Shown here piece after piece: positions 1 through 64,000 of a stretch of DNA of 64,000 nucleotides. This DNA is from Nitrospirota bacterium. GTDB taxonomy: Bacteria; Nitrospirota; UBA9217. The stretch spans positions 93,948-157,947 of the forward strand of contig CAWBNQ010000010.1 in NCBI GenBank assembly GCA_963790205.1. The letters run 5' to 3'. How positions within the stretch are numbered: the first letter of the stretch is position 1; each line of letters opens with the position of its first letter. The position numbers and the translations under genes were made by a program. The notes under the pieces are model-generated. The model saw only the letters and a list, made by a program, of their open reading frames with translations. It made no database searches and was not told the origin of the DNA.

Positions 1-1
1 A

Positions 2-529
2 ACCGTTACTGCGCAAACAGCCGGCGCAGCCAACCTTCAGACCAACTCTCCGCTGGATGTGGTCTTTGCCGATGCCGCCGGAACCGATGACTCCGCCCGG
101 GACGGAAAGATGTCGGCGCGAGGGACCTACACGGTTAGCGCGCCGGTGCTGACGGTCACCAAGACCACGGCGGTCTACTCTGATCCGTTCAATGGCACCA
201 CGAACCCGAAGGCGATCCCCGGCGCGGTCATGACCTACACGATCACGATCGCGAATGGGGCCGGCGGCGCGACCGCCACGTCAGTTTCGATCGTGGACGC
301 CGTCCCGGCGAATACGACGTTCAAAACCACGTACGTTGACGCCTCTACCACCTGCTCAGGCGCAGACGGCATCGTGGTGGGCGCGGGGGCCGGGGTCTGC
401 AAAACCAACACGAACGATGGGGACGGCGCGGACTACAACGTATCGAATGCAGGCGCGGTGACGGTGACAGGGCTTTCGGTCGCCGCCAGCGCCAGCGCTG
501 TTGTCAGGTTCCAGGTTACGATCAATTAA
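2..529 (+). CDS. DUF11-domain secreted protein, putative fimbrial subunit (5' end outside window)
   Basis: Frame is open from position 2. C-terminal DUF11 motif LTVTKT...PKAIPGAVMTYTITIAN...SIVDAVP...VRFQVTIN; paralogous to 1317..2441. Confidence 0.85.
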   Translation, partial: TVTAQTAGAANLQTNSPLDVVFADAAGTDDSARDGKMSARGTYTVSAPVLTVTKTTAVYSDPFNGTTNPKAIPGAVMTYTITIANGAGGATATSVSIVDAVPANTTFKTTYVDASTTCSGADGIVVGAGAGVCKTNTNDGDGADYNVSNAGAVTVTGLSVAASASAVVRFQVTIN

Positions 530-592
530 GAGAAGCGATCATTCCATGATGGTCTAGTAAAAAACAGGAATGAAACAAAAAAGGAGGAACTC

Positions 593-1087
593 ATGAAAAG
601 AACGGTAATCAGCATCTTGGTCGCGCTTTTGCTCCTTCCTGCCGCGGCACGGGCGCAGCAAAAGGGAAGCGTAGAACTTAAATCGATTGCGGAAGTTGAG
701 GTCACGAAAACGAACGCAAAGGGCGAAAAGGAGGTGAAACGCGTTGACACGGCCAAGGCCAAGGTCGTGCCGGGCGATATGGTCATCTTTACGACGACCT
801 ACACGAACATCGGCAAGCAACCGGCGGACAAGGTCGTGATCACGAACCCCGTGCCCGAACATATGGATTACCTGGACAAGAGCGCCGAGGGCAAAGGAGC
901 GAAAATAGACTTCTCCGTGGACAAGGGAAAGAGCTACGAAACTCCCGATAAGCTTATGGTCACGGACGCGCAGGGAAAGACGCGGAAGGCGCGGCCTGCG
1001 GATTATACAACCATCCGGTGGACCCTGATCAAACCCGTGCCGCCGGGCGGCGCAGGCAGCGTCTCCTTCAGGGCCAAGCTGCAATAA
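593..1087 (+). CDS. Small exported single-DUF11-domain protein
   Basis: AGGAGG RBS; signal peptide ending AARA; VPGDMVIFTTTYTNIG..ADKVVITNPVP...IRWT...SVSFRAKLQ. Confidence 0.85.
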   Translation: MKRTVISILVALLLLPAAARAQQKGSVELKSIAEVEVTKTNAKGEKEVKRVDTAKAKVVPGDMVIFTTTYTNIGKQPADKVVITNPVPEHMDYLDKSAEGKGAKIDFSVDKGKSYETPDKLMVTDAQGKTRKARPADYTTIRWTLIKPVPPGGAGSVSFRAKLQ

Positions 1088-1316
1088 AGCAGGAAATGAC
1101 GTACCGTCCCGGTCACGTGGATCGGGAATGAATCAACAGAGATAATTTCGGGCACATTGGTTGAAAAATTTTAACAAGGAGGCAATTCGTGTGAAAGGAT
1201 AATCAGAGGGGAAGCATCACAAAAGAAAGTTAATAATTATGAAACGCATCTACGGACTACGGTCCGAACAGGCACATAAAACCATATAAAACGCAGCAGA
1301 ACGTAAAGGAGAAAAA

Positions 1317-2441
1317 ATGAAGACAGTAACGAAAAACATAGCATTGGCGCTGCTCCTCATCGGAGCGATGGCAATGCTGGCGCCGCAAACGGCCCTGGCG
1401 CTCGGCACCGCCGCAGGCACCCCGATAACCAACAACGCCGCCGTTAACTATAGCGTGAACGGCACGGGTCAGCCCCAGGTAAATGCCTCAGCAACCTTCA
1501 AGGTTGACGACAAGGTCAGCTTCACGTTGACTGCCCAGGATTCCGCGAACGTGACGATCTCCCCCAGCGGCGCAGCATACCAGACCTATGTGTTGACCAA
1601 TACCGGCAACGGCCCTCATGACTTTACCCTCGGTCCGGTAGTAATAGGCGGCAATACCCTTGCGCCTGCCACGGGGCCCACCTTGTATTCCACGAATACG
1701 GGTACGGGCGGCACGCAGTTGCCTATCGATGGAACCGCCACTCTTCCGTACATCAGCAATCTGGCGTCCGACGCGACAAGGACGGTCTATATGTACATAA
1801 CCGCGTCAGCAACGCCCACTGATGGACAGTTTGCCGACTATACGGTTACCGCCACGGCATACCAGCCCGGTAATCTCGGGAACCCGACCCCCGTCAAATC
1901 CTCAGTGCAAGCAGCAACGGATGCGACCGTTGACAAGAATTTAAATCTTAACGGTCAGGTATATGTCGTCCTGGCGGACGGACAGGGCAACGGCGGAGAT
2001 GGGCTCAGGGACGGCCTGTATGCCGTCATCGCGAAAAGCGGCGGCGGCTCCACCGTGGGCTTCCTTGTTTCGTCAGCCAATATTGCCGTCAATAAAACGG
2101 CCGCTCTCTACAGCGACCCTCTCGACGGCGTCTACAACGCTGTAACGAACAAGGCGCCGAAGGCCATTCCCGGCGCGTACATGATCTATACCCTGACCGT
2201 AACGAACAGCGGCACAGCCCCAACCAGCGCTCTCTCGATATCCGACACGCTGCCGGCGAGCCTGAGCTTTATCACTTATAACGACGGTGCGACCCCCTGC
2301 TCCAGCGGCCAGGTCGTTATCAACGGGTCCTGCTCTTCCGCCGGTGTGACCATCTCGGGCCAGAACCTGACAGTTACCGGCTTAAGCGCTGCATCAGGCG
2401 GTGGAACAGCAATCGTCAAGTACATGGTGACCATAAACTGA
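1317..2441 (+). CDS. DUF11-domain secreted protein, putative fimbrial subunit
   Basis: AAGGAG RBS; signal peptide ending ALA; N-terminal GTPITNNAAVNY strand; C-terminal DUF11 ending YMVTIN. Confidence 0.88.
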   Translation: MKTVTKNIALALLLIGAMAMLAPQTALALGTAAGTPITNNAAVNYSVNGTGQPQVNASATFKVDDKVSFTLTAQDSANVTISPSGAAYQTYVLTNTGNGPHDFTLGPVVIGGNTLAPATGPTLYSTNTGTGGTQLPIDGTATLPYISNLASDATRTVYMYITASATPTDGQFADYTVTATAYQPGNLGNPTPVKSSVQAATDATVDKNLNLNGQVYVVLADGQGNGGDGLRDGLYAVIAKSGGGSTVGFLVSSANIAVNKTAALYSDPLDGVYNAVTNKAPKAIPGAYMIYTLTVTNSGTAPTSALSISDTLPASLSFITYNDGATPCSSGQVVINGSCSSAGVTISGQNLTVTGLSAASGGGTAIVKYMVTIN

Positions 2442-2487
2442 TCTCAGTCGAAACGGCAAGAAAGAGCAAGGAAGTGAGAACGTCATT

Positions 2488-5400
2488 GTGAAAAATTTCT
2501 TCCCCATATCTGCCGCACTACGGCGCCTCTGCTTCGGCATCATTGCCGGGGCACGCGCCCTCGTGCGCCTTTTTGCGGAAGAGCTCGAGATCAGCCGCAA
2601 AGGCGCGGAGGGACCGAGATCGTCGTCTCGGCCTTTCCGTGCCTCTGCGGCGTCTGTTTTGTCCTTTGGCCCGCGCTCACGCGCGGCATTCGCTGTTTTA
2701 TGCATGTCTTTATCATTTATTCTTTTTCATTCCCCTGTCCTGTGGGCCGCCACTCCCGCGGGAACGGTCATCAGCAACACCGCCCTGGCGAACTATACGG
2801 ACGGCCCGTCGTCGGGCATCATCAGCAGGAATTCGAACACTTTTAACGTCACCACGGTCGCGTTCCGCACACCGGCCACGATCGAGTTAATGGAGTACGC
2901 GCCAGCGTTGCCGGGCGTCCAGAGCATTCCGGTACCGGCGACAGCGTACAGCACCAGCGGCTCGACTGCCGGGCCTTTTACGGCCCTGGGCCCTCCCCTG
3001 ACTCTGAGCGGCGCGACCATCAATCTGGGAAGCCCCGTCCCGCTCGCGGACACGGGCCTCTACCGCTCCGGAGAAGCAGTCTTTGTCCGCCTGACGGACC
3101 TAGACCAAAACACGGACCCCTCCACGGCCCAGACAGTGCTCGTGACCTTAACGGACGACCTGACCGGCGATACGGAAGTCCTCCGGCTCACGGAGACCGG
3201 GCCTAATACGGGCGTATTTACCGGTTATATCCAGACGACGGCCCAGCCCGCAGCCAATGGCAACGGACTGTTGAGCGTCTTGGATAATTCCCATATCACG
3301 GCCTCCTATGTAGACGCCGCGGATAGCACGGACAAGGCGAGCGCCAGGGCCTTGGTCAACCCGCTCTCCAAAGTGTTCAGCAGCGCTACCGGCCAACTTG
3401 TGAACGGGATCTCCATAACGCTCGTTGATGCGGCCACGAACCTGCCCGCGACGGTCTACGGCGATGATGGCGTGAGCATCTTCCCCTCGACGATCAAGAC
3501 GGGTATGACCACGACGGACGGAAGCGGGAAGATCTATTCCTTCCCCAGCGGAGAGTACCAGTTCCCCTACATTCCGGCGGGCACCTACCGCCTCGCAGTG
3601 ACGCCTCCGACGGGGTATAAAGCGCCGTCCACGGTCCCCACCGCAGCGCTCCAGAAACTGCCGGGCGGACCGTTCGTCATCGTTGACCCCGCTTCCCGGG
3701 GCGGTCAATTCACGGTGAGCGCCGGCTTCACGGCCCAGATCGACATCCCGGTGGATCCTGCAGGCAAGGGGCTCTTTCTGCTTAAATCCGCGGCAAATAC
3801 CGACGCGGCGATCGGGGACTTTTTGCAATACCAACTGAGCGTGCAGAACACCAATGCGACCGCGGCCGTGACGGGCGTTGTCGTGAACGACACTCTGCCC
3901 CTGGGGTTCCGCTACCGGAAAGGCTCCACCAAGATCAACCTCATTGCTGCTCCGGACCCCTCCATATCCGGCGACGGCCTTACCCTGACGTTCACGGTCG
4001 GAAGTATCCCGGCCGCGACGACGACGAACATCTCCTACGTGACGGAGATCGCCGCCGGAGCGAAAATGGGAACGGCCATCAACACCGCCGTCGCCCTGGG
4101 CAAGGGGGCGGTTTCCAATCCGGCCACGGCCTCGGTCCTGGTAAAGAACGACTTTTTCAGCGATAAGGCCTTCATCATGGGCGCCGTGCGGGTGGACGGC
4201 TGCGGAAAATCCGAGGCAGCCGAGAAGGGCGGTCTTGAAGGGGTGCGCCTCTTCATGGAAGACGGGACATACGTTGTGACCGATAAGAACGGCATGTTCC
4301 ACTTCGAGGGCGTCAACCCGGGCACTCATGTCGTGCAGCTCGATCTGGACACCCTGCCGGAAAAATACGAGGTCCTGTCCTGTGAAGAAAACGACCGGTT
4401 CGCGGAAACGCCCTATTCCCAGTTTGTGGACCTCCAGGGAGGGACCCTCTGGCGCGCCGACTTCCACCTGGGCCTCAAGGCCCGGGCCGTGGGCGAGGCG
4501 GGCCTGGAACTTCGGAGCGTCTTGAAAACAGCGCAGACCGGCAGCCGCGGCAATACGATCGAATACAGCGTTCCCCTCCGCGTGGGGTCCGTGCCGCTCC
4601 GCAACGTGCGTTTGACGGTCATGCTGCCCGAAGGTTCGACCTATCAGGCGGGGAGCAGCATGCTCAACACGGTCCCGCAGCCCGACCCGTCGAACGTGGA
4701 GAATGCTCTGACCTACCGCCTCGGGGATGTCCCCGCGGACTGGGAAGGCACACTGCGTTTCAACGCCGCCGTCCCCTTTGCAGGGAACGCCGGCGAGCTG
4801 GCGACCAAGGCGCTCCTCATCTTCGATACCCCGCAGAAAAAGAACGAGCGGACCCCCGTGGTGGACAACCTGCTCGTGCGGAACGTCGTGGAAGAGCGCC
4901 AGTCCGTTCCGGATGTCGTTCTGCACCCGAAGTTTGCGGTCCTGAGCGCTACCTTGAACAAGAAAGACAAGAAGGCCCTGAACCGCCTGATTAAAGATCT
5001 GAAAGAGTCAGGGGTGACACGCCTTATCGTGACGGGCCATACGGACTCCGGCAGGATCCGGGGACGGGCTGCGAAAAAATTCAAGGACAACTACGCGCTG
5101 TCCCGGGCCAGGGCCGAGACCGTGGGCCGCTACATCGCCGCGCGCCTCAAGCTCTCTCCCGAACAGGTGAACTTCATCGGAAAGGGAGCGGATGAACCCG
5201 TTGCAACGAACAAGACGGCGAAGGGACGCGCCCAGAACCGCCGCGTAGAGCTGCAGGTGGAAACCGAAAAAGTCATCGTCATGGCCGAACTGAAGAATGA
5301 AAAGGGCGCCAGCGGCGTTAAAACGGTGACAACCACGGGCCTGAGGCCGGGTGAGAAATGGACCGGACCGGAGACGAAAAAGCCCGTTCAGGACGAGAAG

Positions 5401-8400
5401 AAAATGCCCGAGTACACCCCTGAATGGCTCGAATCGGCGGAGCCGGGATTCGCGTGGCTCTGGCCCGGCGAGGGTTATTACCCGGCCATACCGGCCACGA
5501 AGATTGCCATCAAACACGACCCTGCGAAGAAGCTCAAGCTTTTCCTGAACGGAGAAGAGGTGAACGCGCTCTATCTCGACGGCACGCTCAAGCGGCAGGA
5601 TGGCAAGGTCGCCGTCAGCGTCTGGCGGGGCGTGAATCTCCGGGACGGAGACAATATTTTCGAGGCCATACAGTATGATGAAAACGGCGCCGAGGCGGGG
5701 AAACTGAAACGGGTCCTGCATTATTCCACGCCTCCGGTAAAGGCGGAGCTGGCGCCGGCGCAGTCGAAACTCGTGGCTGACGGCAAGAACCCTCCGGTCA
5801 TCGCCGTCCGGCTCACGGACAAGGACGGAGCTCCCGCGCGCGAGGGGGTCATCGGCGAGTACAGCATCGATCCTCCCCGTGTTTCGCGCCAGAGCGCCGA
5901 GGACCTCCAGAAGAACCCCCTGACCGCGTCCACGAGCGATAAGTTGAAATATCAGGTGGGAGCGAACGGCATCGCCCTCATCGAACTCCAGCCCACGACG
6001 ACAACCGGCGCGGCGGTGATCAAGATCCCCCTGCCGGACGGCGTCCATGAGATCCGGGCATGGCTCACCCCGGAAAAACGCGACTGGATCCTGGTCGGCC
6101 TCGCCGATGGGACGGTCGGCTACAACGTGGTGAAAAGCAAAATGGAAAACGCGCCCTCCGGCCAGGACGACCAGATCTATAGAGACGGCCGGGTCGCGTT
6201 CTACGCCAAAGGAGCGATCAAGGGCGAGTGGCTCCTTACCATAGCCTACGACAGCGACAAGGGTGGAAATAAGGATACGAAGAGCCTCTATCAGACGATC
6301 GACCCGAACAAATACTATACCCTCTACGGCGATGCCACGGACCAGCGCGCGGACGCGGCAAGCTCTCAGACCCTTTACGTCAAGATCGAGCGCGACCAGT
6401 TCTACGCCCTGTTCGGCGACTACGATACGGGCCTGACGGTGACCGAGCTGTCGCGGTATTCCCGCCAGTTCACGGGCCTGAAGTCGGAGCTGAAATCGGA
6501 ACATTACGATTACACGCTCTACGCAAGCCAGAATACCCAGGCGTTCGTAAAGGACGAGATCCAGGGCGACGGCACGTCCGGCCTCTACCGGCTGTCGCGG
6601 AAAAACATCATCGTCAATTCGGATTCAGTAGTCATCGAGACAAGAGACCGGTTCAGGAGTGAAGTGGTCCTCTCTTCCCAGCCGATGAGCCGCTTCGTCG
6701 ATTACACCATCGATTACGACGCGGGAACCGTCTGGTTCAAGTCGCCCATATTCAACCGGGATGCCAACTTCAATCCCATTTTCATCGTCGTGCGGTATGA
6801 GTTGTTCGATACATCGGGATCTACTTATAATAATTACGGCGGACGCGGAGCGGTGCGGGTCCTGAACAACCGGCTCGAGGTCGGCGCCACGCACATCCAC
6901 GAGGAACAAAACGGCGGCGCCGGAACTCTCACGGGCCTCGACACGACCGTCAAACTGGACGACCAGACGAAGATCAAGGCCGAGATGGCGATGACGAATA
7001 CCGACGAAGGCGGCGGCGCGAGCGACGGCTCCGCCTGGCTGGCGGAAGTGTCCCACCGCTCGGATAAGCTGGAGGGAAAGACATACGTGCGCGAGCAGGA
7101 ACCGGGTTTCGGTCTGGGTCAGCAGAACAACAGCGAGACGGGCACCAAAAAAACCGGCTTCGATCTTACCTACCATTTGAGCCAGTCATTCGACCTGACG
7201 AGTGACGCATTCCGTCAGGAAAACCTTACGAATAACGCGGTCAGGAACATGGCCGAGCTGCAGGGAAAGTACAGCGATAAACGCTACGAGCTTTTCAGCG
7301 GAGTGCGGTATGCGCAGGACGCGTTTGACGACGGCACAACGCAGACGTCGGACCAGATTTTCGTCGGCGGCAGGTACCTGATGACCGAGCGCCTTTCCGT
7401 CACCTTCCGCCAGGACCAGTCGATCGGCAATGAAAATGGGAACGCCGACTTCCCGACACGGACGACCCTGGGCGCGGATTACAAGTTGACCAACAGCTCG
7501 TCGCTCTTCGCGGCCGAGGAACTGACCCATGGAGCAGAGCTGGACACGGACACAACGCGTGTCGGACTGAGGTCGGCGCCGTGGACCGGCGGCCAGGTGA
7601 GTTCAACCGTGGAGGACCAGACCTCGGAAAACGGTGAGCGGCTCTTTTCCACCCTGGGCCTCAAGCAGACCTGGCAGGTGAGCAAACGGTGGACCGTTGA
7701 CGCCGGCCTGGACCGCTCGCAAACGATCCAGCAGACGACGTCCGCGACGACCGTTGCGCCGGTGGATCAATTCAACACCAACGTGCCTCCGGCCTCGGGC
7801 GGCCCGGACTTCACCGCCCTGTCGCTCGGCGCGGGTTACAAGGCGGACAAATGGGCGTGGACGGGCCGCGTGGAAGAACGGCACTCGTCGGATGACAATA
7901 AGTTCAGCGTCCTTTCAGGCGTGAACGGAGAAGTTTCTGAAGGGCTCGGTCTTGCGGCGGGAGTGCAGGAGTTCCACTCGACATTCAATACGGGGGTCAG
8001 CACCAAGAACGATGACGTGCGTCTCGGCCTCGTTTATCGCCCGAAGAACAGCGACTGGATCGTGCTCGACCGCCTGGATCTCCTCCGCGATGAACAAAGT
8101 AACGGTGCTTTCAACTACGACAACTGGCGCGTGGTCAACAACATGAACACGAATTTCAAAGCTGGCCCGGACACGCAGCTTTCCCTGCAGTACGCCTGCA
8201 AATACGTGCGGGAGACCATCGATGATCTGGACTACCGGGGTTATACGGACCTCACCGGATTGGAAGTCCGGTACGACCTGACGAAGAAATGGGACATCGG
8301 GGTGCGGGGCAGAATACTGCACTCCTGGAGTGTCGACCAGTACCACTACGGGACCGGGCTCTCGCTGGGGTACAACTTCGTGAAAAACGTGTTGATACGC

Positions 8401-8541
8401 GCCGGCTATAATATCACAGGCTTCACGGACAAGGATTTCTCGAAAGCGGACTTCACCAGCGAAGGTCCTTTTTTCAAAATCAGCCTCAAGTTCGACCAGG
8501 TATCGGTCAGGAGCGCCGTGAAATGGATCACCGGACTGTAA
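2488..8541 (+). CDS. Very large envelope protein: Ig-like/DUF11/SdrD-B-like domains, OmpA-like peptidoglycan-binding domain, probable C-terminal beta-barrel (start may be ATG 2705)
   Basis: Complete DUF11 (LFLLKS..DTLP..INTAVA); OmpA_C motifs GHTDS, NYALSRARA, GRAQNRRVE; about 800 C-terminal aa of amphipathic, aromatic-ended strands. Confidence 0.85.
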   Translation: MKNFFPISAALRRLCFGIIAGARALVRLFAEELEISRKGAEGPRSSSRPFRASAASVLSFGPRSRAAFAVLCMSLSFILFHSPVLWAATPAGTVISNTALANYTDGPSSGIISRNSNTFNVTTVAFRTPATIELMEYAPALPGVQSIPVPATAYSTSGSTAGPFTALGPPLTLSGATINLGSPVPLADTGLYRSGEAVFVRLTDLDQNTDPSTAQTVLVTLTDDLTGDTEVLRLTETGPNTGVFTGYIQTTAQPAANGNGLLSVLDNSHITASYVDAADSTDKASARALVNPLSKVFSSATGQLVNGISITLVDAATNLPATVYGDDGVSIFPSTIKTGMTTTDGSGKIYSFPSGEYQFPYIPAGTYRLAVTPPTGYKAPSTVPTAALQKLPGGPFVIVDPASRGGQFTVSAGFTAQIDIPVDPAGKGLFLLKSAANTDAAIGDFLQYQLSVQNTNATAAVTGVVVNDTLPLGFRYRKGSTKINLIAAPDPSISGDGLTLTFTVGSIPAATTTNISYVTEIAAGAKMGTAINTAVALGKGAVSNPATASVLVKNDFFSDKAFIMGAVRVDGCGKSEAAEKGGLEGVRLFMEDGTYVVTDKNGMFHFEGVNPGTHVVQLDLDTLPEKYEVLSCEENDRFAETPYSQFVDLQGGTLWRADFHLGLKARAVGEAGLELRSVLKTAQTGSRGNTIEYSVPLRVGSVPLRNVRLTVMLPEGSTYQAGSSMLNTVPQPDPSNVENALTYRLGDVPADWEGTLRFNAAVPFAGNAGELATKALLIFDTPQKKNERTPVVDNLLVRNVVEERQSVPDVVLHPKFAVLSATLNKKDKKALNRLIKDLKESGVTRLIVTGHTDSGRIRGRAAKKFKDNYALSRARAETVGRYIAARLKLSPEQVNFIGKGADEPVATNKTAKGRAQNRRVELQVETEKVIVMAELKNEKGASGVKTVTTTGLRPGEKWTGPETKKPVQDEKKMPEYTPEWLESAEPGFAWLWPGEGYYPAIPATKIAIKHDPAKKLKLFLNGEEVNALYLDGTLKRQDGKVAVSVWRGVNLRDGDNIFEAIQYDENGAEAGKLKRVLHYSTPPVKAELAPAQSKLVADGKNPPVIAVRLTDKDGAPAREGVIGEYSIDPPRVSRQSAEDLQKNPLTASTSDKLKYQVGANGIALIELQPTTTTGAAVIKIPLPDGVHEIRAWLTPEKRDWILVGLADGTVGYNVVKSKMENAPSGQDDQIYRDGRVAFYAKGAIKGEWLLTIAYDSDKGGNKDTKSLYQTIDPNKYYTLYGDATDQRADAASSQTLYVKIERDQFYALFGDYDTGLTVTELSRYSRQFTGLKSELKSEHYDYTLYASQNTQAFVKDEIQGDGTSGLYRLSRKNIIVNSDSVVIETRDRFRSEVVLSSQPMSRFVDYTIDYDAGTVWFKSPIFNRDANFNPIFIVVRYELFDTSGSTYNNYGGRGAVRVLNNRLEVGATHIHEEQNGGAGTLTGLDTTVKLDDQTKIKAEMAMTNTDEGGGASDGSAWLAEVSHRSDKLEGKTYVREQEPGFGLGQQNNSETGTKKTGFDLTYHLSQSFDLTSDAFRQENLTNNAVRNMAELQGKYSDKRYELFSGVRYAQDAFDDGTTQTSDQIFVGGRYLMTERLSVTFRQDQSIGNENGNADFPTRTTLGADYKLTNSSSLFAAEELTHGAELDTDTTRVGLRSAPWTGGQVSSTVEDQTSENGERLFSTLGLKQTWQVSKRWTVDAGLDRSQTIQQTTSATTVAPVDQFNTNVPPASGGPDFTALSLGAGYKADKWAWTGRVEERHSSDDNKFSVLSGVNGEVSEGLGLAAGVQEFHSTFNTGVSTKNDDVRLGLVYRPKNSDWIVLDRLDLLRDEQSNGAFNYDNWRVVNNMNTNFKAGPDTQLSLQYACKYVRETIDDLDYRGYTDLTGLEVRYDLTKKWDIGVRGRILHSWSVDQYHYGTGLSLGYNFVKNVLIRAGYNITGFTDKDFSKADFTSEGPFFKISLKFDQVSVRSAVKWITGL
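2594..2651. repeat. Imperfect palindrome (26-bp arms, 6-nt loop), REP-like
   Basis: GCCGCAAAGGCGCGGAGGGACCGAGA pairs with TCTCGGCCTTTCCGTGCCTCTGCGGC. Confidence 0.65.
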
Positions 8542-8556
8542 CCGTGATCGTGAAAA
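8512..8556 (+). repeat. 45-bp direct repeat copy 1 (3' end of the large envelope gene); copy 2 at 12030..12074
   Basis: AGCGCCGTGAAATGGATCACCGGACTGTA(A/G)CCGTGATCGTGAAAA, 44/45 identical. Confidence 0.95.
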
Positions 8557-8608
8557 TATGGTACTGCAACGCTATCGCAAAGCTATCAAGCACGATTACG
8601 TATGAAGT

Positions 8609-9984
8609 CACATCTGTCCAAAATAGATTTTGAATAATTGAAGGGGAAGCCTCACTTCAGGTATAGTAGGTTTGTCGAGGACCTAACTTTACTGAAGGAG
8701 GACATCCCCGTGAACAAGTTTAGCAGTATCTTCGGACAGATTCTACAGATATTTTCGCACCAGGAGTTTTATCGTGCGGTGCGGGAGACACAGGCAGAGA
8801 AAGGCGTAAAAGGATTTGGTTGCTGGGGCCAGTTCGTGGCCATGCTATTCTGTCAGCTGGGACAAGCGCATTCGCTTCGAGAGATCTGCGGCGGATTGGC
8901 TACCTGCTTCGGCAAGCTCAAACATCTCGGGATAGATGCTGCTCCCAAGCGTTCCACCTTGGCGTATGCCAACGCGCATCGGCCATGGCAATTGTATCAG
9001 AAGGTTTTTTATCAGTTGTTGGCAAAGTGCCGAGTCCTGGCGCACGGAAAGAAGCCGTTCCGGTTTAAGAACAAGCTGTTCAGCCTCGATGCGACACTGA
9101 TCGAACTCTGTGTGACCCTGTTTGACTGGGCAAAATACCGGCAGACAAAAGGAGCGGTCAAGCTTCACCTGTTATTGGATCATGAGGGATATCTTCCGGT
9201 TTTCGCTACGATGACTGAAGGGAATGTGCACGAAGTAAACATCGCGCACACGCTGAAGTTCCCCAAGGGTTCCATTTTGGCGATTGACCGCGGATATGTC
9301 GATTATGAACAATTCGCACGCTGGACGGAGACCGGGATATTCTTCGTAACGAAAGAGAAGGATAATGCCGCCTTCCGGATCATCGAAAGACGAGAGGTGC
9401 CCGAGAATCGGAACATCATCAAAGACCAGCTCATTGAGCTGACGGGCTACGAATCGATCAAGAAGTGCCCGCATACGTTGCGACGGGTAGAGGTCTGGGA
9501 CGCAGAAAATGAACGTATTATCGTTCTGTGGACGAACCATCTCACCTTTGGCGCGACGACCATAGCGAGCATTTACAAGGACCGCTGGCAGATTGAGGTA
9601 TTTTTCAAGACGATCAAGCAGAATCTGAAGATCAAAACATTCGTTGGGACGAGTCGGAACGCTTTATTGGTACAGATTTGGACAGCATTAATCGCTATCC
9701 TGGTGTTGAAGTACTTGAAGTTCCGATCCACACTCGGATGGTCGTTGTCGAATCTGGTTGCCATGCTTCGTTATAATCTCTTCACCTATAGGGATTTATG
9801 GACATGGTTGGATAATCCATTTGAAACGCCGCCTATTGTGCCATTTGCGGAGCAACTGGTAATGAGTTATCGGTAATTGGACAGCAGAATAAGGAACCTG
9901 AATCCGAGATGATGGATTTGTCTGTCTAAAAGCATTGATTGGCGGGGTGTGGATCAGGAAATTAGATTATCTTGGACAGCAATG
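8609..9984 (+). mobile_element. IS4-family insertion sequence, 1376 bp
   Basis: Terminal IRs CACATCTGTCCAAAATA / TATCTTGGACAGCAATG (13/17); perfect 9-bp target duplication GTATGAAGT at 8600..8608 and 9985..9993. Confidence 0.93.
8710..9876 (+). CDS. IS4-family DDE transposase (DUF4372-type N-terminus)
   Basis: SLDAT, IDRGY, YKDRWQIEVFFKTIKQ (YREK-like motif); GTG start after AAGGAGG. Confidence 0.93.
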   Translation: MNKFSSIFGQILQIFSHQEFYRAVRETQAEKGVKGFGCWGQFVAMLFCQLGQAHSLREICGGLATCFGKLKHLGIDAAPKRSTLAYANAHRPWQLYQKVFYQLLAKCRVLAHGKKPFRFKNKLFSLDATLIELCVTLFDWAKYRQTKGAVKLHLLLDHEGYLPVFATMTEGNVHEVNIAHTLKFPKGSILAIDRGYVDYEQFARWTETGIFFVTKEKDNAAFRIIERREVPENRNIIKDQLIELTGYESIKKCPHTLRRVEVWDAENERIIVLWTNHLTFGATTIASIYKDRWQIEVFFKTIKQNLKIKTFVGTSRNALLVQIWTALIAILVLKYLKFRSTLGWSLSNLVAMLRYNLFTYRDLWTWLDNPFETPPIVPFAEQLVMSYR

Positions 9985-10187
9985 GTATGAAGTAAACAAT
10001 GGAAGGCCACTGCAATGGGAAAACGGGCGGGACCGGCATCGCAACGCGCAGACCTGCTTCCCATTCCGGCCTTGCCCTCACCCGTCCGCTGACAGGCATC
10101 GTTGCAGTCCTTTGTTTCAAAATTGCGGTTACTGCGATGGAACATTCAGTGAACTTGTCAGATTCGGAACGATTTCGTGAACGACGT

Positions 10188-11819
10188 ATGAAAAAAAAGG
10201 CCTTCATTTTGATCATGGCAGCAGCGCTCCTTGCGGGTTACGCCGGGAAAGCGCAATCAGGGACCGAACAACCTGCCGAACTCGACAGGAAGATCGCGGA
10301 TCTTGCCGCGCAGATCGCTGCATTGCCCGCTCTGGCGCGAGGCGGCAAGATCGCCGTGTTTCCCATTTTAGAGCGACAGGACGGCGCTATGGACCCTTTT
10401 GGAATGTATGTCTCCAGGCGCATTATCGCACGCCTCGAAACGAGGGGCAGATTCGCCGTGGTGGAGAGCGGCCTGCTCATCAAGCTGCTCGATGAGCGCA
10501 AGGTCGGAATGCCCGGCGTGATGGATGATGATGCGGCGCGGAAAGCGGGTAAAGCCCTTGGCGTCGTGACCGCCGTGACAGGCGCCTACGCCTGTTCCGA
10601 TTCGCGCGTCAGGATCAGCGTTCGGGTCCTTTCCGCGGAGGGCGGGCCGGGTATCGCAACGATCGAGACGATCATCAGCAGGACCAGGGAAGTGGATCAG
10701 CTTTTGGCCGTGAAGGGGCCGATCGAACGCCGCTTAGAGCAACCTTCAGCGCAGAAAGAAACAATCAAAGGCGCTACGATGGTCCCCGTCTCGCTCGGGG
10801 ATGGGAGCTTTTCGACCGTGACCGGCATCCTGCCTCCCAAGTACCGGGGCTGCACCGTCCCTCTGCTCGATCAAAAACCCGCCGGCATTGTCCGCGAGCC
10901 CGACTACCGGGGATCGATTCGAAAGTACGGAACCATGAAGCTGGGCACCACCGGGAAGAACACCTTCCTGTTCGCCCTCGACATAACTCCCGGCGGATAC
11001 GCGGCGCTCTATTTCGATAAGAACCAGAACGGCGATCTCGCCGACGACGGGCCGATCGCGAACCAGGGGAAGAGCGGGACCTACTTTGCAGGCGCGCTGA
11101 CCTTGCCCTTCAGCAGCATCATGGACAAGGTGAACTTTTCTGAGTACCGCGGATGGTTTTGGGTCGATGCGGTGTCGTGGAGCCGGAATCGCATGTGCTA
11201 CTTCAGTACTACGCAGCTCAAAGGCGAGGCGACCATCGAGAGCATGCCTTACCTGGTCTACGTCGTCGATTCCCGCGAGAACGATGCCGATTATACGAAC
11301 GATGGGATATACATCGATTTGAACCAGGACAAAAGGATCGACGTTAAGACCGAGTATGTTCCGCCGGACGGCGCGGCAGTTATCAACGGCAAGAATTACT
11401 CCTTCAGGATATCCAGGGAAGCGGGGAGCAGGCGAGTGCTCTTCCAGGACCCGGCCGTCGGCCCGGGAGATGCGGCAAAAATCTTGAAAGTCACCCTTGT
11501 TCACGAGACCGAGCAGTGTCTCGTGCTTGATGTCGAATATTACCTGTCCGAAAAATTCCCGGGGAGAGCCATCGTCGGCGTCTATCCCGATATGCCGTAT
11601 TGGACCGTTGACGCCACACGGGCGTATCCGGGCAGGCATACGGTCAGCATCAAGGTGGACCTGCATTTTGACGCCAAGGGAAAAATGAAGACGGTGAAAT
11701 CCTCGACCCTGAGGTTTCAGATCGACGAGTACCAGGATTACAGTTATAAAGGCGAGATCTTTCGAAGGATCGTGCCGTTTGAGAAGCAGTGGAAAAGGCT
11801 TTCGGGAAACCTTCTGTGA
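10188..11819 (+). CDS. Exported protein with N-terminal FlgO/CsgG-like domain and uncharacterised C-terminal domains
   Basis: Signal peptide MKKKAFILIM...AQS; KIAVFP...FAVVES...AGKALGV..AVTGAY pattern; DxNxDG-like motifs (FDKNQNGDL, IDLNQDKRI). Confidence 0.65.
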   Translation: MKKKAFILIMAAALLAGYAGKAQSGTEQPAELDRKIADLAAQIAALPALARGGKIAVFPILERQDGAMDPFGMYVSRRIIARLETRGRFAVVESGLLIKLLDERKVGMPGVMDDDAARKAGKALGVVTAVTGAYACSDSRVRISVRVLSAEGGPGIATIETIISRTREVDQLLAVKGPIERRLEQPSAQKETIKGATMVPVSLGDGSFSTVTGILPPKYRGCTVPLLDQKPAGIVREPDYRGSIRKYGTMKLGTTGKNTFLFALDITPGGYAALYFDKNQNGDLADDGPIANQGKSGTYFAGALTLPFSSIMDKVNFSEYRGWFWVDAVSWSRNRMCYFSTTQLKGEATIESMPYLVYVVDSRENDADYTNDGIYIDLNQDKRIDVKTEYVPPDGAAVINGKNYSFRISREAGSRRVLFQDPAVGPGDAAKILKVTLVHETEQCLVLDVEYYLSEKFPGRAIVGVYPDMPYWTVDATRAYPGRHTVSIKVDLHFDAKGKMKTVKSSTLRFQIDEYQDYSYKGEIFRRIVPFEKQWKRLSGNLL

Positions 11820-11888
11820 CGTTGTTTCTCATCATGTTTTTTGCATCAACCTTGCTGTAACTCCCCCTTCACCCGCCTCCGGGGGAGA

Positions 11889-12030
11889 GGAGAATAGTCA
11901 CGTGTCGCGCCATGTCCTCTTTTCCCCCTTGGGGAGAAGACCGGAGTGAGGGGGAGAGGAGGTTTTCTCTTGGCAGCAACGTACCCCGCAAAAGACATTA
12001 CCGTGCTCGAAGGGCTGGAGCCGGTCCGCA
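11889..12030 (+). repeat. Inverted diverged copy of the topoisomerase B gene leader and first 20 codons (partner 14030..14169)
   Basis: Matches the reverse complement of 14030..14169, including the AGGAGG RBS and TTG start; encodes LAATYPAKDITVLEGLEPVR. Confidence 0.93.
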
Positions 12031-12074
12031 GCGCCGTGAAATGGATCACCGGACTGTAGCCGTGATCGTGAAAA
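12030..12074 (+). repeat. 45-bp direct repeat copy 2 (3' end of the large envelope gene)
   Basis: 44/45 identical to 8512..8556. Confidence 0.95.
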
Positions 12075-12075
12075 G

Positions 12076-12102
12076 AAAAGACAGGCCAGCGGGCCTGCCT
12101 TT
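12076..12102. terminator. Possible bidirectional intrinsic terminator
   Basis: AAAAGACAGGCC-AGCG-GGCCTGCCTTT hairpin between convergent transcription units. Confidence 0.4.
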
Positions 12103-12194
12103 ATGACGTTCCGTCCGTTTTCCTTCCTTAGTCCGTTCCGTACCATGAATCAAGCGGGCCCCCCTGGTTCAGGGCCAGCCGCGCTCCGCACGGA

Positions 12195-14090
12195 TCAGAT
12201 ATCCAACTCCGCGAACTCCGCCCGTTCCTTGATGAACGAGAACCGGGCCTTGGGGTCCTTGCCCATAAGCCGCTCGAACACATCGCCCGTGGCCTTATGG
12301 TCCACGACCTGCACTTTCATGAGCGACCGGGTCCTGGGATTCATGGTGGTCTCCTTGAGCGTTTCGGGGTTCATTTCGCCGAGGCCCTTAAAACGCCCAA
12401 CCTCGTATTTTCTGCCGTTCAACTTCGCCAGGATCTTCTCTTTTTCCATCTCATCCATTGCGTAAAATACTTCTTTCCCTGCCTCGATCTTGTACAGCGG
12501 CGGCATGGCCAGGTGTACATGCCCTTTGTTGATCAGCTCCGGCATGTACCGGTAGATAAAGGTGAGAAGCAGCACGCTGATGTGCGCGCCGTCCACGTCC
12601 GCGTCGGTCATCAGGATCACGCGGTTATAGCGGAGCTTGTTGAGGTCGAAGTGCGCGCCCACGCCGCAGCCGAGCGTGGCCAGGAGGTTCTTGATCTCGT
12701 TGTTCGCCTGGATCTTCTCGAGGGAAGCCACCTGTTCCACGTTCAGGATCTTCCCACGGAGCGAGAGCACGGCCTGGGTCTTCCGGTCCCGGGCCATCTT
12801 TGCCGAACCGCCCGCCGAGTCGCCTTCAACGATGAAGAGCTCGGTGTCTTCCACCTTGTTCGAGGAGCAGTCCGCAAGCTTGCCCGGCAGGTTCAGCTTC
12901 AGGGACGACAGCTTCCTCGTCACGTTCTCCTTGGCCGCGCGGGAGGCGAGCCGCGCCTCCGCGGCCAGAAGCACGCGTTTCACGACCGCTTCGGACATGG
13001 TGGGGTTCGCGAGCAAATAGGCCTCGCAGGCGTTCTTGACCGAAGCCTCGATGGGAGACGAGATCTCGGGGTTATTGAGCTTCTCCTTGGTCTGGCCCTG
13101 GAACTGGGGGTTCTTCACGAGCACGCTCACGATGCCGTAGAGCCCTTCGTACACGTCCTCGGGCGCGATGGCCTTGATGTTCTTGGGGACCAGGTTCTTG
13201 CGCTCGGCATAGGCGCGGACGGCCTTGGTAAGCCCTCCCCTGACCGCAAGCTCGTGCGTGCCGCCGTCGGAAGTGTTGATGGAGTTTGCGTAGGAGTGGA
13301 TCTCGGTGTCCGTCGCGAGGGTCCAGTGCATTGCGCACTCGATCTTGAAATCGTCCTCTTTCTCGAAATAAAAGGGATCGGGATTGACGACCGTCGTGCC
13401 CGAGACGATCCGCTTGATGTAGTCCTGGATGCCGTTGTCGTACTTGAACGCGATCGGCTTCTCCCCGTCGCGGGGGTTCTCGATCGTGATCTTGAGGCCC
13501 TTGTTCAGAAAGGCCTTGCTCTCGGAGACATCGAGGATGTTCTTGTAATTGAAGCCTGTCTTTGAGAAGATGTCCGGGTCGGGCCGAAAATAGATCTGCG
13601 TGCCGTGCGCCTTGGTCGGCTTGCCCTTTTTGAGGTTCCCCTTGGGTTTGCCGCGCGAGAATTCCTGGGTCCACTCGTAGCCGTCGCGCCAGACCGTGGC
13701 AATGAAGACCTCTGAAAGGGCATTCACCACCGAAGCGCCCACGCCGTGGAGCCCTCCGGAAGACTTATACGCCGTATGGTCGAACTTCCCCCCGGCGTGC
13801 AGGGTGCAGAGGATCGTCTCGATGGCGGGCCGCTTTGTTTTCGGGTGGATGTCAACAGGGATACCGCGGCCGTTATCGATCACCGTTACGCCGCCGTCTT
13901 TTTCAAGCCTGAGGGTTATGGCCGTGCAATATCCGTTGAGCGCCTCGTCCACGGCGTTATCGAGGGTCTCCCATACAAGGTGGTGAAGTCCGCGCACGTC
14001 CGTCGAGCCGATGTACATGGCCGGCCGCTTGCGGACCGGCTCCAGCCCTTCGAGCACGGTAATGTCTTTTGCGGTATACGTTGCTGCCAA
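12195..14090 (-). CDS. Type IIA DNA topoisomerase subunit B (GyrB/ParE family, probably ParE)
   Basis: LEGLEPVRKRPAMYIG, GLHGVGASVVNALS, VEGDSAGGSAK, MTDADVDG, RFKGLGEMN; TTG start after AGGAGG. Confidence 0.93.
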   Translation of the reverse strand: MAATYTAKDITVLEGLEPVRKRPAMYIGSTDVRGLHHLVWETLDNAVDEALNGYCTAITLRLEKDGGVTVIDNGRGIPVDIHPKTKRPAIETILCTLHAGGKFDHTAYKSSGGLHGVGASVVNALSEVFIATVWRDGYEWTQEFSRGKPKGNLKKGKPTKAHGTQIYFRPDPDIFSKTGFNYKNILDVSESKAFLNKGLKITIENPRDGEKPIAFKYDNGIQDYIKRIVSGTTVVNPDPFYFEKEDDFKIECAMHWTLATDTEIHSYANSINTSDGGTHELAVRGGLTKAVRAYAERKNLVPKNIKAIAPEDVYEGLYGIVSVLVKNPQFQGQTKEKLNNPEISSPIEASVKNACEAYLLANPTMSEAVVKRVLLAAEARLASRAAKENVTRKLSSLKLNLPGKLADCSSNKVEDTELFIVEGDSAGGSAKMARDRKTQAVLSLRGKILNVEQVASLEKIQANNEIKNLLATLGCGVGAHFDLNKLRYNRVILMTDADVDGAHISVLLLTFIYRYMPELINKGHVHLAMPPLYKIEAGKEVFYAMDEMEKEKILAKLNGRKYEVGRFKGLGEMNPETLKETTMNPRTRSLMKVQVVDHKATGDVFERLMGKDPKARFSFIKERAEFAELDI

Positions 14091-14293
14091 AAGAAAACCT
14101 CCTGTCCCCCTCATTCCGGTCTTCTCCCGGGAAGAAAAGAGGAAACGGCGCTACACGTGATTATTTTCCCTTTCCTCTTGGGGAGAGGTCAGGCGAGGAG
14201 GGGTTGTCGATAGGGACCCTTATCGGTGCAGATTATAAATCATGAGGAACGATAAAGCAATATGAAGTTTTTGCAACGGATTACCCTGCATAT

Positions 14294-14346
14294 TATTGAT
14301 GCCAAGGGACATTTCTATTTTGGCTTGCCATATTGATGCCAAGGGA
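14294..14346. repeat. 16-bp perfect direct repeat in a divergent promoter region
   Basis: TATTGATGCCAAGGGA at 14294..14309 and 14331..14346. Confidence 0.8.
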
Positions 14347-14398
14347 TTGATTTCCGGCAAAACTTCGGTTACACTTTAGTAAGTATGAGGAAGCGTAC

Positions 14399-16157
14399 GT
14401 GGACGATATCAAAAAGAAAAAAGAGCAATTGGTCGCCGAGGTAAGGACCCTCCGGAGGCGTGCCGCCGAACTCGAGAGCGCAGCCGCCGGGCATGCTGGC
14501 GCCGCGACGCCGTGCGAAAGCGAGCAGCGCTACCGCCATCTGTTCGACGCGGCGCGGGACGGCATCGTGCTGGTGGAGGCTGATACCGGCTATATCATCG
14601 ACATCAACCCCTCCTTCCTCGCCATGGCCGGCTATACGCGTAACGAACTGATGGGGAGTAAACTCTGGCAAATCGAGCCGTTTCAGAACACCGATGCTAT
14701 CCAGGTCATGTTCAAGGAACTTCGGAACCAGGACCATATTTATTATGACGACCTGCCTCTGGATACAAGGAAGGGGAGCCGCATTCCCGTGGAGATCGTC
14801 GGGAGCGCGCACACGATCGGAGACCGGAAAATTCTGCAATACACCATCCGCGACATCGGCAAGCGCAAGGCGATGGAAGAGGAGTTGTGGAAAACCGAGT
14901 CGCGGTTCAGGATCCTCTTCCAAAAAGCCGCGATCGGAATCGCCATGGTCGACGCGGTGGGTGTCATCATTGAGTGTAATCCGGCGCTTGAGAAGATGCT
15001 CGGTTACAACGAAAAGGAGATGACCGGCAGGCACTTCACCGATTTCACCCACAAGGAAGACCTGCAGTCGGATACCGCGTGGTTCGAGGAGCTGCTCGCG
15101 CAGAAACGCGACAACTACCAGATGGCGATTCGCTGCCTGAGAAAAGACGGGGCCGTTGCCTGGGGGCTGCTCGCCGTCTCCCTGATCCGCAACAATAAAA
15201 ACGAGCCCCTGTACGCCATCCGCATGATCGAGGACATCACCGACCGCAAACGGGCCGAGGAGGTCCGTCATCAAATCGCGCCATTTCTACCTGTCACTCA
15301 TCGACGAGCTGCCGAACCCCATCCGGCGCACCGACGTCGATGCGCAGGCCGATTACTTCAACAAGGCCTGGCTCGAATTCACCGGGCGGTCCCTCAGCCA
15401 GGAAATCGGAAACGCATGGGGCGAGGGGGTCCATGCCGAAGACCGCGACCGGCTCATGAAGACCCATTCCGACTCTTTCGAACATCGTGCTCCGTACGTG
15501 ACGGAATACAGGCTCCGGGACCGCAACGGCGAGTACCGCTGGATGGTGGAATACGGGAGACCGATCAAGGACCTCGACGGAAGTTTCAGCGGCTATATCA
15601 GCTCGTGCTATGATGTGCAGGACCGGAAGACCTTCGAAGAGAAGCTCCATTCCCTCTCTATGACCGATGATCTCACCGGCCTCCTGAATCGGCGCGGTTT
15701 TTTCTCCCTCGCCCAGCAGCAGCTCAAGGTGGCGAACCGGACCAAAAGAGGGTTCCTCCTCCTCTATGTGGACCTCGACGGGCTGAAAAAGATCAATGAT
15801 ACGCTCGGCCATCCCGAAGGCGATCAGGCGCTGGTCGAGACCGCGTCCATCCTCAGGGAAATATTCCGTGAATCGGACATCATCGGCCGCCTCGGCGGGG
15901 ACGAATTCGCGGTCCTCGCGCTGGAACGAACAAGAGACGTCAAAGAGGAGGAGCGGGCGATCCTCAGGCGCATACAGGAAGGCGTTGAGGGCAGGAATGC
16001 GCTGCCGGACCGTCGCCGCACCCTGTCGCTCAGCGCGGGGATAAACACCTACGATCCGGAAAGGCCCTGCTCCCTCGACGAGTTTATCTCGCACGTGGAT
16101 TCCATCATGTACGAGGAAAAGAAATCAAAGTACCGGTCTCAGAAACGGGGCCCATGA
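14399..16157 (+). pseudogene. PAS-PAS-PAS-GGDEF diguanylate cyclase with a +1 frameshift near 15263
   Basis: Two PAS domains in 14399..15262. Removing one G restores SVIKSRHFYLSLIDELPNPI...YFNKAWLEFTG into the third PAS and GGDEF (RESD..GRLGGDEF). Confidence 0.85.
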
Positions 16158-16300
16158 CCCTCTTTCGCAATCCGGGAGGAGTTCCCGTCTCTGTTCCAAA
16201 ATATCCCGCGCTGTTCCCTTCATGCCGTACCCGGAAATCCAGTCCCTTCCTTCCTCCCGAAGTACCTCGCGGTTTTATCTGCCGAATTACAACAGCGTGT

Positions 16301-17488
16301 TCAGAACATCGGCGTGGGCACCGCCCCCCACCCGCTTCCGTGCGGAAGATCTTGAATGTCCAGAAGCCGGAGGTTGTGCACGTCCACGTCGACCATGAAC
16401 TGCGGCACGCGCAGGGCATTGATCGAGAAGCGGCCTGACGGAGTATTCACCTCCGCACCCTCCAGGGAAATGAAGATCAGCCGCCTGACCGCTCCGTCTC
16501 CCGGCACTGCGCCGGCATCGTGAGGTACCATGCCGTGCAGGGCGTGATGCCCCCCGCGCAAATGCCCGAAAGGGTTGAAGACCCAGTCCGCGATCATGCC
16601 GATCGTACGGTGCTGCTCAAAGAGTTTCCAGTCCCCTCCGGTGTCGGCGATCATGCCCTGCATGACATAGTCCCGGGGGATAAAGTAGACGAGATACCGT
16701 TTATTCTCCTGCATTCGTTCACGCACTTCCTTCATCTCCAGGATACCGGCCATACGGTGGTCCATCTTGAATCCGTCCTCCGGCAGGATGGCCAGGGCCG
16801 TTACGTTTTTTGCGTTTGTCCAGAGGGTGAGGTGATGGACCGTGTACGCCCTGAGGAGAAACGCCCCGGCGATGACAACACCGGTAAAAACAAGAAAGAG
16901 CAGGGCCTTCCCGAAACGCGATGACGGGACCAGCGTTTGCTCGATCCCTTTCAGCAGGAACATACCCGTTCTGTTCATATAAGCCTGATACGTCTCAGCG
17001 TGCGCCTTGAGCATGCGCCGCTCTTCGTCTTTAGCCAGGAAATAATAGACGAGCGCCATGAGAAGCCACAGTACGATGGTCAAGAACCTCGGCCAGAGTA
17101 CGGCGAGGCCCAGACCCGCGGTCTCGAGCGCGAGATATTGAGGGTGCCGGATTCGGGAATAGAGGCCCGAAAGTACAGCTCCCCTTTTCCTGAATTTGGC
17201 GGTATATATTTGGCCGGCGCAGATAAGGAAGATCGTCATGCCCAGGACGAACAGAATTGATCCCATGATCCGCACGGACTGAAGGAACGGGTCCTGCGGC
17301 AGGACCAGGTGAGGCAGGAAAAAAGCGCTGAGCCATCTCGTTGTGGAATTGCCTGCGAGCGTGAGCAGCACGGGGTTGAAGACCGAGTAGAAGAACCCTG
17401 CAAAGGGGCTGATCATGATGAGCACTTCAAAGGCAATGATAAAGTAAAGAACAAGCGCGCTCCCGAGGAGCGTCTTCTTCGTATTCAT
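16301..17488 (-). CDS. Isoprenylcysteine carboxylmethyltransferase/PEMT-family membrane protein with extra C-terminal domain
   Basis: GLYSRIRHPQYL...EERRM...YQAYMNRT motif; several TM helices; GGAGG RBS before MNTKK. Confidence 0.8.
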   Translation of the reverse strand: MNTKKTLLGSALVLYFIIAFEVLIMISPFAGFFYSVFNPVLLTLAGNSTTRWLSAFFLPHLVLPQDPFLQSVRIMGSILFVLGMTIFLICAGQIYTAKFRKRGAVLSGLYSRIRHPQYLALETAGLGLAVLWPRFLTIVLWLLMALVYYFLAKDEERRMLKAHAETYQAYMNRTGMFLLKGIEQTLVPSSRFGKALLFLVFTGVVIAGAFLLRAYTVHHLTLWTNAKNVTALAILPEDGFKMDHRMAGILEMKEVRERMQENKRYLVYFIPRDYVMQGMIADTGGDWKLFEQHRTIGMIADWVFNPFGHLRGGHHALHGMVPHDAGAVPGDGAVRRLIFISLEGAEVNTPSGRFSINALRVPQFMVDVDVHNLRLLDIQDLPHGSGWGAVPTPMF

Positions 17489-17534
17489 AGGCACCTCCCT
17501 TACAAGTATAACGCATAAAAACAACCACTCTCGC

Positions 17535-17677
17535 CGTCGTACCCTTGCGGGGAGCGAAGCGGTCCTGAGCGCAGCGAAGGACCTCGGCGCATATTCCTCA
17601 CTGCGCTCGGGACAGGCTCCGCAATCTCAGCCTCAATAAACGAGATTGTCGCGCCCCCGCCGGGCGCCTGCAACGAC
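17535..17677. repeat. Nested palindromic REP-like intergenic element
   Basis: GTCCTGAGCGCAGCGAAGGA (17562..17581) pairs with TTCCTCACTGCGCTCGGGAC (17594..17613); CAATCTC pairs with GAGATTG; outer GTCGT..TTGCGGG pairs with CCTGCAACGAC. Confidence 0.65.
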
Positions 17678-17902
17678 CGCATAGTAATTATGCCATTATC
17701 GTGATTTTTGTGATGGGCACGGGAAGCAGGCTTGAGAGCAGGCGCCTTTATTGCTTCAAAATTGCCGGCCCTTTATGACGGGCATCATAGCTCTTCTGTT
17801 CCCAACGCGAATATAGTATAGTATTGGAACGTCACAAAGGACTCGCCGGTCACTGCTGCGCCTGACCGCGCGTATACTATCAAACCTGTACAGGATGGTC
17901 CC

Positions 17903-19126
17903 ATGGGAAAAGCCTTGTTTTTTTCAGCTCTGAAGGGAGGTCGCCCGGCATCAACGACGCTGCCTCTCCTCGCTCTTCTCTTGTTTTCAGCAGCCTGCGC
18001 GCCCCGGCGTGCGCCGTCGGTAACTGAAACAGCCCTGCACTACAGCCCTGTCAGGATAGCATACGACGTTCCCGCGAGACCAGGCAGCCTGGCGTGGTCG
18101 CCTGATGGAAAACGCCTGGCATTCATCGGCAAGACGCTGACCGTCTACGATACGGGATCCGGCGAAAAAAAGTCCTTTTCAATCGATAACCCTTACTATA
18201 CGGCATGGGCGCCCGACAATACCCTCTACGTCCTGTCCCGCGACAGGGCGGGCAACGGCATTTTGTGTTCGCTTGAGGGGAAGGATTTTGCGATCAGGCC
18301 CATTTCCCTCGCTTATGATGCCGACGCGATCTACCCGACCGCTGACGGGAAAAGCCTGATCATCCTGTCCACAACGATGAAAAGTCTTTCCTTTGGAACG
18401 ACGATCAGCAGCGCCGTTGTTCTTCGGAACGTGGCAACGGACAGGTCGAAAACCGTTTACCGCTCCACGAGAACCTATATGATGAAAAATCCGGACGCCG
18501 CTCTCTGGACGGCGTGGATGCATGCGGGCCCGAGCCCGCTCGATGATGCAATGCTGGTCATGGAGCACGTCAAGCCGCCGGAAGTCGCATTCTACACAAA
18601 AGTGAACAGTATCGATCTTGCGACAGGAGAGCTTTCGGAAATGTCCGATCCGAACACGAAGAGGACCTATCTCTCAGCGAGCTGGTCTCCTGACGGAAAA
18701 CGGGCCGTGATGACCGACGGCAACGGCCGTATCGAGGTCCGGGACCGGCTGGGCAAAGGTATTGTTATCGACTGGTCGCTCACCGGCATTTACCCGTCAT
18801 GGGACCCCAGGGGAAGCAGGATCTATTCCGGCGGTTGCCTCATCGATTCCGACGGAAAGAACAGGGAAACCTTGATTGCCAACGCCGCCGGAAGCATCGC
18901 ACAATGGTCCCCGGACGGCGCCACGCTGGCGGTCGCGACGGGCGAGGAACTCCTGCTGTTTCGGGATATTCCCGCGTCTTACGTCTTGCCCGACCGGCCG
19001 CTCGACAAGGCCTTGTCCGAAAAGCTGTTTTTGCTGAAAGATCTTTTGGCAGAGGGCGTCATCTCTCCCCGGGAGTATACTGAAAGACGCAACAACCTTA
19101 TCGGGAAGCCGGAGGAAGGGAAATGA
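17903..19126 (+). CDS. TolB/WD40-like beta-propeller lipoprotein with C-terminal SHOCT-like domain
   Basis: Lipobox FSAAC; repeated WSPDG motifs; LKDLLAEGVISPREYTERRNNLI. Confidence 0.8.
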   Translation: MGKALFFSALKGGRPASTTLPLLALLLFSAACAPRRAPSVTETALHYSPVRIAYDVPARPGSLAWSPDGKRLAFIGKTLTVYDTGSGEKKSFSIDNPYYTAWAPDNTLYVLSRDRAGNGILCSLEGKDFAIRPISLAYDADAIYPTADGKSLIILSTTMKSLSFGTTISSAVVLRNVATDRSKTVYRSTRTYMMKNPDAALWTAWMHAGPSPLDDAMLVMEHVKPPEVAFYTKVNSIDLATGELSEMSDPNTKRTYLSASWSPDGKRAVMTDGNGRIEVRDRLGKGIVIDWSLTGIYPSWDPRGSRIYSGGCLIDSDGKNRETLIANAAGSIAQWSPDGATLAVATGEELLLFRDIPASYVLPDRPLDKALSEKLFLLKDLLAEGVISPREYTERRNNLIGKPEEGK

Positions 19127-20436
19127 GACGACTCTGCATGCCAGCGGTTCTGCTTTTCATCATGACCGCGCTTGCGGCCGCCGCTCTTGCCGGCGACGCC
19201 TGTCTTGAATGCCACGAGAAAAAGACGCCCGGCATCGTTCGTTACTGGCGGAAGAGCGCGCATTTTCAAAAGAAGGTGGGTTGCATTGACTGTCATGGCG
19301 ACAATACCGGGGCCAACCATAAAAGGATCGTGGTCGTTGACGCTGCAAAGTGCGGCGGATGCCACAAGGCGGAACTTGCAGACCACAGGGACAGCAAACA
19401 CAGTGCCGGTCTCAAGGCCGGAAGCGGGTGCACGAGAAACCAGAAAAAAACAGACGAGCAGCAAAAGAGCTGCGCCCTCTGCCATAAGCCGGACTCTGCC
19501 GAACCGCTCGCAAAAATCGATTGCGCCATGTTCCTCGCCCAGAGCCCGGAGATGCGGCGCCAGGGATGCACCGCCTGCCACCTGGTCGAGACCCGGTGCG
19601 ACACCTGTCATACGAAGCACGGCACCGACCTCGCGTTCGCGCGCGACCCCGGCACCTGCGGTACCTGCCACATGGGCCCGGACCATCCGCAGGAAGAGAT
19701 GTGGGAGACCTCCCGCCACGGCGTTCTGTACAAGCAGGCGGGAAAAGAGCTCTCGCCTTCCTGCGTCACGTGCCACATGCGGGCCGGCTCGCATAACGTC
19801 AGCAGGGGCATCAGTTCAGGCTTGCCAAAGGAAGCCCCGGGAAGGAGGAAGGAGGAGCGCGACTTCATGCTCACCATCTGTTCGGAATGCCATACCCGGG
19901 ATTTCTCCGCGAGAAACCTGGCTGACGCGGACCGGGTCGAAGAGCAGAGCGCCCTGATGGTGGAAGAGGCAAGGCAGATCATCGAGGGGCTCCAGAAGGA
20001 CGGGCTCCTTTCGCCCTCTCCCCGGGAACGGCCGGCCCATCCCCTCTTCGGCAGGACGCTCGTCCTCGACTCGCAGATGCTGTATGAGAATCTTTCATCT
20101 GTCGAAGCGCTGTTCTTCAAAATGAAAAAGTTCTACGCGCCTACCTCGTACAAAGGCGCCTTTCACCAAAACCCGGACTACGCCCATTGGTATGGGAACG
20201 CCCCTCTGAAGCTCACCCTCTCGGAGATAAAGAGCGAAGCGGCGCTGCTGCGCAGGGTGGACGCTCTCGGAAAGCGGCTCGACAACCTCGGGGCCGGGGC
20301 CGGGGAGGGAAGCGCGGGGTTCGAGGAGGTAAAAAGGAAGCTCCGGGAGCTGAACGAGCAACGGCTCAAGGCAGAGATATCCGAGCAGGAATATCAGAAG
20401 AGAAAGAACATCATCCTCGATGAAAAGGGACTGTAG
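19123..20436 (+). CDS. HAO-family multiheme cytochrome c (9 CxxCH) with C-terminal SHOCT-like domain
   Basis: Sec signal; 9 CxxCH; CHMGPDHPQ and FHQNPDYAHW HAO-family signatures. Confidence 0.88.
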   Translation: MRRLCMPAVLLFIMTALAAAALAGDACLECHEKKTPGIVRYWRKSAHFQKKVGCIDCHGDNTGANHKRIVVVDAAKCGGCHKAELADHRDSKHSAGLKAGSGCTRNQKKTDEQQKSCALCHKPDSAEPLAKIDCAMFLAQSPEMRRQGCTACHLVETRCDTCHTKHGTDLAFARDPGTCGTCHMGPDHPQEEMWETSRHGVLYKQAGKELSPSCVTCHMRAGSHNVSRGISSGLPKEAPGRRKEERDFMLTICSECHTRDFSARNLADADRVEEQSALMVEEARQIIEGLQKDGLLSPSPRERPAHPLFGRTLVLDSQMLYENLSSVEALFFKMKKFYAPTSYKGAFHQNPDYAHWYGNAPLKLTLSEIKSEAALLRRVDALGKRLDNLGAGAGEGSAGFEEVKRKLRELNEQRLKAEISEQEYQKRKNIILDEKGL

Positions 20437-20489
20437 CGTTCTTTAGCAGCCTGCGCTCCGCATTCCGAATTCCATCTTTCCTCATATCT

Positions 20490-21641
20490 TCATATCTTCT
20501 CAATCATCTTTCTGAAGTATCGGCAGTTCTCGACAAGGTCAGGGCCGTGCTTGAAGAGCCCGCCGCCGATGAGGAATATCAGGTCCTGGCCGTAGGTTTC
20601 GAGCATCTCCGGCACCCGATCGAGGCTCATGCCTCCGCCCGGCGCGGGGAAGATCGGTTTTAACTGTCCCAGGGGAATACTCGTTTCTTCGGCGATGTCC
20701 ATGCACTCCTCGCGGCTAAAGGAAAAGCGTCCGCCGAAGTTCGGGAAAATGGTCGCGTCCGCGCCGCCGATACGGGCCAGCTGTCCGAAGATGACCCCGT
20801 GGGAAATACCGCTCCTGCCCGTCACGAAACTCCCCTGAAGAGCGGGGTGCGTCAGGATCGGGAGCGCAACGCTGTCATCGTCTGCCAGTTCGCGCATGAG
20901 GTCGAACCCGACGATCCCCGGCGCGACCATGAGGCCGCCGGTGCCGGCCTCTTTCGCGAACCTGGCCCGCTCCATCACGTCCTTGTGAGGGGCCGTAATG
21001 TTGGCGACATAGATGCTCCGGCCGCCTGTTTCCCTGTTCGCCCGGTCCACCGCCTCGGCGCAGCGCTTGACCCGCTCCTCAAAAGGAGAGCAGCACTGGT
21101 CCGTGAGCCCATGGTCGTCCTTGACCATGTCCATGCCGCCCAGGGCGAACTGGTACGCAAGGTCCGCAAGCTCCCGGCAGGACAGCCCCATAGGCTTTAT
21201 TGCCGTGCACAAAAGCGGCCGCTTCGGGATCCTGAGCAGTTTTCTGATCCCTTCTCTGCCGAAGCGCGGGCCTTTAAAATGTCGGAGCAGCGACTCCGGA
21301 AGGTCGAGATGTTCCACGCGGATGCCGGGTTTGATGCTGCTGTTGCCGAACACGACATTCAGGAACTGGGGCAGCTCGCCCGCCGCAATCTCTATTGCGT
21401 AGCTGATGATCGCCTTGAAACTTTCCCGATCAAACCGCTCAAACAGTTCGATCCGTCCGAACACCTGGTCCCTGATGATGCCCTCCGGCACCTCGTCAGC
21501 AGGAAACTCCACGGTCTGCTCGATGCAGATGTCCCCGGCCTTGGCCCGGGCCTCCTGTTCGCCGCCGTAGATGCGGTACGTGACGGAGAAGCGGTCCCCG
21601 GAAAAGAGGGAGGCTGGTGTGCAGGTTTGCCGTATGATCAT
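20490..21641 (-). CDS. RuBisCO-like protein (form IV, KDDH type)
   Basis: EQTVE, GPRFG, TAIKPMGLS, GGMDMVKDDHGL, PAPGGG, LIGGG; start uncertain. Confidence 0.92.
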   Translation of the reverse strand: MIIRQTCTPASLFSGDRFSVTYRIYGGEQEARAKAGDICIEQTVEFPADEVPEGIIRDQVFGRIELFERFDRESFKAIISYAIEIAAGELPQFLNVVFGNSSIKPGIRVEHLDLPESLLRHFKGPRFGREGIRKLLRIPKRPLLCTAIKPMGLSCRELADLAYQFALGGMDMVKDDHGLTDQCCSPFEERVKRCAEAVDRANRETGGRSIYVANITAPHKDVMERARFAKEAGTGGLMVAPGIVGFDLMRELADDDSVALPILTHPALQGSFVTGRSGISHGVIFGQLARIGGADATIFPNFGGRFSFSREECMDIAEETSIPLGQLKPIFPAPGGGMSLDRVPEMLETYGQDLIFLIGGGLFKHGPDLVENCRYFRKMIEKI

Positions 21642-21735
21642 AAATAAAAAGATGCTTCTAATCCGGTAACAGCCGGTATTTCCGGCGACAGTACAATAAT
21701 TGCGGGCGAAAAGCAAGGCTGAACAGAATGCGGCG

Positions 21736-22251
21736 TTAATAGATCAACGCGCCCGCCACACCTGCGCCGAGTATTATAAGCGTCGGTTCTCCTTTCATGA
21801 ACACAAGCAGAGCAAAACTGCCGGCGGCTATGAGGCCTGTGGAGGCATCAACGATGGACGCCCTGCCCAGGGTTATCGCAACAGCGGCGAGAAGTCCGAT
21901 CACGGCAGGCCGGATGCCTTGGAAGCCCGCCTTCACGATCCATGAGTTTTTAAACTTCAAATAGTAGTGACTGGCAAGCGTTACGAGGATGATCGAGGGC
22001 AGGTACGAGAAGACAGCCGCGCCGAGCGCGCCCCACAGCCCGAATATCCGGTAACCGATGAACACGTTCATGATCGTAAGCGGTCCGGGAGTGACCTGCC
22101 CTATGGCGATGCTGTCGATAAACTCCTTGTTGCCGAGCCAGTGATAATGGTCAACGACCTCCCGCTGAAGGAGCGGCAGCATCACATAGCCGCCGCCGAT
22201 GGTAAACAGGTTGATGTAAAAGATCGTCCAGAAAAACCTAAGAATTTCCAT
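21736..22251 (-). CDS. Short-chain chromate transporter (CHR family)
   Basis: FTIGGGY, GQVTPGP, GIRPAVIGL. Confidence 0.9.
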   Translation of the reverse strand: MEILRFFWTIFYINLFTIGGGYVMLPLLQREVVDHYHWLGNKEFIDSIAIGQVTPGPLTIMNVFIGYRIFGLWGALGAAVFSYLPSIILVTLASHYYLKFKNSWIVKAGFQGIRPAVIGLLAAVAITLGRASIVDASTGLIAAGSFALLVFMKGEPTLIILGAGVAGALIY

Positions 22252-22798
22252 TTTTTTGATCTCCTCTGAACATGAGCAGTCCTGCAACGCCTGCGGCGAC
22301 GATCAGCCCGATCGGGTTGAGCCTGAACACGGCGAGACACAGGAAGGCGACGATGGCGATCACTATGCTTCTATATTCCTTCAGAAGTTTCCTGGCCATG
22401 TTATAAACAACCGATGCTATGAGACCGACAACGGCCGCACCGACCCCTTTCAGCACGGCTTTGAGCAATGCGATCTCCTGGTACTTGATATACAGAAAGG
22501 AAATGATCAGCACGAGGACAAAGGATGGCAGGACCTGGCCGAGAACGGTGGCAAGCGCTCCCCTCAACTTGTTCAGCGTGTAGCCGATGAATATGCCCGT
22601 ATTGACGATGGGCGCGCCGGGCGTCAGTTGGCCCATGACCACGCTCTCGGCGAATTCTTCATGGCTGAGCCACTTCCTTTTCTCCACGAGTTCCCGTTCA
22701 AAAAAGGCAAGCATCGAATAGACGCCGCCGAACGCGAAGGTGCCGATTTTGAGAAAAACCTTTAATATGTTTTTTACGGACGCGTCTCTGACCTTCAT
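22238..22798 (-). CDS. Short-chain chromate transporter (CHR family)
   Basis: FLKIGTFAFGG, GQLTPGA, LPSF. Confidence 0.9.
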   Translation of the reverse strand: MKVRDASVKNILKVFLKIGTFAFGGVYSMLAFFERELVEKRKWLSHEEFAESVVMGQLTPGAPIVNTGIFIGYTLNKLRGALATVLGQVLPSFVLVLIISFLYIKYQEIALLKAVLKGVGAAVVGLIASVVYNMARKLLKEYRSIVIAIVAFLCLAVFRLNPIGLIVAAGVAGLLMFRGDQKNGNS

Positions 22799-22820
22799 AA
22801 CCGCTTCTCCGATCAGGAAT

Positions 22821-23267
22821 TTATCGATCTTTTACCTTGCCTCGTTCGCCATGGACGCCGAGACCGCCTTTTTCAAACTCCTTCCGGATCACCCGGTAGA
22901 ACTCCTTCTTTTGCTCCGGGCTGAGTAGTTCTTTTTCCTGGAGAATGTGGTCGATCACTTCCCGCTCAAGCTTTGTCTGAAGGCCCGAGATCTCATTGCT
23001 TTTTTCCGCGATCGTCTTCATATCCAAGGACTCGGCAAAAAGGAGGTCGTTCAACTGGAGCCTCTTTTGACGAAGCGACTGCCGGATTTCTTCTACTTTC
23101 GGCAGGAAATCCCCGCGTATATCCTCGACCTGTCGCTTCTGCTCATTGGTCAGGGCGATTAGGTCAAGATAGCCTCTGATGGGCTTTTGGCGCATTCTTG
23201 CGATCAGCCTGACGGCGAGCTGAATAATGATGATTGCGGAAAGCAGAATCAGGAAAATATCTTTCAA
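22821..23267 (-). CDS. Spy/CpxP-like periplasmic heavy-metal sensor protein
   Basis: N-terminal TM; LTNEQK and LSPEQK motifs; helical. Confidence 0.8.
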   Translation of the reverse strand: MKDIFLILLSAIIIIQLAVRLIARMRQKPIRGYLDLIALTNEQKRQVEDIRGDFLPKVEEIRQSLRQKRLQLNDLLFAESLDMKTIAEKSNEISGLQTKLEREVIDHILQEKELLSPEQKKEFYRVIRKEFEKGGLGVHGERGKVKDR

Positions 23268-23692
23268 TTGCCGCCTCCTTGTATGGCAGTAAGGTAAACA
23301 GCCGCGAATGATCCTGGAGGAGAGTCGTCAAACGTGCGCAGATAGCCGCGCGAAGAAAGGTTCTTCCCGCCGGCAGCTCCGTATCCATCAGGGGCAAAGA
23401 CAAAGAGCACCGCACTGCGCACAAAGGAAATAGCGGGATTGAGGAAGAGTTTGTTCCAGAAGGAGTGTCGCGGGATGACAGCGGCCTTATTGACGGTACT
23501 CTGTACAAAGGCCGGTGAAGGCGTCTCTTCGGGGATGGCCCCAAATAATATGCCGAGCTGATGAACAATTTCAGCCTCCCGTGCGCAGGAGGTACAGGTC
23601 TTTAGATGCTCCTCCATAAGTAAACGCTCTTCCGAGGAAAGTTCGTTGTCTATAAATGCCGATAACTTATCTTTACAGTAGTCGCAGTTCAT
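23264..23692 (-). CDS. Zinc-binding (zf-HC2) anti-sigma factor
   Basis: MNC..LSAFIDNEL..EEHLKTCTSC (HxxxCxxC). Confidence 0.88.
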   Translation of the reverse strand: MNCDYCKDKLSAFIDNELSSEERLLMEEHLKTCTSCAREAEIVHQLGILFGAIPEETPSPAFVQSTVNKAAVIPRHSFWNKLFLNPAISFVRSAVLFVFAPDGYGAAGGKNLSSRGYLRTFDDSPPGSFAAVYLTAIQGGGN

Positions 23693-23747
23693 TCTATATG
23701 TTTAAACACGGAGCTCAGGGAAAACCTTCGGCAGTTCGAAAATATTT

Positions 23748-23820
23748 TTAGAGAAAGGGGGAAGGTGATTTTTTCAGGCTTTGGCGAGCCCGCTGGAGCA
23801 GGGATTCGACGGCGGGCACG
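23748..23820 (-). pseudogene. ECF sigma factor 3'-end remnant (copy E)
   Basis: Encodes VPAVESLLQRARQSLKKSPSPFL*; homologous to the end of 29853..30413. Confidence 0.85.
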
Positions 23821-23850
23821 AAGCGGAACAAGGGGATGGAGTTGAGCTGT

Positions 23851-24159
23851 TCAAAGCACATCCCAAGGCTTGGGCTCCAACCGCCCCATGTCGCGTCCAC
23901 CGTGGATAACCGTAAGAACCAGGATGCGGTCCGGCTCAACGCGGTATATGATCCGATAATTCTGGAAGAGCAATTCACGGATGACGTCGTCTTCAGCTTC
24001 GGGAACGGCCCTTCCGATGCGGGGATGGTCAGGCAGGGTTTCGGCAGCCTCGATGATCCGGGCGACAAATTGGGCCGCGTAATAAGCGGAATCCTTCGCG
24101 ATATAGTCCCTGATGCTTTCAAGATCGAGAACCGCAGGCTCGGTCCATTCGAGCTTCAT
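23851..24159 (-). CDS. RelE/ParE-family toxin
   Basis: WTEPAVLDLESIRDYIA..PRIGRAVPE..IRELLFQNYRIIY..VIHG. Confidence 0.92.
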   Translation of the reverse strand: MKLEWTEPAVLDLESIRDYIAKDSAYYAAQFVARIIEAAETLPDHPRIGRAVPEAEDDVIRELLFQNYRIIYRVEPDRILVLTVIHGGRDMGRLEPKPWDVL

Positions 24160-24344
24160 TTGGTGAGCAGCCTCTTTTTTGCCTCCTCATGGGAAACAAC
24201 GCGGCCCTCGTCAGCGGCCGTGAGACCAGCGGCGATCTTTTTCTTCACGTACAACTCGTACATGATGTCGTCCCAGGTGGCCGTGTCAGGCAGCTTCTCG
24301 ATCAGCTTTTTTGCTTCTTCTTTAATAAGGTTCATGGTTTTCAT
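24156..24344 (-). CDS. Cognate antitoxin
   Basis: LPDTATWDDIMYELYV..GRVVSHEEAKKRL; overlaps the toxin start (ATGA). Confidence 0.85.
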   Translation of the reverse strand: MKTMNLIKEEAKKLIEKLPDTATWDDIMYELYVKKKIAAGLTAADEGRVVSHEEAKKRLLTK

Positions 24345-24388
24345 CTCCCGGCCTCTGCCCAATTGCATCTTGGTCTGAGTGCATTATA

Positions 24389-24484
24389 TCATTTCGCCGA
24401 AGTCTCAACAATCCTTATCTCATTTTCCGTCAAGCCGTACAACGCATACCCCAACTGGTTAAGCTGCCGGACAACCGCGTCGGT
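24389..24484 (-). pseudogene. C-terminal remnant of a type IIG (Eco57I-like) restriction-modification gene
   Basis: Encodes TDAVVRQLNQLGYALYGLTENEIRIVETSAK*, resembling the family tail IDQLVYELYGLTEEEIKIVE. Confidence 0.65.
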
Positions 24485-24574
24485 CCGGCGCTAAAAAACG
24501 TTCTTTTCGTGGTCGATCTCGGCTGATGATAAATCCCCCCGACGCAATTTCAACAACAACGTCTCGGAATCGTC

Positions 24575-24682
24575 TCAGGAGATGCACATCTGAAGATGCC
24601 CCTCCATCAGCAAACGCTCCTCCGGGGAAAGTTCGTTGTCGATAAATGCCGATAACTTATCTTTACAGTAGTCGCAGTTCAT
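24575..24682 (-). pseudogene. Truncated second copy of the zf-HC2 anti-sigma 5' end
   Basis: MNCDYCKDKLSAFIDNELSPEERLLMEGHLQMCIS*; 24576..24776 repeats 23586..23786. Confidence 0.88.
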
Positions 24683-24737
24683 TCTATATGTTTAAACACG
24701 GATCTCAGGGAAAACCTTCGGTAGGGCGAAAATATTT

Positions 24738-24776
24738 TTAAAGGGAGGAGAAAGCGACTTTTTCAGGTTTTGGCGC
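24738..24776 (-). pseudogene. ECF sigma 3'-end remnant (copy D)
   Basis: Encodes RQNLKKSLSP, upstream of the duplicated anti-sigma start. Confidence 0.7.
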
Positions 24777-24811
24777 ATTGCGGGGCAGAATCCCAAGCAC
24801 CTGGACATTGT

Positions 24812-24868
24812 AGATAGGGGGTCAGCTGTTTTTTCAGGCTTTGGCGAGCCCGCTGGATCAGGGATTCG
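24812..24868 (-). pseudogene. ECF sigma 3'-end remnant (copy C)
   Basis: Encodes ESLIQRARQSLKKQLTPYL. Confidence 0.85.
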
Positions 24869-25131
24869 TTTGCGGGAACAAAGTGGAACAGCGTGGAGCG
24901 GAGTGCGCGGAACCGAGCGGGGCGGCGGAGCGCTATTCAAGAGCCCACATGAAATAACAAAAAATGAGACGCGCACCCGCATTCTACTCCCTTGCGATAA
25001 TCCAGGTTTCGGTGGAGGTAGGTCGTCTTTGGCCTGCCCCCCCCCCCCGAATATTGTACGAGATGGAGAGTTGGACTTTTAGGTTAATTTTATGCTTTTC
25101 TGATGGTCATCTTTTTATATAGTATTTACCT

Positions 25132-26199
25132 TCAGAATGAATAACGCACGCCTATAGAAGCCGTGTAACGCGGTGCGAGTTGAATCCCATTGACATCCTG
25201 ATAAACGGGCACTTGAACGAAGCCGTATGCCGAGACCTGCCGGCTGACCGACGCACTGATGCCGGGGCTGATATACAGCAATGTTCCACCGGTATTGCTT
25301 TGATCAGCGTTTGCTCCCTCATCATGCACAACGTTCCTAAGGTTAAGCTGAAGCAGGGGGGCAAAACCGGAAAAGCCCGCATAGCGCAAACCCACGTTCA
25401 CGTTGAGACCTTCGCCTGGCTTGTACTGATTTCTTGAGTCCAGCGCTTTCTGATAGATCGCCTGGGTGAAGTAATCCCAGTTTTGATTCAAGGCATCGGA
25501 ATAATAAGCGCCCAGTATCGCATCGGTTGTACCGGTGCCCGGTTGCAAACCACGGTCAATCGACACCGGACCGGGCGCGGTCGGGTCGGTCGATACTCCC
25601 TTTTCCATGAAACTGCCGGTCGGGAGCTTCACCCCGTAAAGAATGCCGAAGTTGCACTGGTGCGTAAATCCCTGATACCGGCCTATTACCTTTACGTCGC
25701 CGACGCTGGAAGTATGCGAATTGTACTGCCCCCCGCCGTCCCCCGGGGTGATCCCATCCGATGCGGTCCCGAGTGTGCTATGGTTTCGATTGATCCACGG
25801 TACTTGAACATTAACACCCCATTCGCGGCTGTTGCTGTAGTCGATGCCCATGGTCAGATAATTGTTCACCGTGTATTTCTCGACTTCCGCGGGATTCCCG
25901 TTTTCCACTACTTTGCCGGCGTCCGTTGGAGAAATCGTTCCATGTCCGCTCCGCAGCTGGTTCTGGTCCAGATAGTCGTAGCGAAGATCAAGCTTGATGC
26001 CCGGCGTGTAAGAAACGGGAGACTGCATATTTTCCCAATCGGAACTCAAGGAACAACCGCAGCTGGCGCAAGCCATGGCATCCATTGAGTTCATGAGAAC
26101 GATGACTACAGTCAGGCCAAGCGCGGCTGCGGTTTTAAGCGTTTGACGGATGAATTTCTTCTGTACGACCGGATGCGCGAAAACTTTTTTTGTTCGCAT
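25132..26199 (-). CDS. Outer-membrane beta-barrel protein (MetA-pathway/transporter-like) with N-terminal Cys motif
   Basis: Signal peptide then CASCGC; GVKLPTG, LQPGTGTTD; C-terminal ASIGVRYSF beta-signal. Confidence 0.75.
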   Translation of the reverse strand: MRTKKVFAHPVVQKKFIRQTLKTAAALGLTVVIVLMNSMDAMACASCGCSLSSDWENMQSPVSYTPGIKLDLRYDYLDQNQLRSGHGTISPTDAGKVVENGNPAEVEKYTVNNYLTMGIDYSNSREWGVNVQVPWINRNHSTLGTASDGITPGDGGGQYNSHTSSVGDVKVIGRYQGFTHQCNFGILYGVKLPTGSFMEKGVSTDPTAPGPVSIDRGLQPGTGTTDAILGAYYSDALNQNWDYFTQAIYQKALDSRNQYKPGEGLNVNVGLRYAGFSGFAPLLQLNLRNVVHDEGANADQSNTGGTLLYISPGISASVSRQVSAYGFVQVPVYQDVNGIQLAPRYTASIGVRYSF

Positions 26200-26222
26200 G
26201 GTGAGACCTCCTCGTCAAGTAA

Positions 26223-26714
26223 TTATTGCTGTTTCAGCAACTCAACAATTTCTTGTTCGTACATCTGCAGAAATTCCCTGCCGAACCCCATATGCACATA
26301 TCGGATAACTCCGTCTTTACCGATGATGAATGCCGTGGGCAAAGTTCTAAAGTTATATTCTCTTCTGATGACGCTCTTTTTGTCGATAAGGACCGTAAAC
26401 GCAACCGGGACCTTTTGGAGAAATTCAGCAACGAGTTTTTCGGAGGGATCGATAGATATTCCGATTACTTCAAGTCCGTCACTGCTATATTTCCTGTAAA
26501 GTGCGTCCAGTGAGGGGAATTCTTCTTGGCAGGGATCGCACCAGGGCGCCCAGAAGTCAAGGAACACGACCTTGCCCCTGAACTGCTTCAAGGTGACTGC
26601 TTTGCCGTTCACCTCTGCGAGACTGAAGTCCGGCGCCGAGGTTCCGACCTGTCCGGCATTTGCAAGAACGGGCAGGGCGAGCGCCAGCAATAGTGATAGT
26701 ATGATGATTTTCAC
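26223..26714 (-). CDS. TlpA/ResA-family thiol:disulfide oxidoreductase
   Basis: APDFSL..GKVVFLDFWAPWCDPCQEE..LPTAFIIG. Confidence 0.9.
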   Translation of the reverse strand: MKIIILSLLLALALPVLANAGQVGTSAPDFSLAEVNGKAVTLKQFRGKVVFLDFWAPWCDPCQEEFPSLDALYRKYSSDGLEVIGISIDPSEKLVAEFLQKVPVAFTVLIDKKSVIRREYNFRTLPTAFIIGKDGVIRYVHMGFGREFLQMYEQEIVELLKQQ

Positions 26715-26905
26715 TGGCTGAGCTCCTGTCTTGTATTCAAGAGGCACCGCTGCTCGCAGGATAATAAACAAGCTTTTGCAAGCTTGCTCATTTTAGTGCT
26801 GATCTTAAACCGCATATATGGTACTCTCCAGAAACTCATTAAATTTCCTTTTACATTTTTAAACGTAACTACAATGATGTTCAGGGCTGTATTAAATCAA
26901 ACCTT

Positions 26906-27079
26906 CTATTCTTTCTGATCTATCGCCGCGTCCTGTCCTTCTTTCAGCGCCTTTTTAAAGGACCTGATGCCTTTTCCGAGCCCTTCCCCGAGTTGGGGAA
27001 GCTTGCCCGGGCCGAAAACAATTAAAACGATCACGAGAATGACAATAAGGTGCAGGGGCTGAAACAAACCTTCGAACAT
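26906..27079 (-). CDS. tatA: Twin-arginine translocase TatA/TatE
   Basis: [26 protein letters not shown]. Confidence 0.92.
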
Positions 27080-27142
27080 TATTTCCACCACATGATACTG
27101 ATTTTATGGAGCGGAAGGGTTTCCCCTTCCGCTCGCTCCTGT

Positions 27143-27940
27143 TTACTTTTCCAAAGACTCGTAGGTCTCTCTCGGCGACGGCGGGTTCTGGCCGTGGCAG
27201 TCCGAGCAGTTGTTCTGAGAGGTAATGCCGTTCGCGATAACATTGTAGAGCGGCTTGTGTTTCGGTTTATACGACCCGGTATCATGGTACTCGTTCAGCA
27301 TCCCGGCCGCTTCCATAGCAACGTTTGCTGCCATGCGGGCGCACCGCTCCTGCCGCTCATTCGTCAGGAAGCCGACTCCTTCCGCCCGCATCCACTTCCC
27401 AACGGAAATATGGCAAATGGGGGTCCCGGACATGGTCATATGCTTGATCGGGGCCTTCTGCACCTTTGCCGGCGTGAAGCTCGGCAGGTCCGTATACGAA
27501 TAATAAAAAGCAAGGTCATTGGTCATTGCTTCGGCTACGTCGGTGTCCTTGGTCACGAGACCGATGATTACTCCCGCGCCGGGCATGGTGCCGCACAGCG
27601 TGCCCCAGCCCGCGAACCCGCCGTGCGCCCATCGGTAGGCATCAATCGGAAAATCATTCCATCCGGCCGCGCCCTTCTTCTTCAGGTTCTCGGCAAAACC
27701 GGCAATGACCGAGGACGTGCACCATCTCTTGAAGTAGTTATCATATGTTATTTGGCCTACTTCGCGCGGGTCCAGCTTTGCATACTTGAATACCGCCGCT
27801 CCCGTGTTTTCGTAAGCATCAGATTTTTTTACCGCGCTGAGGACTGCCATGGATGCTATCGCAGCGCCTGCCGCGATCTTTCCGCCGGTGATCAGCATAT
27901 CTCTTCTGGAAAGTTCATTTTTCGTTTCCGTGCTATTCAT
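27143..27940 (-). CDS. Tat-exported C-GCAxxG-C-C family / split-Soret cytochrome c-like protein
   Basis: SRRDML Tat motif; GFAGWGTLCG, PICHISVGKW, ERCAR; C-terminal CSDCH. Confidence 0.8.
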   Translation of the reverse strand: MNSTETKNELSRRDMLITGGKIAAGAAIASMAVLSAVKKSDAYENTGAAVFKYAKLDPREVGQITYDNYFKRWCTSSVIAGFAENLKKKGAAGWNDFPIDAYRWAHGGFAGWGTLCGTMPGAGVIIGLVTKDTDVAEAMTNDLAFYYSYTDLPSFTPAKVQKAPIKHMTMSGTPICHISVGKWMRAEGVGFLTNERQERCARMAANVAMEAAGMLNEYHDTGSYKPKHKPLYNVIANGITSQNNCSDCHGQNPPSPRETYESLEK

Positions 27941-28236
27941 GATATAGCCTCCTGCCACGTGAGATTATTCAATGCGTTGCAGCATTGAAGATTGATTTGC
28001 CGTGCACAATTGAAAAATACGAATTTCACCATCGGGAGTCGAAAAAACGACTCGGCTTCGATCACATCATCATGTGCGAGCATGAGATCGCGGATATGCC
28101 GAAGCGGAGCCGAGCTTAAAGGGGAGGAATGTCCGTAACGGACAATCCGTGCGCAGACGTACGCACGCACGTATGCCTGCGCTGTTATGAAATTAAAAGC
28201 TCTCGACTTCGGTTTTTGTGATGAGAGGGCTGCTGA

Positions 28237-28521
28237 TCAGGCTTTAGGGGGACGTTCGTCTTGAAAAATGATGACTGAAGGTTTAAAAAGGGGATTCGCG
28301 ATTTCAGCAACTTTGTTCAATGCTAACGGAAGAGGACGGCATGCACATTCGTTTATACAGGGCATATCGCCGTTCGAGGAAAGGGCCGGCGTTGTCGAGT
28401 GGCAAACGTCGAGGGCACCGATTGCCGCCATCGCGCCGTGATCAGACAGAAAAGGCAACGAGGGTGGAACAGCGATACTGAGGGCGATTGCCGTAAGAAC
28501 GATTAATGCTTGCCATTTCAT
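28237..28521 (-). CDS. Small exported Cys-rich protein ending in RPP (DUF2946/CruR/CutF-like leader candidate)
   Basis: Hydrophobic N-terminus; LDVCH, PCINECAC; C-terminal FQDERPPKA. Confidence 0.6.
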   Translation of the reverse strand: MKWQALIVLTAIALSIAVPPSLPFLSDHGAMAAIGALDVCHSTTPALSSNGDMPCINECACRPLPLALNKVAEIANPLFKPSVIIFQDERPPKA

Positions 28522-28814
28522 GGTTGCAACAGAATACATAGAAACGAAGAGCGAAGTCAAGCTATAATTCTAAATTTAGATTCATTATCCATCTTCCGTT
28601 TCATGCTCTATTCTTGCATTCTCATCATCCAAGCTCTTTCCCCGTCGCCATGGTGAGTTTATCGTGTTTGACTCTTGATATAGACCCTTGCAAGTTCCCT
28701 TTGCCTAATTCGTGAACCCATGATTGCAATAAGCATGGATGGTGCCGCGAGAGACGGTAAAAAAGATGCATATACTTGATCCGCCTTCTTGGACTTTGAC
28801 GTTAGCCGGTTTTG

Positions 28815-28889
28815 TGCGATATCAGAAATAGGGGGTCAGTTGTTTTTTCAGGCTTTGACGCGCCCGCTGGATCAGGGATTCGACCGCGG
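28815..28889 (-). pseudogene. ECF sigma 3'-end remnant (copy B)
   Basis: Encodes AVESLIQRARQSLKKQLTPYF* plus downstream bases shared with the intact gene. Confidence 0.88.
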
Positions 28890-29027
28890 GATTGGAGGGG
28901 AGCGGGCTTCTTACTTACACGGAGCAGAGCGAACCATTTCATGTGCTGCAATATGCCTTGCAGCATCGAACATCATGCTGATACAGTTCACCAGGGCCAG
29001 ACCTGTGAAGATCTATCCCGGGGACCG

Positions 29028-29405
29028 CTATTCGTAAAACTCGCCGCGCTCAAACATAGGGTAATGCTTCTTGTTCATTGTCCAGAGTTTGAAAACGTTC
29101 ACTTTCGCGGCCGCTCCGACGAGGGCGTCCGCCATGGTCACCGAATGCGACTTGCCGTAGGTGTGAAGAAACTCGCCCGCGAGTTTCCCCATCCTCCTGT
29201 CGATATCAAGGATATTCAACGCATCGATAAACGTCTCCAGCTTGACTTTCTCTTTGGGCCGCATTCCGGAATATAATTCCGCCACCTGCACCGGCGTGAT
29301 AAAGACATGCCCGTTTGTCTCAAGGAGGGTGTTTTTAAAGCGTTCCACGAGGGCCTGGTCCTGCCTCAGTATCCAGATGAGAATATCGGTGTCGGCCACT
29401 ACCAT
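29028..29405 (-). CDS. vapC: VapC-family PIN-domain toxin
   Basis: VADTDILI, AELYSG, ADALVGAAA, TMNKKHY. Confidence 0.9.
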   Translation of the reverse strand: MVVADTDILIWILRQDQALVERFKNTLLETNGHVFITPVQVAELYSGMRPKEKVKLETFIDALNILDIDRRMGKLAGEFLHTYGKSHSVTMADALVGAAAKVNVFKLWTMNKKHYPMFERGEFYE

Positions 29406-29635
29406 GCCTTCCGGTCCCTTCGCGCGGCGCGGATGAACCCGTCAACGTCAAATTGCCTGTCCCTCCAAAGGCCGCTTACGCTGTCCGTCGCCCTGAGCAT
29501 CTTTTCCACCCTGCTGCTCAGCTTTTTTTGCACGCTCTCCCGGATGATTTCCGATATAGAGAGGCCTTTGAGTCTGCTTTCCTTTTTCAAGTTCCCGTAG
29601 GTCTTGTCATCGATATAGATTTGGGTGCGTTTCAT
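29399..29635 (-). CDS. Ribbon-helix-helix (CopG-type) antitoxin
   Basis: MKRTQIYI..SISEIIRE..GLWRDR; overlaps vapC. Confidence 0.88.
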   Translation of the reverse strand: MKRTQIYIDDKTYGNLKKESRLKGLSISEIIRESVQKKLSSRVEKMLRATDSVSGLWRDRQFDVDGFIRAARRDRKAW

Positions 29636-29852
29636 GTTCCGCCTCCGGTATGATGTATATATACATTATACTAAAAATATTATTCAAAGGCAACCGAAAC
29701 CTTATTATTGATGCGTTTTCCATGACGGTGAATGAGGATCCTGGTCATGCTATGCCTTGCTGATCATCTCCACCAGTTCATCGTGCTTCTTTTCCGATAT
29801 CTTCTTTCCCGGCAGGGTCCGGAACAGGATCGGCAGGCTTGTTTATGCGATG

Positions 29853-30413
29853 TCAAAGATAGGGGCTCAATTGTTTTTTCAGGTTTTGGCGTGCCCGCTG
29901 GATCAGGGAGTCCACCGCGGACGCGGAGATGCCCATTATCCTGCTGATCTCTTCGTAAGAGAACTCGTTGTATTGCCTTAAAAGTATTGCTATCCTCTGA
30001 TTTCCCGGGAGGTTTTGGATTGCCTTGCGAACCGCTGCGCTCAGTTCCGAATTTTGAGCCGCTTTTTGGGGCGAGAAGGCCTCAGGAGCCGTGATGGGAT
30101 ATTCCTGCTCATGCAGGTCTGACAGATCGACAAGCTTCGGATTGTTCTTATTGTCCCTGAGTTCATTCAAGCACAGGTTCGTGGCTATGGTAAAAAGCCA
30201 GGTTTTGAATTTTGCCTGCGGCTTATAGTCCTTTGCAGCCTTGAATACCCGCAGAAATACTTCCTGGGCAATATCCTCCGCCGAATCCCTGTCTCCCGTA
30301 AACCGTGCGATAAAACTTATTAAAGGTTTATGATGGAGTTCAACGATGGTCCGGAATGCCGCCAGGTCCCCCCCGGCAACGTCTGTCATTATTTTTGCTT
30401 CAGGTTCCTTCAT
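29853..30413 (-). CDS. ECF RNA polymerase sigma factor
   Basis: AEDIAQEVF, FKTWLFTIATNLC, LPGNQR..SYEEIS..AVDSLIQRAR. Confidence 0.93.
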   Translation of the reverse strand: MKEPEAKIMTDVAGGDLAAFRTIVELHHKPLISFIARFTGDRDSAEDIAQEVFLRVFKAAKDYKPQAKFKTWLFTIATNLCLNELRDNKNNPKLVDLSDLHEQEYPITAPEAFSPQKAAQNSELSAAVRKAIQNLPGNQRIAILLRQYNEFSYEEISRIMGISASAVDSLIQRARQNLKKQLSPYL

Positions 30414-30468
30414 CTGCGGGTAATTCTGCCTTAAAAGGAGCAATGAAGCAAGTGGTTTGATCACGCAC

Positions 30469-30501
30469 AAAAAAGGGCGGGATTTATTGCCTCCCGCCCT
30501 T
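30469..30501 (-). terminator. Intrinsic terminator
   Basis: AAGGGCGGGA/TCCCGCCCTT stem followed by T6 on the minus strand. Confidence 0.75.
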
Positions 30502-30520
30502 CTCATTACAATTCAATAAA

Positions 30521-31333
30521 TTACTTTTTAACCATCGGCGCTGTCGGAATGTTTGTCCCGTGGCATTCAGTGCAATCCTGCTGCGCCGTGATCCCCATAT
30601 CTCTGACAGGCGCCCAATTCGCCTTTGAAACATACTTGCCGTCCTTCCAGTCGTTCAAATGCTGCACAAGCTGGTAGGCAACGCTCGCTGCGACCCTGGC
30701 GCACCGGTCTTTCCGTTCCGGACTGACAAAAGCATAGCCGGATGCTTTCATCCATTTGCCGACCGATACATGGCAGAGAGGCGACTGGCTTGTAGTCTGT
30801 ATGATCTTTGTTTTCTGTTTCGGCTCCTTGGGGAGGTACACGGGAAGCGGCGTGTTGGAATACCAGTCCATTGTTTCAGACCCGATTAAAGCTCCATTTT
30901 CACAATCCGGTCCTGCGATCCGCGGGCCGATAATAACATTGCTGACTATATTTGCGCCCGCATTGGAGCCGCAGATCGTGCCCCATCCCGCCATGCCGCC
31001 TTCGAGAAAAACAAAAGCGTCGCTCGGAAACGACTTGTAGGGCTCGCCCACTTTTTCACGGAGCTGGCTGAACACGCTGTTGATGACCGCCGCGCCGCAG
31101 AAGACCCGATACCATTCGTTATATGCGATATCAGCGGTCTTTTCGGGGTCGAGTTTTACATAGGGCCAGGGCCACTTTTCCGTCGTGCCGCCAACAGCTT
31201 CGGCTTTGGATGTAAAACCGGGAAATGCAGATGCCAGTGCCGTGATGCCTGCGACTCCGGCAGCGCATTTCCCCGCGTTAATGAGAAGACCTCTTCTGGT
31301 TATTGCCATACCGGACTTTTTTTCCCCTTCCAT
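30521..31333 (-). CDS. Second Tat-exported split-Soret cytochrome c-like protein
   Basis: TRRGLL Tat motif; GMAGWGTICG, PLCHVSVGKW, DRCAR; C-terminal CTECH. Confidence 0.82.
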   Translation of the reverse strand: MEGEKKSGMAITRRGLLINAGKCAAGVAGITALASAFPGFTSKAEAVGGTTEKWPWPYVKLDPEKTADIAYNEWYRVFCGAAVINSVFSQLREKVGEPYKSFPSDAFVFLEGGMAGWGTICGSNAGANIVSNVIIGPRIAGPDCENGALIGSETMDWYSNTPLPVYLPKEPKQKTKIIQTTSQSPLCHVSVGKWMKASGYAFVSPERKDRCARVAASVAYQLVQHLNDWKDGKYVSKANWAPVRDMGITAQQDCTECHGTNIPTAPMVKK

Positions 31334-31392
31334 GTTTTCCTCCTCGATATCTGGATTTGAGTTTCTATTCGGTGCTTGAACTCTTCATATGA

Positions 31393-32079
31393 TCATGGAT
31401 TTTTGTCAAGCCGGCCGTCCTTCAAGTGGTAAACACGGTCAAACCCCTCGATCATCCGTACGTCATGCGTCACCACGATGACCGCCGACTGGTTCTCCCT
31501 CGCGATCTTCTTCAACAGCTCCATTACCCTCTTCCCCCTGCCGGTGTCGAGGGAGGCCGTCGGCTCGTCGGCGAGGATCAGTTTCGCCTTGTTCGCCAGC
31601 GCGCGCGCGATGGCAACGCGTTGTTGTTCGCCGCCGGAAAGACGCGCCGGCAGGTAGTCCGCACGGTCCGCGATCTCCATGTATTCCAGAAGCTCCATAA
31701 CCCGGCGGTCCGCTTCTTCTTTTTTCATGTCCACCAGGCTCAAAGGGAAGAACACGTTCTGCCGGGCGCTCAGGAAGGGGATGAGGTTGTGAGACTGGAA
31801 GATAAAGCCTATTTTTTCACGGCGCAGGCGGCGGATGTCCGGAGCAGGCCCCCCATTCTTGAGGAATATGTCCCGGCCGTCAAAAACGATCCTCCCTCCC
31901 GTCGGGTCCAGGATCAGACTGATGCAAAGAAGGAGGGTGGTCTTGCCCGACCCGCTCGGTCCCAGGAGCGCCACAAGCTCGCCCTGCGAAACAGACAGAT
32001 TGATGTCTTCGAGCGCCCTGACCTCGAGGTGCCCGGACCCGAAAATCTTGGACAGGCCTTCGACTTTGAGAATCTCCAC
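31393..32079 (-). CDS. ABC transporter ATP-binding protein (LolD/MacB-like)
   Basis: [27 protein letters not shown]. Confidence 0.95.
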
Positions 32080-33278
32080 TAATCGCCTCCCAAAGCCATG
32101 GCGGGTTCGGTCCGCAGCGCATGCAAAAGCCCCAGGGTACTGGCAAGGATCCCCCCCGCGAAAGCCACGATGAACGTGAGAAGGTCGTCGCCCGGCACCC
32201 TCAGGATGGTCCTCGGGAACATCTGGTAGGTGTTCTGGATCAGGAGCCAGGCGAACAGGAAGGCGCTCACCGTCAGAAGGAGCGATTGTTCCATGATCAT
32301 GCGGATGATCACTGAATTCGGGGCGCCGATGAGTTTCATTACGGCAATACTGCGGATTTTCTCCATGGTAAAGGTATAGACAACCAGGGAAATAATAACG
32401 ACGGAAATGATCAGGAGGAGGGTCCTGAACAGCAGAAGCTGCTTGGTCATGCTGGCCAGCCGCCCCTTGAGCATCAGTTCGATCTCTTCCTGAGTGGTAA
32501 ATGCGGAGAGGTACTGCCAGTGCTCGATCCGGCGCCCTATACCGGCACGATCAGCCCCGGGTTTTAATCGGACCAGGATGGCATTGATAATGTGGGTGTC
32601 GGGCCGCAAGAGCGTGAGCAATTTTCCGGCCTGGCTTGGCGATAAGGAGCTCTGCCCGGCAAGGGCACTGACCGACCGTTCCTGCTGGCTGCGCACCTCT
32701 TCGTTGTCTCTTTGATAAAGCACTTCCTGGGCGTCGGGCAGGGAGAGATACACCAATGCTTCTCCATCCGAAGAGACGGCCTCTTTGGTCAGCCCTACCA
32801 CCGTATAGGTATGCAGACCCAGAGGGATCCTGTCTCCGATATGCGCTCCCAGCTTGGCATGAGCGACCATCTCGTAATGGGCCTGCTGGATGCCTCTGCC
32901 TGCAAAAATCTTCTGTGGCCCGCCGAGTCCGCCGAAGACATCATATCCGACGATGCTGAAATGCCGGCTTATTCCCGCTATCGGCCTTTCCACGGTATAG
33001 TAGATAAAAGGACTCGCCTTCTCCACGCCGGGGATAGCCGTGATGCTGTAATGGTAAAATTCCGGAAGGGTGGACTGCTCGTTAAAGGGCCCGCCCCGGT
33101 ATCGTTCCACGACCCACAGATCGGGACTGGTAGCATTGATCAGGGCCAGGCCCTCGAAGATGTTTCCCCGATAGAGGCCGTTCATGGCCAGGACGATGGT
33201 GAACAGCAGGCCCACGCCCACGATAGTGGCAATGAACCGCACTTTATGAAGCTTCAGGTCATGTATTGCTAAATCCAT
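32079..33278 (-). CDS. ABC transporter permease (MacB/FtsX-like)
   Basis: One TM, large periplasmic domain, three TMs; IAVMKLIGA. Confidence 0.9.
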   Translation of the reverse strand: MDLAIHDLKLHKVRFIATIVGVGLLFTIVLAMNGLYRGNIFEGLALINATSPDLWVVERYRGGPFNEQSTLPEFYHYSITAIPGVEKASPFIYYTVERPIAGISRHFSIVGYDVFGGLGGPQKIFAGRGIQQAHYEMVAHAKLGAHIGDRIPLGLHTYTVVGLTKEAVSSDGEALVYLSLPDAQEVLYQRDNEEVRSQQERSVSALAGQSSLSPSQAGKLLTLLRPDTHIINAILVRLKPGADRAGIGRRIEHWQYLSAFTTQEEIELMLKGRLASMTKQLLLFRTLLLIISVVIISLVVYTFTMEKIRSIAVMKLIGAPNSVIIRMIMEQSLLLTVSAFLFAWLLIQNTYQMFPRTILRVPGDDLLTFIVAFAGGILASTLGLLHALRTEPAMALGGD

Positions 33279-33339
33279 AATCTCCTTCGATGTCCGGCTT
33301 CGATGCCGTGCTCCGGGTGGAATTCATTATCCGCCGTCA

Positions 33340-34500
33340 TTACCGGTACTGTTTCTCCATGCCCGACTTGATCTCGGGTTTTATTTTTCTGCCCGGCTCG
33401 ATTCCTGCCGGATTGATGATTACCCTGTCTCCTTCTTTGATCCCCTCCAAAACAGCGACCCGTTGTCCGTCCTGCAGCCCGGTAACGACGGGGCGGAACC
33501 CGGTTATACCGTCGGAAATCACCATCACTCCTTTGGCTCCGTTCCGCTCCGTTACGGCGGACAAGGGCACAACAGGAGCGGTCTGAATGCCCGTATCAAT
33601 ATCAACCTCGGTTTCTTCGCCGATGACCAGGGGGGCGGGAAGAGTGTCGAACAGCACATCCACCTCCAGTTCACGCGTCACGCTGTCCGCTTCCCTGTTG
33701 AGGCGCGTGACTGCTCCGGGGAAAACCCGCCCTGAGCGCAGCGTGATTACGGCTTTCTGTCCCTCGTGCAATTGGGCTATCTTGGTCTCGTCGATCCATG
33801 AGGCCGCCCAGATCTGGTAATTCACCATTTGAAAAATGGGCGCGCCGGGAGACACGGTATCACCCGCTTCCGCCTTGCGCACGATGATGATGCCGTCCAT
33901 GGGGGCCACAATGCGCGCATAACCGGAGAGCGCTTCAGCCGCATGAGTTTCCGACTCCGCCTGGCTTACAGCCGATTCCATGGCATTCACGGCTGCCTGC
34001 TGAGCGGCGACATCGCTCTCTGCCACGCCAAGAGCGTTCTTCGTAGTGTCGAACGCAGCCTGGGAGATGTAGCCGGGCTTGAAGACTTCCAGGTCCCGCT
34101 GATAGTTGCTCCGGGCCAGGGCGAGGTTGGCCTGGGCCTTTACCAGGTCGGCCTTGGCACGGCCGAGGTCCCGCTCTGCGCGGCTTTTGGCGGCATGGGC
34201 CGCGGCCTCCCTCGCCCGCAGTTCGGCAGAATCCAGTTCAGCCAGGAGCATGCCCTTCCGCACCTTGTTTCCCTGGTCCGCATAGAGCTTCGTTATGATG
34301 CCCGTTATCTTGGTGCTCACCGTCACCGGCACCTTCGACTGCACGGTGCCGGGCCCGTGAACACTGCCGTGAATATCCGCTTTTTTCACCACGATTGCAG
34401 CTGCGCTCGGATGGCGCAGAAACATCCGGTAGCTGATAAAAAACAGGGCAAGAACGGCAACAGCGGCGATCATAATAATTTTTTTCCCTGGCAACTTCAC
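33340..34500 (-). CDS. Efflux periplasmic adaptor (MacA-like membrane fusion protein)
   Basis: Lipoyl halves KITGIIT..G.KV.KG and IVAPMDG flanking a coiled coil. Confidence 0.9.
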   Translation of the reverse strand: MKLPGKKIIMIAAVAVLALFFISYRMFLRHPSAAAIVVKKADIHGSVHGPGTVQSKVPVTVSTKITGIITKLYADQGNKVRKGMLLAELDSAELRAREAAAHAAKSRAERDLGRAKADLVKAQANLALARSNYQRDLEVFKPGYISQAAFDTTKNALGVAESDVAAQQAAVNAMESAVSQAESETHAAEALSGYARIVAPMDGIIIVRKAEAGDTVSPGAPIFQMVNYQIWAASWIDETKIAQLHEGQKAVITLRSGRVFPGAVTRLNREADSVTRELEVDVLFDTLPAPLVIGEETEVDIDTGIQTAPVVPLSAVTERNGAKGVMVISDGITGFRPVVTGLQDGQRVAVLEGIKEGDRVIINPAGIEPGRKIKPEIKSGMEKQYR

Positions 34501-35930
34501 TTTTCCCGACCTCCATTCTCTTGTTCCCCTGCGGTAAAGCGCTGTTTCGATCCCGCGATTTGTTCGACCCGCGCCCGCGCGATTTCGTAATACACCGCGT
34601 ACCTGATGAAATCGAACCGGGATGCTGTCAGGTCCACCTGTGCCTGCAGCACATCCAAACCGATTGCCTTTCCATAGCGGTAAAGGGTCTCGGCGCTTTT
34701 ATACGCCTCTTCCCTGGCAACCAGGATTTGCTGCGTGGCAGTCACGCCCTGACGGGCATTTTCCCACGCCCTCCATGCGGTTGACAAATCCACGTGGAGA
34801 CCATTGAGGCGGTCCCTCTTTTGTTCGATCGACTGAAGGTACCGGGAGTCGGCCGCCGTGGTCCGGGCCTTCGTCAACCCGCCCTCAAAAAAGGGAAACT
34901 CTAAAAAGACCCCGGCCATCCATTCGTCCCTGCTACCTCCTGTGTCCTGGTGGCGCCTCCCAACGTTTCCCTGGAGGCTGACTTCCGGGAAGTAGCCTCC
35001 CTCTGCGGCCCTGGCAAGGGCACGGCTTTGCTCGACCTCCAGATCGAGCCGTCTGATTTCCGGATTGTTTTTCAACGTCTCCCGCCACAACGAGTCAATC
35101 CCGGGGGCCGGCATGAATTCCCGGGGCAACCCTTCGCGGATGTCCACTGCCGCCCGCTCTTTCAGGCCCATGGTCCGGACCAGGATTTCGCCTGCCAGAG
35201 AGACGGCGTTGTCAGCTTCCGTTCCGGCCAGCTCCGCATCCGATACCTGCGCTTGTGCCCTGAGTGAGTCGAGCCTGGTCGCCTTGCCGGCCTTGAAAAA
35301 GGCCTCGGTAAGAACGGCAAAATCCTGCCTTTGTTTCAAAGCCTCCGTAGCCGTCTTCAGGTCCTCTTTGGCCTCCAGAAGACGGTAGAAGGCTTCGGTA
35401 ACGGCGTACGTCACCTCGTCGGCGGTCCTCAGTTCCTCCTGCCTCTGCGCGTCCGCGCCGATTCTTGCGGCCTGCGTGTCGTATCGTGTTTTCCCTCCGT
35501 TGAAGAGGACCTGTTTGCCGGTAACGCTTACCAGCCCTTCCTCTTTGAACAATGCCATAGTCGGATTGCCACCTCCGGGCGACAACCGGTCCGGGTTCGA
35601 TCTTTCATAGTGGGAGACCAGGGCAAGCTTCGGGAAAAATTCCGATCGGGCAGCCTGATAGTCCGCGAGCAATTCCCGGACTCTTTCCGTTGCCCCGCTC
35701 AGGAGCGGGCTGTTTCCCCGTGCGAGTGCAAGGCAGTCTTCGAGGCTAAGCGACTGATACGCGCCGTCTTTGGCCGTTTCAGCCCGGGCATTCACCGACA
35801 TTGTGAATAAGAGGAATAAGCAGAGAACAAGGAATTGCACGCATGTTCCGGGGCTGTCTTCTGTGCATTTCGACCGGAGAAATCCGCGCTGTGACGGTCC
35901 AAGATCGGTCAGTTTTTCGATGACAGACAT
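34497..35930 (-). CDS. TolC-family outer-membrane efflux protein
   Basis: LSLEDCL, FFPKL, YFPEVSL, PFFEGG, LDVLQAQ; start uncertain. Confidence 0.9.
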   Translation of the reverse strand: MSVIEKLTDLGPSQRGFLRSKCTEDSPGTCVQFLVLCLFLLFTMSVNARAETAKDGAYQSLSLEDCLALARGNSPLLSGATERVRELLADYQAARSEFFPKLALVSHYERSNPDRLSPGGGNPTMALFKEEGLVSVTGKQVLFNGGKTRYDTQAARIGADAQRQEELRTADEVTYAVTEAFYRLLEAKEDLKTATEALKQRQDFAVLTEAFFKAGKATRLDSLRAQAQVSDAELAGTEADNAVSLAGEILVRTMGLKERAAVDIREGLPREFMPAPGIDSLWRETLKNNPEIRRLDLEVEQSRALARAAEGGYFPEVSLQGNVGRRHQDTGGSRDEWMAGVFLEFPFFEGGLTKARTTAADSRYLQSIEQKRDRLNGLHVDLSTAWRAWENARQGVTATQQILVAREEAYKSAETLYRYGKAIGLDVLQAQVDLTASRFDFIRYAVYYEIARARVEQIAGSKQRFTAGEQENGGREK

Positions 35931-36391
35931 CCCACCTGCCTCCCGCTTTTCATCGCCTGTTCTATCAGATCGAAGAACTTCTGCTGCTGGTCTAAGTCGA
36001 GAGACGACTTTATCTCAAGCATGTGGCCGACGATCATCCGCTGCATCTCCTCCTGTTTTCCGCTTATCTCCTTGATCGTGGCATCGATCGTCTTCTTGTC
36101 GGGATTTTGAGACCGCATGAACTCTACCAGTTCTTTTCTCTTCGTGTCTATCTCCAGCCTGCGCCGGTCGATCTCCGCGCGAAAGGGTATGGCCTTGTTT
36201 TTCATCGCAGTCAATTGTTCCGGCTTCAGGGACAGCTCTTCGAATAGGAATTTGTCCTTCTCCATGACCTTGCCGAAGGGCGACACCCAGTATCGGGACT
36301 GCTGATAATAATGGTATCCGGCGGTTGCGAATACCGTCAGGTTCAGAATCAGGGAAGCGGCCAGGGCGAATTTGAGGAGGCTATTTTTCAT
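35909..36391 (-). CDS. Spy/CpxP-like periplasmic heavy-metal sensor protein
   Basis: SLILNL TM; LSLKPEQ and LDLDQQQKF. Confidence 0.8.
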   Translation of the reverse strand: MKNSLLKFALAASLILNLTVFATAGYHYYQQSRYWVSPFGKVMEKDKFLFEELSLKPEQLTAMKNKAIPFRAEIDRRRLEIDTKRKELVEFMRSQNPDKKTIDATIKEISGKQEEMQRMIVGHMLEIKSSLDLDQQQKFFDLIEQAMKSGRQVGCLSSKN

Positions 36392-36833
36392 GACCAACCT
36401 CCGTCATGGCAAGATACGCGCCGCCCAAGGTTCCGGGAGGAGTGGCATCGAACAGATCGAGAGAAAGGGACGATGCAATGTTCGTCGTCTTCGCCGCCAG
36501 GGAGCTGATCGTCATGATCTTTCCTGTGAGAACGCCAACGGTAATGACAATAAGCAGAACTGCCGCCTCCGTGAATCTGATGAAAATCGGGACGAACCAC
36601 GGCGACTTCTTTCTCTCCAGCTCTGCGGTTCGCGCCATGACCCTTGCGGCGAATCCGTAGGGGGCTTGATGACGCTTCGTTGTTGAGAATGCCGCGCGAA
36701 AAGATTGCAGCTCTTCAAGCGCATATGAACATCTGTCGCAGCCTTGTAAATGGGCTTCAAATGCGGTCTTTTCACCGAACCCCAATTCTTTGTCAAGGTA
36801 TGCCGAGATAAGTTTTGACTTTGGACAACTCAT
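36381..36833 (-). CDS. Zinc-binding (zf-HC2) anti-sigma factor
   Basis: ISAYLDKEL..EAHLQGCDRC; one TM; FDATPPG tail similar to the other anti-sigma. Confidence 0.88.
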   Translation of the reverse strand: MSCPKSKLISAYLDKELGFGEKTAFEAHLQGCDRCSYALEELQSFRAAFSTTKRHQAPYGFAARVMARTAELERKKSPWFVPIFIRFTEAAVLLIVITVGVLTGKIMTISSLAAKTTNIASSLSLDLFDATPPGTLGGAYLAMTEVGHEK

Positions 36834-36851
36834 TTTTATCTCCTATCCTGT

Positions 36852-36878
36852 TAAACGATCTACTAAGGATTTTGTTCC
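36852..36878 (-). promoter_or_regulatory. Putative ECF-type promoter overlapping the sigma gene 3' end
   Basis: GGAAC-N16-CGTT just upstream of the anti-sigma RBS. Confidence 0.5.
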
Positions 36879-37435
36879 CTGAATTTTTTCATTAATTTTT
36901 GCAGTTCCTCCCGCGCCCTTGCTATGCGGGACTTGACTGTTCCTATTGAAATATCAAGGGTATCCGCGATCTCTTCGTAAGACAGCTCCTCAATTTCCTT
37001 GAGGAGGATGATTGCCCGGAATTTCGGGGACAATTTCCCAAGACTTTCCTGTAATGCCCGGCCTATCTGCTTTGACTGGTAGATTTGTTCCGGAGATGGC
37101 GCATCCGAAACCCGGTCATGAACGAGCCTTTCCCCTTCGCCTGAGTTGCCGAAGAGGGACTCAAAGACCGGCTTTTTCCTGTAATCAATGCAGGTGTTGG
37201 TTGCGATGCGATAGAGCCAGGTATAGAGCGATGCTTCGGGCTTGAATTTGGGCAGGGCCTGGTAGGCCTTCAGGAAAACGTTCTGCGCGACGTCCTCCGC
37301 GTCAGCAGCGTTCCCGAGCATGTGCCTGCAGAGGTTGTATATTTTGTCCTGGTACTTGTTGATGATCTCTCCGAATGCCGATGTATCCCCGTTCTTGAAG
37401 CTTTTTATGAGATTGAGATCATCAGAATTTTGCAT
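36863..37435 (-). CDS. ECF RNA polymerase sigma factor
   Basis: AEDVAQNVF, YTWLYRIATNTC, LSYEEIADTL..GTVKSRIARAR. Confidence 0.93.
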   Translation of the reverse strand: MQNSDDLNLIKSFKNGDTSAFGEIINKYQDKIYNLCRHMLGNAADAEDVAQNVFLKAYQALPKFKPEASLYTWLYRIATNTCIDYRKKPVFESLFGNSGEGERLVHDRVSDAPSPEQIYQSKQIGRALQESLGKLSPKFRAIILLKEIEELSYEEIADTLDISIGTVKSRIARAREELQKLMKKFREQNP

Positions 37436-37492
37436 AAGCGTATTCAAAACACGGGCGCGGGCACCGTCCACCACCCGCTCCCATGCGGGAGC

Positions 37493-37647
37493 TCCTTGTG
37501 AGGGCCGTAATGTTGGCGACATAGATGCTCCGGCCGCCTGTTTCCCTGTTTGCCCGATCCATTGCCTCGGCGCAGCGCTTGACCCGCTCCTCAAAAGGAG
37601 AGCAGCACTGGTCCGTGAACCCATGGTCGTCCTTGACCATGTCCATG
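37493..37647 (-). pseudogene. Duplicated internal fragment of the RuBisCO-like gene (direct repeat of 20980..21135)
   Basis: 155 vs 156 nt with 5 transitions and a 1-nt deletion; encodes MDMVKDDHG...YVANITA. Confidence 0.95.
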
Positions 37648-37836
37648 TTAGCCAGCCAAGAATTTGTTGGGTTTGCTATCACGAACCCGATATGTATTCT
37701 GCGCATCCACTATGACTGGAGCATGTGCATGATTCAGGATGGAGAGTTCACTGCAAACCACTATTGGAATTCGTCACTTCACCACTGTCCCTGGCACTCC
37801 AAAAGCATGAATGCCCACGGATCTGCATTAATCATA

Positions 37837-39147
37837 TCACCCAAGTTCACGCGGTACCTCCGCCGCTGGCTTTGTTTTTTTGCGGCCCAGAAAATAGACG
37901 GTGGAAGCCCCCAGGACGCAGAAAAGGCCGCCCGCCTGCAAGGCGTGGCCTGAACCGACCCGTTGGCCGATGACACCCATCCAAAAGCTGCCGATAGGCA
38001 TGCTCCCGCCGAAGACCAGTGCCCAGATCCCCATCAGCCTTCCCCGCAGGTGATCAGGGGATTGGGTTTGGATGATGCTGTTCCCGATGGAGAAAAAGAG
38101 GATGATGCCGAACCCGGCGAAGAAAAGAAGGAAGGCCGCGCCGACCGGTTGATACATGAAACCGAAAAGAATGATGAACGCTCCATACATGCCCGCGCCG
38201 GTATACAGCGTTTTAGCGCGGACTAAGCGGGACCCTTGGGAGGCGACGAATAAAGCGGCGGTACAGGCGCCGAGACCGTTCAGGGCCAGAAGCCAGCCAT
38301 AGCCCTGGGCGTCCATATGCAGTTGGGTCACCACGAAGGCGGAGAGCTGGGATTGGTAGGCCCAGCCTCCCAGTCCCATGATGAAAAGCAGGGTTATTGC
38401 CTGGGCTATGGTTGAATTTGCTTTTAGATATTTGAAGCCTTCTAAAATATGTTTCCAGTCGCCTTTTATCTTTTTCGGCGCGTAGTGCGACGCGGGAAGC
38501 TGGATTCTGTGAAGCGCGTAAAGGACCGCCAGATAACTCATGGCATCCAGAAGAAAGCACCAGGCAGCTCCGACGGAAGCCAGTAAAAGGCCTCCGACGG
38601 CGGGACCGATGACCCGGGTCGAATTCACCATGGCGCTGTTCAGCGCAATGGCGTTCACCAGATCTTTTTTGCCCACCAGCTCCACCATGAGGCTCTGCCG
38701 GGACGGCATCTCAAAGGCGATGGACAGCCCCCAGAGGGCGGAAAAGATCATGAGATAGGCAATGTGAACGGGACCACGGAACAACATGACGGCCAACGTC
38801 AATGAAGACAGCAGCGAAAACCAGCTCGTCAACGTAAAGATCCTGATCTTGGGTATACGGTCGGCCAGAGAACCGGCATACACGGCGAAAAGGAAAATAG
38901 GCAGGGAATTGAGCATGAACACAATACCCAGCAAAAATTCCGAATGAGTGAACTGAAAGGCAACCCAGCCCAGGGCCGCGGTGCGGGTCCAGGTGCCGAT
39001 CAGGGAAACGGTCTGCCCCGAATAAAAATAGCGGTAATTGGGATTGCGTAAGGCGGAAAACGTTTTATGCCATCCTGCGGTAGGGGGCAGCCCCGCGTTC
39101 GTTGCCTCGGCTTGTTGCAGTGTTTCCTGGGAGTCTTCCGGTTTCAA
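37837..39147 (-). CDS. MFS transporter (MFS_3/H+ antiporter-like)
   Basis: AGSLADR, MPSRQS, NAIALNS..RVIGPAVGG, PDHLRGR. Confidence 0.92.
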   Translation of the reverse strand: MKPEDSQETLQQAEATNAGLPPTAGWHKTFSALRNPNYRYFYSGQTVSLIGTWTRTAALGWVAFQFTHSEFLLGIVFMLNSLPIFLFAVYAGSLADRIPKIRIFTLTSWFSLLSSLTLAVMLFRGPVHIAYLMIFSALWGLSIAFEMPSRQSLMVELVGKKDLVNAIALNSAMVNSTRVIGPAVGGLLLASVGAAWCFLLDAMSYLAVLYALHRIQLPASHYAPKKIKGDWKHILEGFKYLKANSTIAQAITLLFIMGLGGWAYQSQLSAFVVTQLHMDAQGYGWLLALNGLGACTAALFVASQGSRLVRAKTLYTGAGMYGAFIILFGFMYQPVGAAFLLFFAGFGIILFFSIGNSIIQTQSPDHLRGRLMGIWALVFGGSMPIGSFWMGVIGQRVGSGHALQAGGLFCVLGASTVYFLGRKKTKPAAEVPRELG

Positions 39148-39717
39148 TCAATCCCCCTGTTCTGCGATGAAAGCATCCACGGTGAGGACCGCTGCCTGTG
39201 CCGGGAAGATCTTCTCGGTGAGTACGCGGTGAACTTCCTGATCAGCGTCGAAACAGGCGTCCTTGAGGACCACGCAGCGGAAATCCAGGTCGAATGCGCG
39301 CCGGAGGGTGGAGAGCGTGATGCCGCTCGTCGAAATGCCGAAGAATACCAGGTTTTCAATGCCACGGGAGCGGAGAATCAGGTGGAGATGGTTCTCCGAA
39401 AATGCGGATACTCGCTGCTTATAGACCACCAGCTCTCCGGGACGGGCGATAGCATCATCGAATTCGGCGGACGGGGTATCCTTCACGAAGAGATTGTTCT
39501 GCTTCACCCTCTTAAAGGGGGTGTCGATATCCGGAACCTCAGGATGGCCTTCGGAAAACCCAAGCCCCACATGGATAATGTGAAACTGTTTCTTTCGGGC
39601 GAATTCCACGGCCTTGGATGCATTCGGGATGATTACCTCGGCTCCGGGGACAAATCCAAAAATCCCTTTCTGGCAATCGAGCGTCAGCAAAGCTGTTTTT
39701 TTCGGATCAAGTTTCAT
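39148..39717 (-). CDS. Isochorismatase-family (cysteine hydrolase fold) protein
   Basis: TALLTLDCQ, KQRVSAF, GISTSG, DAC. Confidence 0.88.
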   Translation of the reverse strand: MKLDPKKTALLTLDCQKGIFGFVPGAEVIIPNASKAVEFARKKQFHIIHVGLGFSEGHPEVPDIDTPFKRVKQNNLFVKDTPSAEFDDAIARPGELVVYKQRVSAFSENHLHLILRSRGIENLVFFGISTSGITLSTLRRAFDLDFRCVVLKDACFDADQEVHRVLTEKIFPAQAAVLTVDAFIAEQGD

Positions 39718-40121
39718 ATGCCTTCCTTTCTCGTTTTTTCGATGTCGTAAAAAATCACCGCGATGCCATCGAGCATTTTTTTCTGGTCGCTTGCAGAAGG
39801 ATTTTTTATCGCGTCCACATACTTCTCTGTCGCTTTCAGGCGAACACGTCCCGTCATGGCAGTGCCCTTCGGAGTCAGGCTCGGTTTTATCTGCCTTCGA
39901 TCAGCGGGATGAGGATCACGGCGGACAAAACCGAAGCTGACCAGATGATCAACGATTTTGGACATGGCAGGTTGGGCGATCTGTACGCTTCGGGCCAGTT
40001 TGCCGACTTGGTCTTTTTCATACTCAATGGCGAGCAAAATCCGAAGTTGAGTAAAGGTCAGCTCTTTAACGTCCGGATGAGAGCGCACCTTATACCTCGC
40101 GGGGTTGACTTCCTCCTTCAA
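39714..40121 (-). CDS. MarR-family regulator, possibly 5'-truncated
   Basis: LTFTQLRIL, MSKIVDHLV..G.V.R...DRR...LTPKG; weak TTG start with an in-frame stop at 40143. Confidence 0.7.
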   Translation of the reverse strand: MKEEVNPARYKVRSHPDVKELTFTQLRILLAIEYEKDQVGKLARSVQIAQPAMSKIVDHLVSFGFVRRDPHPADRRQIKPSLTPKGTAMTGRVRLKATEKYVDAIKNPSASDQKKMLDGIAVIFYDIEKTRKEGI

Positions 40122-40288
40122 GGAGACGATGTACGTTATGTGTTAGGGGAGCAACCTTCCTGGGTGCTACGTGTTGCCATTGAAAATTATAACACACCCA
40201 TGATAAATCGGAGCGTCCCAATTATCTTGACATTATTTGACACAATGCTGTAATCTCAATAGAGTTCAACCTATAGGAGACAACGCTC

Positions 40289-40651
40289 GTGGTCATTAAT
40301 AACTTAACCCAAAAAACCGCATCATATCGTTTTCTGATGAAGCTTGAGGCTGACGTACAGCACATTTGTAAGATGAAATCAACGGAATGGGAAAAATCAT
40401 TAAATTGTGGGGCGTTCATTTTTGAGTTGAAGGACAGTATTAACGGATTTATATCGAAAGACTTGAAATCCTGTAAAAAGAATGAGAAAACGATTATAAA
40501 GGATTGCCTTGTTGAGATTCGCAAGATATTGCGATTACTTCAAATCTCCTATGGAACAAAAGTTTCTTCCCTTACGATTCATAGCATGGTTTCGGACATG
40601 CGGAGCTATATCCAGGACACTCGCACCAAGCTTGGGAATGTGTTATCGTGA
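40289..40651 (+). CDS. Hypothetical protein in an AT-rich patch
   Basis: 120-aa ORF preceded by AGGAG; no recognised motif. Confidence 0.4.
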   Translation: MVINNLTQKTASYRFLMKLEADVQHICKMKSTEWEKSLNCGAFIFELKDSINGFISKDLKSCKKNEKTIIKDCLVEIRKILRLLQISYGTKVSSLTIHSMVSDMRSYIQDTRTKLGNVLS

Positions 40652-40712
40652 GCTTTCGTTGATCTCGAATCGTTAGAACTGAATAAGCATTTTATTATGT
40701 GCTATTGTTGGC

Positions 40713-42710
40713 CTACAACGCCTCCGCCTTCGCCGCGCTGTGGACCGCCGTGATATGGGTCCTGGCAAGCTCGTCCTCGGAAACATCGAACTGCTGTCTG
40801 CTCATCGCCTCCACCTCTTTGATCAGGGAGAGCGCGTCCATCTTGTGTTCTTTCAGGAGATACTGTTTGCTCGCCCCATGGCTGAAAGTATCGCGAAGAC
40901 CGATGCGCGCGAGCTTCTTATCCATGCCTGCTTCCGCCATCTTCTCCGCGATGATGCTGCCGAGCCCTCCAACGATGGTGTGGTTTTCCATGGTGATCAC
41001 GCCGTAGCGCGATTTCGTTATCGCCTCAAGTACGGACTCGTCGTTGAACGGTTTGAGCGTCGAGATATGCATGTGCTGGATCGACATCCCCCGTTTCCGG
41101 AGCGCCTGCGCGGCCCGCATCGCCTCTTCGGTCATGATGCCGCTGGTCACGAGCGTGATATCGCTCCCTTCGGAAATCACTCTGGCCTTGCCGAACTTCA
41201 TCGGGCTGTCAAAAAGCCGGGGTATCTCGCCCCGAAGCATGCGCACGTACACCGGGCCGTTGATCGTTTCGATCACATCGAGGACCGACTCCACATCTGC
41301 AGCGTCACCGCATTCGAGCACCGCCATGTTCGGGAGCGAGCGCATGAGCGAGATGTCCTCAATGGCCTGGTGGGTCGCGCCTCCCGGCGTCGTGATGCCG
41401 GGAAGGAATCCGATCATGCGTACAGGAAGGTTGGGATAGGCAACGGACATGGCGATCTGGTCATAGGAGCGGCGGTAGATGAAGACCGCGAAGGTGTGCA
41501 CAAAGGGGATGAACCCTTCCCGCGCAAGACCGGCGGCAAAGCTCAGCATGTTCTGTTCGGCAATCCCCAGGGAAAGGAAGCGGTCGGGGTACGTATCTCG
41601 AAAAAGGTCGATCTCCGTCGAACTCGTGAGATCCGCCGAGAGCACCAGCACCTTCGGCTTGTCAGCGGCCCACGTGACGAGGTTCCTCGCATGCACCCGT
41701 GAAACAATTTCAGGTGAACCGGGTGGAGCAGGAGCAGGTTGAGGTCCAGGCCGAGGTTGAGAATTCCCCTTAACCTCAACCTTATCCTGAAGTTCAGCCA
41801 GAGCGTCCCTGTAGCGGCCCTTTTCCTCTTCGCTCGTAAAGCGGACATAGTGCATTTTCGGAACGCGTGATTTCAGGACCTCAAGCCCCCGCGCGGCATC
41901 GGTGTCGCACAGCACAACGATCGGCCTGCCGTCCGGTGTCACTGCTCCGGCCTCGGCAACCTTTTTGATATCGTGACCGCCCATCCGAAACACCCGCGCA
42001 CCAAAGGACTCGATCCTCTTGTCCAGGGGTTCGATATCCATGACATTGCACATCTTCCCGTCGCACTGGAAACCGTTCACGTCAACATAAATGGTCACAT
42101 TGTCAAGCATGTGGAAGGACATGACCTGGAGCGCCTCCCAGGTCTGGCCGATCTGGAACTCTCCGTCGGACATGAAGACGAAGACCCGGCCCTTCTCCCC
42201 TTTTCTCTTTCTGGCCATGGCAATGCCGGCAGCTTGGCTGATCCCCTGGCCGAGCGATCCGGTCATGGTCTCCATGCCGGGCGAGTGCTCTGCCCCGATC
42301 ATCTCGACGGAGCTGCCGTCCTTGTTGAATTGAAGAAGCCCCTCTTCCGCCATGCGGCCGGTCTCGATGAGGGCAGCGTACAGGACCAGGGCATACTGGG
42401 CAGGCGAGAGGAAGAAGCGGTCGTGATCTTTACCGGGGCCGTTGAATGCGGCTCCTGTAAAGTAATCCGGATTTTTCGGGCCAGGTACGCCGGGAAACGG
42501 CTTTGGCACGAGCGGAACATCAATCTTTCCGAGATTCATGACCTTCACATAGAGGGTCGCGAGGATCTCTGCCGAGGAACAGGCCTGGGAAAGATACCCT
42601 CCGTTGTTTCTGATCGTATGCTCGAGCACGCGCCGCCGTATGCCGGCTGCAACGCGCCTTACTTCGTCCTGCCAGGGAGGGGATACCGTTCTTCTATCTG
42701 TCGCCTTCAT
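40713..42710 (-). CDS. Transketolase-family enzyme (fused N- and C-terminal halves)
   Basis: TGSLGQG, SDGE..GQTWEA..N TPP motif, GIAEQNM, GGATHQ, ENHTIVGGLG. Confidence 0.9.
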   Translation of the reverse strand: MKATDRRTVSPPWQDEVRRVAAGIRRRVLEHTIRNNGGYLSQACSSAEILATLYVKVMNLGKIDVPLVPKPFPGVPGPKNPDYFTGAAFNGPGKDHDRFFLSPAQYALVLYAALIETGRMAEEGLLQFNKDGSSVEMIGAEHSPGMETMTGSLGQGISQAAGIAMARKRKGEKGRVFVFMSDGEFQIGQTWEALQVMSFHMLDNVTIYVDVNGFQCDGKMCNVMDIEPLDKRIESFGARVFRMGGHDIKKVAEAGAVTPDGRPIVVLCDTDAARGLEVLKSRVPKMHYVRFTSEEEKGRYRDALAELQDKVEVKGNSQPRPGPQPAPAPPGSPEIVSRVHARNLVTWAADKPKVLVLSADLTSSTEIDLFRDTYPDRFLSLGIAEQNMLSFAAGLAREGFIPFVHTFAVFIYRRSYDQIAMSVAYPNLPVRMIGFLPGITTPGGATHQAIEDISLMRSLPNMAVLECGDAADVESVLDVIETINGPVYVRMLRGEIPRLFDSPMKFGKARVISEGSDITLVTSGIMTEEAMRAAQALRKRGMSIQHMHISTLKPFNDESVLEAITKSRYGVITMENHTIVGGLGSIIAEKMAEAGMDKKLARIGLRDTFSHGASKQYLLKEHKMDALSLIKEVEAMSRQQFDVSEDELARTHITAVHSAAKAEAL

Positions 42711-43006
42711 AGTTCTCCGATTTTTCCAAAAAAAATCCTCTCCAGCCACCAAGGTCGCAGAGGGCTCAGAGAAAGGCCTTATTTATTAAGTTACAAGATC
42801 AACTCTGTGTTCTCTGCGGCAGGATGGCTAATGTTTGATGACGTTGATTATCACGCAAGGATGGATAGGAGTCAAGGTGAAATTGTTGCGGAAATTTCGC
42901 ACTGAATGAAAGGGAATTTACGCACTGGCCTTGAACGGTTGCGGCGGCCCCTGTTGAGCGTGACCGTCGGTCTCACGGTCATCAGATTACGCCCGGACCC
43001 GGGGCA

Positions 43007-44011
43007 TCAGTGAGAGATGTAATCGGCAAGGTCGAGCAGGCGCCGCGCGTATCCGTATTCATTGTCATACCACACGAGCATTTTGACAACCTTGTCCATG
43101 ATGACTTTGGTGGCGTTGGCGTCCACAATACCCGAATGCTCGTCCCCGATAATATCAGCGGACACCAGTTCGTCTTCGGTGTATCCCAGAATGCCTTTCA
43201 TTTCTCCTTCGGCAAACCGTTTAAATACGGCGTTCACCATCTCCGACGTCACGTCTTTCTTTACCCGCGCCGTAATGTCGATGAGCGACCCGTTGGCAAC
43301 CGGAACGCGCACGGCGACGGCGGATATTTTCCCTTTGAGCTCCGGGAGAACGCGTTCCGTTGCCGTTGCGGCCCCCGTGCTGGCCGGTATCAGCGACACG
43401 GCTGCGGCCCGGCCACGCCGCCGGTGTCTGGGGGAGGACCTGTCTATGATTGCCTGGCTGGACGTATAAGCGTGGACCGTTGTTGCCGTGAGGTAATCAA
43501 TCCCGAAGGCGTCATTCAGCGCCTTGGCCACGGGTGCCAGGCAGTTGGTGGTACAGGAAGCATTCGAGATTATACGATGTTTTTCAGGATCGTATAATTT
43601 CTCGTTCACTCCCAGCACAACGGTAAGGTCCTCGTTTTTCGCTTCCGCGCTGATGATGACTTTCGATGCCCCGGCTGTCAGGTGTTTTTCTGCATCTTCC
43701 CTCTTTCGAAAGAGTCCCGTGCACTCCAGGACCAGGTCCACCTTGTTCGTATGCCACGGCAGGTTTTCAGGGTCTTTCTCGTGGAAAATGGCTATTCTCC
43801 GGGGACCGATATCGAGATAATCCGGGCCGGTCTTGAGCTCGAACGGGGCCCGTCCGTGAACGGAATCGTACCTGATCAGATAGGCGAGCTCCTCGACCGG
43901 TGCCGGACTGTTGGCCGCGACAAGAGTGACATGCTTCGGCGGGTTCGTTACAGAGAGGCGCAGGACCAGGCGGCCGATGCGCCCCAGCCCGTTAATGGCC
44001 ATTTTTTTCAT
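43007..44011 (-). CDS. gap: Type I glyceraldehyde-3-phosphate dehydrogenase
   Basis: INGLGRIGR, SNASCTTNCLAP, WYDNEYGY. Confidence 0.95.
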   Translation of the reverse strand: MKKMAINGLGRIGRLVLRLSVTNPPKHVTLVAANSPAPVEELAYLIRYDSVHGRAPFELKTGPDYLDIGPRRIAIFHEKDPENLPWHTNKVDLVLECTGLFRKREDAEKHLTAGASKVIISAEAKNEDLTVVLGVNEKLYDPEKHRIISNASCTTNCLAPVAKALNDAFGIDYLTATTVHAYTSSQAIIDRSSPRHRRRGRAAAVSLIPASTGAATATERVLPELKGKISAVAVRVPVANGSLIDITARVKKDVTSEMVNAVFKRFAEGEMKGILGYTEDELVSADIIGDEHSGIVDANATKVIMDKVVKMLVWYDNEYGYARRLLDLADYISH

Positions 44012-44118
44012 GAAATAGCTCCTCGTTCCCATACCTCCTTGCAAATTGCATCTCGATCTGGAGCAGGTATTGGAATTTATTCTTGCATAAGGAAAGCCCC
44101 CATGCTATAACGTAACCC

Positions 44119-44709
44119 ATGTCAACCACTCCCACCCTTGAAGAACAGGTATCCATGGCCGGCCTCGCCTACGGCAGGCGGCATGATATCTCTTACCGGG
44201 CTGGGCTCGTGCTGCAGGTGCTCGGCGCGGCCGTGCTGGCCGTTCTGTATCCGCTGGAGAATCCGTTTTACACCGCCGGGGTCATGCTCTTCGAACTCGG
44301 CGTACTCCTCTCTGCCGCTTACCTTCTCGTCTGGATGTCCTGGGTCAGGAAGATCGTACTAGGGTCGGTGCTTATCGGACTCGTGCTTCAGGTGGTTGCG
44401 TACCTCGTCGGACCGGAGCAGTACGCAGGGTCGGCCATAATTGCCGGGGTCGGCTTTGTATGCGCGGGTGCCGCGGGCATGGCGGGCAAGGAGGCCTATT
44501 GTTTCGGCTACCGAGAAGGCTGGCTGCTCATGATGGTGGTGTTCCCCGTCTTGGTGCTCGAAAATATCATCGGCCGGGAGAACCGCGTCTTCAATTCTCT
44601 CGGGTTCTCGGTCCTGTTCCTTCTGCTCCTTTCCCTCACAAGCAAGAAGCTCAGGCAGCGGCTGCTGTCGCCATGCACGGCGAACGTCTGCGGAACGTCG
44701 GATAAATGA
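44119..44709 (+). CDS. Integral membrane protein (DUF2301-like)
   Basis: YRAGL N-terminus, about 6 TMs, GKEAYCFGYREG. Confidence 0.7.
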   Translation: MSTTPTLEEQVSMAGLAYGRRHDISYRAGLVLQVLGAAVLAVLYPLENPFYTAGVMLFELGVLLSAAYLLVWMSWVRKIVLGSVLIGLVLQVVAYLVGPEQYAGSAIIAGVGFVCAGAAGMAGKEAYCFGYREGWLLMMVVFPVLVLENIIGRENRVFNSLGFSVLFLLLLSLTSKKLRQRLLSPCTANVCGTSDK

Positions 44710-44749
44710 GGATGTATAAGGGCCTTTAGTCTGTTTTTCTGCTTCCTTC

Positions 44750-46282
44750 CTACTTCCTGCTTTCCGTCTTCTGTCCTCTGTCTTCCTTGTCCGTCCCGGA
44801 CGCATACTGGTGATAGGTATGCATCCCGAGCTTCAAAAGACCTTTTTCGATCAGGCGCCGGGCGGATTCAGCCACTTTTGGGTCAAACTGGCGGCCCGAT
44901 TCGCGCTCAAGCTCCAGGAGCACTTCCTGGCTCGAAATGGTCCCGCGGTAGGGCCGCTCGGAGACCATGGCATCGATCGTATCAGCGACATTGAGCACTC
45001 TTGCCGGGAGCGTAATCTGCTCGCCGGAAAGCCCCCGGGGATAGCCTTTCCCATCGTAGCGTTCATGATGCTGAGAGATGGCATTGATAATGGTGGAAGA
45101 AAAACCGATGGGTTCCAGGATCCTGATCCCGTGTGCGGGATGCTCTTTCATGATGTCGAACTCCTCACGGCTCAGCCGGGCCGGCTTGCTGATAATGAGC
45201 TCGCTGATGCCGATCTTCCCCACATCGTGCAGGATCGCGGCGATGTGCATCTCTTCAAGCTGCGTGGGACTCATGCCCAGGTCTCGTGCTACCGCCACGG
45301 CATATTTCGCCACATTGGTCGAGTGCCAGCGCGTATAGGGGTCCTTGGCCTCCACCGCCGCCACGAGCGCCTGCACGGTACGGAAGTAGTTTTCCCTCAG
45401 GTCTTCATAAAGCGCCGCATTTTCCATGGCGGTCACGACCTGGCTTGACAGAATGAGCACCACCTGAAGATCGCTTGCGCTGAACGGCGCGCCCGAGAAC
45501 TTGCTTACGTTGAGCACCCCGAACGCCTTGTTCTTCCCGATCAGCGGGGCTGACATGGAAGAGGATAGCATATCTTCTCTGTTAATGGCAGCCATTACGT
45601 CCTGATCAGGATGTTTCCCGGCCGTAATAATAAGTGGTTTCTTGTTCTTGAGCACCAGCCCGGCCACTCCCTCACCGGTCTTGCGCCGGGCCTTCATGGC
45701 CATGTCCGTCGGAAGCCCGTGAGAGGCCCGTATGAGCAAATCACCGCTTGCCTCATCGATGAGCATCAACGAGACCCGGTCCACCGAAAATTCCTGGACA
45801 AGGACTTCCGTGATGATCTTGAACAGATTGGCGAGGTCGATTTCGGTCACGAGGAGCTTGCTGATTTCAAAAAGGGGGATAAGCGCCTTAAGCCTGATAT
45901 TCTCGTTTTGCAGCCGGCTGCGGGTTATCGCCCGTTCCACGGCTCCGAGCAGCTCTTCCTGAGTGAAGGGCTTGAGGACGAACCCGTCAACGCCCCGCAT
46001 GAGGGACTCGATGGCCGTATCGAGTGTGCCGTGTCCCGTAATGAAAATCGTTACAATGTCCTGGTTCAGCTGCTTGACGCGCTCAAACAACTCGAGCCCG
46101 TCCATGCCGGGCATTTTGATGTCCGTAACGAGCATATCCACATCATTCCGGCTCAGCGCTTCATACGCCGCCGTCCCGTTGGGGGCCGTGGTCACCAGGT
46201 ACCCTTCCGTGGTCAGAATATGGTAACAGAGGTCCCTGATCATTTCTTCATCATCAACTACGAGTATCTTTTCTCCTGACAT
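44750..46282 (-). CDS. Response regulator REC-GAF-HD-GYP (c-di-GMP phosphodiesterase)
   Basis: ILVVDD, DIKMPGMDG, KPF; LHDVGKIG, HHERYDGKGYP. Confidence 0.93.
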   Translation of the reverse strand: MSGEKILVVDDEEMIRDLCYHILTTEGYLVTTAPNGTAAYEALSRNDVDMLVTDIKMPGMDGLELFERVKQLNQDIVTIFITGHGTLDTAIESLMRGVDGFVLKPFTQEELLGAVERAITRSRLQNENIRLKALIPLFEISKLLVTEIDLANLFKIITEVLVQEFSVDRVSLMLIDEASGDLLIRASHGLPTDMAMKARRKTGEGVAGLVLKNKKPLIITAGKHPDQDVMAAINREDMLSSSMSAPLIGKNKAFGVLNVSKFSGAPFSASDLQVVLILSSQVVTAMENAALYEDLRENYFRTVQALVAAVEAKDPYTRWHSTNVAKYAVAVARDLGMSPTQLEEMHIAAILHDVGKIGISELIISKPARLSREEFDIMKEHPAHGIRILEPIGFSSTIINAISQHHERYDGKGYPRGLSGEQITLPARVLNVADTIDAMVSERPYRGTISSQEVLLELERESGRQFDPKVAESARRLIEKGLLKLGMHTYHQYASGTDKEDRGQKTESRK

Positions 46283-46348
46283 TGCTGCTCCTTCAGTTTC
46301 TCTCGAGTTACCGTCATGTTTTGCTGTTTGATCGCTTACGATGACAAG

Positions 46349-47821
46349 CTAGAGGCCCGATGCGAGACCCGGCATTTTCCTCTCCACAGGCAGATACACG
46401 CGAAAGGTGGATCCCTCACCCACCTTGCTTTCGACCTCGATCCGGCCGCCATGATTCTGAACGATCATATAACTGACCGACAGACCGAGACCCGTTCCCT
46501 CTCCTTCAAGCCGCGTGGTGAAGAAGGGGTCGAATATCTTATCCAGCTGAGATTCAGGAATGCCGACCCCGGTATCGATGAACTCAACGACCACGACCTC
46601 CTTACCCGCCATATCCCTGCCGTTCACGCATCGGATCCTGAACGTGCCGCCGCTTGGCATGGCGAAGAATGCATTATTAATGAGGTTGACAAAAACGTTT
46701 TTCATTTCGTCGGGGTCCACCGCCACAGCCGGAAGCCCGTCCGTGCATTCCGCTATTATCTTGACATTCGTCGGGCGTGCCTGCCCGTTGAGGAACTTCA
46801 GCGTATCCTGTACAAGACTGCGGACATCCGTCTTCACCAGAAGGGGCGGTCTCCGGCGGGCAAAGTTCAGAAGATTCTTAAGAATCTCTCTGGCGCGCAG
46901 AGTCTCGTGCTCAATGGTCTTGAGATGTTCCTTTTTGTCCGTTGGGATGTCATCGGACTTGAGCAGCAATCCGGTATAACCGAGCACGCCCGTAAGCGGG
47001 TTATTGACCTCATAGGCGATGTTCGCGGCAAGTTCTCCGATGGCGGCAAGTTTGGCGCTCTGTACAAGCTGCCGCTGAGACTGATGCAGGTTCCGCGTCA
47101 TCTCATTGAAGGCCTCTCCCAGCTCACGGAATTCACTGCCGGGGCTGTCATGGATATCCACCCGATACTGAAGCTCTCCGCGTGAGATACGCCTTATTGC
47201 CTCAAGAAGCTTCCTGAGCCTTCCATCGAGGCTTTTTGCGAGGACAACCGTGGCCACGAGCGCAAGAAGAAAACCGAGCAGGAGCGTGCCGCATAGCACG
47301 GTCCGCACCTCTCGGATGGTGCCCATCGTTTCTTGTGTCTTCTGCTGCAATCGGACATTTGCCGCGAAGGCCATGCCCTGGGTCATCGTAATAAGTTCCT
47401 GCCCCAGATCCTGCGCCCTGCGTTCAAGCGCCGCGATCTTCGCGGGGTTCGCAGAGGCGGTTACGAGACGGCTGATGGCGGTCTTGTAATCGTTCGCCAT
47501 ATCGCGCATCCCGAGAAGCCCCTGTGTCAGCTCCGGCGAATGGTGGCACCCTACGCAGGAATCCATGACTTTGTCCATCTCCTGCACCTGGGCGACAAGC
47601 ACGTCGACATCACCGCCGTTTCGCGTCTTGTTGCGGAAAATATTCGATTGAACCTGTTGGACGTGAATGATGAGATCTTCGCGCAGGATTTCTACTTGAT
47701 GGAGCAGGATCAGGCGGTCCATCCGCTGCGTGGTCCTGGTGATGTACACGACGGCAATCAGGCTTCCTGTCAAGAATATAAGGAGCAGTGAAGCGAACCC
47801 TATGAGAATTCTTTTTTTCAT
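46349..47821 (-). CDS. Sensor kinase-like protein with periplasmic CxxCH, HAMP, HisKA (His replaced by Tyr) and HATPase
   Basis: CVGCH between two TMs; IAYEVNNPL; NLINNA, DTGVG, FDPFFTT, GTGLGL. Confidence 0.9.
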   Translation of the reverse strand: MKKRILIGFASLLLIFLTGSLIAVVYITRTTQRMDRLILLHQVEILREDLIIHVQQVQSNIFRNKTRNGGDVDVLVAQVQEMDKVMDSCVGCHHSPELTQGLLGMRDMANDYKTAISRLVTASANPAKIAALERRAQDLGQELITMTQGMAFAANVRLQQKTQETMGTIREVRTVLCGTLLLGFLLALVATVVLAKSLDGRLRKLLEAIRRISRGELQYRVDIHDSPGSEFRELGEAFNEMTRNLHQSQRQLVQSAKLAAIGELAANIAYEVNNPLTGVLGYTGLLLKSDDIPTDKKEHLKTIEHETLRAREILKNLLNFARRRPPLLVKTDVRSLVQDTLKFLNGQARPTNVKIIAECTDGLPAVAVDPDEMKNVFVNLINNAFFAMPSGGTFRIRCVNGRDMAGKEVVVVEFIDTGVGIPESQLDKIFDPFFTTRLEGEGTGLGLSVSYMIVQNHGGRIEVESKVGEGSTFRVYLPVERKMPGLASGL

Positions 47822-47834
47822 TGATCGCTCTCAG

Positions 47835-48755
47835 TCACCTGTTTTCGTAACGGTATGTTTTAAAATCAATGCTCACCTGCGACGCAAGCTTATAGAGGTA
47901 CTCATAATCGCTGTCCCGCGTTTCAATAAAACCGCGGGCGCCGAATCTTCGCAATGTCTCCGTCCCTTCATCGTTCGTATCCATCTCGAGCAGCGCCTGC
48001 TGGAGCGCGCTCTTGAGTTCCGGGTCGAGGTCTTTGCGCACCGCAAGACAGTTCTGAGGAACAACGCCGGAAGCTGCGAGAATAACCAGCTCCTTCTCAA
48101 TCCGGGGATTTTCGGCGGACAGTTGATCATAGATGGTATTCTTGGCTGCGCCGATGTCCGCTTCTTTGTTCAGCACCGCCAATATGGCGGCATCATGGCT
48201 GCCGGCGAAAAAGCTTTCTCCGAGAAAAGTATGCGGGTTGGAAATCCCATGCACCCTAAAGTAAGCCAGCGGAAATAGATAGCCGGCCAAGGTCGCACGC
48301 TCGACAAAGGCGAAGCGCTTGCCTTTCATATCTGCGGCACTCCTGATGCCGCTGTCCTTTCGTACGAAGATGTAACCATGGTAGGTTGAAGTTCCATCAA
48401 GATTTACCGGTCTGACAAGAGGTTCGACACCGAGCTGACGGTGGGCCAGAGCATAGGTAAAACTGCCGAAAAAAGCACCATCCATCTTTTCAGAGGAAAA
48501 GTGCTCCGTGATATTACCATACCTGCTCAGGCTGGTAAAATTAACAGTGATTCCGAGTCTATCGAAGAGATACTTTTTAAGGACTTGGTAGCGTTCACGC
48601 TGGCGGAAAACGTTCTGTTCAGGGATCAGTCCGATCAGAAGCTCTTGTTGTCCAAACGCCTTTTCCAAATGGCGCTCCCGCTGCGATTTTTCGCAACCGG
48701 TCGCAAGCTCGGCAAAAACAATCAGCACAACAATGATTACCCTGAAACGTATCAT
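47835..48755 (-). CDS. PhnD-like phosphate/phosphonate-binding lipoprotein
   Basis: Lipobox-like ATGC; GKRFAF..TLAGYLFP, FAGSHDA. Confidence 0.85.
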   Translation of the reverse strand: MIRFRVIIVVLIVFAELATGCEKSQRERHLEKAFGQQELLIGLIPEQNVFRQRERYQVLKKYLFDRLGITVNFTSLSRYGNITEHFSSEKMDGAFFGSFTYALAHRQLGVEPLVRPVNLDGTSTYHGYIFVRKDSGIRSAADMKGKRFAFVERATLAGYLFPLAYFRVHGISNPHTFLGESFFAGSHDAAILAVLNKEADIGAAKNTIYDQLSAENPRIEKELVILAASGVVPQNCLAVRKDLDPELKSALQQALLEMDTNDEGTETLRRFGARGFIETRDSDYEYLYKLASQVSIDFKTYRYENR

Positions 48756-48767
48756 CGTCTTCTCCGG

Positions 48768-50885
48768 CTAAATTTTTTGTTGTCGAGGCATCAAGACAGG
48801 TCTTTTATAGAGCGGAAGAAAAACCTTAAACACAGTTCCCCTCCCGACCTCGCTCTCGACCTCGATTCTGCCCCCGTGGTTCTGAACAATCCGATAGCTG
48901 ATGGAAAGTCCGAGTCCGGTACCATCTCCATTTTCTTTCGTGGAGAAAAAAGGCTCGAAAATCTTTTTCCTGTTTTCCGGCAAAATACCGACGCCGGTAT
49001 CGGCAAACTCTATCAGGGCCTCGTGATGGGCCCCCGTAGTGAGACATATTCGAAGGTCGCCGCCCCGCGGCATGGCTTGAAACGCATTATTGATGATGTT
49101 GATAAATACCTGTTTCATCTCGTTGGTATCGATGCTTACCATGACGGGCGATTCGCGGTATTCTTCGTGTATTTTCACTGATGCCGACTCAGCAGCACCT
49201 TGAACAAAAGCCGCCGTTTCCTTGAGCGGCAACACGATGTCGGACGGTTGCATCCATGATGTCTTCTGGCGCGAAAAATCGAGGAGATTGCGGATAATTT
49301 TTCTCACCCTCAGGGTTTCCTGTTCCATCATCCCCAGGACCCTCTTCGGCGAGTCTGGCAGTTCAAGTGTCTTCAGAAGATGGGTCGTATAGCCGAGCAC
49401 GCTCGTGAGCGGATTATTGACCTCATGTGCCACATTGGCTGCCAGCTCTCCGATGGCAGCCATCTTGGTCGAATGCACCAACTGTTCCTGGGCGTTATGC
49501 AGCTCGCTCATTTTTCCCATCAGGTCGGTATAAAGCGAGGCATTCTGCAGCGCAGCGCCAACCAAGTTGGAAAATACCGTGAAGAGCCTGAGATCATGCT
49601 TGTCGAAACAGGTGCCGCCTTTTTTGTTCACAGCGGTCAGCAAGCCCGTCATCGTGTTCGACGACCAGAGCGGGACTATCATAATGCATTTGATGCCGAG
49701 GGATTTCATGAGGTTGCTGTCAAGCCGGAAATCGGACTGCGCGTCCGGTATCAAAAGCGGCGTACCGTAACAGGCGAGCCAGTTGTAGATCCCGCCGCCC
49801 TCCAGAGGTATATCCATGTCCTTCAGCGCCTTAGCCTTGCTCCCATATACTCCCATATATTTTAACATTCGAATATTGCTGTCAATGATGGCCACCGAGG
49901 TCGTATCCGCCCTTACGAGGTCTTCAGCCCGTGCGGCAATTTTGACGAGCATCGCTTCGAGATCGAGGCTTTCCATAAGATCGAATCCTGCAGTGTGGAG
50001 GATGAACAGGTCCTTATTGCCACGTGAGAGGCTGAGTTCCCGTTGCTTCAAGGCGAGCGCCATCTGATTGAACGCACGGCCAAGCTTGCTGATTTCGTCC
50101 CTCCCTTTGACGGGAAGCGGGGAGTCCCAATTCTGCTGGCTGAGCTTTTCAACTGCATCACTAAGCTGTAAAATGGGTCTGGTAATGCCTAGGGCGATGA
50201 TCTGGCTGAACGCCGCGCCAGCGAGGAAAATACCGAGCAGAACGATGACGGCTTGCTTCGCGATCCCGAATAATTTCTTTTCATATCTTTGGCTGGTGAT
50301 GCCGACGCGCACAAAGCCAACCCGTTCATTGCCTGCCAGAACAGGAACTGTGAGATCGCAGATCACGGCTTTTTTGATGAAACGAGGCCCCTGCGTCTGT
50401 CTCGCTTCGCGACTCAACGCTGCTTCGTTCAACACAGTTCGGTTGCCGAAGGAAAGCAGGGCGGAAGAGGAATCGCTGTTAAAAAATGCTCCTGCAGCGT
50501 TGCTCCCGATGAGGAGTTCCCCCTTAGGGTTATATACCATAAGGTAGAGCAGGTCGCCGCCGTATGACGTGTCTTCATGTCCTGCGAAATGAGGCTTTAG
50601 CTTCTTGTAAAGATCGAGCTTATTGCCGGTAATGATGTCATCAACGGCTAATGCAGAGAACTCCTTGGCCATATACAGCGACCTACCTTGTATTTCTGCA
50701 TCAAGCGCCTTTTTCCCCTGCCAAAAAAAGAAAGCGCCAACCAGCACGGCGACCAGAACAAGAGCGGTGGACATAAAAAAAGACACCCTGCATCCGACGC
50801 TTCCCCACCAGCGTGCGATGGCACGGCGGGCCCACTCTGATAAAATAGAGAGTATGTTTCTTGTATCCGTCATAGAGCGCGCCAT
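48768..50885 (-). CDS. Sensor histidine kinase (2 TM, HAMP, GAF, HisKA, HATPase)
   Basis: DEISKLGRAFNQM, NKK..FDKHD, VAHEVNNPL, GTGLGL; start uncertain. Confidence 0.92.
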   Translation of the reverse strand: MARSMTDTRNILSILSEWARRAIARWWGSVGCRVSFFMSTALVLVAVLVGAFFFWQGKKALDAEIQGRSLYMAKEFSALAVDDIITGNKLDLYKKLKPHFAGHEDTSYGGDLLYLMVYNPKGELLIGSNAAGAFFNSDSSSALLSFGNRTVLNEAALSREARQTQGPRFIKKAVICDLTVPVLAGNERVGFVRVGITSQRYEKKLFGIAKQAVIVLLGIFLAGAAFSQIIALGITRPILQLSDAVEKLSQQNWDSPLPVKGRDEISKLGRAFNQMALALKQRELSLSRGNKDLFILHTAGFDLMESLDLEAMLVKIAARAEDLVRADTTSVAIIDSNIRMLKYMGVYGSKAKALKDMDIPLEGGGIYNWLACYGTPLLIPDAQSDFRLDSNLMKSLGIKCIMIVPLWSSNTMTGLLTAVNKKGGTCFDKHDLRLFTVFSNLVGAALQNASLYTDLMGKMSELHNAQEQLVHSTKMAAIGELAANVAHEVNNPLTSVLGYTTHLLKTLELPDSPKRVLGMMEQETLRVRKIIRNLLDFSRQKTSWMQPSDIVLPLKETAAFVQGAAESASVKIHEEYRESPVMVSIDTNEMKQVFINIINNAFQAMPRGGDLRICLTTGAHHEALIEFADTGVGILPENRKKIFEPFFSTKENGDGTGLGLSISYRIVQNHGGRIEVESEVGRGTVFKVFLPLYKRPVLMPRQQKI

Positions 50886-50936
50886 TTACATGAGTTGTTT
50901 TATAGTAACATAAAAGCAACTTCCTGTAAACGCAAT

Positions 50937-50965
50937 AAAAAAAGGCAAGGGTAATCCCTTGCCTT
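50937..50965 (-). terminator. Intrinsic terminator of the ribosomal protein/alpha operon
   Basis: AAGGCAAGGG/CCCTTGCCTT stem followed by a T-run on the minus strand. Confidence 0.8.
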
Positions 50966-51062
50966 CTCATCACATTGCATATCATCCGGCAGTCGATGAC
51001 CGGAGCGAATAATATCCACTATCCTGCCGGCCTAGTGCGCGTAACAATCCCGGACTACTCTG

Positions 51063-51470
51063 TTACGAAGTCTTGGCCTTTTTAGTTTCCTTGGGTTCTG
51101 CGCCTTCTTTTTTCTGGCGTTCGACCAGTTCGATAACGGCCATCGGAGCAGCGTCCCCGAATCTGGTCCGCGTCAGCACAATTCTTGTATATCCCCCGCT
51201 GCGAGCGGTAAAGCGCGGTGCGATCTGCGTAAATAACCCCCTCACCACTATTTCATCGTTGATGAAGCTGAGGGCCTGGCGACGCGCGTGCAAATCCCCA
51301 CGCTTGGCAAGCGTAATCATTTTTTCGGCCAAGGGACGAATTTCCTTGGCTTTCGCGACCGTCGTCTCAATCTTTTCGTTTTTGAGCAGCGACGTAACGA
51401 GCATCCTGAGCAACGCCTTCCGGTGGCTCGTATCTCTTCCAAACTGCCTGCCTGCGCATCCATGTCTCAT
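51063..51470 (-). CDS. rplQ: 50S ribosomal protein L17
   Basis: [23 protein letters not shown]. Confidence 0.98.
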
Positions 51471-51500
51471 ATCAGCATCCTTCTCTTACCGGTAATTGTA

Positions 51501-52523
51501 TTATGCCTCGCTCGGCTTTTCCGCCAGAAGCCTTCTGGCCTCGGCAACGATTTTATCATCAACCTTCATTCCCAGTGAAAGGCCCATCTCGGCGAGTATC
51601 TCTTTAATTTCATTCAAGGACTTTCTGCCGAAATTCTTGGTTTTGAGCATCTCGCTCTCGGTCTTCTGCACCATTTCCGCAATCGTCTCAATTCCCGCAT
51701 TTTTTAGACAGTTAGCCGCCCGTACGGAGAGTTCCAGTTCATTCACGCTGCGCAGAAGGTTCTCGTTGAACGAAGGAGTCTTTTTGATCTCCTCTTCCAT
51801 GGCCGGGACCTCTTCTTCTTCCTCGGGCAGGTGAATAAAAATGGACAGGTGGTCCTTCAACAGTTTTGCGGCATGGGCCACGGCATCGTCGGGACGGATG
51901 CTCCCATCGGTCCATACTTCGAGGACGAGCTTATCGTAGTCCGTCTCCTGTCCCACCCGGGCATTCTCCACTTTGAAGTTAACCTTCCGGATCGGCGAGA
52001 AGATGGAGTCGATCGGGATAACGCCGATCGGCTGCCCCGCTTCCTTGTTCTTGTCCGAAGCGACGTAGCCCCGGCCCCGGCGGGCGCGCATTTCAACCTC
52101 AAGCTTTCCGTTTTTGTCGATTGTGGCAATGTGAAGATCAGGGTTCAGGATCTCCACCTCGGCATCGGCCTCGATATCTTTTGCCGTAACAGCGCCCGCC
52201 CCTTTAGCCTTGAGCGTAAGCGTCTTGGATTTGTCGGTATGGAGCTTCAACCTTATCTCTTTCAGGTTGAGAATCAGGTCGGTGGTGTCTTCAATAACAC
52301 CGGAGATGCTCGAAAATTCGTGTTGCACTCCGGCAATCTTCAATGAAGTGATGGCCGAACCCTCAAGAGACGACAGAAGCACCCGGCGCAGTGAATTCCC
52401 GAGGGTGGTCCCGAAGCCTCGCTCCAGCGGCTCAGCGATGAATTTTCCGTACGTGTCGGTTATTTTTTTTGGATCATACTGTAGTTTTTTAGGCATCTGG
52501 AAATCTTTGGCTTTTTTGAGCAT
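51501..52523 (-). CDS. rpoA: RNA polymerase subunit alpha
   Basis: [33 protein letters not shown]. Confidence 0.98.
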
Positions 52524-52644
52524 TATTCCTCCATAGCGGAGTGAAAAAACATTTTAAGAGACTGTTATGATAAGACCTGCGGGCGCCGCATCCCTGCGGA
52601 CGCCGATCAGTCTCCTGAAGTGGTGTACTCTTAGGTGCCCGGGC

Positions 52645-53274
52645 CTACTTAGAATAAAGCTCGACCACCAACTGCTCTTTAACCGTCGGCATCGTCGATT
52701 CATCCCTGGCCGGCAATGCCAGCACCTTGCCCTTGAACTGAGCCTTATCGATCTCGAGCCAGCTAGGGAAACCGCGCTTCTCCACTGCGGCTAGCGTCTG
52801 TTGTATTTGGGCGATGTTTCTGCTCTTTTCACGCAGTTCCACGACATCTCCTGCCTTGAGCAGGTACGAAGGGATATTGACTTTTCTTCCATTCACGAGC
52901 AAGTGCCCGTGCCGTACCAGCTGCCGCGCCTCCTTCTTGGCCCCGGCGAACCCCATCCGCTGTACCACGCTATCAAGCCTGCGCTCCAGGATTTGCAGGA
53001 GGTTGTCTCCGGTGATGCCCTTCATGCGCTCCGCCTTCTCGAAATAGCCGCGAAACTGCCGTTCAAGAACTCCGTAAATGCGACGGATTTTCTGCTTTTC
53101 TCTGAGCTGTAAACTGTACTCGGAATGTTTTACGCGTCCCTGACCATGCTGTCCCGGCGGATAACTCCGCCTGGTAATGCCGCATTTGTCCGTATAACAG
53201 CGCTCGGCCTTCAAAAAGAGCTTGACGCCCTCTCTCCTGCAGAGCTTGCAGACTGATCCTATATACCGTGCCAA
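52645..53274 (-). CDS. rpsD: 30S ribosomal protein S4
   Basis: [22 protein letters not shown]. Confidence 0.98.
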
Positions 53275-53302
53275 GTGGTTCCTCCGTTTCTCGCTTTGCG
53301 AG

Positions 53303-53392
53303 AATTGTAAAATGAAAATTGAAAATTTTAAATTGCGAATCTAGTTCTCTTTTTATCGTTAAATTTCCAATTTACAATTTCCAATTTTCAAT
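53303..53392. repeat. Inverted arrays of degenerate 7-mers
   Basis: AATTG(T/A)A-type units facing AATTT(C/A)C-type units. Confidence 0.65.
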
Positions 53393-53405
53393 GCGGCTAT
53401 GCCGT

Positions 53406-53783
53406 CTACACCCTTCTTCGTTTCGGCGGCCTGCACCCGTTGTGGGGGATAGGCGTTACATCTTTTATCGCCACAATTTCAAGCCCTGCCGCCTGAATTG
53501 AGCGAATGGCCGACTCACGGCCCGTACCCGGACCTTTGACGTAGACTTCTACCTGCCGCATGCCGTGCTCCATGGCTTTTTTTGCAGCAGTCTCCGCAGC
53601 AAGCTGTGAGGCAAACGGCGTGCTTTTCCGCGATCCTTTGAAGCCCTTATTGCCGGCGCTCGACCACGTAATAACGTTTCCTGCCGTATCCGTGATCGTT
53701 ACGATTGTATTGTTAAACGATGCATGGATATGCGCTATCCCATTGGCCACGTTCTTTCTCTCTTTGCCCTTCTTGGCCATCAC
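53406..53783 (-). CDS. rpsK: 30S ribosomal protein S11
   Basis: [26 protein letters not shown]. Confidence 0.98.
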
Positions 53784-53854
53784 TCCTCCTCATTGAAATA
53801 CACCGTATGCCGCTGCCTGCACACCCGGGGTCATCAGCCTCAACACTGAGCGTG

Positions 53855-54247
53855 TTACTTCTTCGCCAGCGTTTTTTTCTTGCCTCTGCCCGACATCGCG
53901 GATTTCTTCGGTCCTTTTCGCGTCCTTGCGTTCGTCTTTGTCCTCTGTCCCCGCGCCGGCAATCCCCTGCGATGCCGGAGACCGCGGTAGCTGCCGATGT
54001 CCATCAAACGCTTGATGTGCATCGTAACATCTCTCCGGAGGTCTCCCTCCACCGTATAGTCGCGATCAAGAATAGCGCGGATCTTCACGATATCGGATTC
54101 GGTAATGTTCCCGCTCTTGGTGGTGGGGTCAATCCCCGTCTCCGCAAGAATCTTTTTTGCCGATGACGGACCTATGCCGTAGATATAGGTAAGACCGATC
54201 TCTATTTTTTTGTCCTTCGGTAAATCAACACCGGAAATTCGTGCCAC
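53855..54247 (-). CDS. rpsM: 30S ribosomal protein S13
   Basis: [23 protein letters not shown]. Confidence 0.98.
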
Positions 54248-54332
54248 GTTTCCTCCTCACGGTAAACAAATCCGAAACACTAAACCCGAAATCCTATGCG
54301 GTGAACGGTTTAGGATTTCGAAATTGGTTTTA

Positions 54333-54446
54333 TCATCCCTGACGCTGCTTATGGCGTGCATTCTCACAGATAACACGCACAATGCCTTTGCGGCGAATAA
54401 TTGAGCATTTTGGACAAATTTTTCGTACTGATGAGCGAACTTTCAT
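54333..54446 (-). CDS. rpmJ: 50S ribosomal protein L36 (not in ORF track)
   Basis: Hand translation [37 protein letters not shown]. Confidence 0.97.
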
Positions 54447-54494
54447 AATTGCTACCATCCCGTTCTGTATTTTTTCCGACCCGCATTCCCGGTA

Positions 54495-54713
54495 TCATTT
54501 AAACCGGTAGGTAATCCTGCCTCGCGTCAGATCATAGGGGGTGAGTTCCACAGTCACCTTGTCTCCCGGCAATATCTTAATAAAGTGCATCCTCATCTTG
54601 CCTGATATGTGAGCGAGTATCTTATGGCCGTTCTCTATCTCTACGCGAAACATGGCATTGGGGAGTGTTTCCAGAACCGTGCCTTGTACTTCTATGGAGT
54701 CTTCTTTAGCCAT
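54495..54713 (-). CDS. infA: Translation initiation factor IF-1
   Basis: [24 protein letters not shown]. Confidence 0.98.
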
Positions 54714-54765
54714 ATCCTCTCAAATTTTCTCACCGGGCTACCGTAATGGCCGCCAGCAGCATGCT

Positions 54766-55515
54766 CTATTTCTGTGTCAGTATCCACGGACCTTCCGGCA
54801 TCACTGCCAGGGTATGTTCAAAGTGCGCAGAGAGGCTTCCATCTGCGGTCACCGCTGTCCAGCCATCCTCCTTTACCACCGTTGCACTGCCGCCCCTGTT
54901 GACCATCGGTTCAATGGCGAATACCATGCCGGACTTTATTTTCGGTCCCTGCCCCCGCTCACCGAAGTTCGGGATCTGGGGGTCCTCATGCATATTTCTT
55001 CCGATGCCGTGCCCTACAAATTCCCGTACCACCGAGTAACCGTTCGACTCGACATGACTTTGTACGGCTGCAGAGATGTCGTAAAGCCGGTTTCCCGGCA
55101 GCGCCGCTGCGATCCCTTTATGCAACGCTTCTTCCGTTATCTTGATCAGACGCTCTGCTTCCGGGGCCACCTTGCCGACGGGAAAGGTCTTTGCCGCGTC
55201 ACCATAGAAACCTTCGACAATCGCCCCCACATCGACGCTGATAATATCGCCCTCGTGGAGGATAACATTCCTCGAAGGGATGCCGTGCACCACCTGATCG
55301 TTCAGAGAAGTACACAATGTTTTCGGGTATCCACGATAGCCCTTGAAGGCAGGCTGCGCCTTCGATGATACGATTACCTTCTCGGCAAATTCATCTAGGG
55401 CAAGGGTAGTGATACCCGGCCTGATCAGATCGCGAATATCGTCTAAAACGCTTGCGACGATCAGGCAGGCCTTGCGTATTTTTTCTATCTCCTGACGGGA
55501 CTTGAGGATAATCAT
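54766..55515 (-). CDS. map: Type I methionine aminopeptidase
   Basis: VVHGIP, GHGIG..HEDP, AIEPM, AHFEHT. Confidence 0.97.
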   Translation of the reverse strand: MIILKSRQEIEKIRKACLIVASVLDDIRDLIRPGITTLALDEFAEKVIVSSKAQPAFKGYRGYPKTLCTSLNDQVVHGIPSRNVILHEGDIISVDVGAIVEGFYGDAAKTFPVGKVAPEAERLIKITEEALHKGIAAALPGNRLYDISAAVQSHVESNGYSVVREFVGHGIGRNMHEDPQIPNFGERGQGPKIKSGMVFAIEPMVNRGGSATVVKEDGWTAVTADGSLSAHFEHTLAVMPEGPWILTQK

Positions 55516-55530
55516 GGGACAAAAGGACGA

Positions 55531-56829
55531 TCAACGCCTGCCCTTGACTGAAGCGCCCTTCAGGAAACCTCCGTAATGCCGCTGTATCAAGTGAGACTCA
55601 ATCTGCGATACCGTGTCGAGTGCGACGCCGATCACGATGAGGAGCGACGTCCCGCCGAAATAAAAGGGCACATTAAAAGCCTTGTAGAATATATCCGGCA
55701 GCACACAGACTGCCGACAGATAAAGCGCTCCGCCCAGCGTAATGCGGGTGAGCACGCGGTACAGATAATCGGAAGTCTTCTTGCCCGGCCTGATACCCGG
55801 GATGAAACCGCCGTATTTTTTCAAGTTATCCGCTATATCTACGGGGTTAAAAACGATCGCCGTATAAAAATACGCGAAGAATACGATCATTAACACGTAC
55901 ACCGTCGTATAGAGCGGCCTGCCCGGTGAAAGCTGTTGGGCAATCGAATGTATCCAGCCTACCTGGGCAAACCCGGCGATCGTAGCCGGGAACAGCAGAA
56001 TCGAGGACGCGAAAATCGGGGGAATCACGCCAGCCGAGTTGATCTTGAGCGGCAAGTGAGTGCTCTGCCCCTTGTATATCTTCCTGCCTACCATCCGTTG
56101 TGCGTACTGAACAGCAATCTTTCTCTGTCCCCGTTCCATGATTATGATAGCGGCAACGACAGCAACGATCAAGGCAATGATGACAAACACCATGAAATAC
56201 GCGATCTCGCCCGACCTGACAAGCTGGATGGTATTCGATACCGCCCGGGGGAAACCCGAAACAATGCCGGCAAAGATAATAAGCGAGATGCCGTTGCCGA
56301 TACCGCGCTCGGTTATTTGTTCTCCGAGCCACATGATGAAGGTCGTCCCGGCGGTCAGCGTGATCATGGTGAGAATCCGGAACGACCATCCTGTGGACTC
56401 TACGAATGCGCCGCCTCCCATCTTTTCGAGGCCGACCGCCATCCAGAAGGACTGGAAGCCGGAGATCAGAACGGTCCCGTACCGGGTATATTCGGTAATC
56501 TTCTTGCGGCCCGCCTCGCCCTCTTTTGCCAGCGCCTGGAGCCGCGGTATCACGACCGTAAGAAGCTGGAGCACGATCGAGGCCGTAATATAGGGCATGA
56601 TGCCGAGGGCAAAGATCGTGACCCGGGACAGCGCCCCGCCCGAGAACATATCAAAGAACCCCATCAAGCCGCCCGCTGCCTGGTGCAGGTACTGGCTGAG
56701 CGCTTCGCCTTTAATCCCCGGCGTCGGGATGTGCGCTCCGATACGATACACGGCAAGCATCAAAAGCGAAAAAAAAACGCGTTTCCTGAGCTCGGGGATG
56801 TTGAATATATTTTTTATACCGGAAAACAC
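55531..56829 (-). CDS. secY: Preprotein translocase SecY
   Basis: FALGIMPYITASI, GIGNGISL, GIRPG, FGGTSLLI. Confidence 0.98.
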   Translation of the reverse strand: MFSGIKNIFNIPELRKRVFFSLLMLAVYRIGAHIPTPGIKGEALSQYLHQAAGGLMGFFDMFSGGALSRVTIFALGIMPYITASIVLQLLTVVIPRLQALAKEGEAGRKKITEYTRYGTVLISGFQSFWMAVGLEKMGGGAFVESTGWSFRILTMITLTAGTTFIMWLGEQITERGIGNGISLIIFAGIVSGFPRAVSNTIQLVRSGEIAYFMVFVIIALIVAVVAAIIIMERGQRKIAVQYAQRMVGRKIYKGQSTHLPLKINSAGVIPPIFASSILLFPATIAGFAQVGWIHSIAQQLSPGRPLYTTVYVLMIVFFAYFYTAIVFNPVDIADNLKKYGGFIPGIRPGKKTSDYLYRVLTRITLGGALYLSAVCVLPDIFYKAFNVPFYFGGTSLLIVIGVALDTVSQIESHLIQRHYGGFLKGASVKGRR

Positions 56830-56832
56830 GCG

Positions 56833-57273
56833 TTAAATCACCTCGGCCTTTCCGCCGGCGGCCTGAATTTTTTCCATGGCGCTCTTGCTGAATTTATGCG
56901 CACGCACGGTAAGCTTGGTTTTCAGTTCACCCGTACCGAGTACCTTAAGCCCGTCTTTCATATCGTTGATCAGGCCCTTCTGTTTGAGCGTCTCGGGCGT
57001 CACGGGGTCTGAGCCGGTCACCTTGGCGAGGTCGTCGAGGTTCACGATAGCATACTCCTTGCGGAATATGTTGGTAAACCCTCTTTTCGGAATTCTGCGC
57101 TGAAGGGGCATCTGGCCGCCTTCAAAGCCGGCGCCCTTAACACCCCCGGAACGCGCCTTCTGTCCTTTATGTCCTTTTCCCGCGGTCTTGCCGGAGCCGG
57201 AACCGACCCCTCTGCCGACCCTCTTTGCTTTTTTCGTTGCCCCTTTTGCGGGCTTTAAATCTTCTAATCTCAT
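56833..57273 (-). CDS. rplO: 50S ribosomal protein L15
   Basis: [18 protein letters not shown]. Confidence 0.98.
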
Positions 57274-57325
57274 AGTTTACTCACTGACTTGTCAATTTTA
57301 TATTCGTTTTTAAATGATGATGACG

Positions 57326-57520
57326 TTATGCTTCTTCCACCTTTACGAGGTGAGAAACCTTGTTGATCATTCCGCGTATCTGCGGCGTATCCATGCGAAC
57401 GACTGAATGGTTCAGTTTCCTGAGACCCAGTCCGATCAAAACAACCTTATGCTTCCCCGGTCGTGCTATGCCGCTCTTTACCAGCGTGATTTTAAGCTTT
57501 TTCGCGTCAGATTTTGCCAT
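57326..57520 (-). CDS. rpmD: 50S ribosomal protein L30
   Basis: [25 protein letters not shown]. Confidence 0.96.
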
Positions 57521-57522
57521 GC

Positions 57523-58032
57523 CTATCCAAGCTCCTCTACGGACCTGCCCCGAAGCGCTGCCACCTGTTCGGCGCTCCTCAATCTGGTCAATCCATCAAT
57601 CGTAGCGCTTACGACGTTGTGCGGGTTGCTGGAGCCGAGGGACTTACAAAGCACGTTCCGCACGCCAACCACTTCCAGCACCGACCTGCTCGCGCCGCCC
57701 GCGATCAAACCGGTACCTTCCGAAGCCGGTTTGAGCAAGACCTTCCCGGCGCCATAGTGTCCGAGTATTGCGTGGGGGATCGTGTCTCCCTTCAGGGATA
57801 CGAGAACCATGTTCTTTTTTGCCCGCTCCACTGCCTTTTTGATGGCTACCGGCGCCTCGGCTGCCTTGCCCTTACCCACGCCGATCCTGCCTTTGCCGTC
57901 GCCGACGACCACGAGGGCGGTGAAGTTGAAGCGCTTACCGCCTTTGACCACCTTAGCCACCCGGTTCAGGTAGACCAGTTTATCTTTCAGGCCGTCGCCT
58001 TCTTCCGCATCTTTACGATATCGCTCTGCCAA
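57523..58032 (-). CDS. rpsE: 30S ribosomal protein S5
   Basis: [23 protein letters not shown]. Confidence 0.98.
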
Positions 58033-58058
58033 TGCCGCCTCCGAATAACTACCCCTTA

Positions 58059-58427
58059 CTAAAAATTCAGACCTTTTTCACGCGCCGCATCCGCAAGCGC
58101 CTTTACGCATCCATGATACTGGTAACCGCCGCGGTCAAACACGACGTCCTTGATATTTTTGCCCAACGCCCGTTCTGCAATGCTAGCGCCAACTTTCTTG
58201 GCCGCTTCAACATTCCCGCAGTGCTTCAATCCGGTGGCGACTGTCTTCTCGGCCGAGCATGCTGCAATAATGGTCCTGCCGCTCGTATCGTCTATGAGTT
58301 GAGCATAGATATGACTAAGGCTTTTATAGACACTCAGCCTCGGCTTCGCTGCAGTCCCGATCACCTTCTTGCGTATTCTTGCATGCCTTCTTTGTTTGGC
58401 CTTAAGCTTGCTTTGTGCCACGTTCAC
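58059..58427 (-). CDS. rplR: 50S ribosomal protein L18
   Basis: [21 protein letters not shown]. Confidence 0.97.
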
Positions 58428-58499
58428 TCTCCATTTTAAATCAGCTCTTCGCTCTTTGCCCTTGGTTATCAGCTATGAGTATGAGCCAGAATCTTGATG

Positions 58500-59048
58500 C
58501 TATTTGCCGCCCTTGCCGGCTTTACCTTCTTTGCGATGAATGACCTCGGTGCTGTACTTTATGCCCTTACCTTTATACGGCTCAGGCTTCTTCAGGCTTC
58601 TCAGGTTGGCCGCTATCTGGCCGACGAGTTGTTTGTCGATACCCTTAAGCGTTATCTGCGTCTGCTTGGCGTCAACCGTTGCCTTGATCCCCTTCGGCAG
58701 GGGATATACGATCGGATGCGAGAACCCGAGGCTGAGCATCAGGTTTGTCCCCTGAGCTGCGGCCTTGAAACCGACGCCGGTAATATCAAGGGTCTTTTCA
58801 TATCCCTTGCTGACGCCAGTCACCATATTGGCGATCAGATTTCTCGTCAACCCATGAAGCTCACGGTAGAGCTTTTGGTCAGACGGCCGTTCAACCACAA
58901 GCTTGTTATTATCTTTTTTAACGGTCAGCTTCGGATTCATGGACTGGCTGATCTCTCCCAGCGGACCTTTGACCGTAACTTTCCCGGTTTCGATTTTGGC
59001 CTCGACCCCGGACGGCATTTCTACAGGTTTTCTACCTACCCTTGACAT
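58500..59048 (-). CDS. rplF: 50S ribosomal protein L6
   Basis: MSRVG, PEPYKGKGI. Confidence 0.98.
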   Translation of the reverse strand: MSRVGRKPVEMPSGVEAKIETGKVTVKGPLGEISQSMNPKLTVKKDNNKLVVERPSDQKLYRELHGLTRNLIANMVTGVSKGYEKTLDITGVGFKAAAQGTNLMLSLGFSHPIVYPLPKGIKATVDAKQTQITLKGIDKQLVGQIAANLRSLKKPEPYKGKGIKYSTEVIHRKEGKAGKGGK

Positions 59049-59100
59049 GACAGCTCCTAAACTCTTTAAAGGACGATTTCGACGAACTCAAAGACTGAAA

Positions 59101-59496
59101 TTACCACACGTGGCAGAGCACTTCTCCGCCTACATTATCTTTCTTTGCCTGCTTACCGGTCTGGATCCCCTTCGGCGTAGACAGGATGGCCGTACCAAGC
59201 CCTGCCATGACCTTGGGGATGGCGTCGTTGCCTGCATACACCCTGCAACCCGGCCTGCTGATCCGCTTCAGGCCCTGGATAACCGGCATTTCCTCATCGG
59301 TATACTTGAGATATACCCGGATCACACCCTGCCTGCGGTCTTTTACCAGCTTCACGTTCTTGACGAATCCCTCGTCCTTGAGAATCTTCGCGATCTCAAC
59401 CTTCAACTTTGAGGAAGGGATGTCTACTTTTTCGTGCTTTGCCTTACTGGCATTGCGGATGCGCGTCAGCATATCCGCTATCGGATCGGTCATCAT
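59101..59496 (-). CDS. rpsH: 30S ribosomal protein S8
   Basis: [20 protein letters not shown]. Confidence 0.98.
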
Positions 59497-59515
59497 TGAT
59501 TCAAGCCCCTTTTGC

Positions 59516-59701
59516 CTACCAACTCGCTTTGATCACGCCCGGGATCTCTCCCTTGAGCGCCCTGTTCCTGAAACAAATCCTGCACATGTCGAATTTCCTG
59601 AGATACCCCCGGGACCGCCCGCAGAGCGGACAGCGGTGGTATCCGCGCACCTTAAACTTCGGCGCTCTCGATGCCTTCGCTATCAAGGACTTCTTTGCCA
59701 T
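59516..59701 (-). CDS. rpsN: 30S ribosomal protein S14 (zinc-binding type Z)
   Basis: [22 protein letters not shown]. Confidence 0.97.
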
Positions 59702-59730
59702 TATTCCTCCGTAACGTCCGGCTGAGCGGA

Positions 59731-60453
59731 CTACTTCCTGTACGGCATCCCGAGATGACCGAGCAGCGCCCTGCCCTCTTCATCGGTCTTCGCCGTGGTA
59801 ACGATCACGATATCGAGCCCGTGGACCGAATCGACTTTATCGAACTCGATCTCCGGAAAGATAACCTGTTCCCTGATGCCGACCGTGTAATTACCCCGGC
59901 CGTCAAAAGACTTCGACGACACGCCTTTAAAATCTCTGATGCGCGGAAGCGCGGCGTTGATGAACCGGTCGAGAAATTCATACATTCGCTCGCGCCTGAG
60001 GGTAACCATGCAGCCTATCGCCATGCCTTCCCTGAGCTTGAAGGTTGCTATGGACTTCTTTGCCTTGGTAATGACCGGCCGCTGTCCCGTAATCTTACCC
60101 AGCTCATCCGCAGCAAAGTCGAGAGCTTTGGCGTTGCTGATGGCCTCACCCAGGCCCACATTAAGCACAATCTTGACCAATTTCGGCGCCTGCATGGGAT
60201 TCCTGTAGCTGAATTCCTTCATCATCGCCGGCACCACGACATCCTGATATTTCTGCCTGAGCCGCGGAGTCGGGATTTTCACCGGTGCTGCCTTCGGGGC
60301 CGGTGATTCCTTGGCGCCGCCGGCTGATTTAGCTTCTTTTTTCGCTTCCTTTGCAGGAGCCTTGGGCTTCGCAGCAGCCTTGGGCGCCTTGGGAGCTTCT
60401 TTTTTCTGTTCGCTGCTCTTGGTATCCTTCGTCTTATCTTTTTTATCTGCCAT
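59731..60453 (-). CDS. rplE: 50S ribosomal protein L5 with Lys/Ala/Pro-rich N-terminal extension
   Basis: [26 protein letters not shown]. Confidence 0.97.
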
Positions 60454-60507
60454 AGTTCTCTATCCTATTTTACCAGTCTGGCCGTCTACAGTATCAAAAC
60501 AGCATGC

Positions 60508-60819
60508 TTAATCAATGACCTCGTTGCACTCTTTGCAAACTCTGACACGCGGTCCATCGCCTTGAGCCTTTCGGGAAACGGTCGTTGGCTTGTCGCACTT
60601 TGCGCAGACGAGCTTGACATTCGCTACCGAGATCGGGCTCTCTTTTTCAACGATACCGCCCTGCCGGAGCTGCTGGGTTGGCCGGGTGTGCCGTTTGATC
60701 ATATTCAGCTTCTCGATAAGAAGCCTCTTGGTGCTCGGATAGACAGCGATCACTCTGCCTTTTTTGCCCTTCTCCTTGCCGGAGACCACCATCACATTGT
60801 CGTTTTTTCTTATCTGCAT
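60508..60819 (-). CDS. rplX: 50S ribosomal protein L24
   Basis: D.VMVVSGKEKGKKG, GGIVEKESPI. Confidence 0.97.
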   Translation of the reverse strand: MQIRKNDNVMVVSGKEKGKKGRVIAVYPSTKRLLIEKLNMIKRHTRPTQQLRQGGIVEKESPISVANVKLVCAKCDKPTTVSRKAQGDGPRVRVCKECNEVID

Positions 60820-60865
60820 TTTTTCAATCCTGCTTTTTAAATAAACTGAAATTCCTGATCGCCTT

Positions 60866-61234
60866 CTACAGCACTTCAGGCGCGAGCGAGATGATCTTCA
60901 TAAAGTTCTTTTTACGCAGCTCGCGGGCCACTGGCCCGAAGATACGGGTCCCGATCGGTTCGTTTGCATTGTTGATCAACACCGCGGCGTTGCGGTCGAA
61001 TTTTATATACGACCCGTCCTGCCGGCGCACTTCCTTTGTCGTGCGGACGACCACGGCCTTGGCCACCGTACCTTTTTTTACCTGTCCCTCGGGAATGGCC
61101 ATCTTGATGGCAACGACGATCACATCACCGAGCGACGCATACCGCTTGCGCGTGCCGCCGAGCACCTTGATACACATCACCTTTTTCGCGCCGGAATTAT
61201 CGGCGACATCCAGTACCGTCTGCTGCTGAATCAT
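60866..61234 (-). CDS. rplN: 50S ribosomal protein L14
   Basis: [20 protein letters not shown]. Confidence 0.98.
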
Positions 61235-61278
61235 ATCTCATCCTCAGAAAATCGTACTCAGTAGTATTGTTGTATCGT

Positions 61279-61548
61279 TTATTGGCTGGCTTTTTCGACG
61301 ATTTCGAGAACCTTCCAGCGCTTTTCCTTGGAAAGAGGCCTGGTTTCTATAAACCGCACCACATCGCCGACCTTGCACTCGTTCTTTTCGTCATGGGCCT
61401 TGAACTTAGTAGTGCGTTTGATGGTTTTGTTGTACTTCGCGTGTGCGATGCGCCTCGTGACCGCGAGCACCACGGTTTTATCCATCTTATCGCTGACGAC
61501 CTGCCCGATATAGGTTTTTCTTTTTTTAGACTCGTTAGACTCGGCCAT
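61279..61548 (-). CDS. rpsQ: 30S ribosomal protein S17
   Basis: [19 protein letters not shown]. Confidence 0.98.
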
Positions 61549-61735
61549 ACTTTTCCTTTAAGACGGTTTTTGTTTTTGCGATATCCTTGCGCAGCAGCCT
61601 CAAGCGCATGGGGTTCTCTATCTGCCCCATGGCCTGCTGCACCCTCAGGTTAAATATTTCTTTTTTGAGATCAGCCGCCTTGGCTAGGAGCTCTTCACTC
61701 GACAGGTCGCGAAGGTCCTTTGCGCTCGTCTTCAT
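61535..61735 (-). CDS. rpmC: 50S ribosomal protein L29
   Basis: FNLRVQ..GQIENP..RKDIA. Confidence 0.96.
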
Positions 61736-62148
61736 AATTCCGCCTCCCGGGCGACGAACTTCGTGGCAACCGGCAGCTTATATGCCGCCAGCCGGAAAGC
61801 CTCTTTGGCCACAGACTCGTCTACACCGCCCATCTCATACAGCACGCGTCCAGGCTTCACCACTGCTACCCAGTACTCCGGCGCTCCTTTGCCTTTACCC
61901 ATACGTGTTTCAGCGGGCTTCTTCGTGATCGGCTTATCCGGAAAGATTCGTATCCAGATTTTGCCTCCCCGCTTTACATACCGCGTCATGGCGATACGTG
62001 CCGCCTCTATTTGCCTGCTGGTAATCCAGCCCGGCTCCATGACCTTGAGCCCGTACTCACCGTAGCTTACTTCCGCGCCCCGGTAGGCCGTCCCCGTCCG
62101 CCTGCCCTTGTGCATTTTCCTATGTTTTACTCTTTTGGGTGCCAGCAT
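61732..62148 (-). CDS. rplP: 50S ribosomal protein L16
   Basis: [20 protein letters not shown]. Confidence 0.98.
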
Positions 62149-62194
62149 GTTTACTTTCCTTTATCTCCGTGATGGTGGCTCAATAAAAAGCACG

Positions 62195-62842
62195 TTATGC
62201 GGCCGCAACAGGCGGCTTCTGGAGCACATCACCCCGGTAAATCAATACCTTAACGCCGATCTGGCCCATCGTGGTTTTGGCCTCGAAAAAGCCATACTGG
62301 ATGTCGGCCCGTAGGGTATGAAGAGGCACACGGCCCTCACGGTACCACTCGGTCCTGGCGATCTCAGCTCCCGCCAGTCTTCCAGCGCAGGTGATCTTGA
62401 TCCCCAGGGCGCCAAGCCGCAATGCGGAGGTCACCGCTTTCTTCATGGCCCGACGGAAGGCGATCCTGCGCTCGAGCTGAAGCGCGATATTTTCGGCCAC
62501 GAGTTGAGCGTCGAGCTCAGGCCTTCTGATCTCCTGGATATTGATGTACATCTGCTTGCCGGTCATGGTCTCAAGGTCTTTCTTCAGCTTATCGACTTCG
62601 GCGCCTTTTTTGCCGATGATAATTCCGGGCCGGGCCGTATGAATGTTTATTTTGGCCTTCTGTCCGGCGCGCTCAATCTCGATCTTGGAAACGCCCGCAT
62701 GCATGAGCCGCTCTTTTACGATCTTGCGGATCTTGATATCTTCGTGCAGAAGCGTTGCATAGTTCTTTTGAGAAAACCAGCGTGAATCCCACGTTCTTAT
62801 GACCCCGAGCCGAAACCCGACAGGATGTACCTTCTGTCCCAT
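62195..62842 (-). CDS. rpsC: 30S ribosomal protein S3
   Basis: [24 protein letters not shown]. Confidence 0.98.
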
Positions 62843-62861
62843 TATGCCTCCGTAATAATTA

Positions 62862-63191
62862 CTATGCTGAGAGGACCACGGTTATATGGCTGGTCCTCTT
62901 TCTGATCGTATTGCCACGCCCCATTGCCCGGGCCCTCATGCGCTTCATGGTGACTCCCTGGTTCACGTACGCCTTGGTTACCATCAACGAGTCCAGGTCT
63001 CCCACTTTTTTCTGCTCGGCATTTGCTACCGCTGAATCCAGGAGCTTTTTTACGATTCGGGCAGCATGGAGCGGCGTAAACGTAAGGATATTGAGGGCAT
63101 CTCCAACCATTTTACCCCGAATGAGGTCTATAACCTGCCGCGCCTTGCGCGGGGTAATACGTATATGTCTGACTGTCGCACTTGCTTCCAT
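62862..63191 (-). CDS. rplV: 50S ribosomal protein L22
   Basis: [20 protein letters not shown]. Confidence 0.98.
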
Positions 63192-63241
63192 TTGATCATC
63201 CTCACTCTACATGCACGGCGTGCTTTGCGATCCACTTACAC

Positions 63242-63532
63242 TTACTTCGGCGCGCTCGCCTTTTCTGCGGCCTTTGATCCGCCATGGGCCTTGAATGTGC
63301 GGGTCGGAGAAAATTCCCCGAGCTTGTGACCCACCATGTTCTCGGTGATATACACGGGAATGAATTTCTTGCCGTTGTGCACCGCCATAGTGTGCCCTAC
63401 AAATTCAGGAGTAATCGTCGATCTTCGAGACCAGGTTTTCGTGATCTTTTTTTCCCCGGATGCGTTCATGGTCTCTATTTTTTTCATCAGGCTCTCTTCG
63501 ATGAAAGGGCCTTTTTTTACTGATCTCGGCAC
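63242..63532 (-). CDS. rpsS: 30S ribosomal protein S19
   Basis: [22 protein letters not shown]. Confidence 0.98.
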
Positions 63533-63606
63533 CGTACCCTCCGCTGCTCAATTTCGGATTTCGGATTTAGAAATCCGCATTCCGCAATCCACATTTTACA
63601 ATTCAG

Positions 63607-64000
63607 TTATCTGCTCTTGGTTCTTCTTGATATAATATATTTACTTGTTACCTTGTTATGTCTGGTCCTTTTCCCGTCGGGTAGACCCCAGGGCGAGCAC
63701 CCCGGCCTGCCGCCGGAGGACTTGCCTTCGCCGCCGCCAAGCGGATGGTCAACGGGGTTCATCACAACGCCGCGGACCCTCGGTCTCATGCCCATCCAAC
63801 GGGCCCTGCCGGCCTTGCCGATGCTGATATTTTCATGATCAAGGTTGCCCACCTGGCCTATGGTGGCCATGCAATCCGAGCGGACCATGCGTACTTCCCC
63901 GGAATTGAGACGCAACGTCGCATACTCACCTTCACGGGCCAGAAGCTGCACGGATGCCCCCGCGCTGCGCGCCAGTTGTCCGCCGGCGCCTTTTTTAAGC
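63607..64000 (-). CDS. rplB: 50S ribosomal protein L2 (3' part; 5' end outside window)
   Basis: [24 protein letters not shown]. Confidence 0.97.

Follow-up and report, generated by a model that had tools for sequence, protein, structure and literature searches.

A DUF11 domain cut between the genes of a Nitrospirota operon suggests a sortase-free covalent fiber in a diderm

Why do several proteins encoded side by side in a diderm Nitrospirota genome stop partway through a DUF11/CLIPPER domain, and where have the missing strands gone? Within the stretch of 64,000 nucleotides that we analyzed (the window), subunits and, in related loci, tip proteins end in an acceptor, a truncated domain that holds the Lys and Asp, whereas subunits and a 2017-aa platform protein begin with a donor, the two missing strands with the Asn. 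Because each of these proteins holds the first portion of one cut domain, its last portion, or both, head-to-tail plugging is predicted. With moderate confidence, we read the locus as a split-domain operon that builds a surface fiber through completion of each acceptor by a neighbor's hairpin in trans and a Lys-Asn isopeptide lock.

The window carries the 3' part of a conserved gene kit, and the remainder sits upstream, where a third subunit paralog with Ser in place of the donor Asn and a divergent tip-like gene form the start of the cluster. All window features lie on the forward strand. Subunit B (373 aa, starting upstream at L001:17356; TIGR01451 match, E 2.9e-8) contributes the end of its middle domain and its C-terminal acceptor (2..529, ending ...VRFQVTIN*), followed by an exported 164-aa protein made of a single acceptor domain (593..1087) in which Ser31 and Asn85 replace the bond-forming Lys and the catalytic Asp. 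Subunit C (374 aa) has a Sec-type signal peptide (1317..1400; cleavage between QTALA and LGT predicted from the A-x-A motif), a donor hairpin (1401..1508; mature residues 1-36, strands 8-15 and 27-34) with Asn39 at 1431, a middle Ig-like domain (1509..2075; mature 37-225) with an invariant N-x-G-N motif, and a C-terminal acceptor of the truncated DUF11/CLIPPER kind (2076..2441) with Lys260 at 2094 and Asp310 at 2244. The platform frame (2488..8541), which probably starts at TTG 2659 or ATG 2704 rather than GTG 2488, runs from an N-terminal donor hairpin (2749..2853; Asn97 at 2776) through an Ig stalk, an intact DUF11/CLIPPER domain (3769..4143; Lys433 at 3784, Asp468 at 3889, Asn532 at 4081), an SdrD_B-like domain, an OmpA-family peptidoglycan-binding domain (4933..5241; PF00691, E 7.7e-15) and Ig domains to a giant predicted outer-membrane beta-barrel (6196..8487; AlphaFold2 mean pLDDT 79.9). 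Among loci with at least 5 kb of sequence, 42 of 43 have the subunit and 164-aa genes upstream of the platform gene.

An earlier note on this DNA had described the domain of the large protein as complete and those of the two paralogs as cut short, and the sequence bears this out: Pfam DUF11 spans residues 432-536 of the large protein and only 279-339 of the 374-aa protein, both paralogs stop at ...VTIN*, the motifs it quoted from the large protein were all located, and Asn39, Lys260 and Asp310 are encoded where it had placed them. The 164-, 374- and 2017-aa proteins all pass the PF01345/TIGR01451 cut-off. The missing piece that the note saw at the N-terminus is present and forms a two-strand hairpin. 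Comparison across loci (the best 80 of 580 platform relatives, not independent of one another) revealed that in 83 of 85 full subunits (47 loci) the chain stops one residue past the same alignment column, and that Asn, Lys and Asp occur together in 73 of the 85 (Asp 85, Lys 81, Asn 75). In the subunits the Lys follows the Asn strand by ~220 residues, and the C-terminus comes ahead of the Asn position of the intact domain. Only in the platform's internal DUF11 domain do the three fall within one contiguous domain (Lys 37/38, Asp 37/38 and Asn 36/38 rows, the remainder gaps). The last third of an intact-domain profile matched the N-terminus of 14/86 subunits versus 1/86 shuffled, the window's own subunit N-terminus giving no score in this test.

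Tips and platforms show the same division of the domain. All 34 tips keep the Lys and an Asp/Glu in a terminal truncated domain and none gave an N-terminal match to the donor profile, whereas that profile matched the N-terminus of 82 of 120 platform homologues, with no internal match shown and the donor Asn present in 31/31 ungapped rows; these platforms begin with a donor even though the single DUF11 domain scored in them is already supplied with an Asn. Neither acceptor-only tips nor a donor-only platform can be completed in cis. In two natural two-unit fusions (P0204 and L012:17251-19116) an acceptor end runs directly into the next donor and the cut domain is made whole again; a strict script found one such acceptor-donor-middle read-through in 445 long proteins, and the second was found by eye.

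Structure models of subunit C further agree with this arrangement. With two copies, the donor enters the acceptor in a single direction, head to tail (0.70 versus 0.00 for the best of three controls), at least 98% of contacts are common to the runs, the partner pLDDT is 91 or higher, and the confident interface consists of the copy-1 acceptor against residues 1-38 of copy 2 only. Among solved structures, 20 of 30 homo-pairs and 1 of 23 monomers reached the mark applied, although a split domain may pass through its likeness to intact domains, the alignment having been supplied by us; the model is of a dimer and is silent on polymer length. The model places the donor Asn against the acid in trans, Asn11-Asp282 (mature numbering) having an expected error of 1.4 A; Lys232 lies in the interface, but its pair with Asn11 is missing from the 25 best-defined contacts listed. 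Together with the tip and platform architecture, the fusions and a match to the CLIPPER structure 9IFR (the best PDB match of the subunit profile, weak at E 0.0095, with the Asp in register), this one-way docking supports the proposal of the earlier note that N-terminal strands complete a neighbor, and we regard trans complementation as very probable. Sequence searches gave no solved relative of the subunit, and neither did fold searches, in which the top Foldseek TM-score was 0.35 and the top VIA Z, at 9.0, was an ordinary value.

Assembly might then proceed as follows. Sec export and signal cleavage would leave a free donor hairpin, which the 164-aa disarmed acceptor may hold reversibly in the periplasm, its lost residues precluding a cross-link. 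The acceptor-only tip adhesin would receive an adaptor subunit's donor, the chain would then grow by major-subunit copies joining head to tail as in the predicted dimer, and the conserved Asp310 would catalyze an interchain Lys260-Asn39 bond, by analogy with 9IFR and the Clostridium perfringens protein BsaA. The platform donor would close the last acceptor and so tie the fiber, which probably exits through the platform's predicted barrel, to that peptidoglycan-bound anchor. The product is likely a fimbria for adhesion or biofilms that resists shear and proteases.

The truncated 164-aa acceptor, like the tip and the barrel, was missed by the earlier note. It matches the acceptor profile (probability 97%). 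As the only chaperone candidate, it consists of one DUF11-like domain (142 residues) and is not a PapD-type two-domain protein. The 49 members of its family share the same end register and have Lys in 0/49 and Asp in 4/49, which indicates that Lys and Asp are dispensable for the fold; the assignment of Ser31 to the Lys position is a reading from strand periodicity, profile alignments having left the register unfixed. Lys plus Arg make up 12% of this family versus 3% of subunits. Its likely role is to cap or chaperone donor hairpins reversibly.

How many copies enter a fiber is less certain, and we consider a many-copy shaft fairly likely. An alternative, in our view unlikely, is that a tip, one of each subunit and a platform click together once, as a modular adhesin of fixed length without a long homopolymer that replaces a giant DUF11 adhesin. 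It would fit Sinorhizobium and Eleftheria, where the barrel gene follows one DUF11 adhesin of 3362 or 2647 aa whose C-terminus is homologous to the platform stalk, and Vibrio, where a similar 3771-aa gene precedes the barrel, and it would also fit the two distinct subunit types that most loci retain. These types were roughly separated in a quick tree (3-4 changes versus 28 shuffled), in which subunit C groups with the other type despite its major-subunit position. Against a single-use chain, subunit C docks to itself head to tail in the model, and a hairpin follows one subunit gene specifically, as expected if that subunit is overproduced. Folding against shuffles revealed a pair of RNA stem-loops in the gap that separates the subunit C gene from the probable platform start (2498..2658; z -5.1, with 0/200 shuffles as stable), and z<-2 recurs downstream of the platform-adjacent subunit in 36/43 loci compared to 7/37 and 10/48 for other genes. 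A look-up listed no holder of the RNA. It is likely that this conserved hairpin follows the major subunit and that the stem-loops act as an mRNA stabilizer or partial terminator. A stem-loop likewise follows the major subunit gene papA.

The lock chemistry itself is already known from BsaA of C. perfringens, a precedent that the earlier note had missed. This TasA-family protein is reported to undergo "donor-strand exchange and lock", in which, as is predicted here, an Asn-bearing N-terminal strand completes a neighbor and an acidic residue of the acceptor fixes it to the neighbor's Lys without sortase (10.1101/2024.11.04.621531). BsaA, from a monoderm host, adopts the TasA fold, uses Glu as its catalyst and comes with a SipW peptidase, and its bond-forming homologues are described there as mostly from Clostridia and Enterococcus; here we find a DUF11 fold, a predicted Asp catalyst, a two-strand donor, two-domain subunits, a diderm host, a dedicated barrel and a disarmed acceptor, with no subunit match to the TasA/camelysin family at E 0.1 and no peptidase gene in the cluster or upstream stretch. 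The second precedent is of the same family, CLIPPER/DUF11 (PF01345): CnaA-type bonds link first and penultimate strands, and 9IFR has Lys715 in the first, Asn806 in the penultimate and Asp748 as catalyst, the bond being described as intrachain, in stalks of single-chain adhesins (PMC12617251). As the CLIPPER domain here is cut between genes, its bond would be interchain, and by this analogy a covalent lock between chains seems probable.

Some links must nevertheless be non-covalent, because 10/85 donors lack the Asn, subunit A of this genome among them, while tips of such loci retain Lys/Asp; loss of Lys/Asp in tips whose adaptor donor lacks Asn was looked for and none was found. These donors would suit a mostly non-covalent donor-strand fiber, held by its strands alone with a structural or slowly bonding triad, as would the passages reporting that BsaA N35A oligomers persist until heated (10.1101/2024.11.04.621531) and that the bond is missing in some DUF11 domains (10.1101/2025.04.25.650565). 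We think this improbable for the fiber as a whole, since the triad is retained across chains at only 20-35% identity even though the 164-aa acceptor could shed its Lys and mostly its Asp. Circularly permuted monomers, stable secreted two-domain proteins with the hairpin folded into their own acceptor, are very improbable despite high-confidence donor strands (pLDDT 90-95) in the monomer model, as the donor passes into the middle domain without a linker, both domains follow tandem adhesin repeats end to end in the alignments of the fold searches (the match to 3qe5 runs from model residues 2-346 along 1113-1466 with the donor as if replacing the preceding domain's last strands, which is indirect evidence), cis folding is useless to tips or platform, and the dimer model prefers trans.

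If the locked head-to-tail fiber is compared with known pili, its logic is that of chaperone-usher systems (Fim, Pap). There too, one operon encodes an outer-membrane barrel, a periplasmic helper, and adaptor and major subunits that donor strands join behind a tip with an acceptor only. By architecture and model the operon works like these systems in its joints and tip but is not a member: its helper resembles an acceptor, not the strand-donating PapD, its terminating donor is part of the platform, and its joints are predicted to be covalent. The usher barrel has 24 strands compared to ~38 here by our own count on the predicted model. The usher (PF00577) had no match in the genome (98% complete; E. 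coli control positive), nor did sortase (PF04203), and the subunits finish in a beta strand and not in an LPXTG sorting signal; secretins are present elsewhere in the genome. The earlier note saw no chaperone-usher, type IV pilus or curli genes in the window, and no pilus family appeared among its 33 further ORFs of at least 200 aa that were scanned. The archaeal thread Saci_0406 likewise combines donor-strand complementation with a proposed sortase-free interchain isopeptide bond, but from the N-terminal amine of Asp24 to Asn57 of subunit n+2 and without an outer-membrane platform (PMC9715654), and its fold was absent among the matches listed in the subunit fold searches. As far as the available parts of their descriptions go, TLP-1 (PMC11494351), Pam pili (PMC13278184), tafi (PMC11821415) and the Litorilinea grappling hooks (10.1101/2025.08.19.671072) are different systems, and a literature search did not find this split-domain fiber in print.

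The barrel region, which has a small beta insert (aa ~1351-1419), had no Pfam match. Many known barrels matched only a part of the model (best Z 14.2 at an rmsd of 7.7 across 309 residues), so no family is assigned. One region of the platform protein has 3047 homologues, and three predicted 38-stranded barrels are mentioned in Deinococcus radiodurans in one study (PMC9388160).

We also raise, tentatively and as somewhat short of an even chance, a separate and widespread class of diderm pilus: a fully covalent tip-to-anchor chain of many subunits with an exit through a previously undescribed ~38-strand barrel and an "inverse" chaperone that hides the donor in a disarmed acceptor, originating by the cutting of a giant DUF11 adhesin. 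If true, many environmental diderms would make a sortase-free covalent fimbria whose export uses neither usher, secretin nor curli, thousands of unannotated barrel proteins would gain a function, and there would be a candidate identity for thin filaments of biofilms and of cryo-EM surveys that are still unassigned. The operon would also supply a natural, directional split-domain ligation pair that polymerizes, comparable to pairs of the SpyTag/SpyCatcher kind. The 3322 profile matches are not a family size, because tandem DUF11 adhesins flooded the representative profile search. A related kit sits on a plasmid of a cyanobacterium, Synechococcus sp. NIES-970, and the loci themselves are spread over Nitrospirota, Desulfobacterota, Proteobacteria, Lentisphaerota and Fibrobacterota.

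The operon lies on the + strand and is already under way where the window starts, its first gene there being the 3' end of subunit B (2-529), followed by a 164-aa exported protein (593-1087), subunit C (1317-2441, 374 aa), the 2017-aa platform frame (2488-8541) and, directly 3' of the platform gene, an IS4-type transposase (DDE_Tnp_1 plus DUF4372; 8638-9876, +). Upstream of the window, the same contig (L001) carries the beginning of the subunit B gene together with a third paralog, subunit A, in whose donor Ser replaces Asn. About 5.5 kb beyond subunit A, on the opposite strand and past a two-component pair, a gene encodes a tip-like protein of 1073 aa, in which two complete DUF11 domains are joined by a truncated third at the C-terminal end. 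The intervening pair (L001:11218-15413), a sigma-54 response regulator and a 7TM hybrid histidine kinase, possibly regulates the cluster. In many relatives the tip gene occupies the place after the platform where the window has the transposase, and its position upstream on the opposite strand here suggests that the cluster may have been rearranged. Subunit C stands in the major-subunit position yet groups with subunit A, and subunit B is of the type usually found in that position; local duplication or recombination among these genes (1317-2441 and L001:15974-18477) is possible. At 98% completeness, the genome gave three matches to Omp85, contains secretins, and gave no match to usher or sortase families; its closest named relatives are Nitrospirota, to which it probably belongs.

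Each subunit joins an N-terminal donor hairpin to a C-terminal acceptor, a truncated DUF11 (CLIPPER) domain, and the residues and motifs named by the earlier note are present where it placed them. Modeling of the mature subunit C chain (mean pLDDT 94.8) predicted hairpin strands at residues 8-15 and 27-34, a middle Ig-like region at 37-225 and a C-terminal domain at 226-346. When the query and subunit B were aligned with 59 of 64 homologues (omitting the self match, two partial proteins and two long low-coverage ones), Lys and Asp were invariant and Asn was kept in at least 90%. A scan of GTDB genomes with the platform covered 41 of 64 parts and yielded 580 relatives, of which the best 80 were kept. 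Among the 85 full-length subunits at 47 loci from these best 80, Asp was present in all 85, Lys in 81, Asn in 75 and the whole Asn-Lys-Asp triad, on whose conservation the earlier reading depends, in 73, and the chain ended one residue past the same column in 83. Visual inspection points to misalignment in three of the four subunits scored without Lys and to a frameshift in the gene of the fourth. Not every joint can be covalent, since Asn is missing from ten of the 85 donors; nine of these ten belong to the subunit type that precedes the 164-aa gene. According to PMC12617251, CnaA-type domains form their bond between the first strand and the penultimate one, and Lys715, Asp748 and Asn806 are the residues used in the CLIPPER structure 9IFR. 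The donor Asn is on the hairpin's first strand, which becomes the penultimate one once the domain is rebuilt, and 9IFR was the best, weak PDB match to the subunit profile.

Acceptors and donors also occur apart. All 34 large tip-like proteins chosen by eye for a terminal acceptor end in the same register (Lys in 34, Asp in 32, Glu in 2), and no N-terminal donor match was found in these 34. The platform is the mirror case: a donor was found at the N-terminus of 82 of 120 platform homologues, some of them partial, while the internal DUF11 has its own Lys, Asp and Asn. Two natural proteins carry two subunit units per chain, with the acceptor's last strand running directly into the next donor (a strict script on 445 long proteins recovered one of the two). 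A two-copy model of subunit C, built on our own alignment, scored 0.70 versus 0.00 for the best of three controls. Of solved structures, 20 of 30 homo-pairs and 1 of 23 monomers attained that mark, and a split domain can also do so through its resemblance to intact domains. Runs agreed in at least 98% of contacts with partner pLDDT of at least 91, and the confident predicted interface, copy 1 acceptor against residues 1-38 of copy 2, includes Asp282-Asn11, with the Lys232-Asn11 pair absent from the 25 contacts listed. The monomer model is also confident for the donor hairpin, and fold matches only hint that the donor may point away. The feature is real, and the earlier note's reading, that each N-terminal strand completes a neighbor's C-terminal domain, is supported by the acceptor-only tips, the donor-bearing platform, the fusions and the multi-copy prediction it had suggested, in which donor docks into acceptor in trans and one way.

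The 164-aa protein, Lys- and Arg-rich unlike the subunits, aligns with the acceptor (probability 97%) and keeps the same end register in 49 of 49 members. On our reading of that register, Lys occurs at the bond position in 0 of 49, and Asn replaces the catalytic Asp in 44 of 49. Such an acceptor would be unable to lock, as would suit a putative role in covering or chaperoning the donor reversibly. In 42 of the 43 loci that have at least 5 kb of sequence, its gene and at least one subunit gene lie upstream of the platform gene, and 26 of 301 genomes from the phylum were found to encode the protein. A second cluster (L012:16667-23052, at another locus) encodes a 621-aa subunit made of two units, along with a homologue of the 164-aa protein that keeps Asp.

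Modeling of the platform's last 1043 residues (mean pLDDT 79.9) gave two Ig-like domains plus an extended series of amphipathic strands, of which we count 38, a predicted barrel that matches known barrels in part only. Because an OmpA domain sits between donor and barrel, the stalk would either lie in the periplasm or run back through the pore. Another locus, L061, has a second barrel gene.

Most likely, subunits would be exported by Sec, the disarmed 164-aa acceptor would cap the donor, subunits would add head to tail starting from the tip, Asp-catalyzed Lys-Asn bonds would lock chain to chain, and the platform donor would terminate and anchor a presumably adhesive fiber. Of this scheme, the sequences establish the architecture, the residue conservation, the gene order and the fusions, modeling predicts the dimer and the barrel, and the bond, polymer length, assembly order, chaperone role and adhesive function are inferred. 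Such a system would work like chaperone-usher pili without being one of them, and would have a BsaA-type lock without belonging to the BsaA fibers. Clostridium perfringens BsaA is the published case of exchange-and-lock chemistry (10.1101/2024.11.04.621531), a different interchain bond is proposed for archaeal threads (PMC9715654), and DUF11 bonds are described as intramolecular (PMC12617251 and a preprint). A full-text literature search covering few subscription journals found no paper on a split-DUF11 fiber or platform barrel; related barrels may be listed in PMC9388160. That this is a pilus class of its own we propose tentatively, leaning somewhat against it.

A related kit on a Synechococcus plasmid comprises a 910-aa donor-bearing protein with the same kind of end strand, a 164-aa homologue, a barrel and a tip, its donor-bearing stalk being a gene separate from the barrel, and an Acinetobacter plasmid has a similar set with the subunit gene apparently in pieces. 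In Sinorhizobium and Eleftheria, a single giant DUF11 adhesin, with a C-terminus matching the platform stalk, instead precedes the barrel gene, so that one structure seems to exist in two forms, as a split kit and as a single-chain adhesin. Such a relationship favors the barrel as the export route, and it also lends weight to the main rival to the long polymer that we propose, namely a short fixed chain. With stability scored against 12 shuffles each, 36 of 43 loci have a stable RNA structure 3' of the subunit gene next to the platform, versus 7 of 37 and 10 of 48 after the other genes (z of -5.1 after subunit C in the window), and this specificity suggests that the platform-adjacent subunit is the abundant one.

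Among neighboring genes, Pfam gave no match for the frames at 9999-11819 (+, 606 aa), 25132-26199 (-, 355 aa) and L001:5687-7102 (-, 471 aa), of which the 606-aa and 471-aa frames look exported. A type II topoisomerase B subunit (12195-14114, -) stands without an A-subunit frame directly after it, and the stretch at about 11900-12150 resembles the 5' region of its gene. A RuBisCO-family large-chain gene (20490-21716, -) adjoins a multihaem cytochrome gene (19123-20436, +). At 14399-16157 (+), a PAS-PAS open frame overlaps one for PAS-GGDEF in another reading frame, as if a single diguanylate cyclase gene had been broken by a frameshift.
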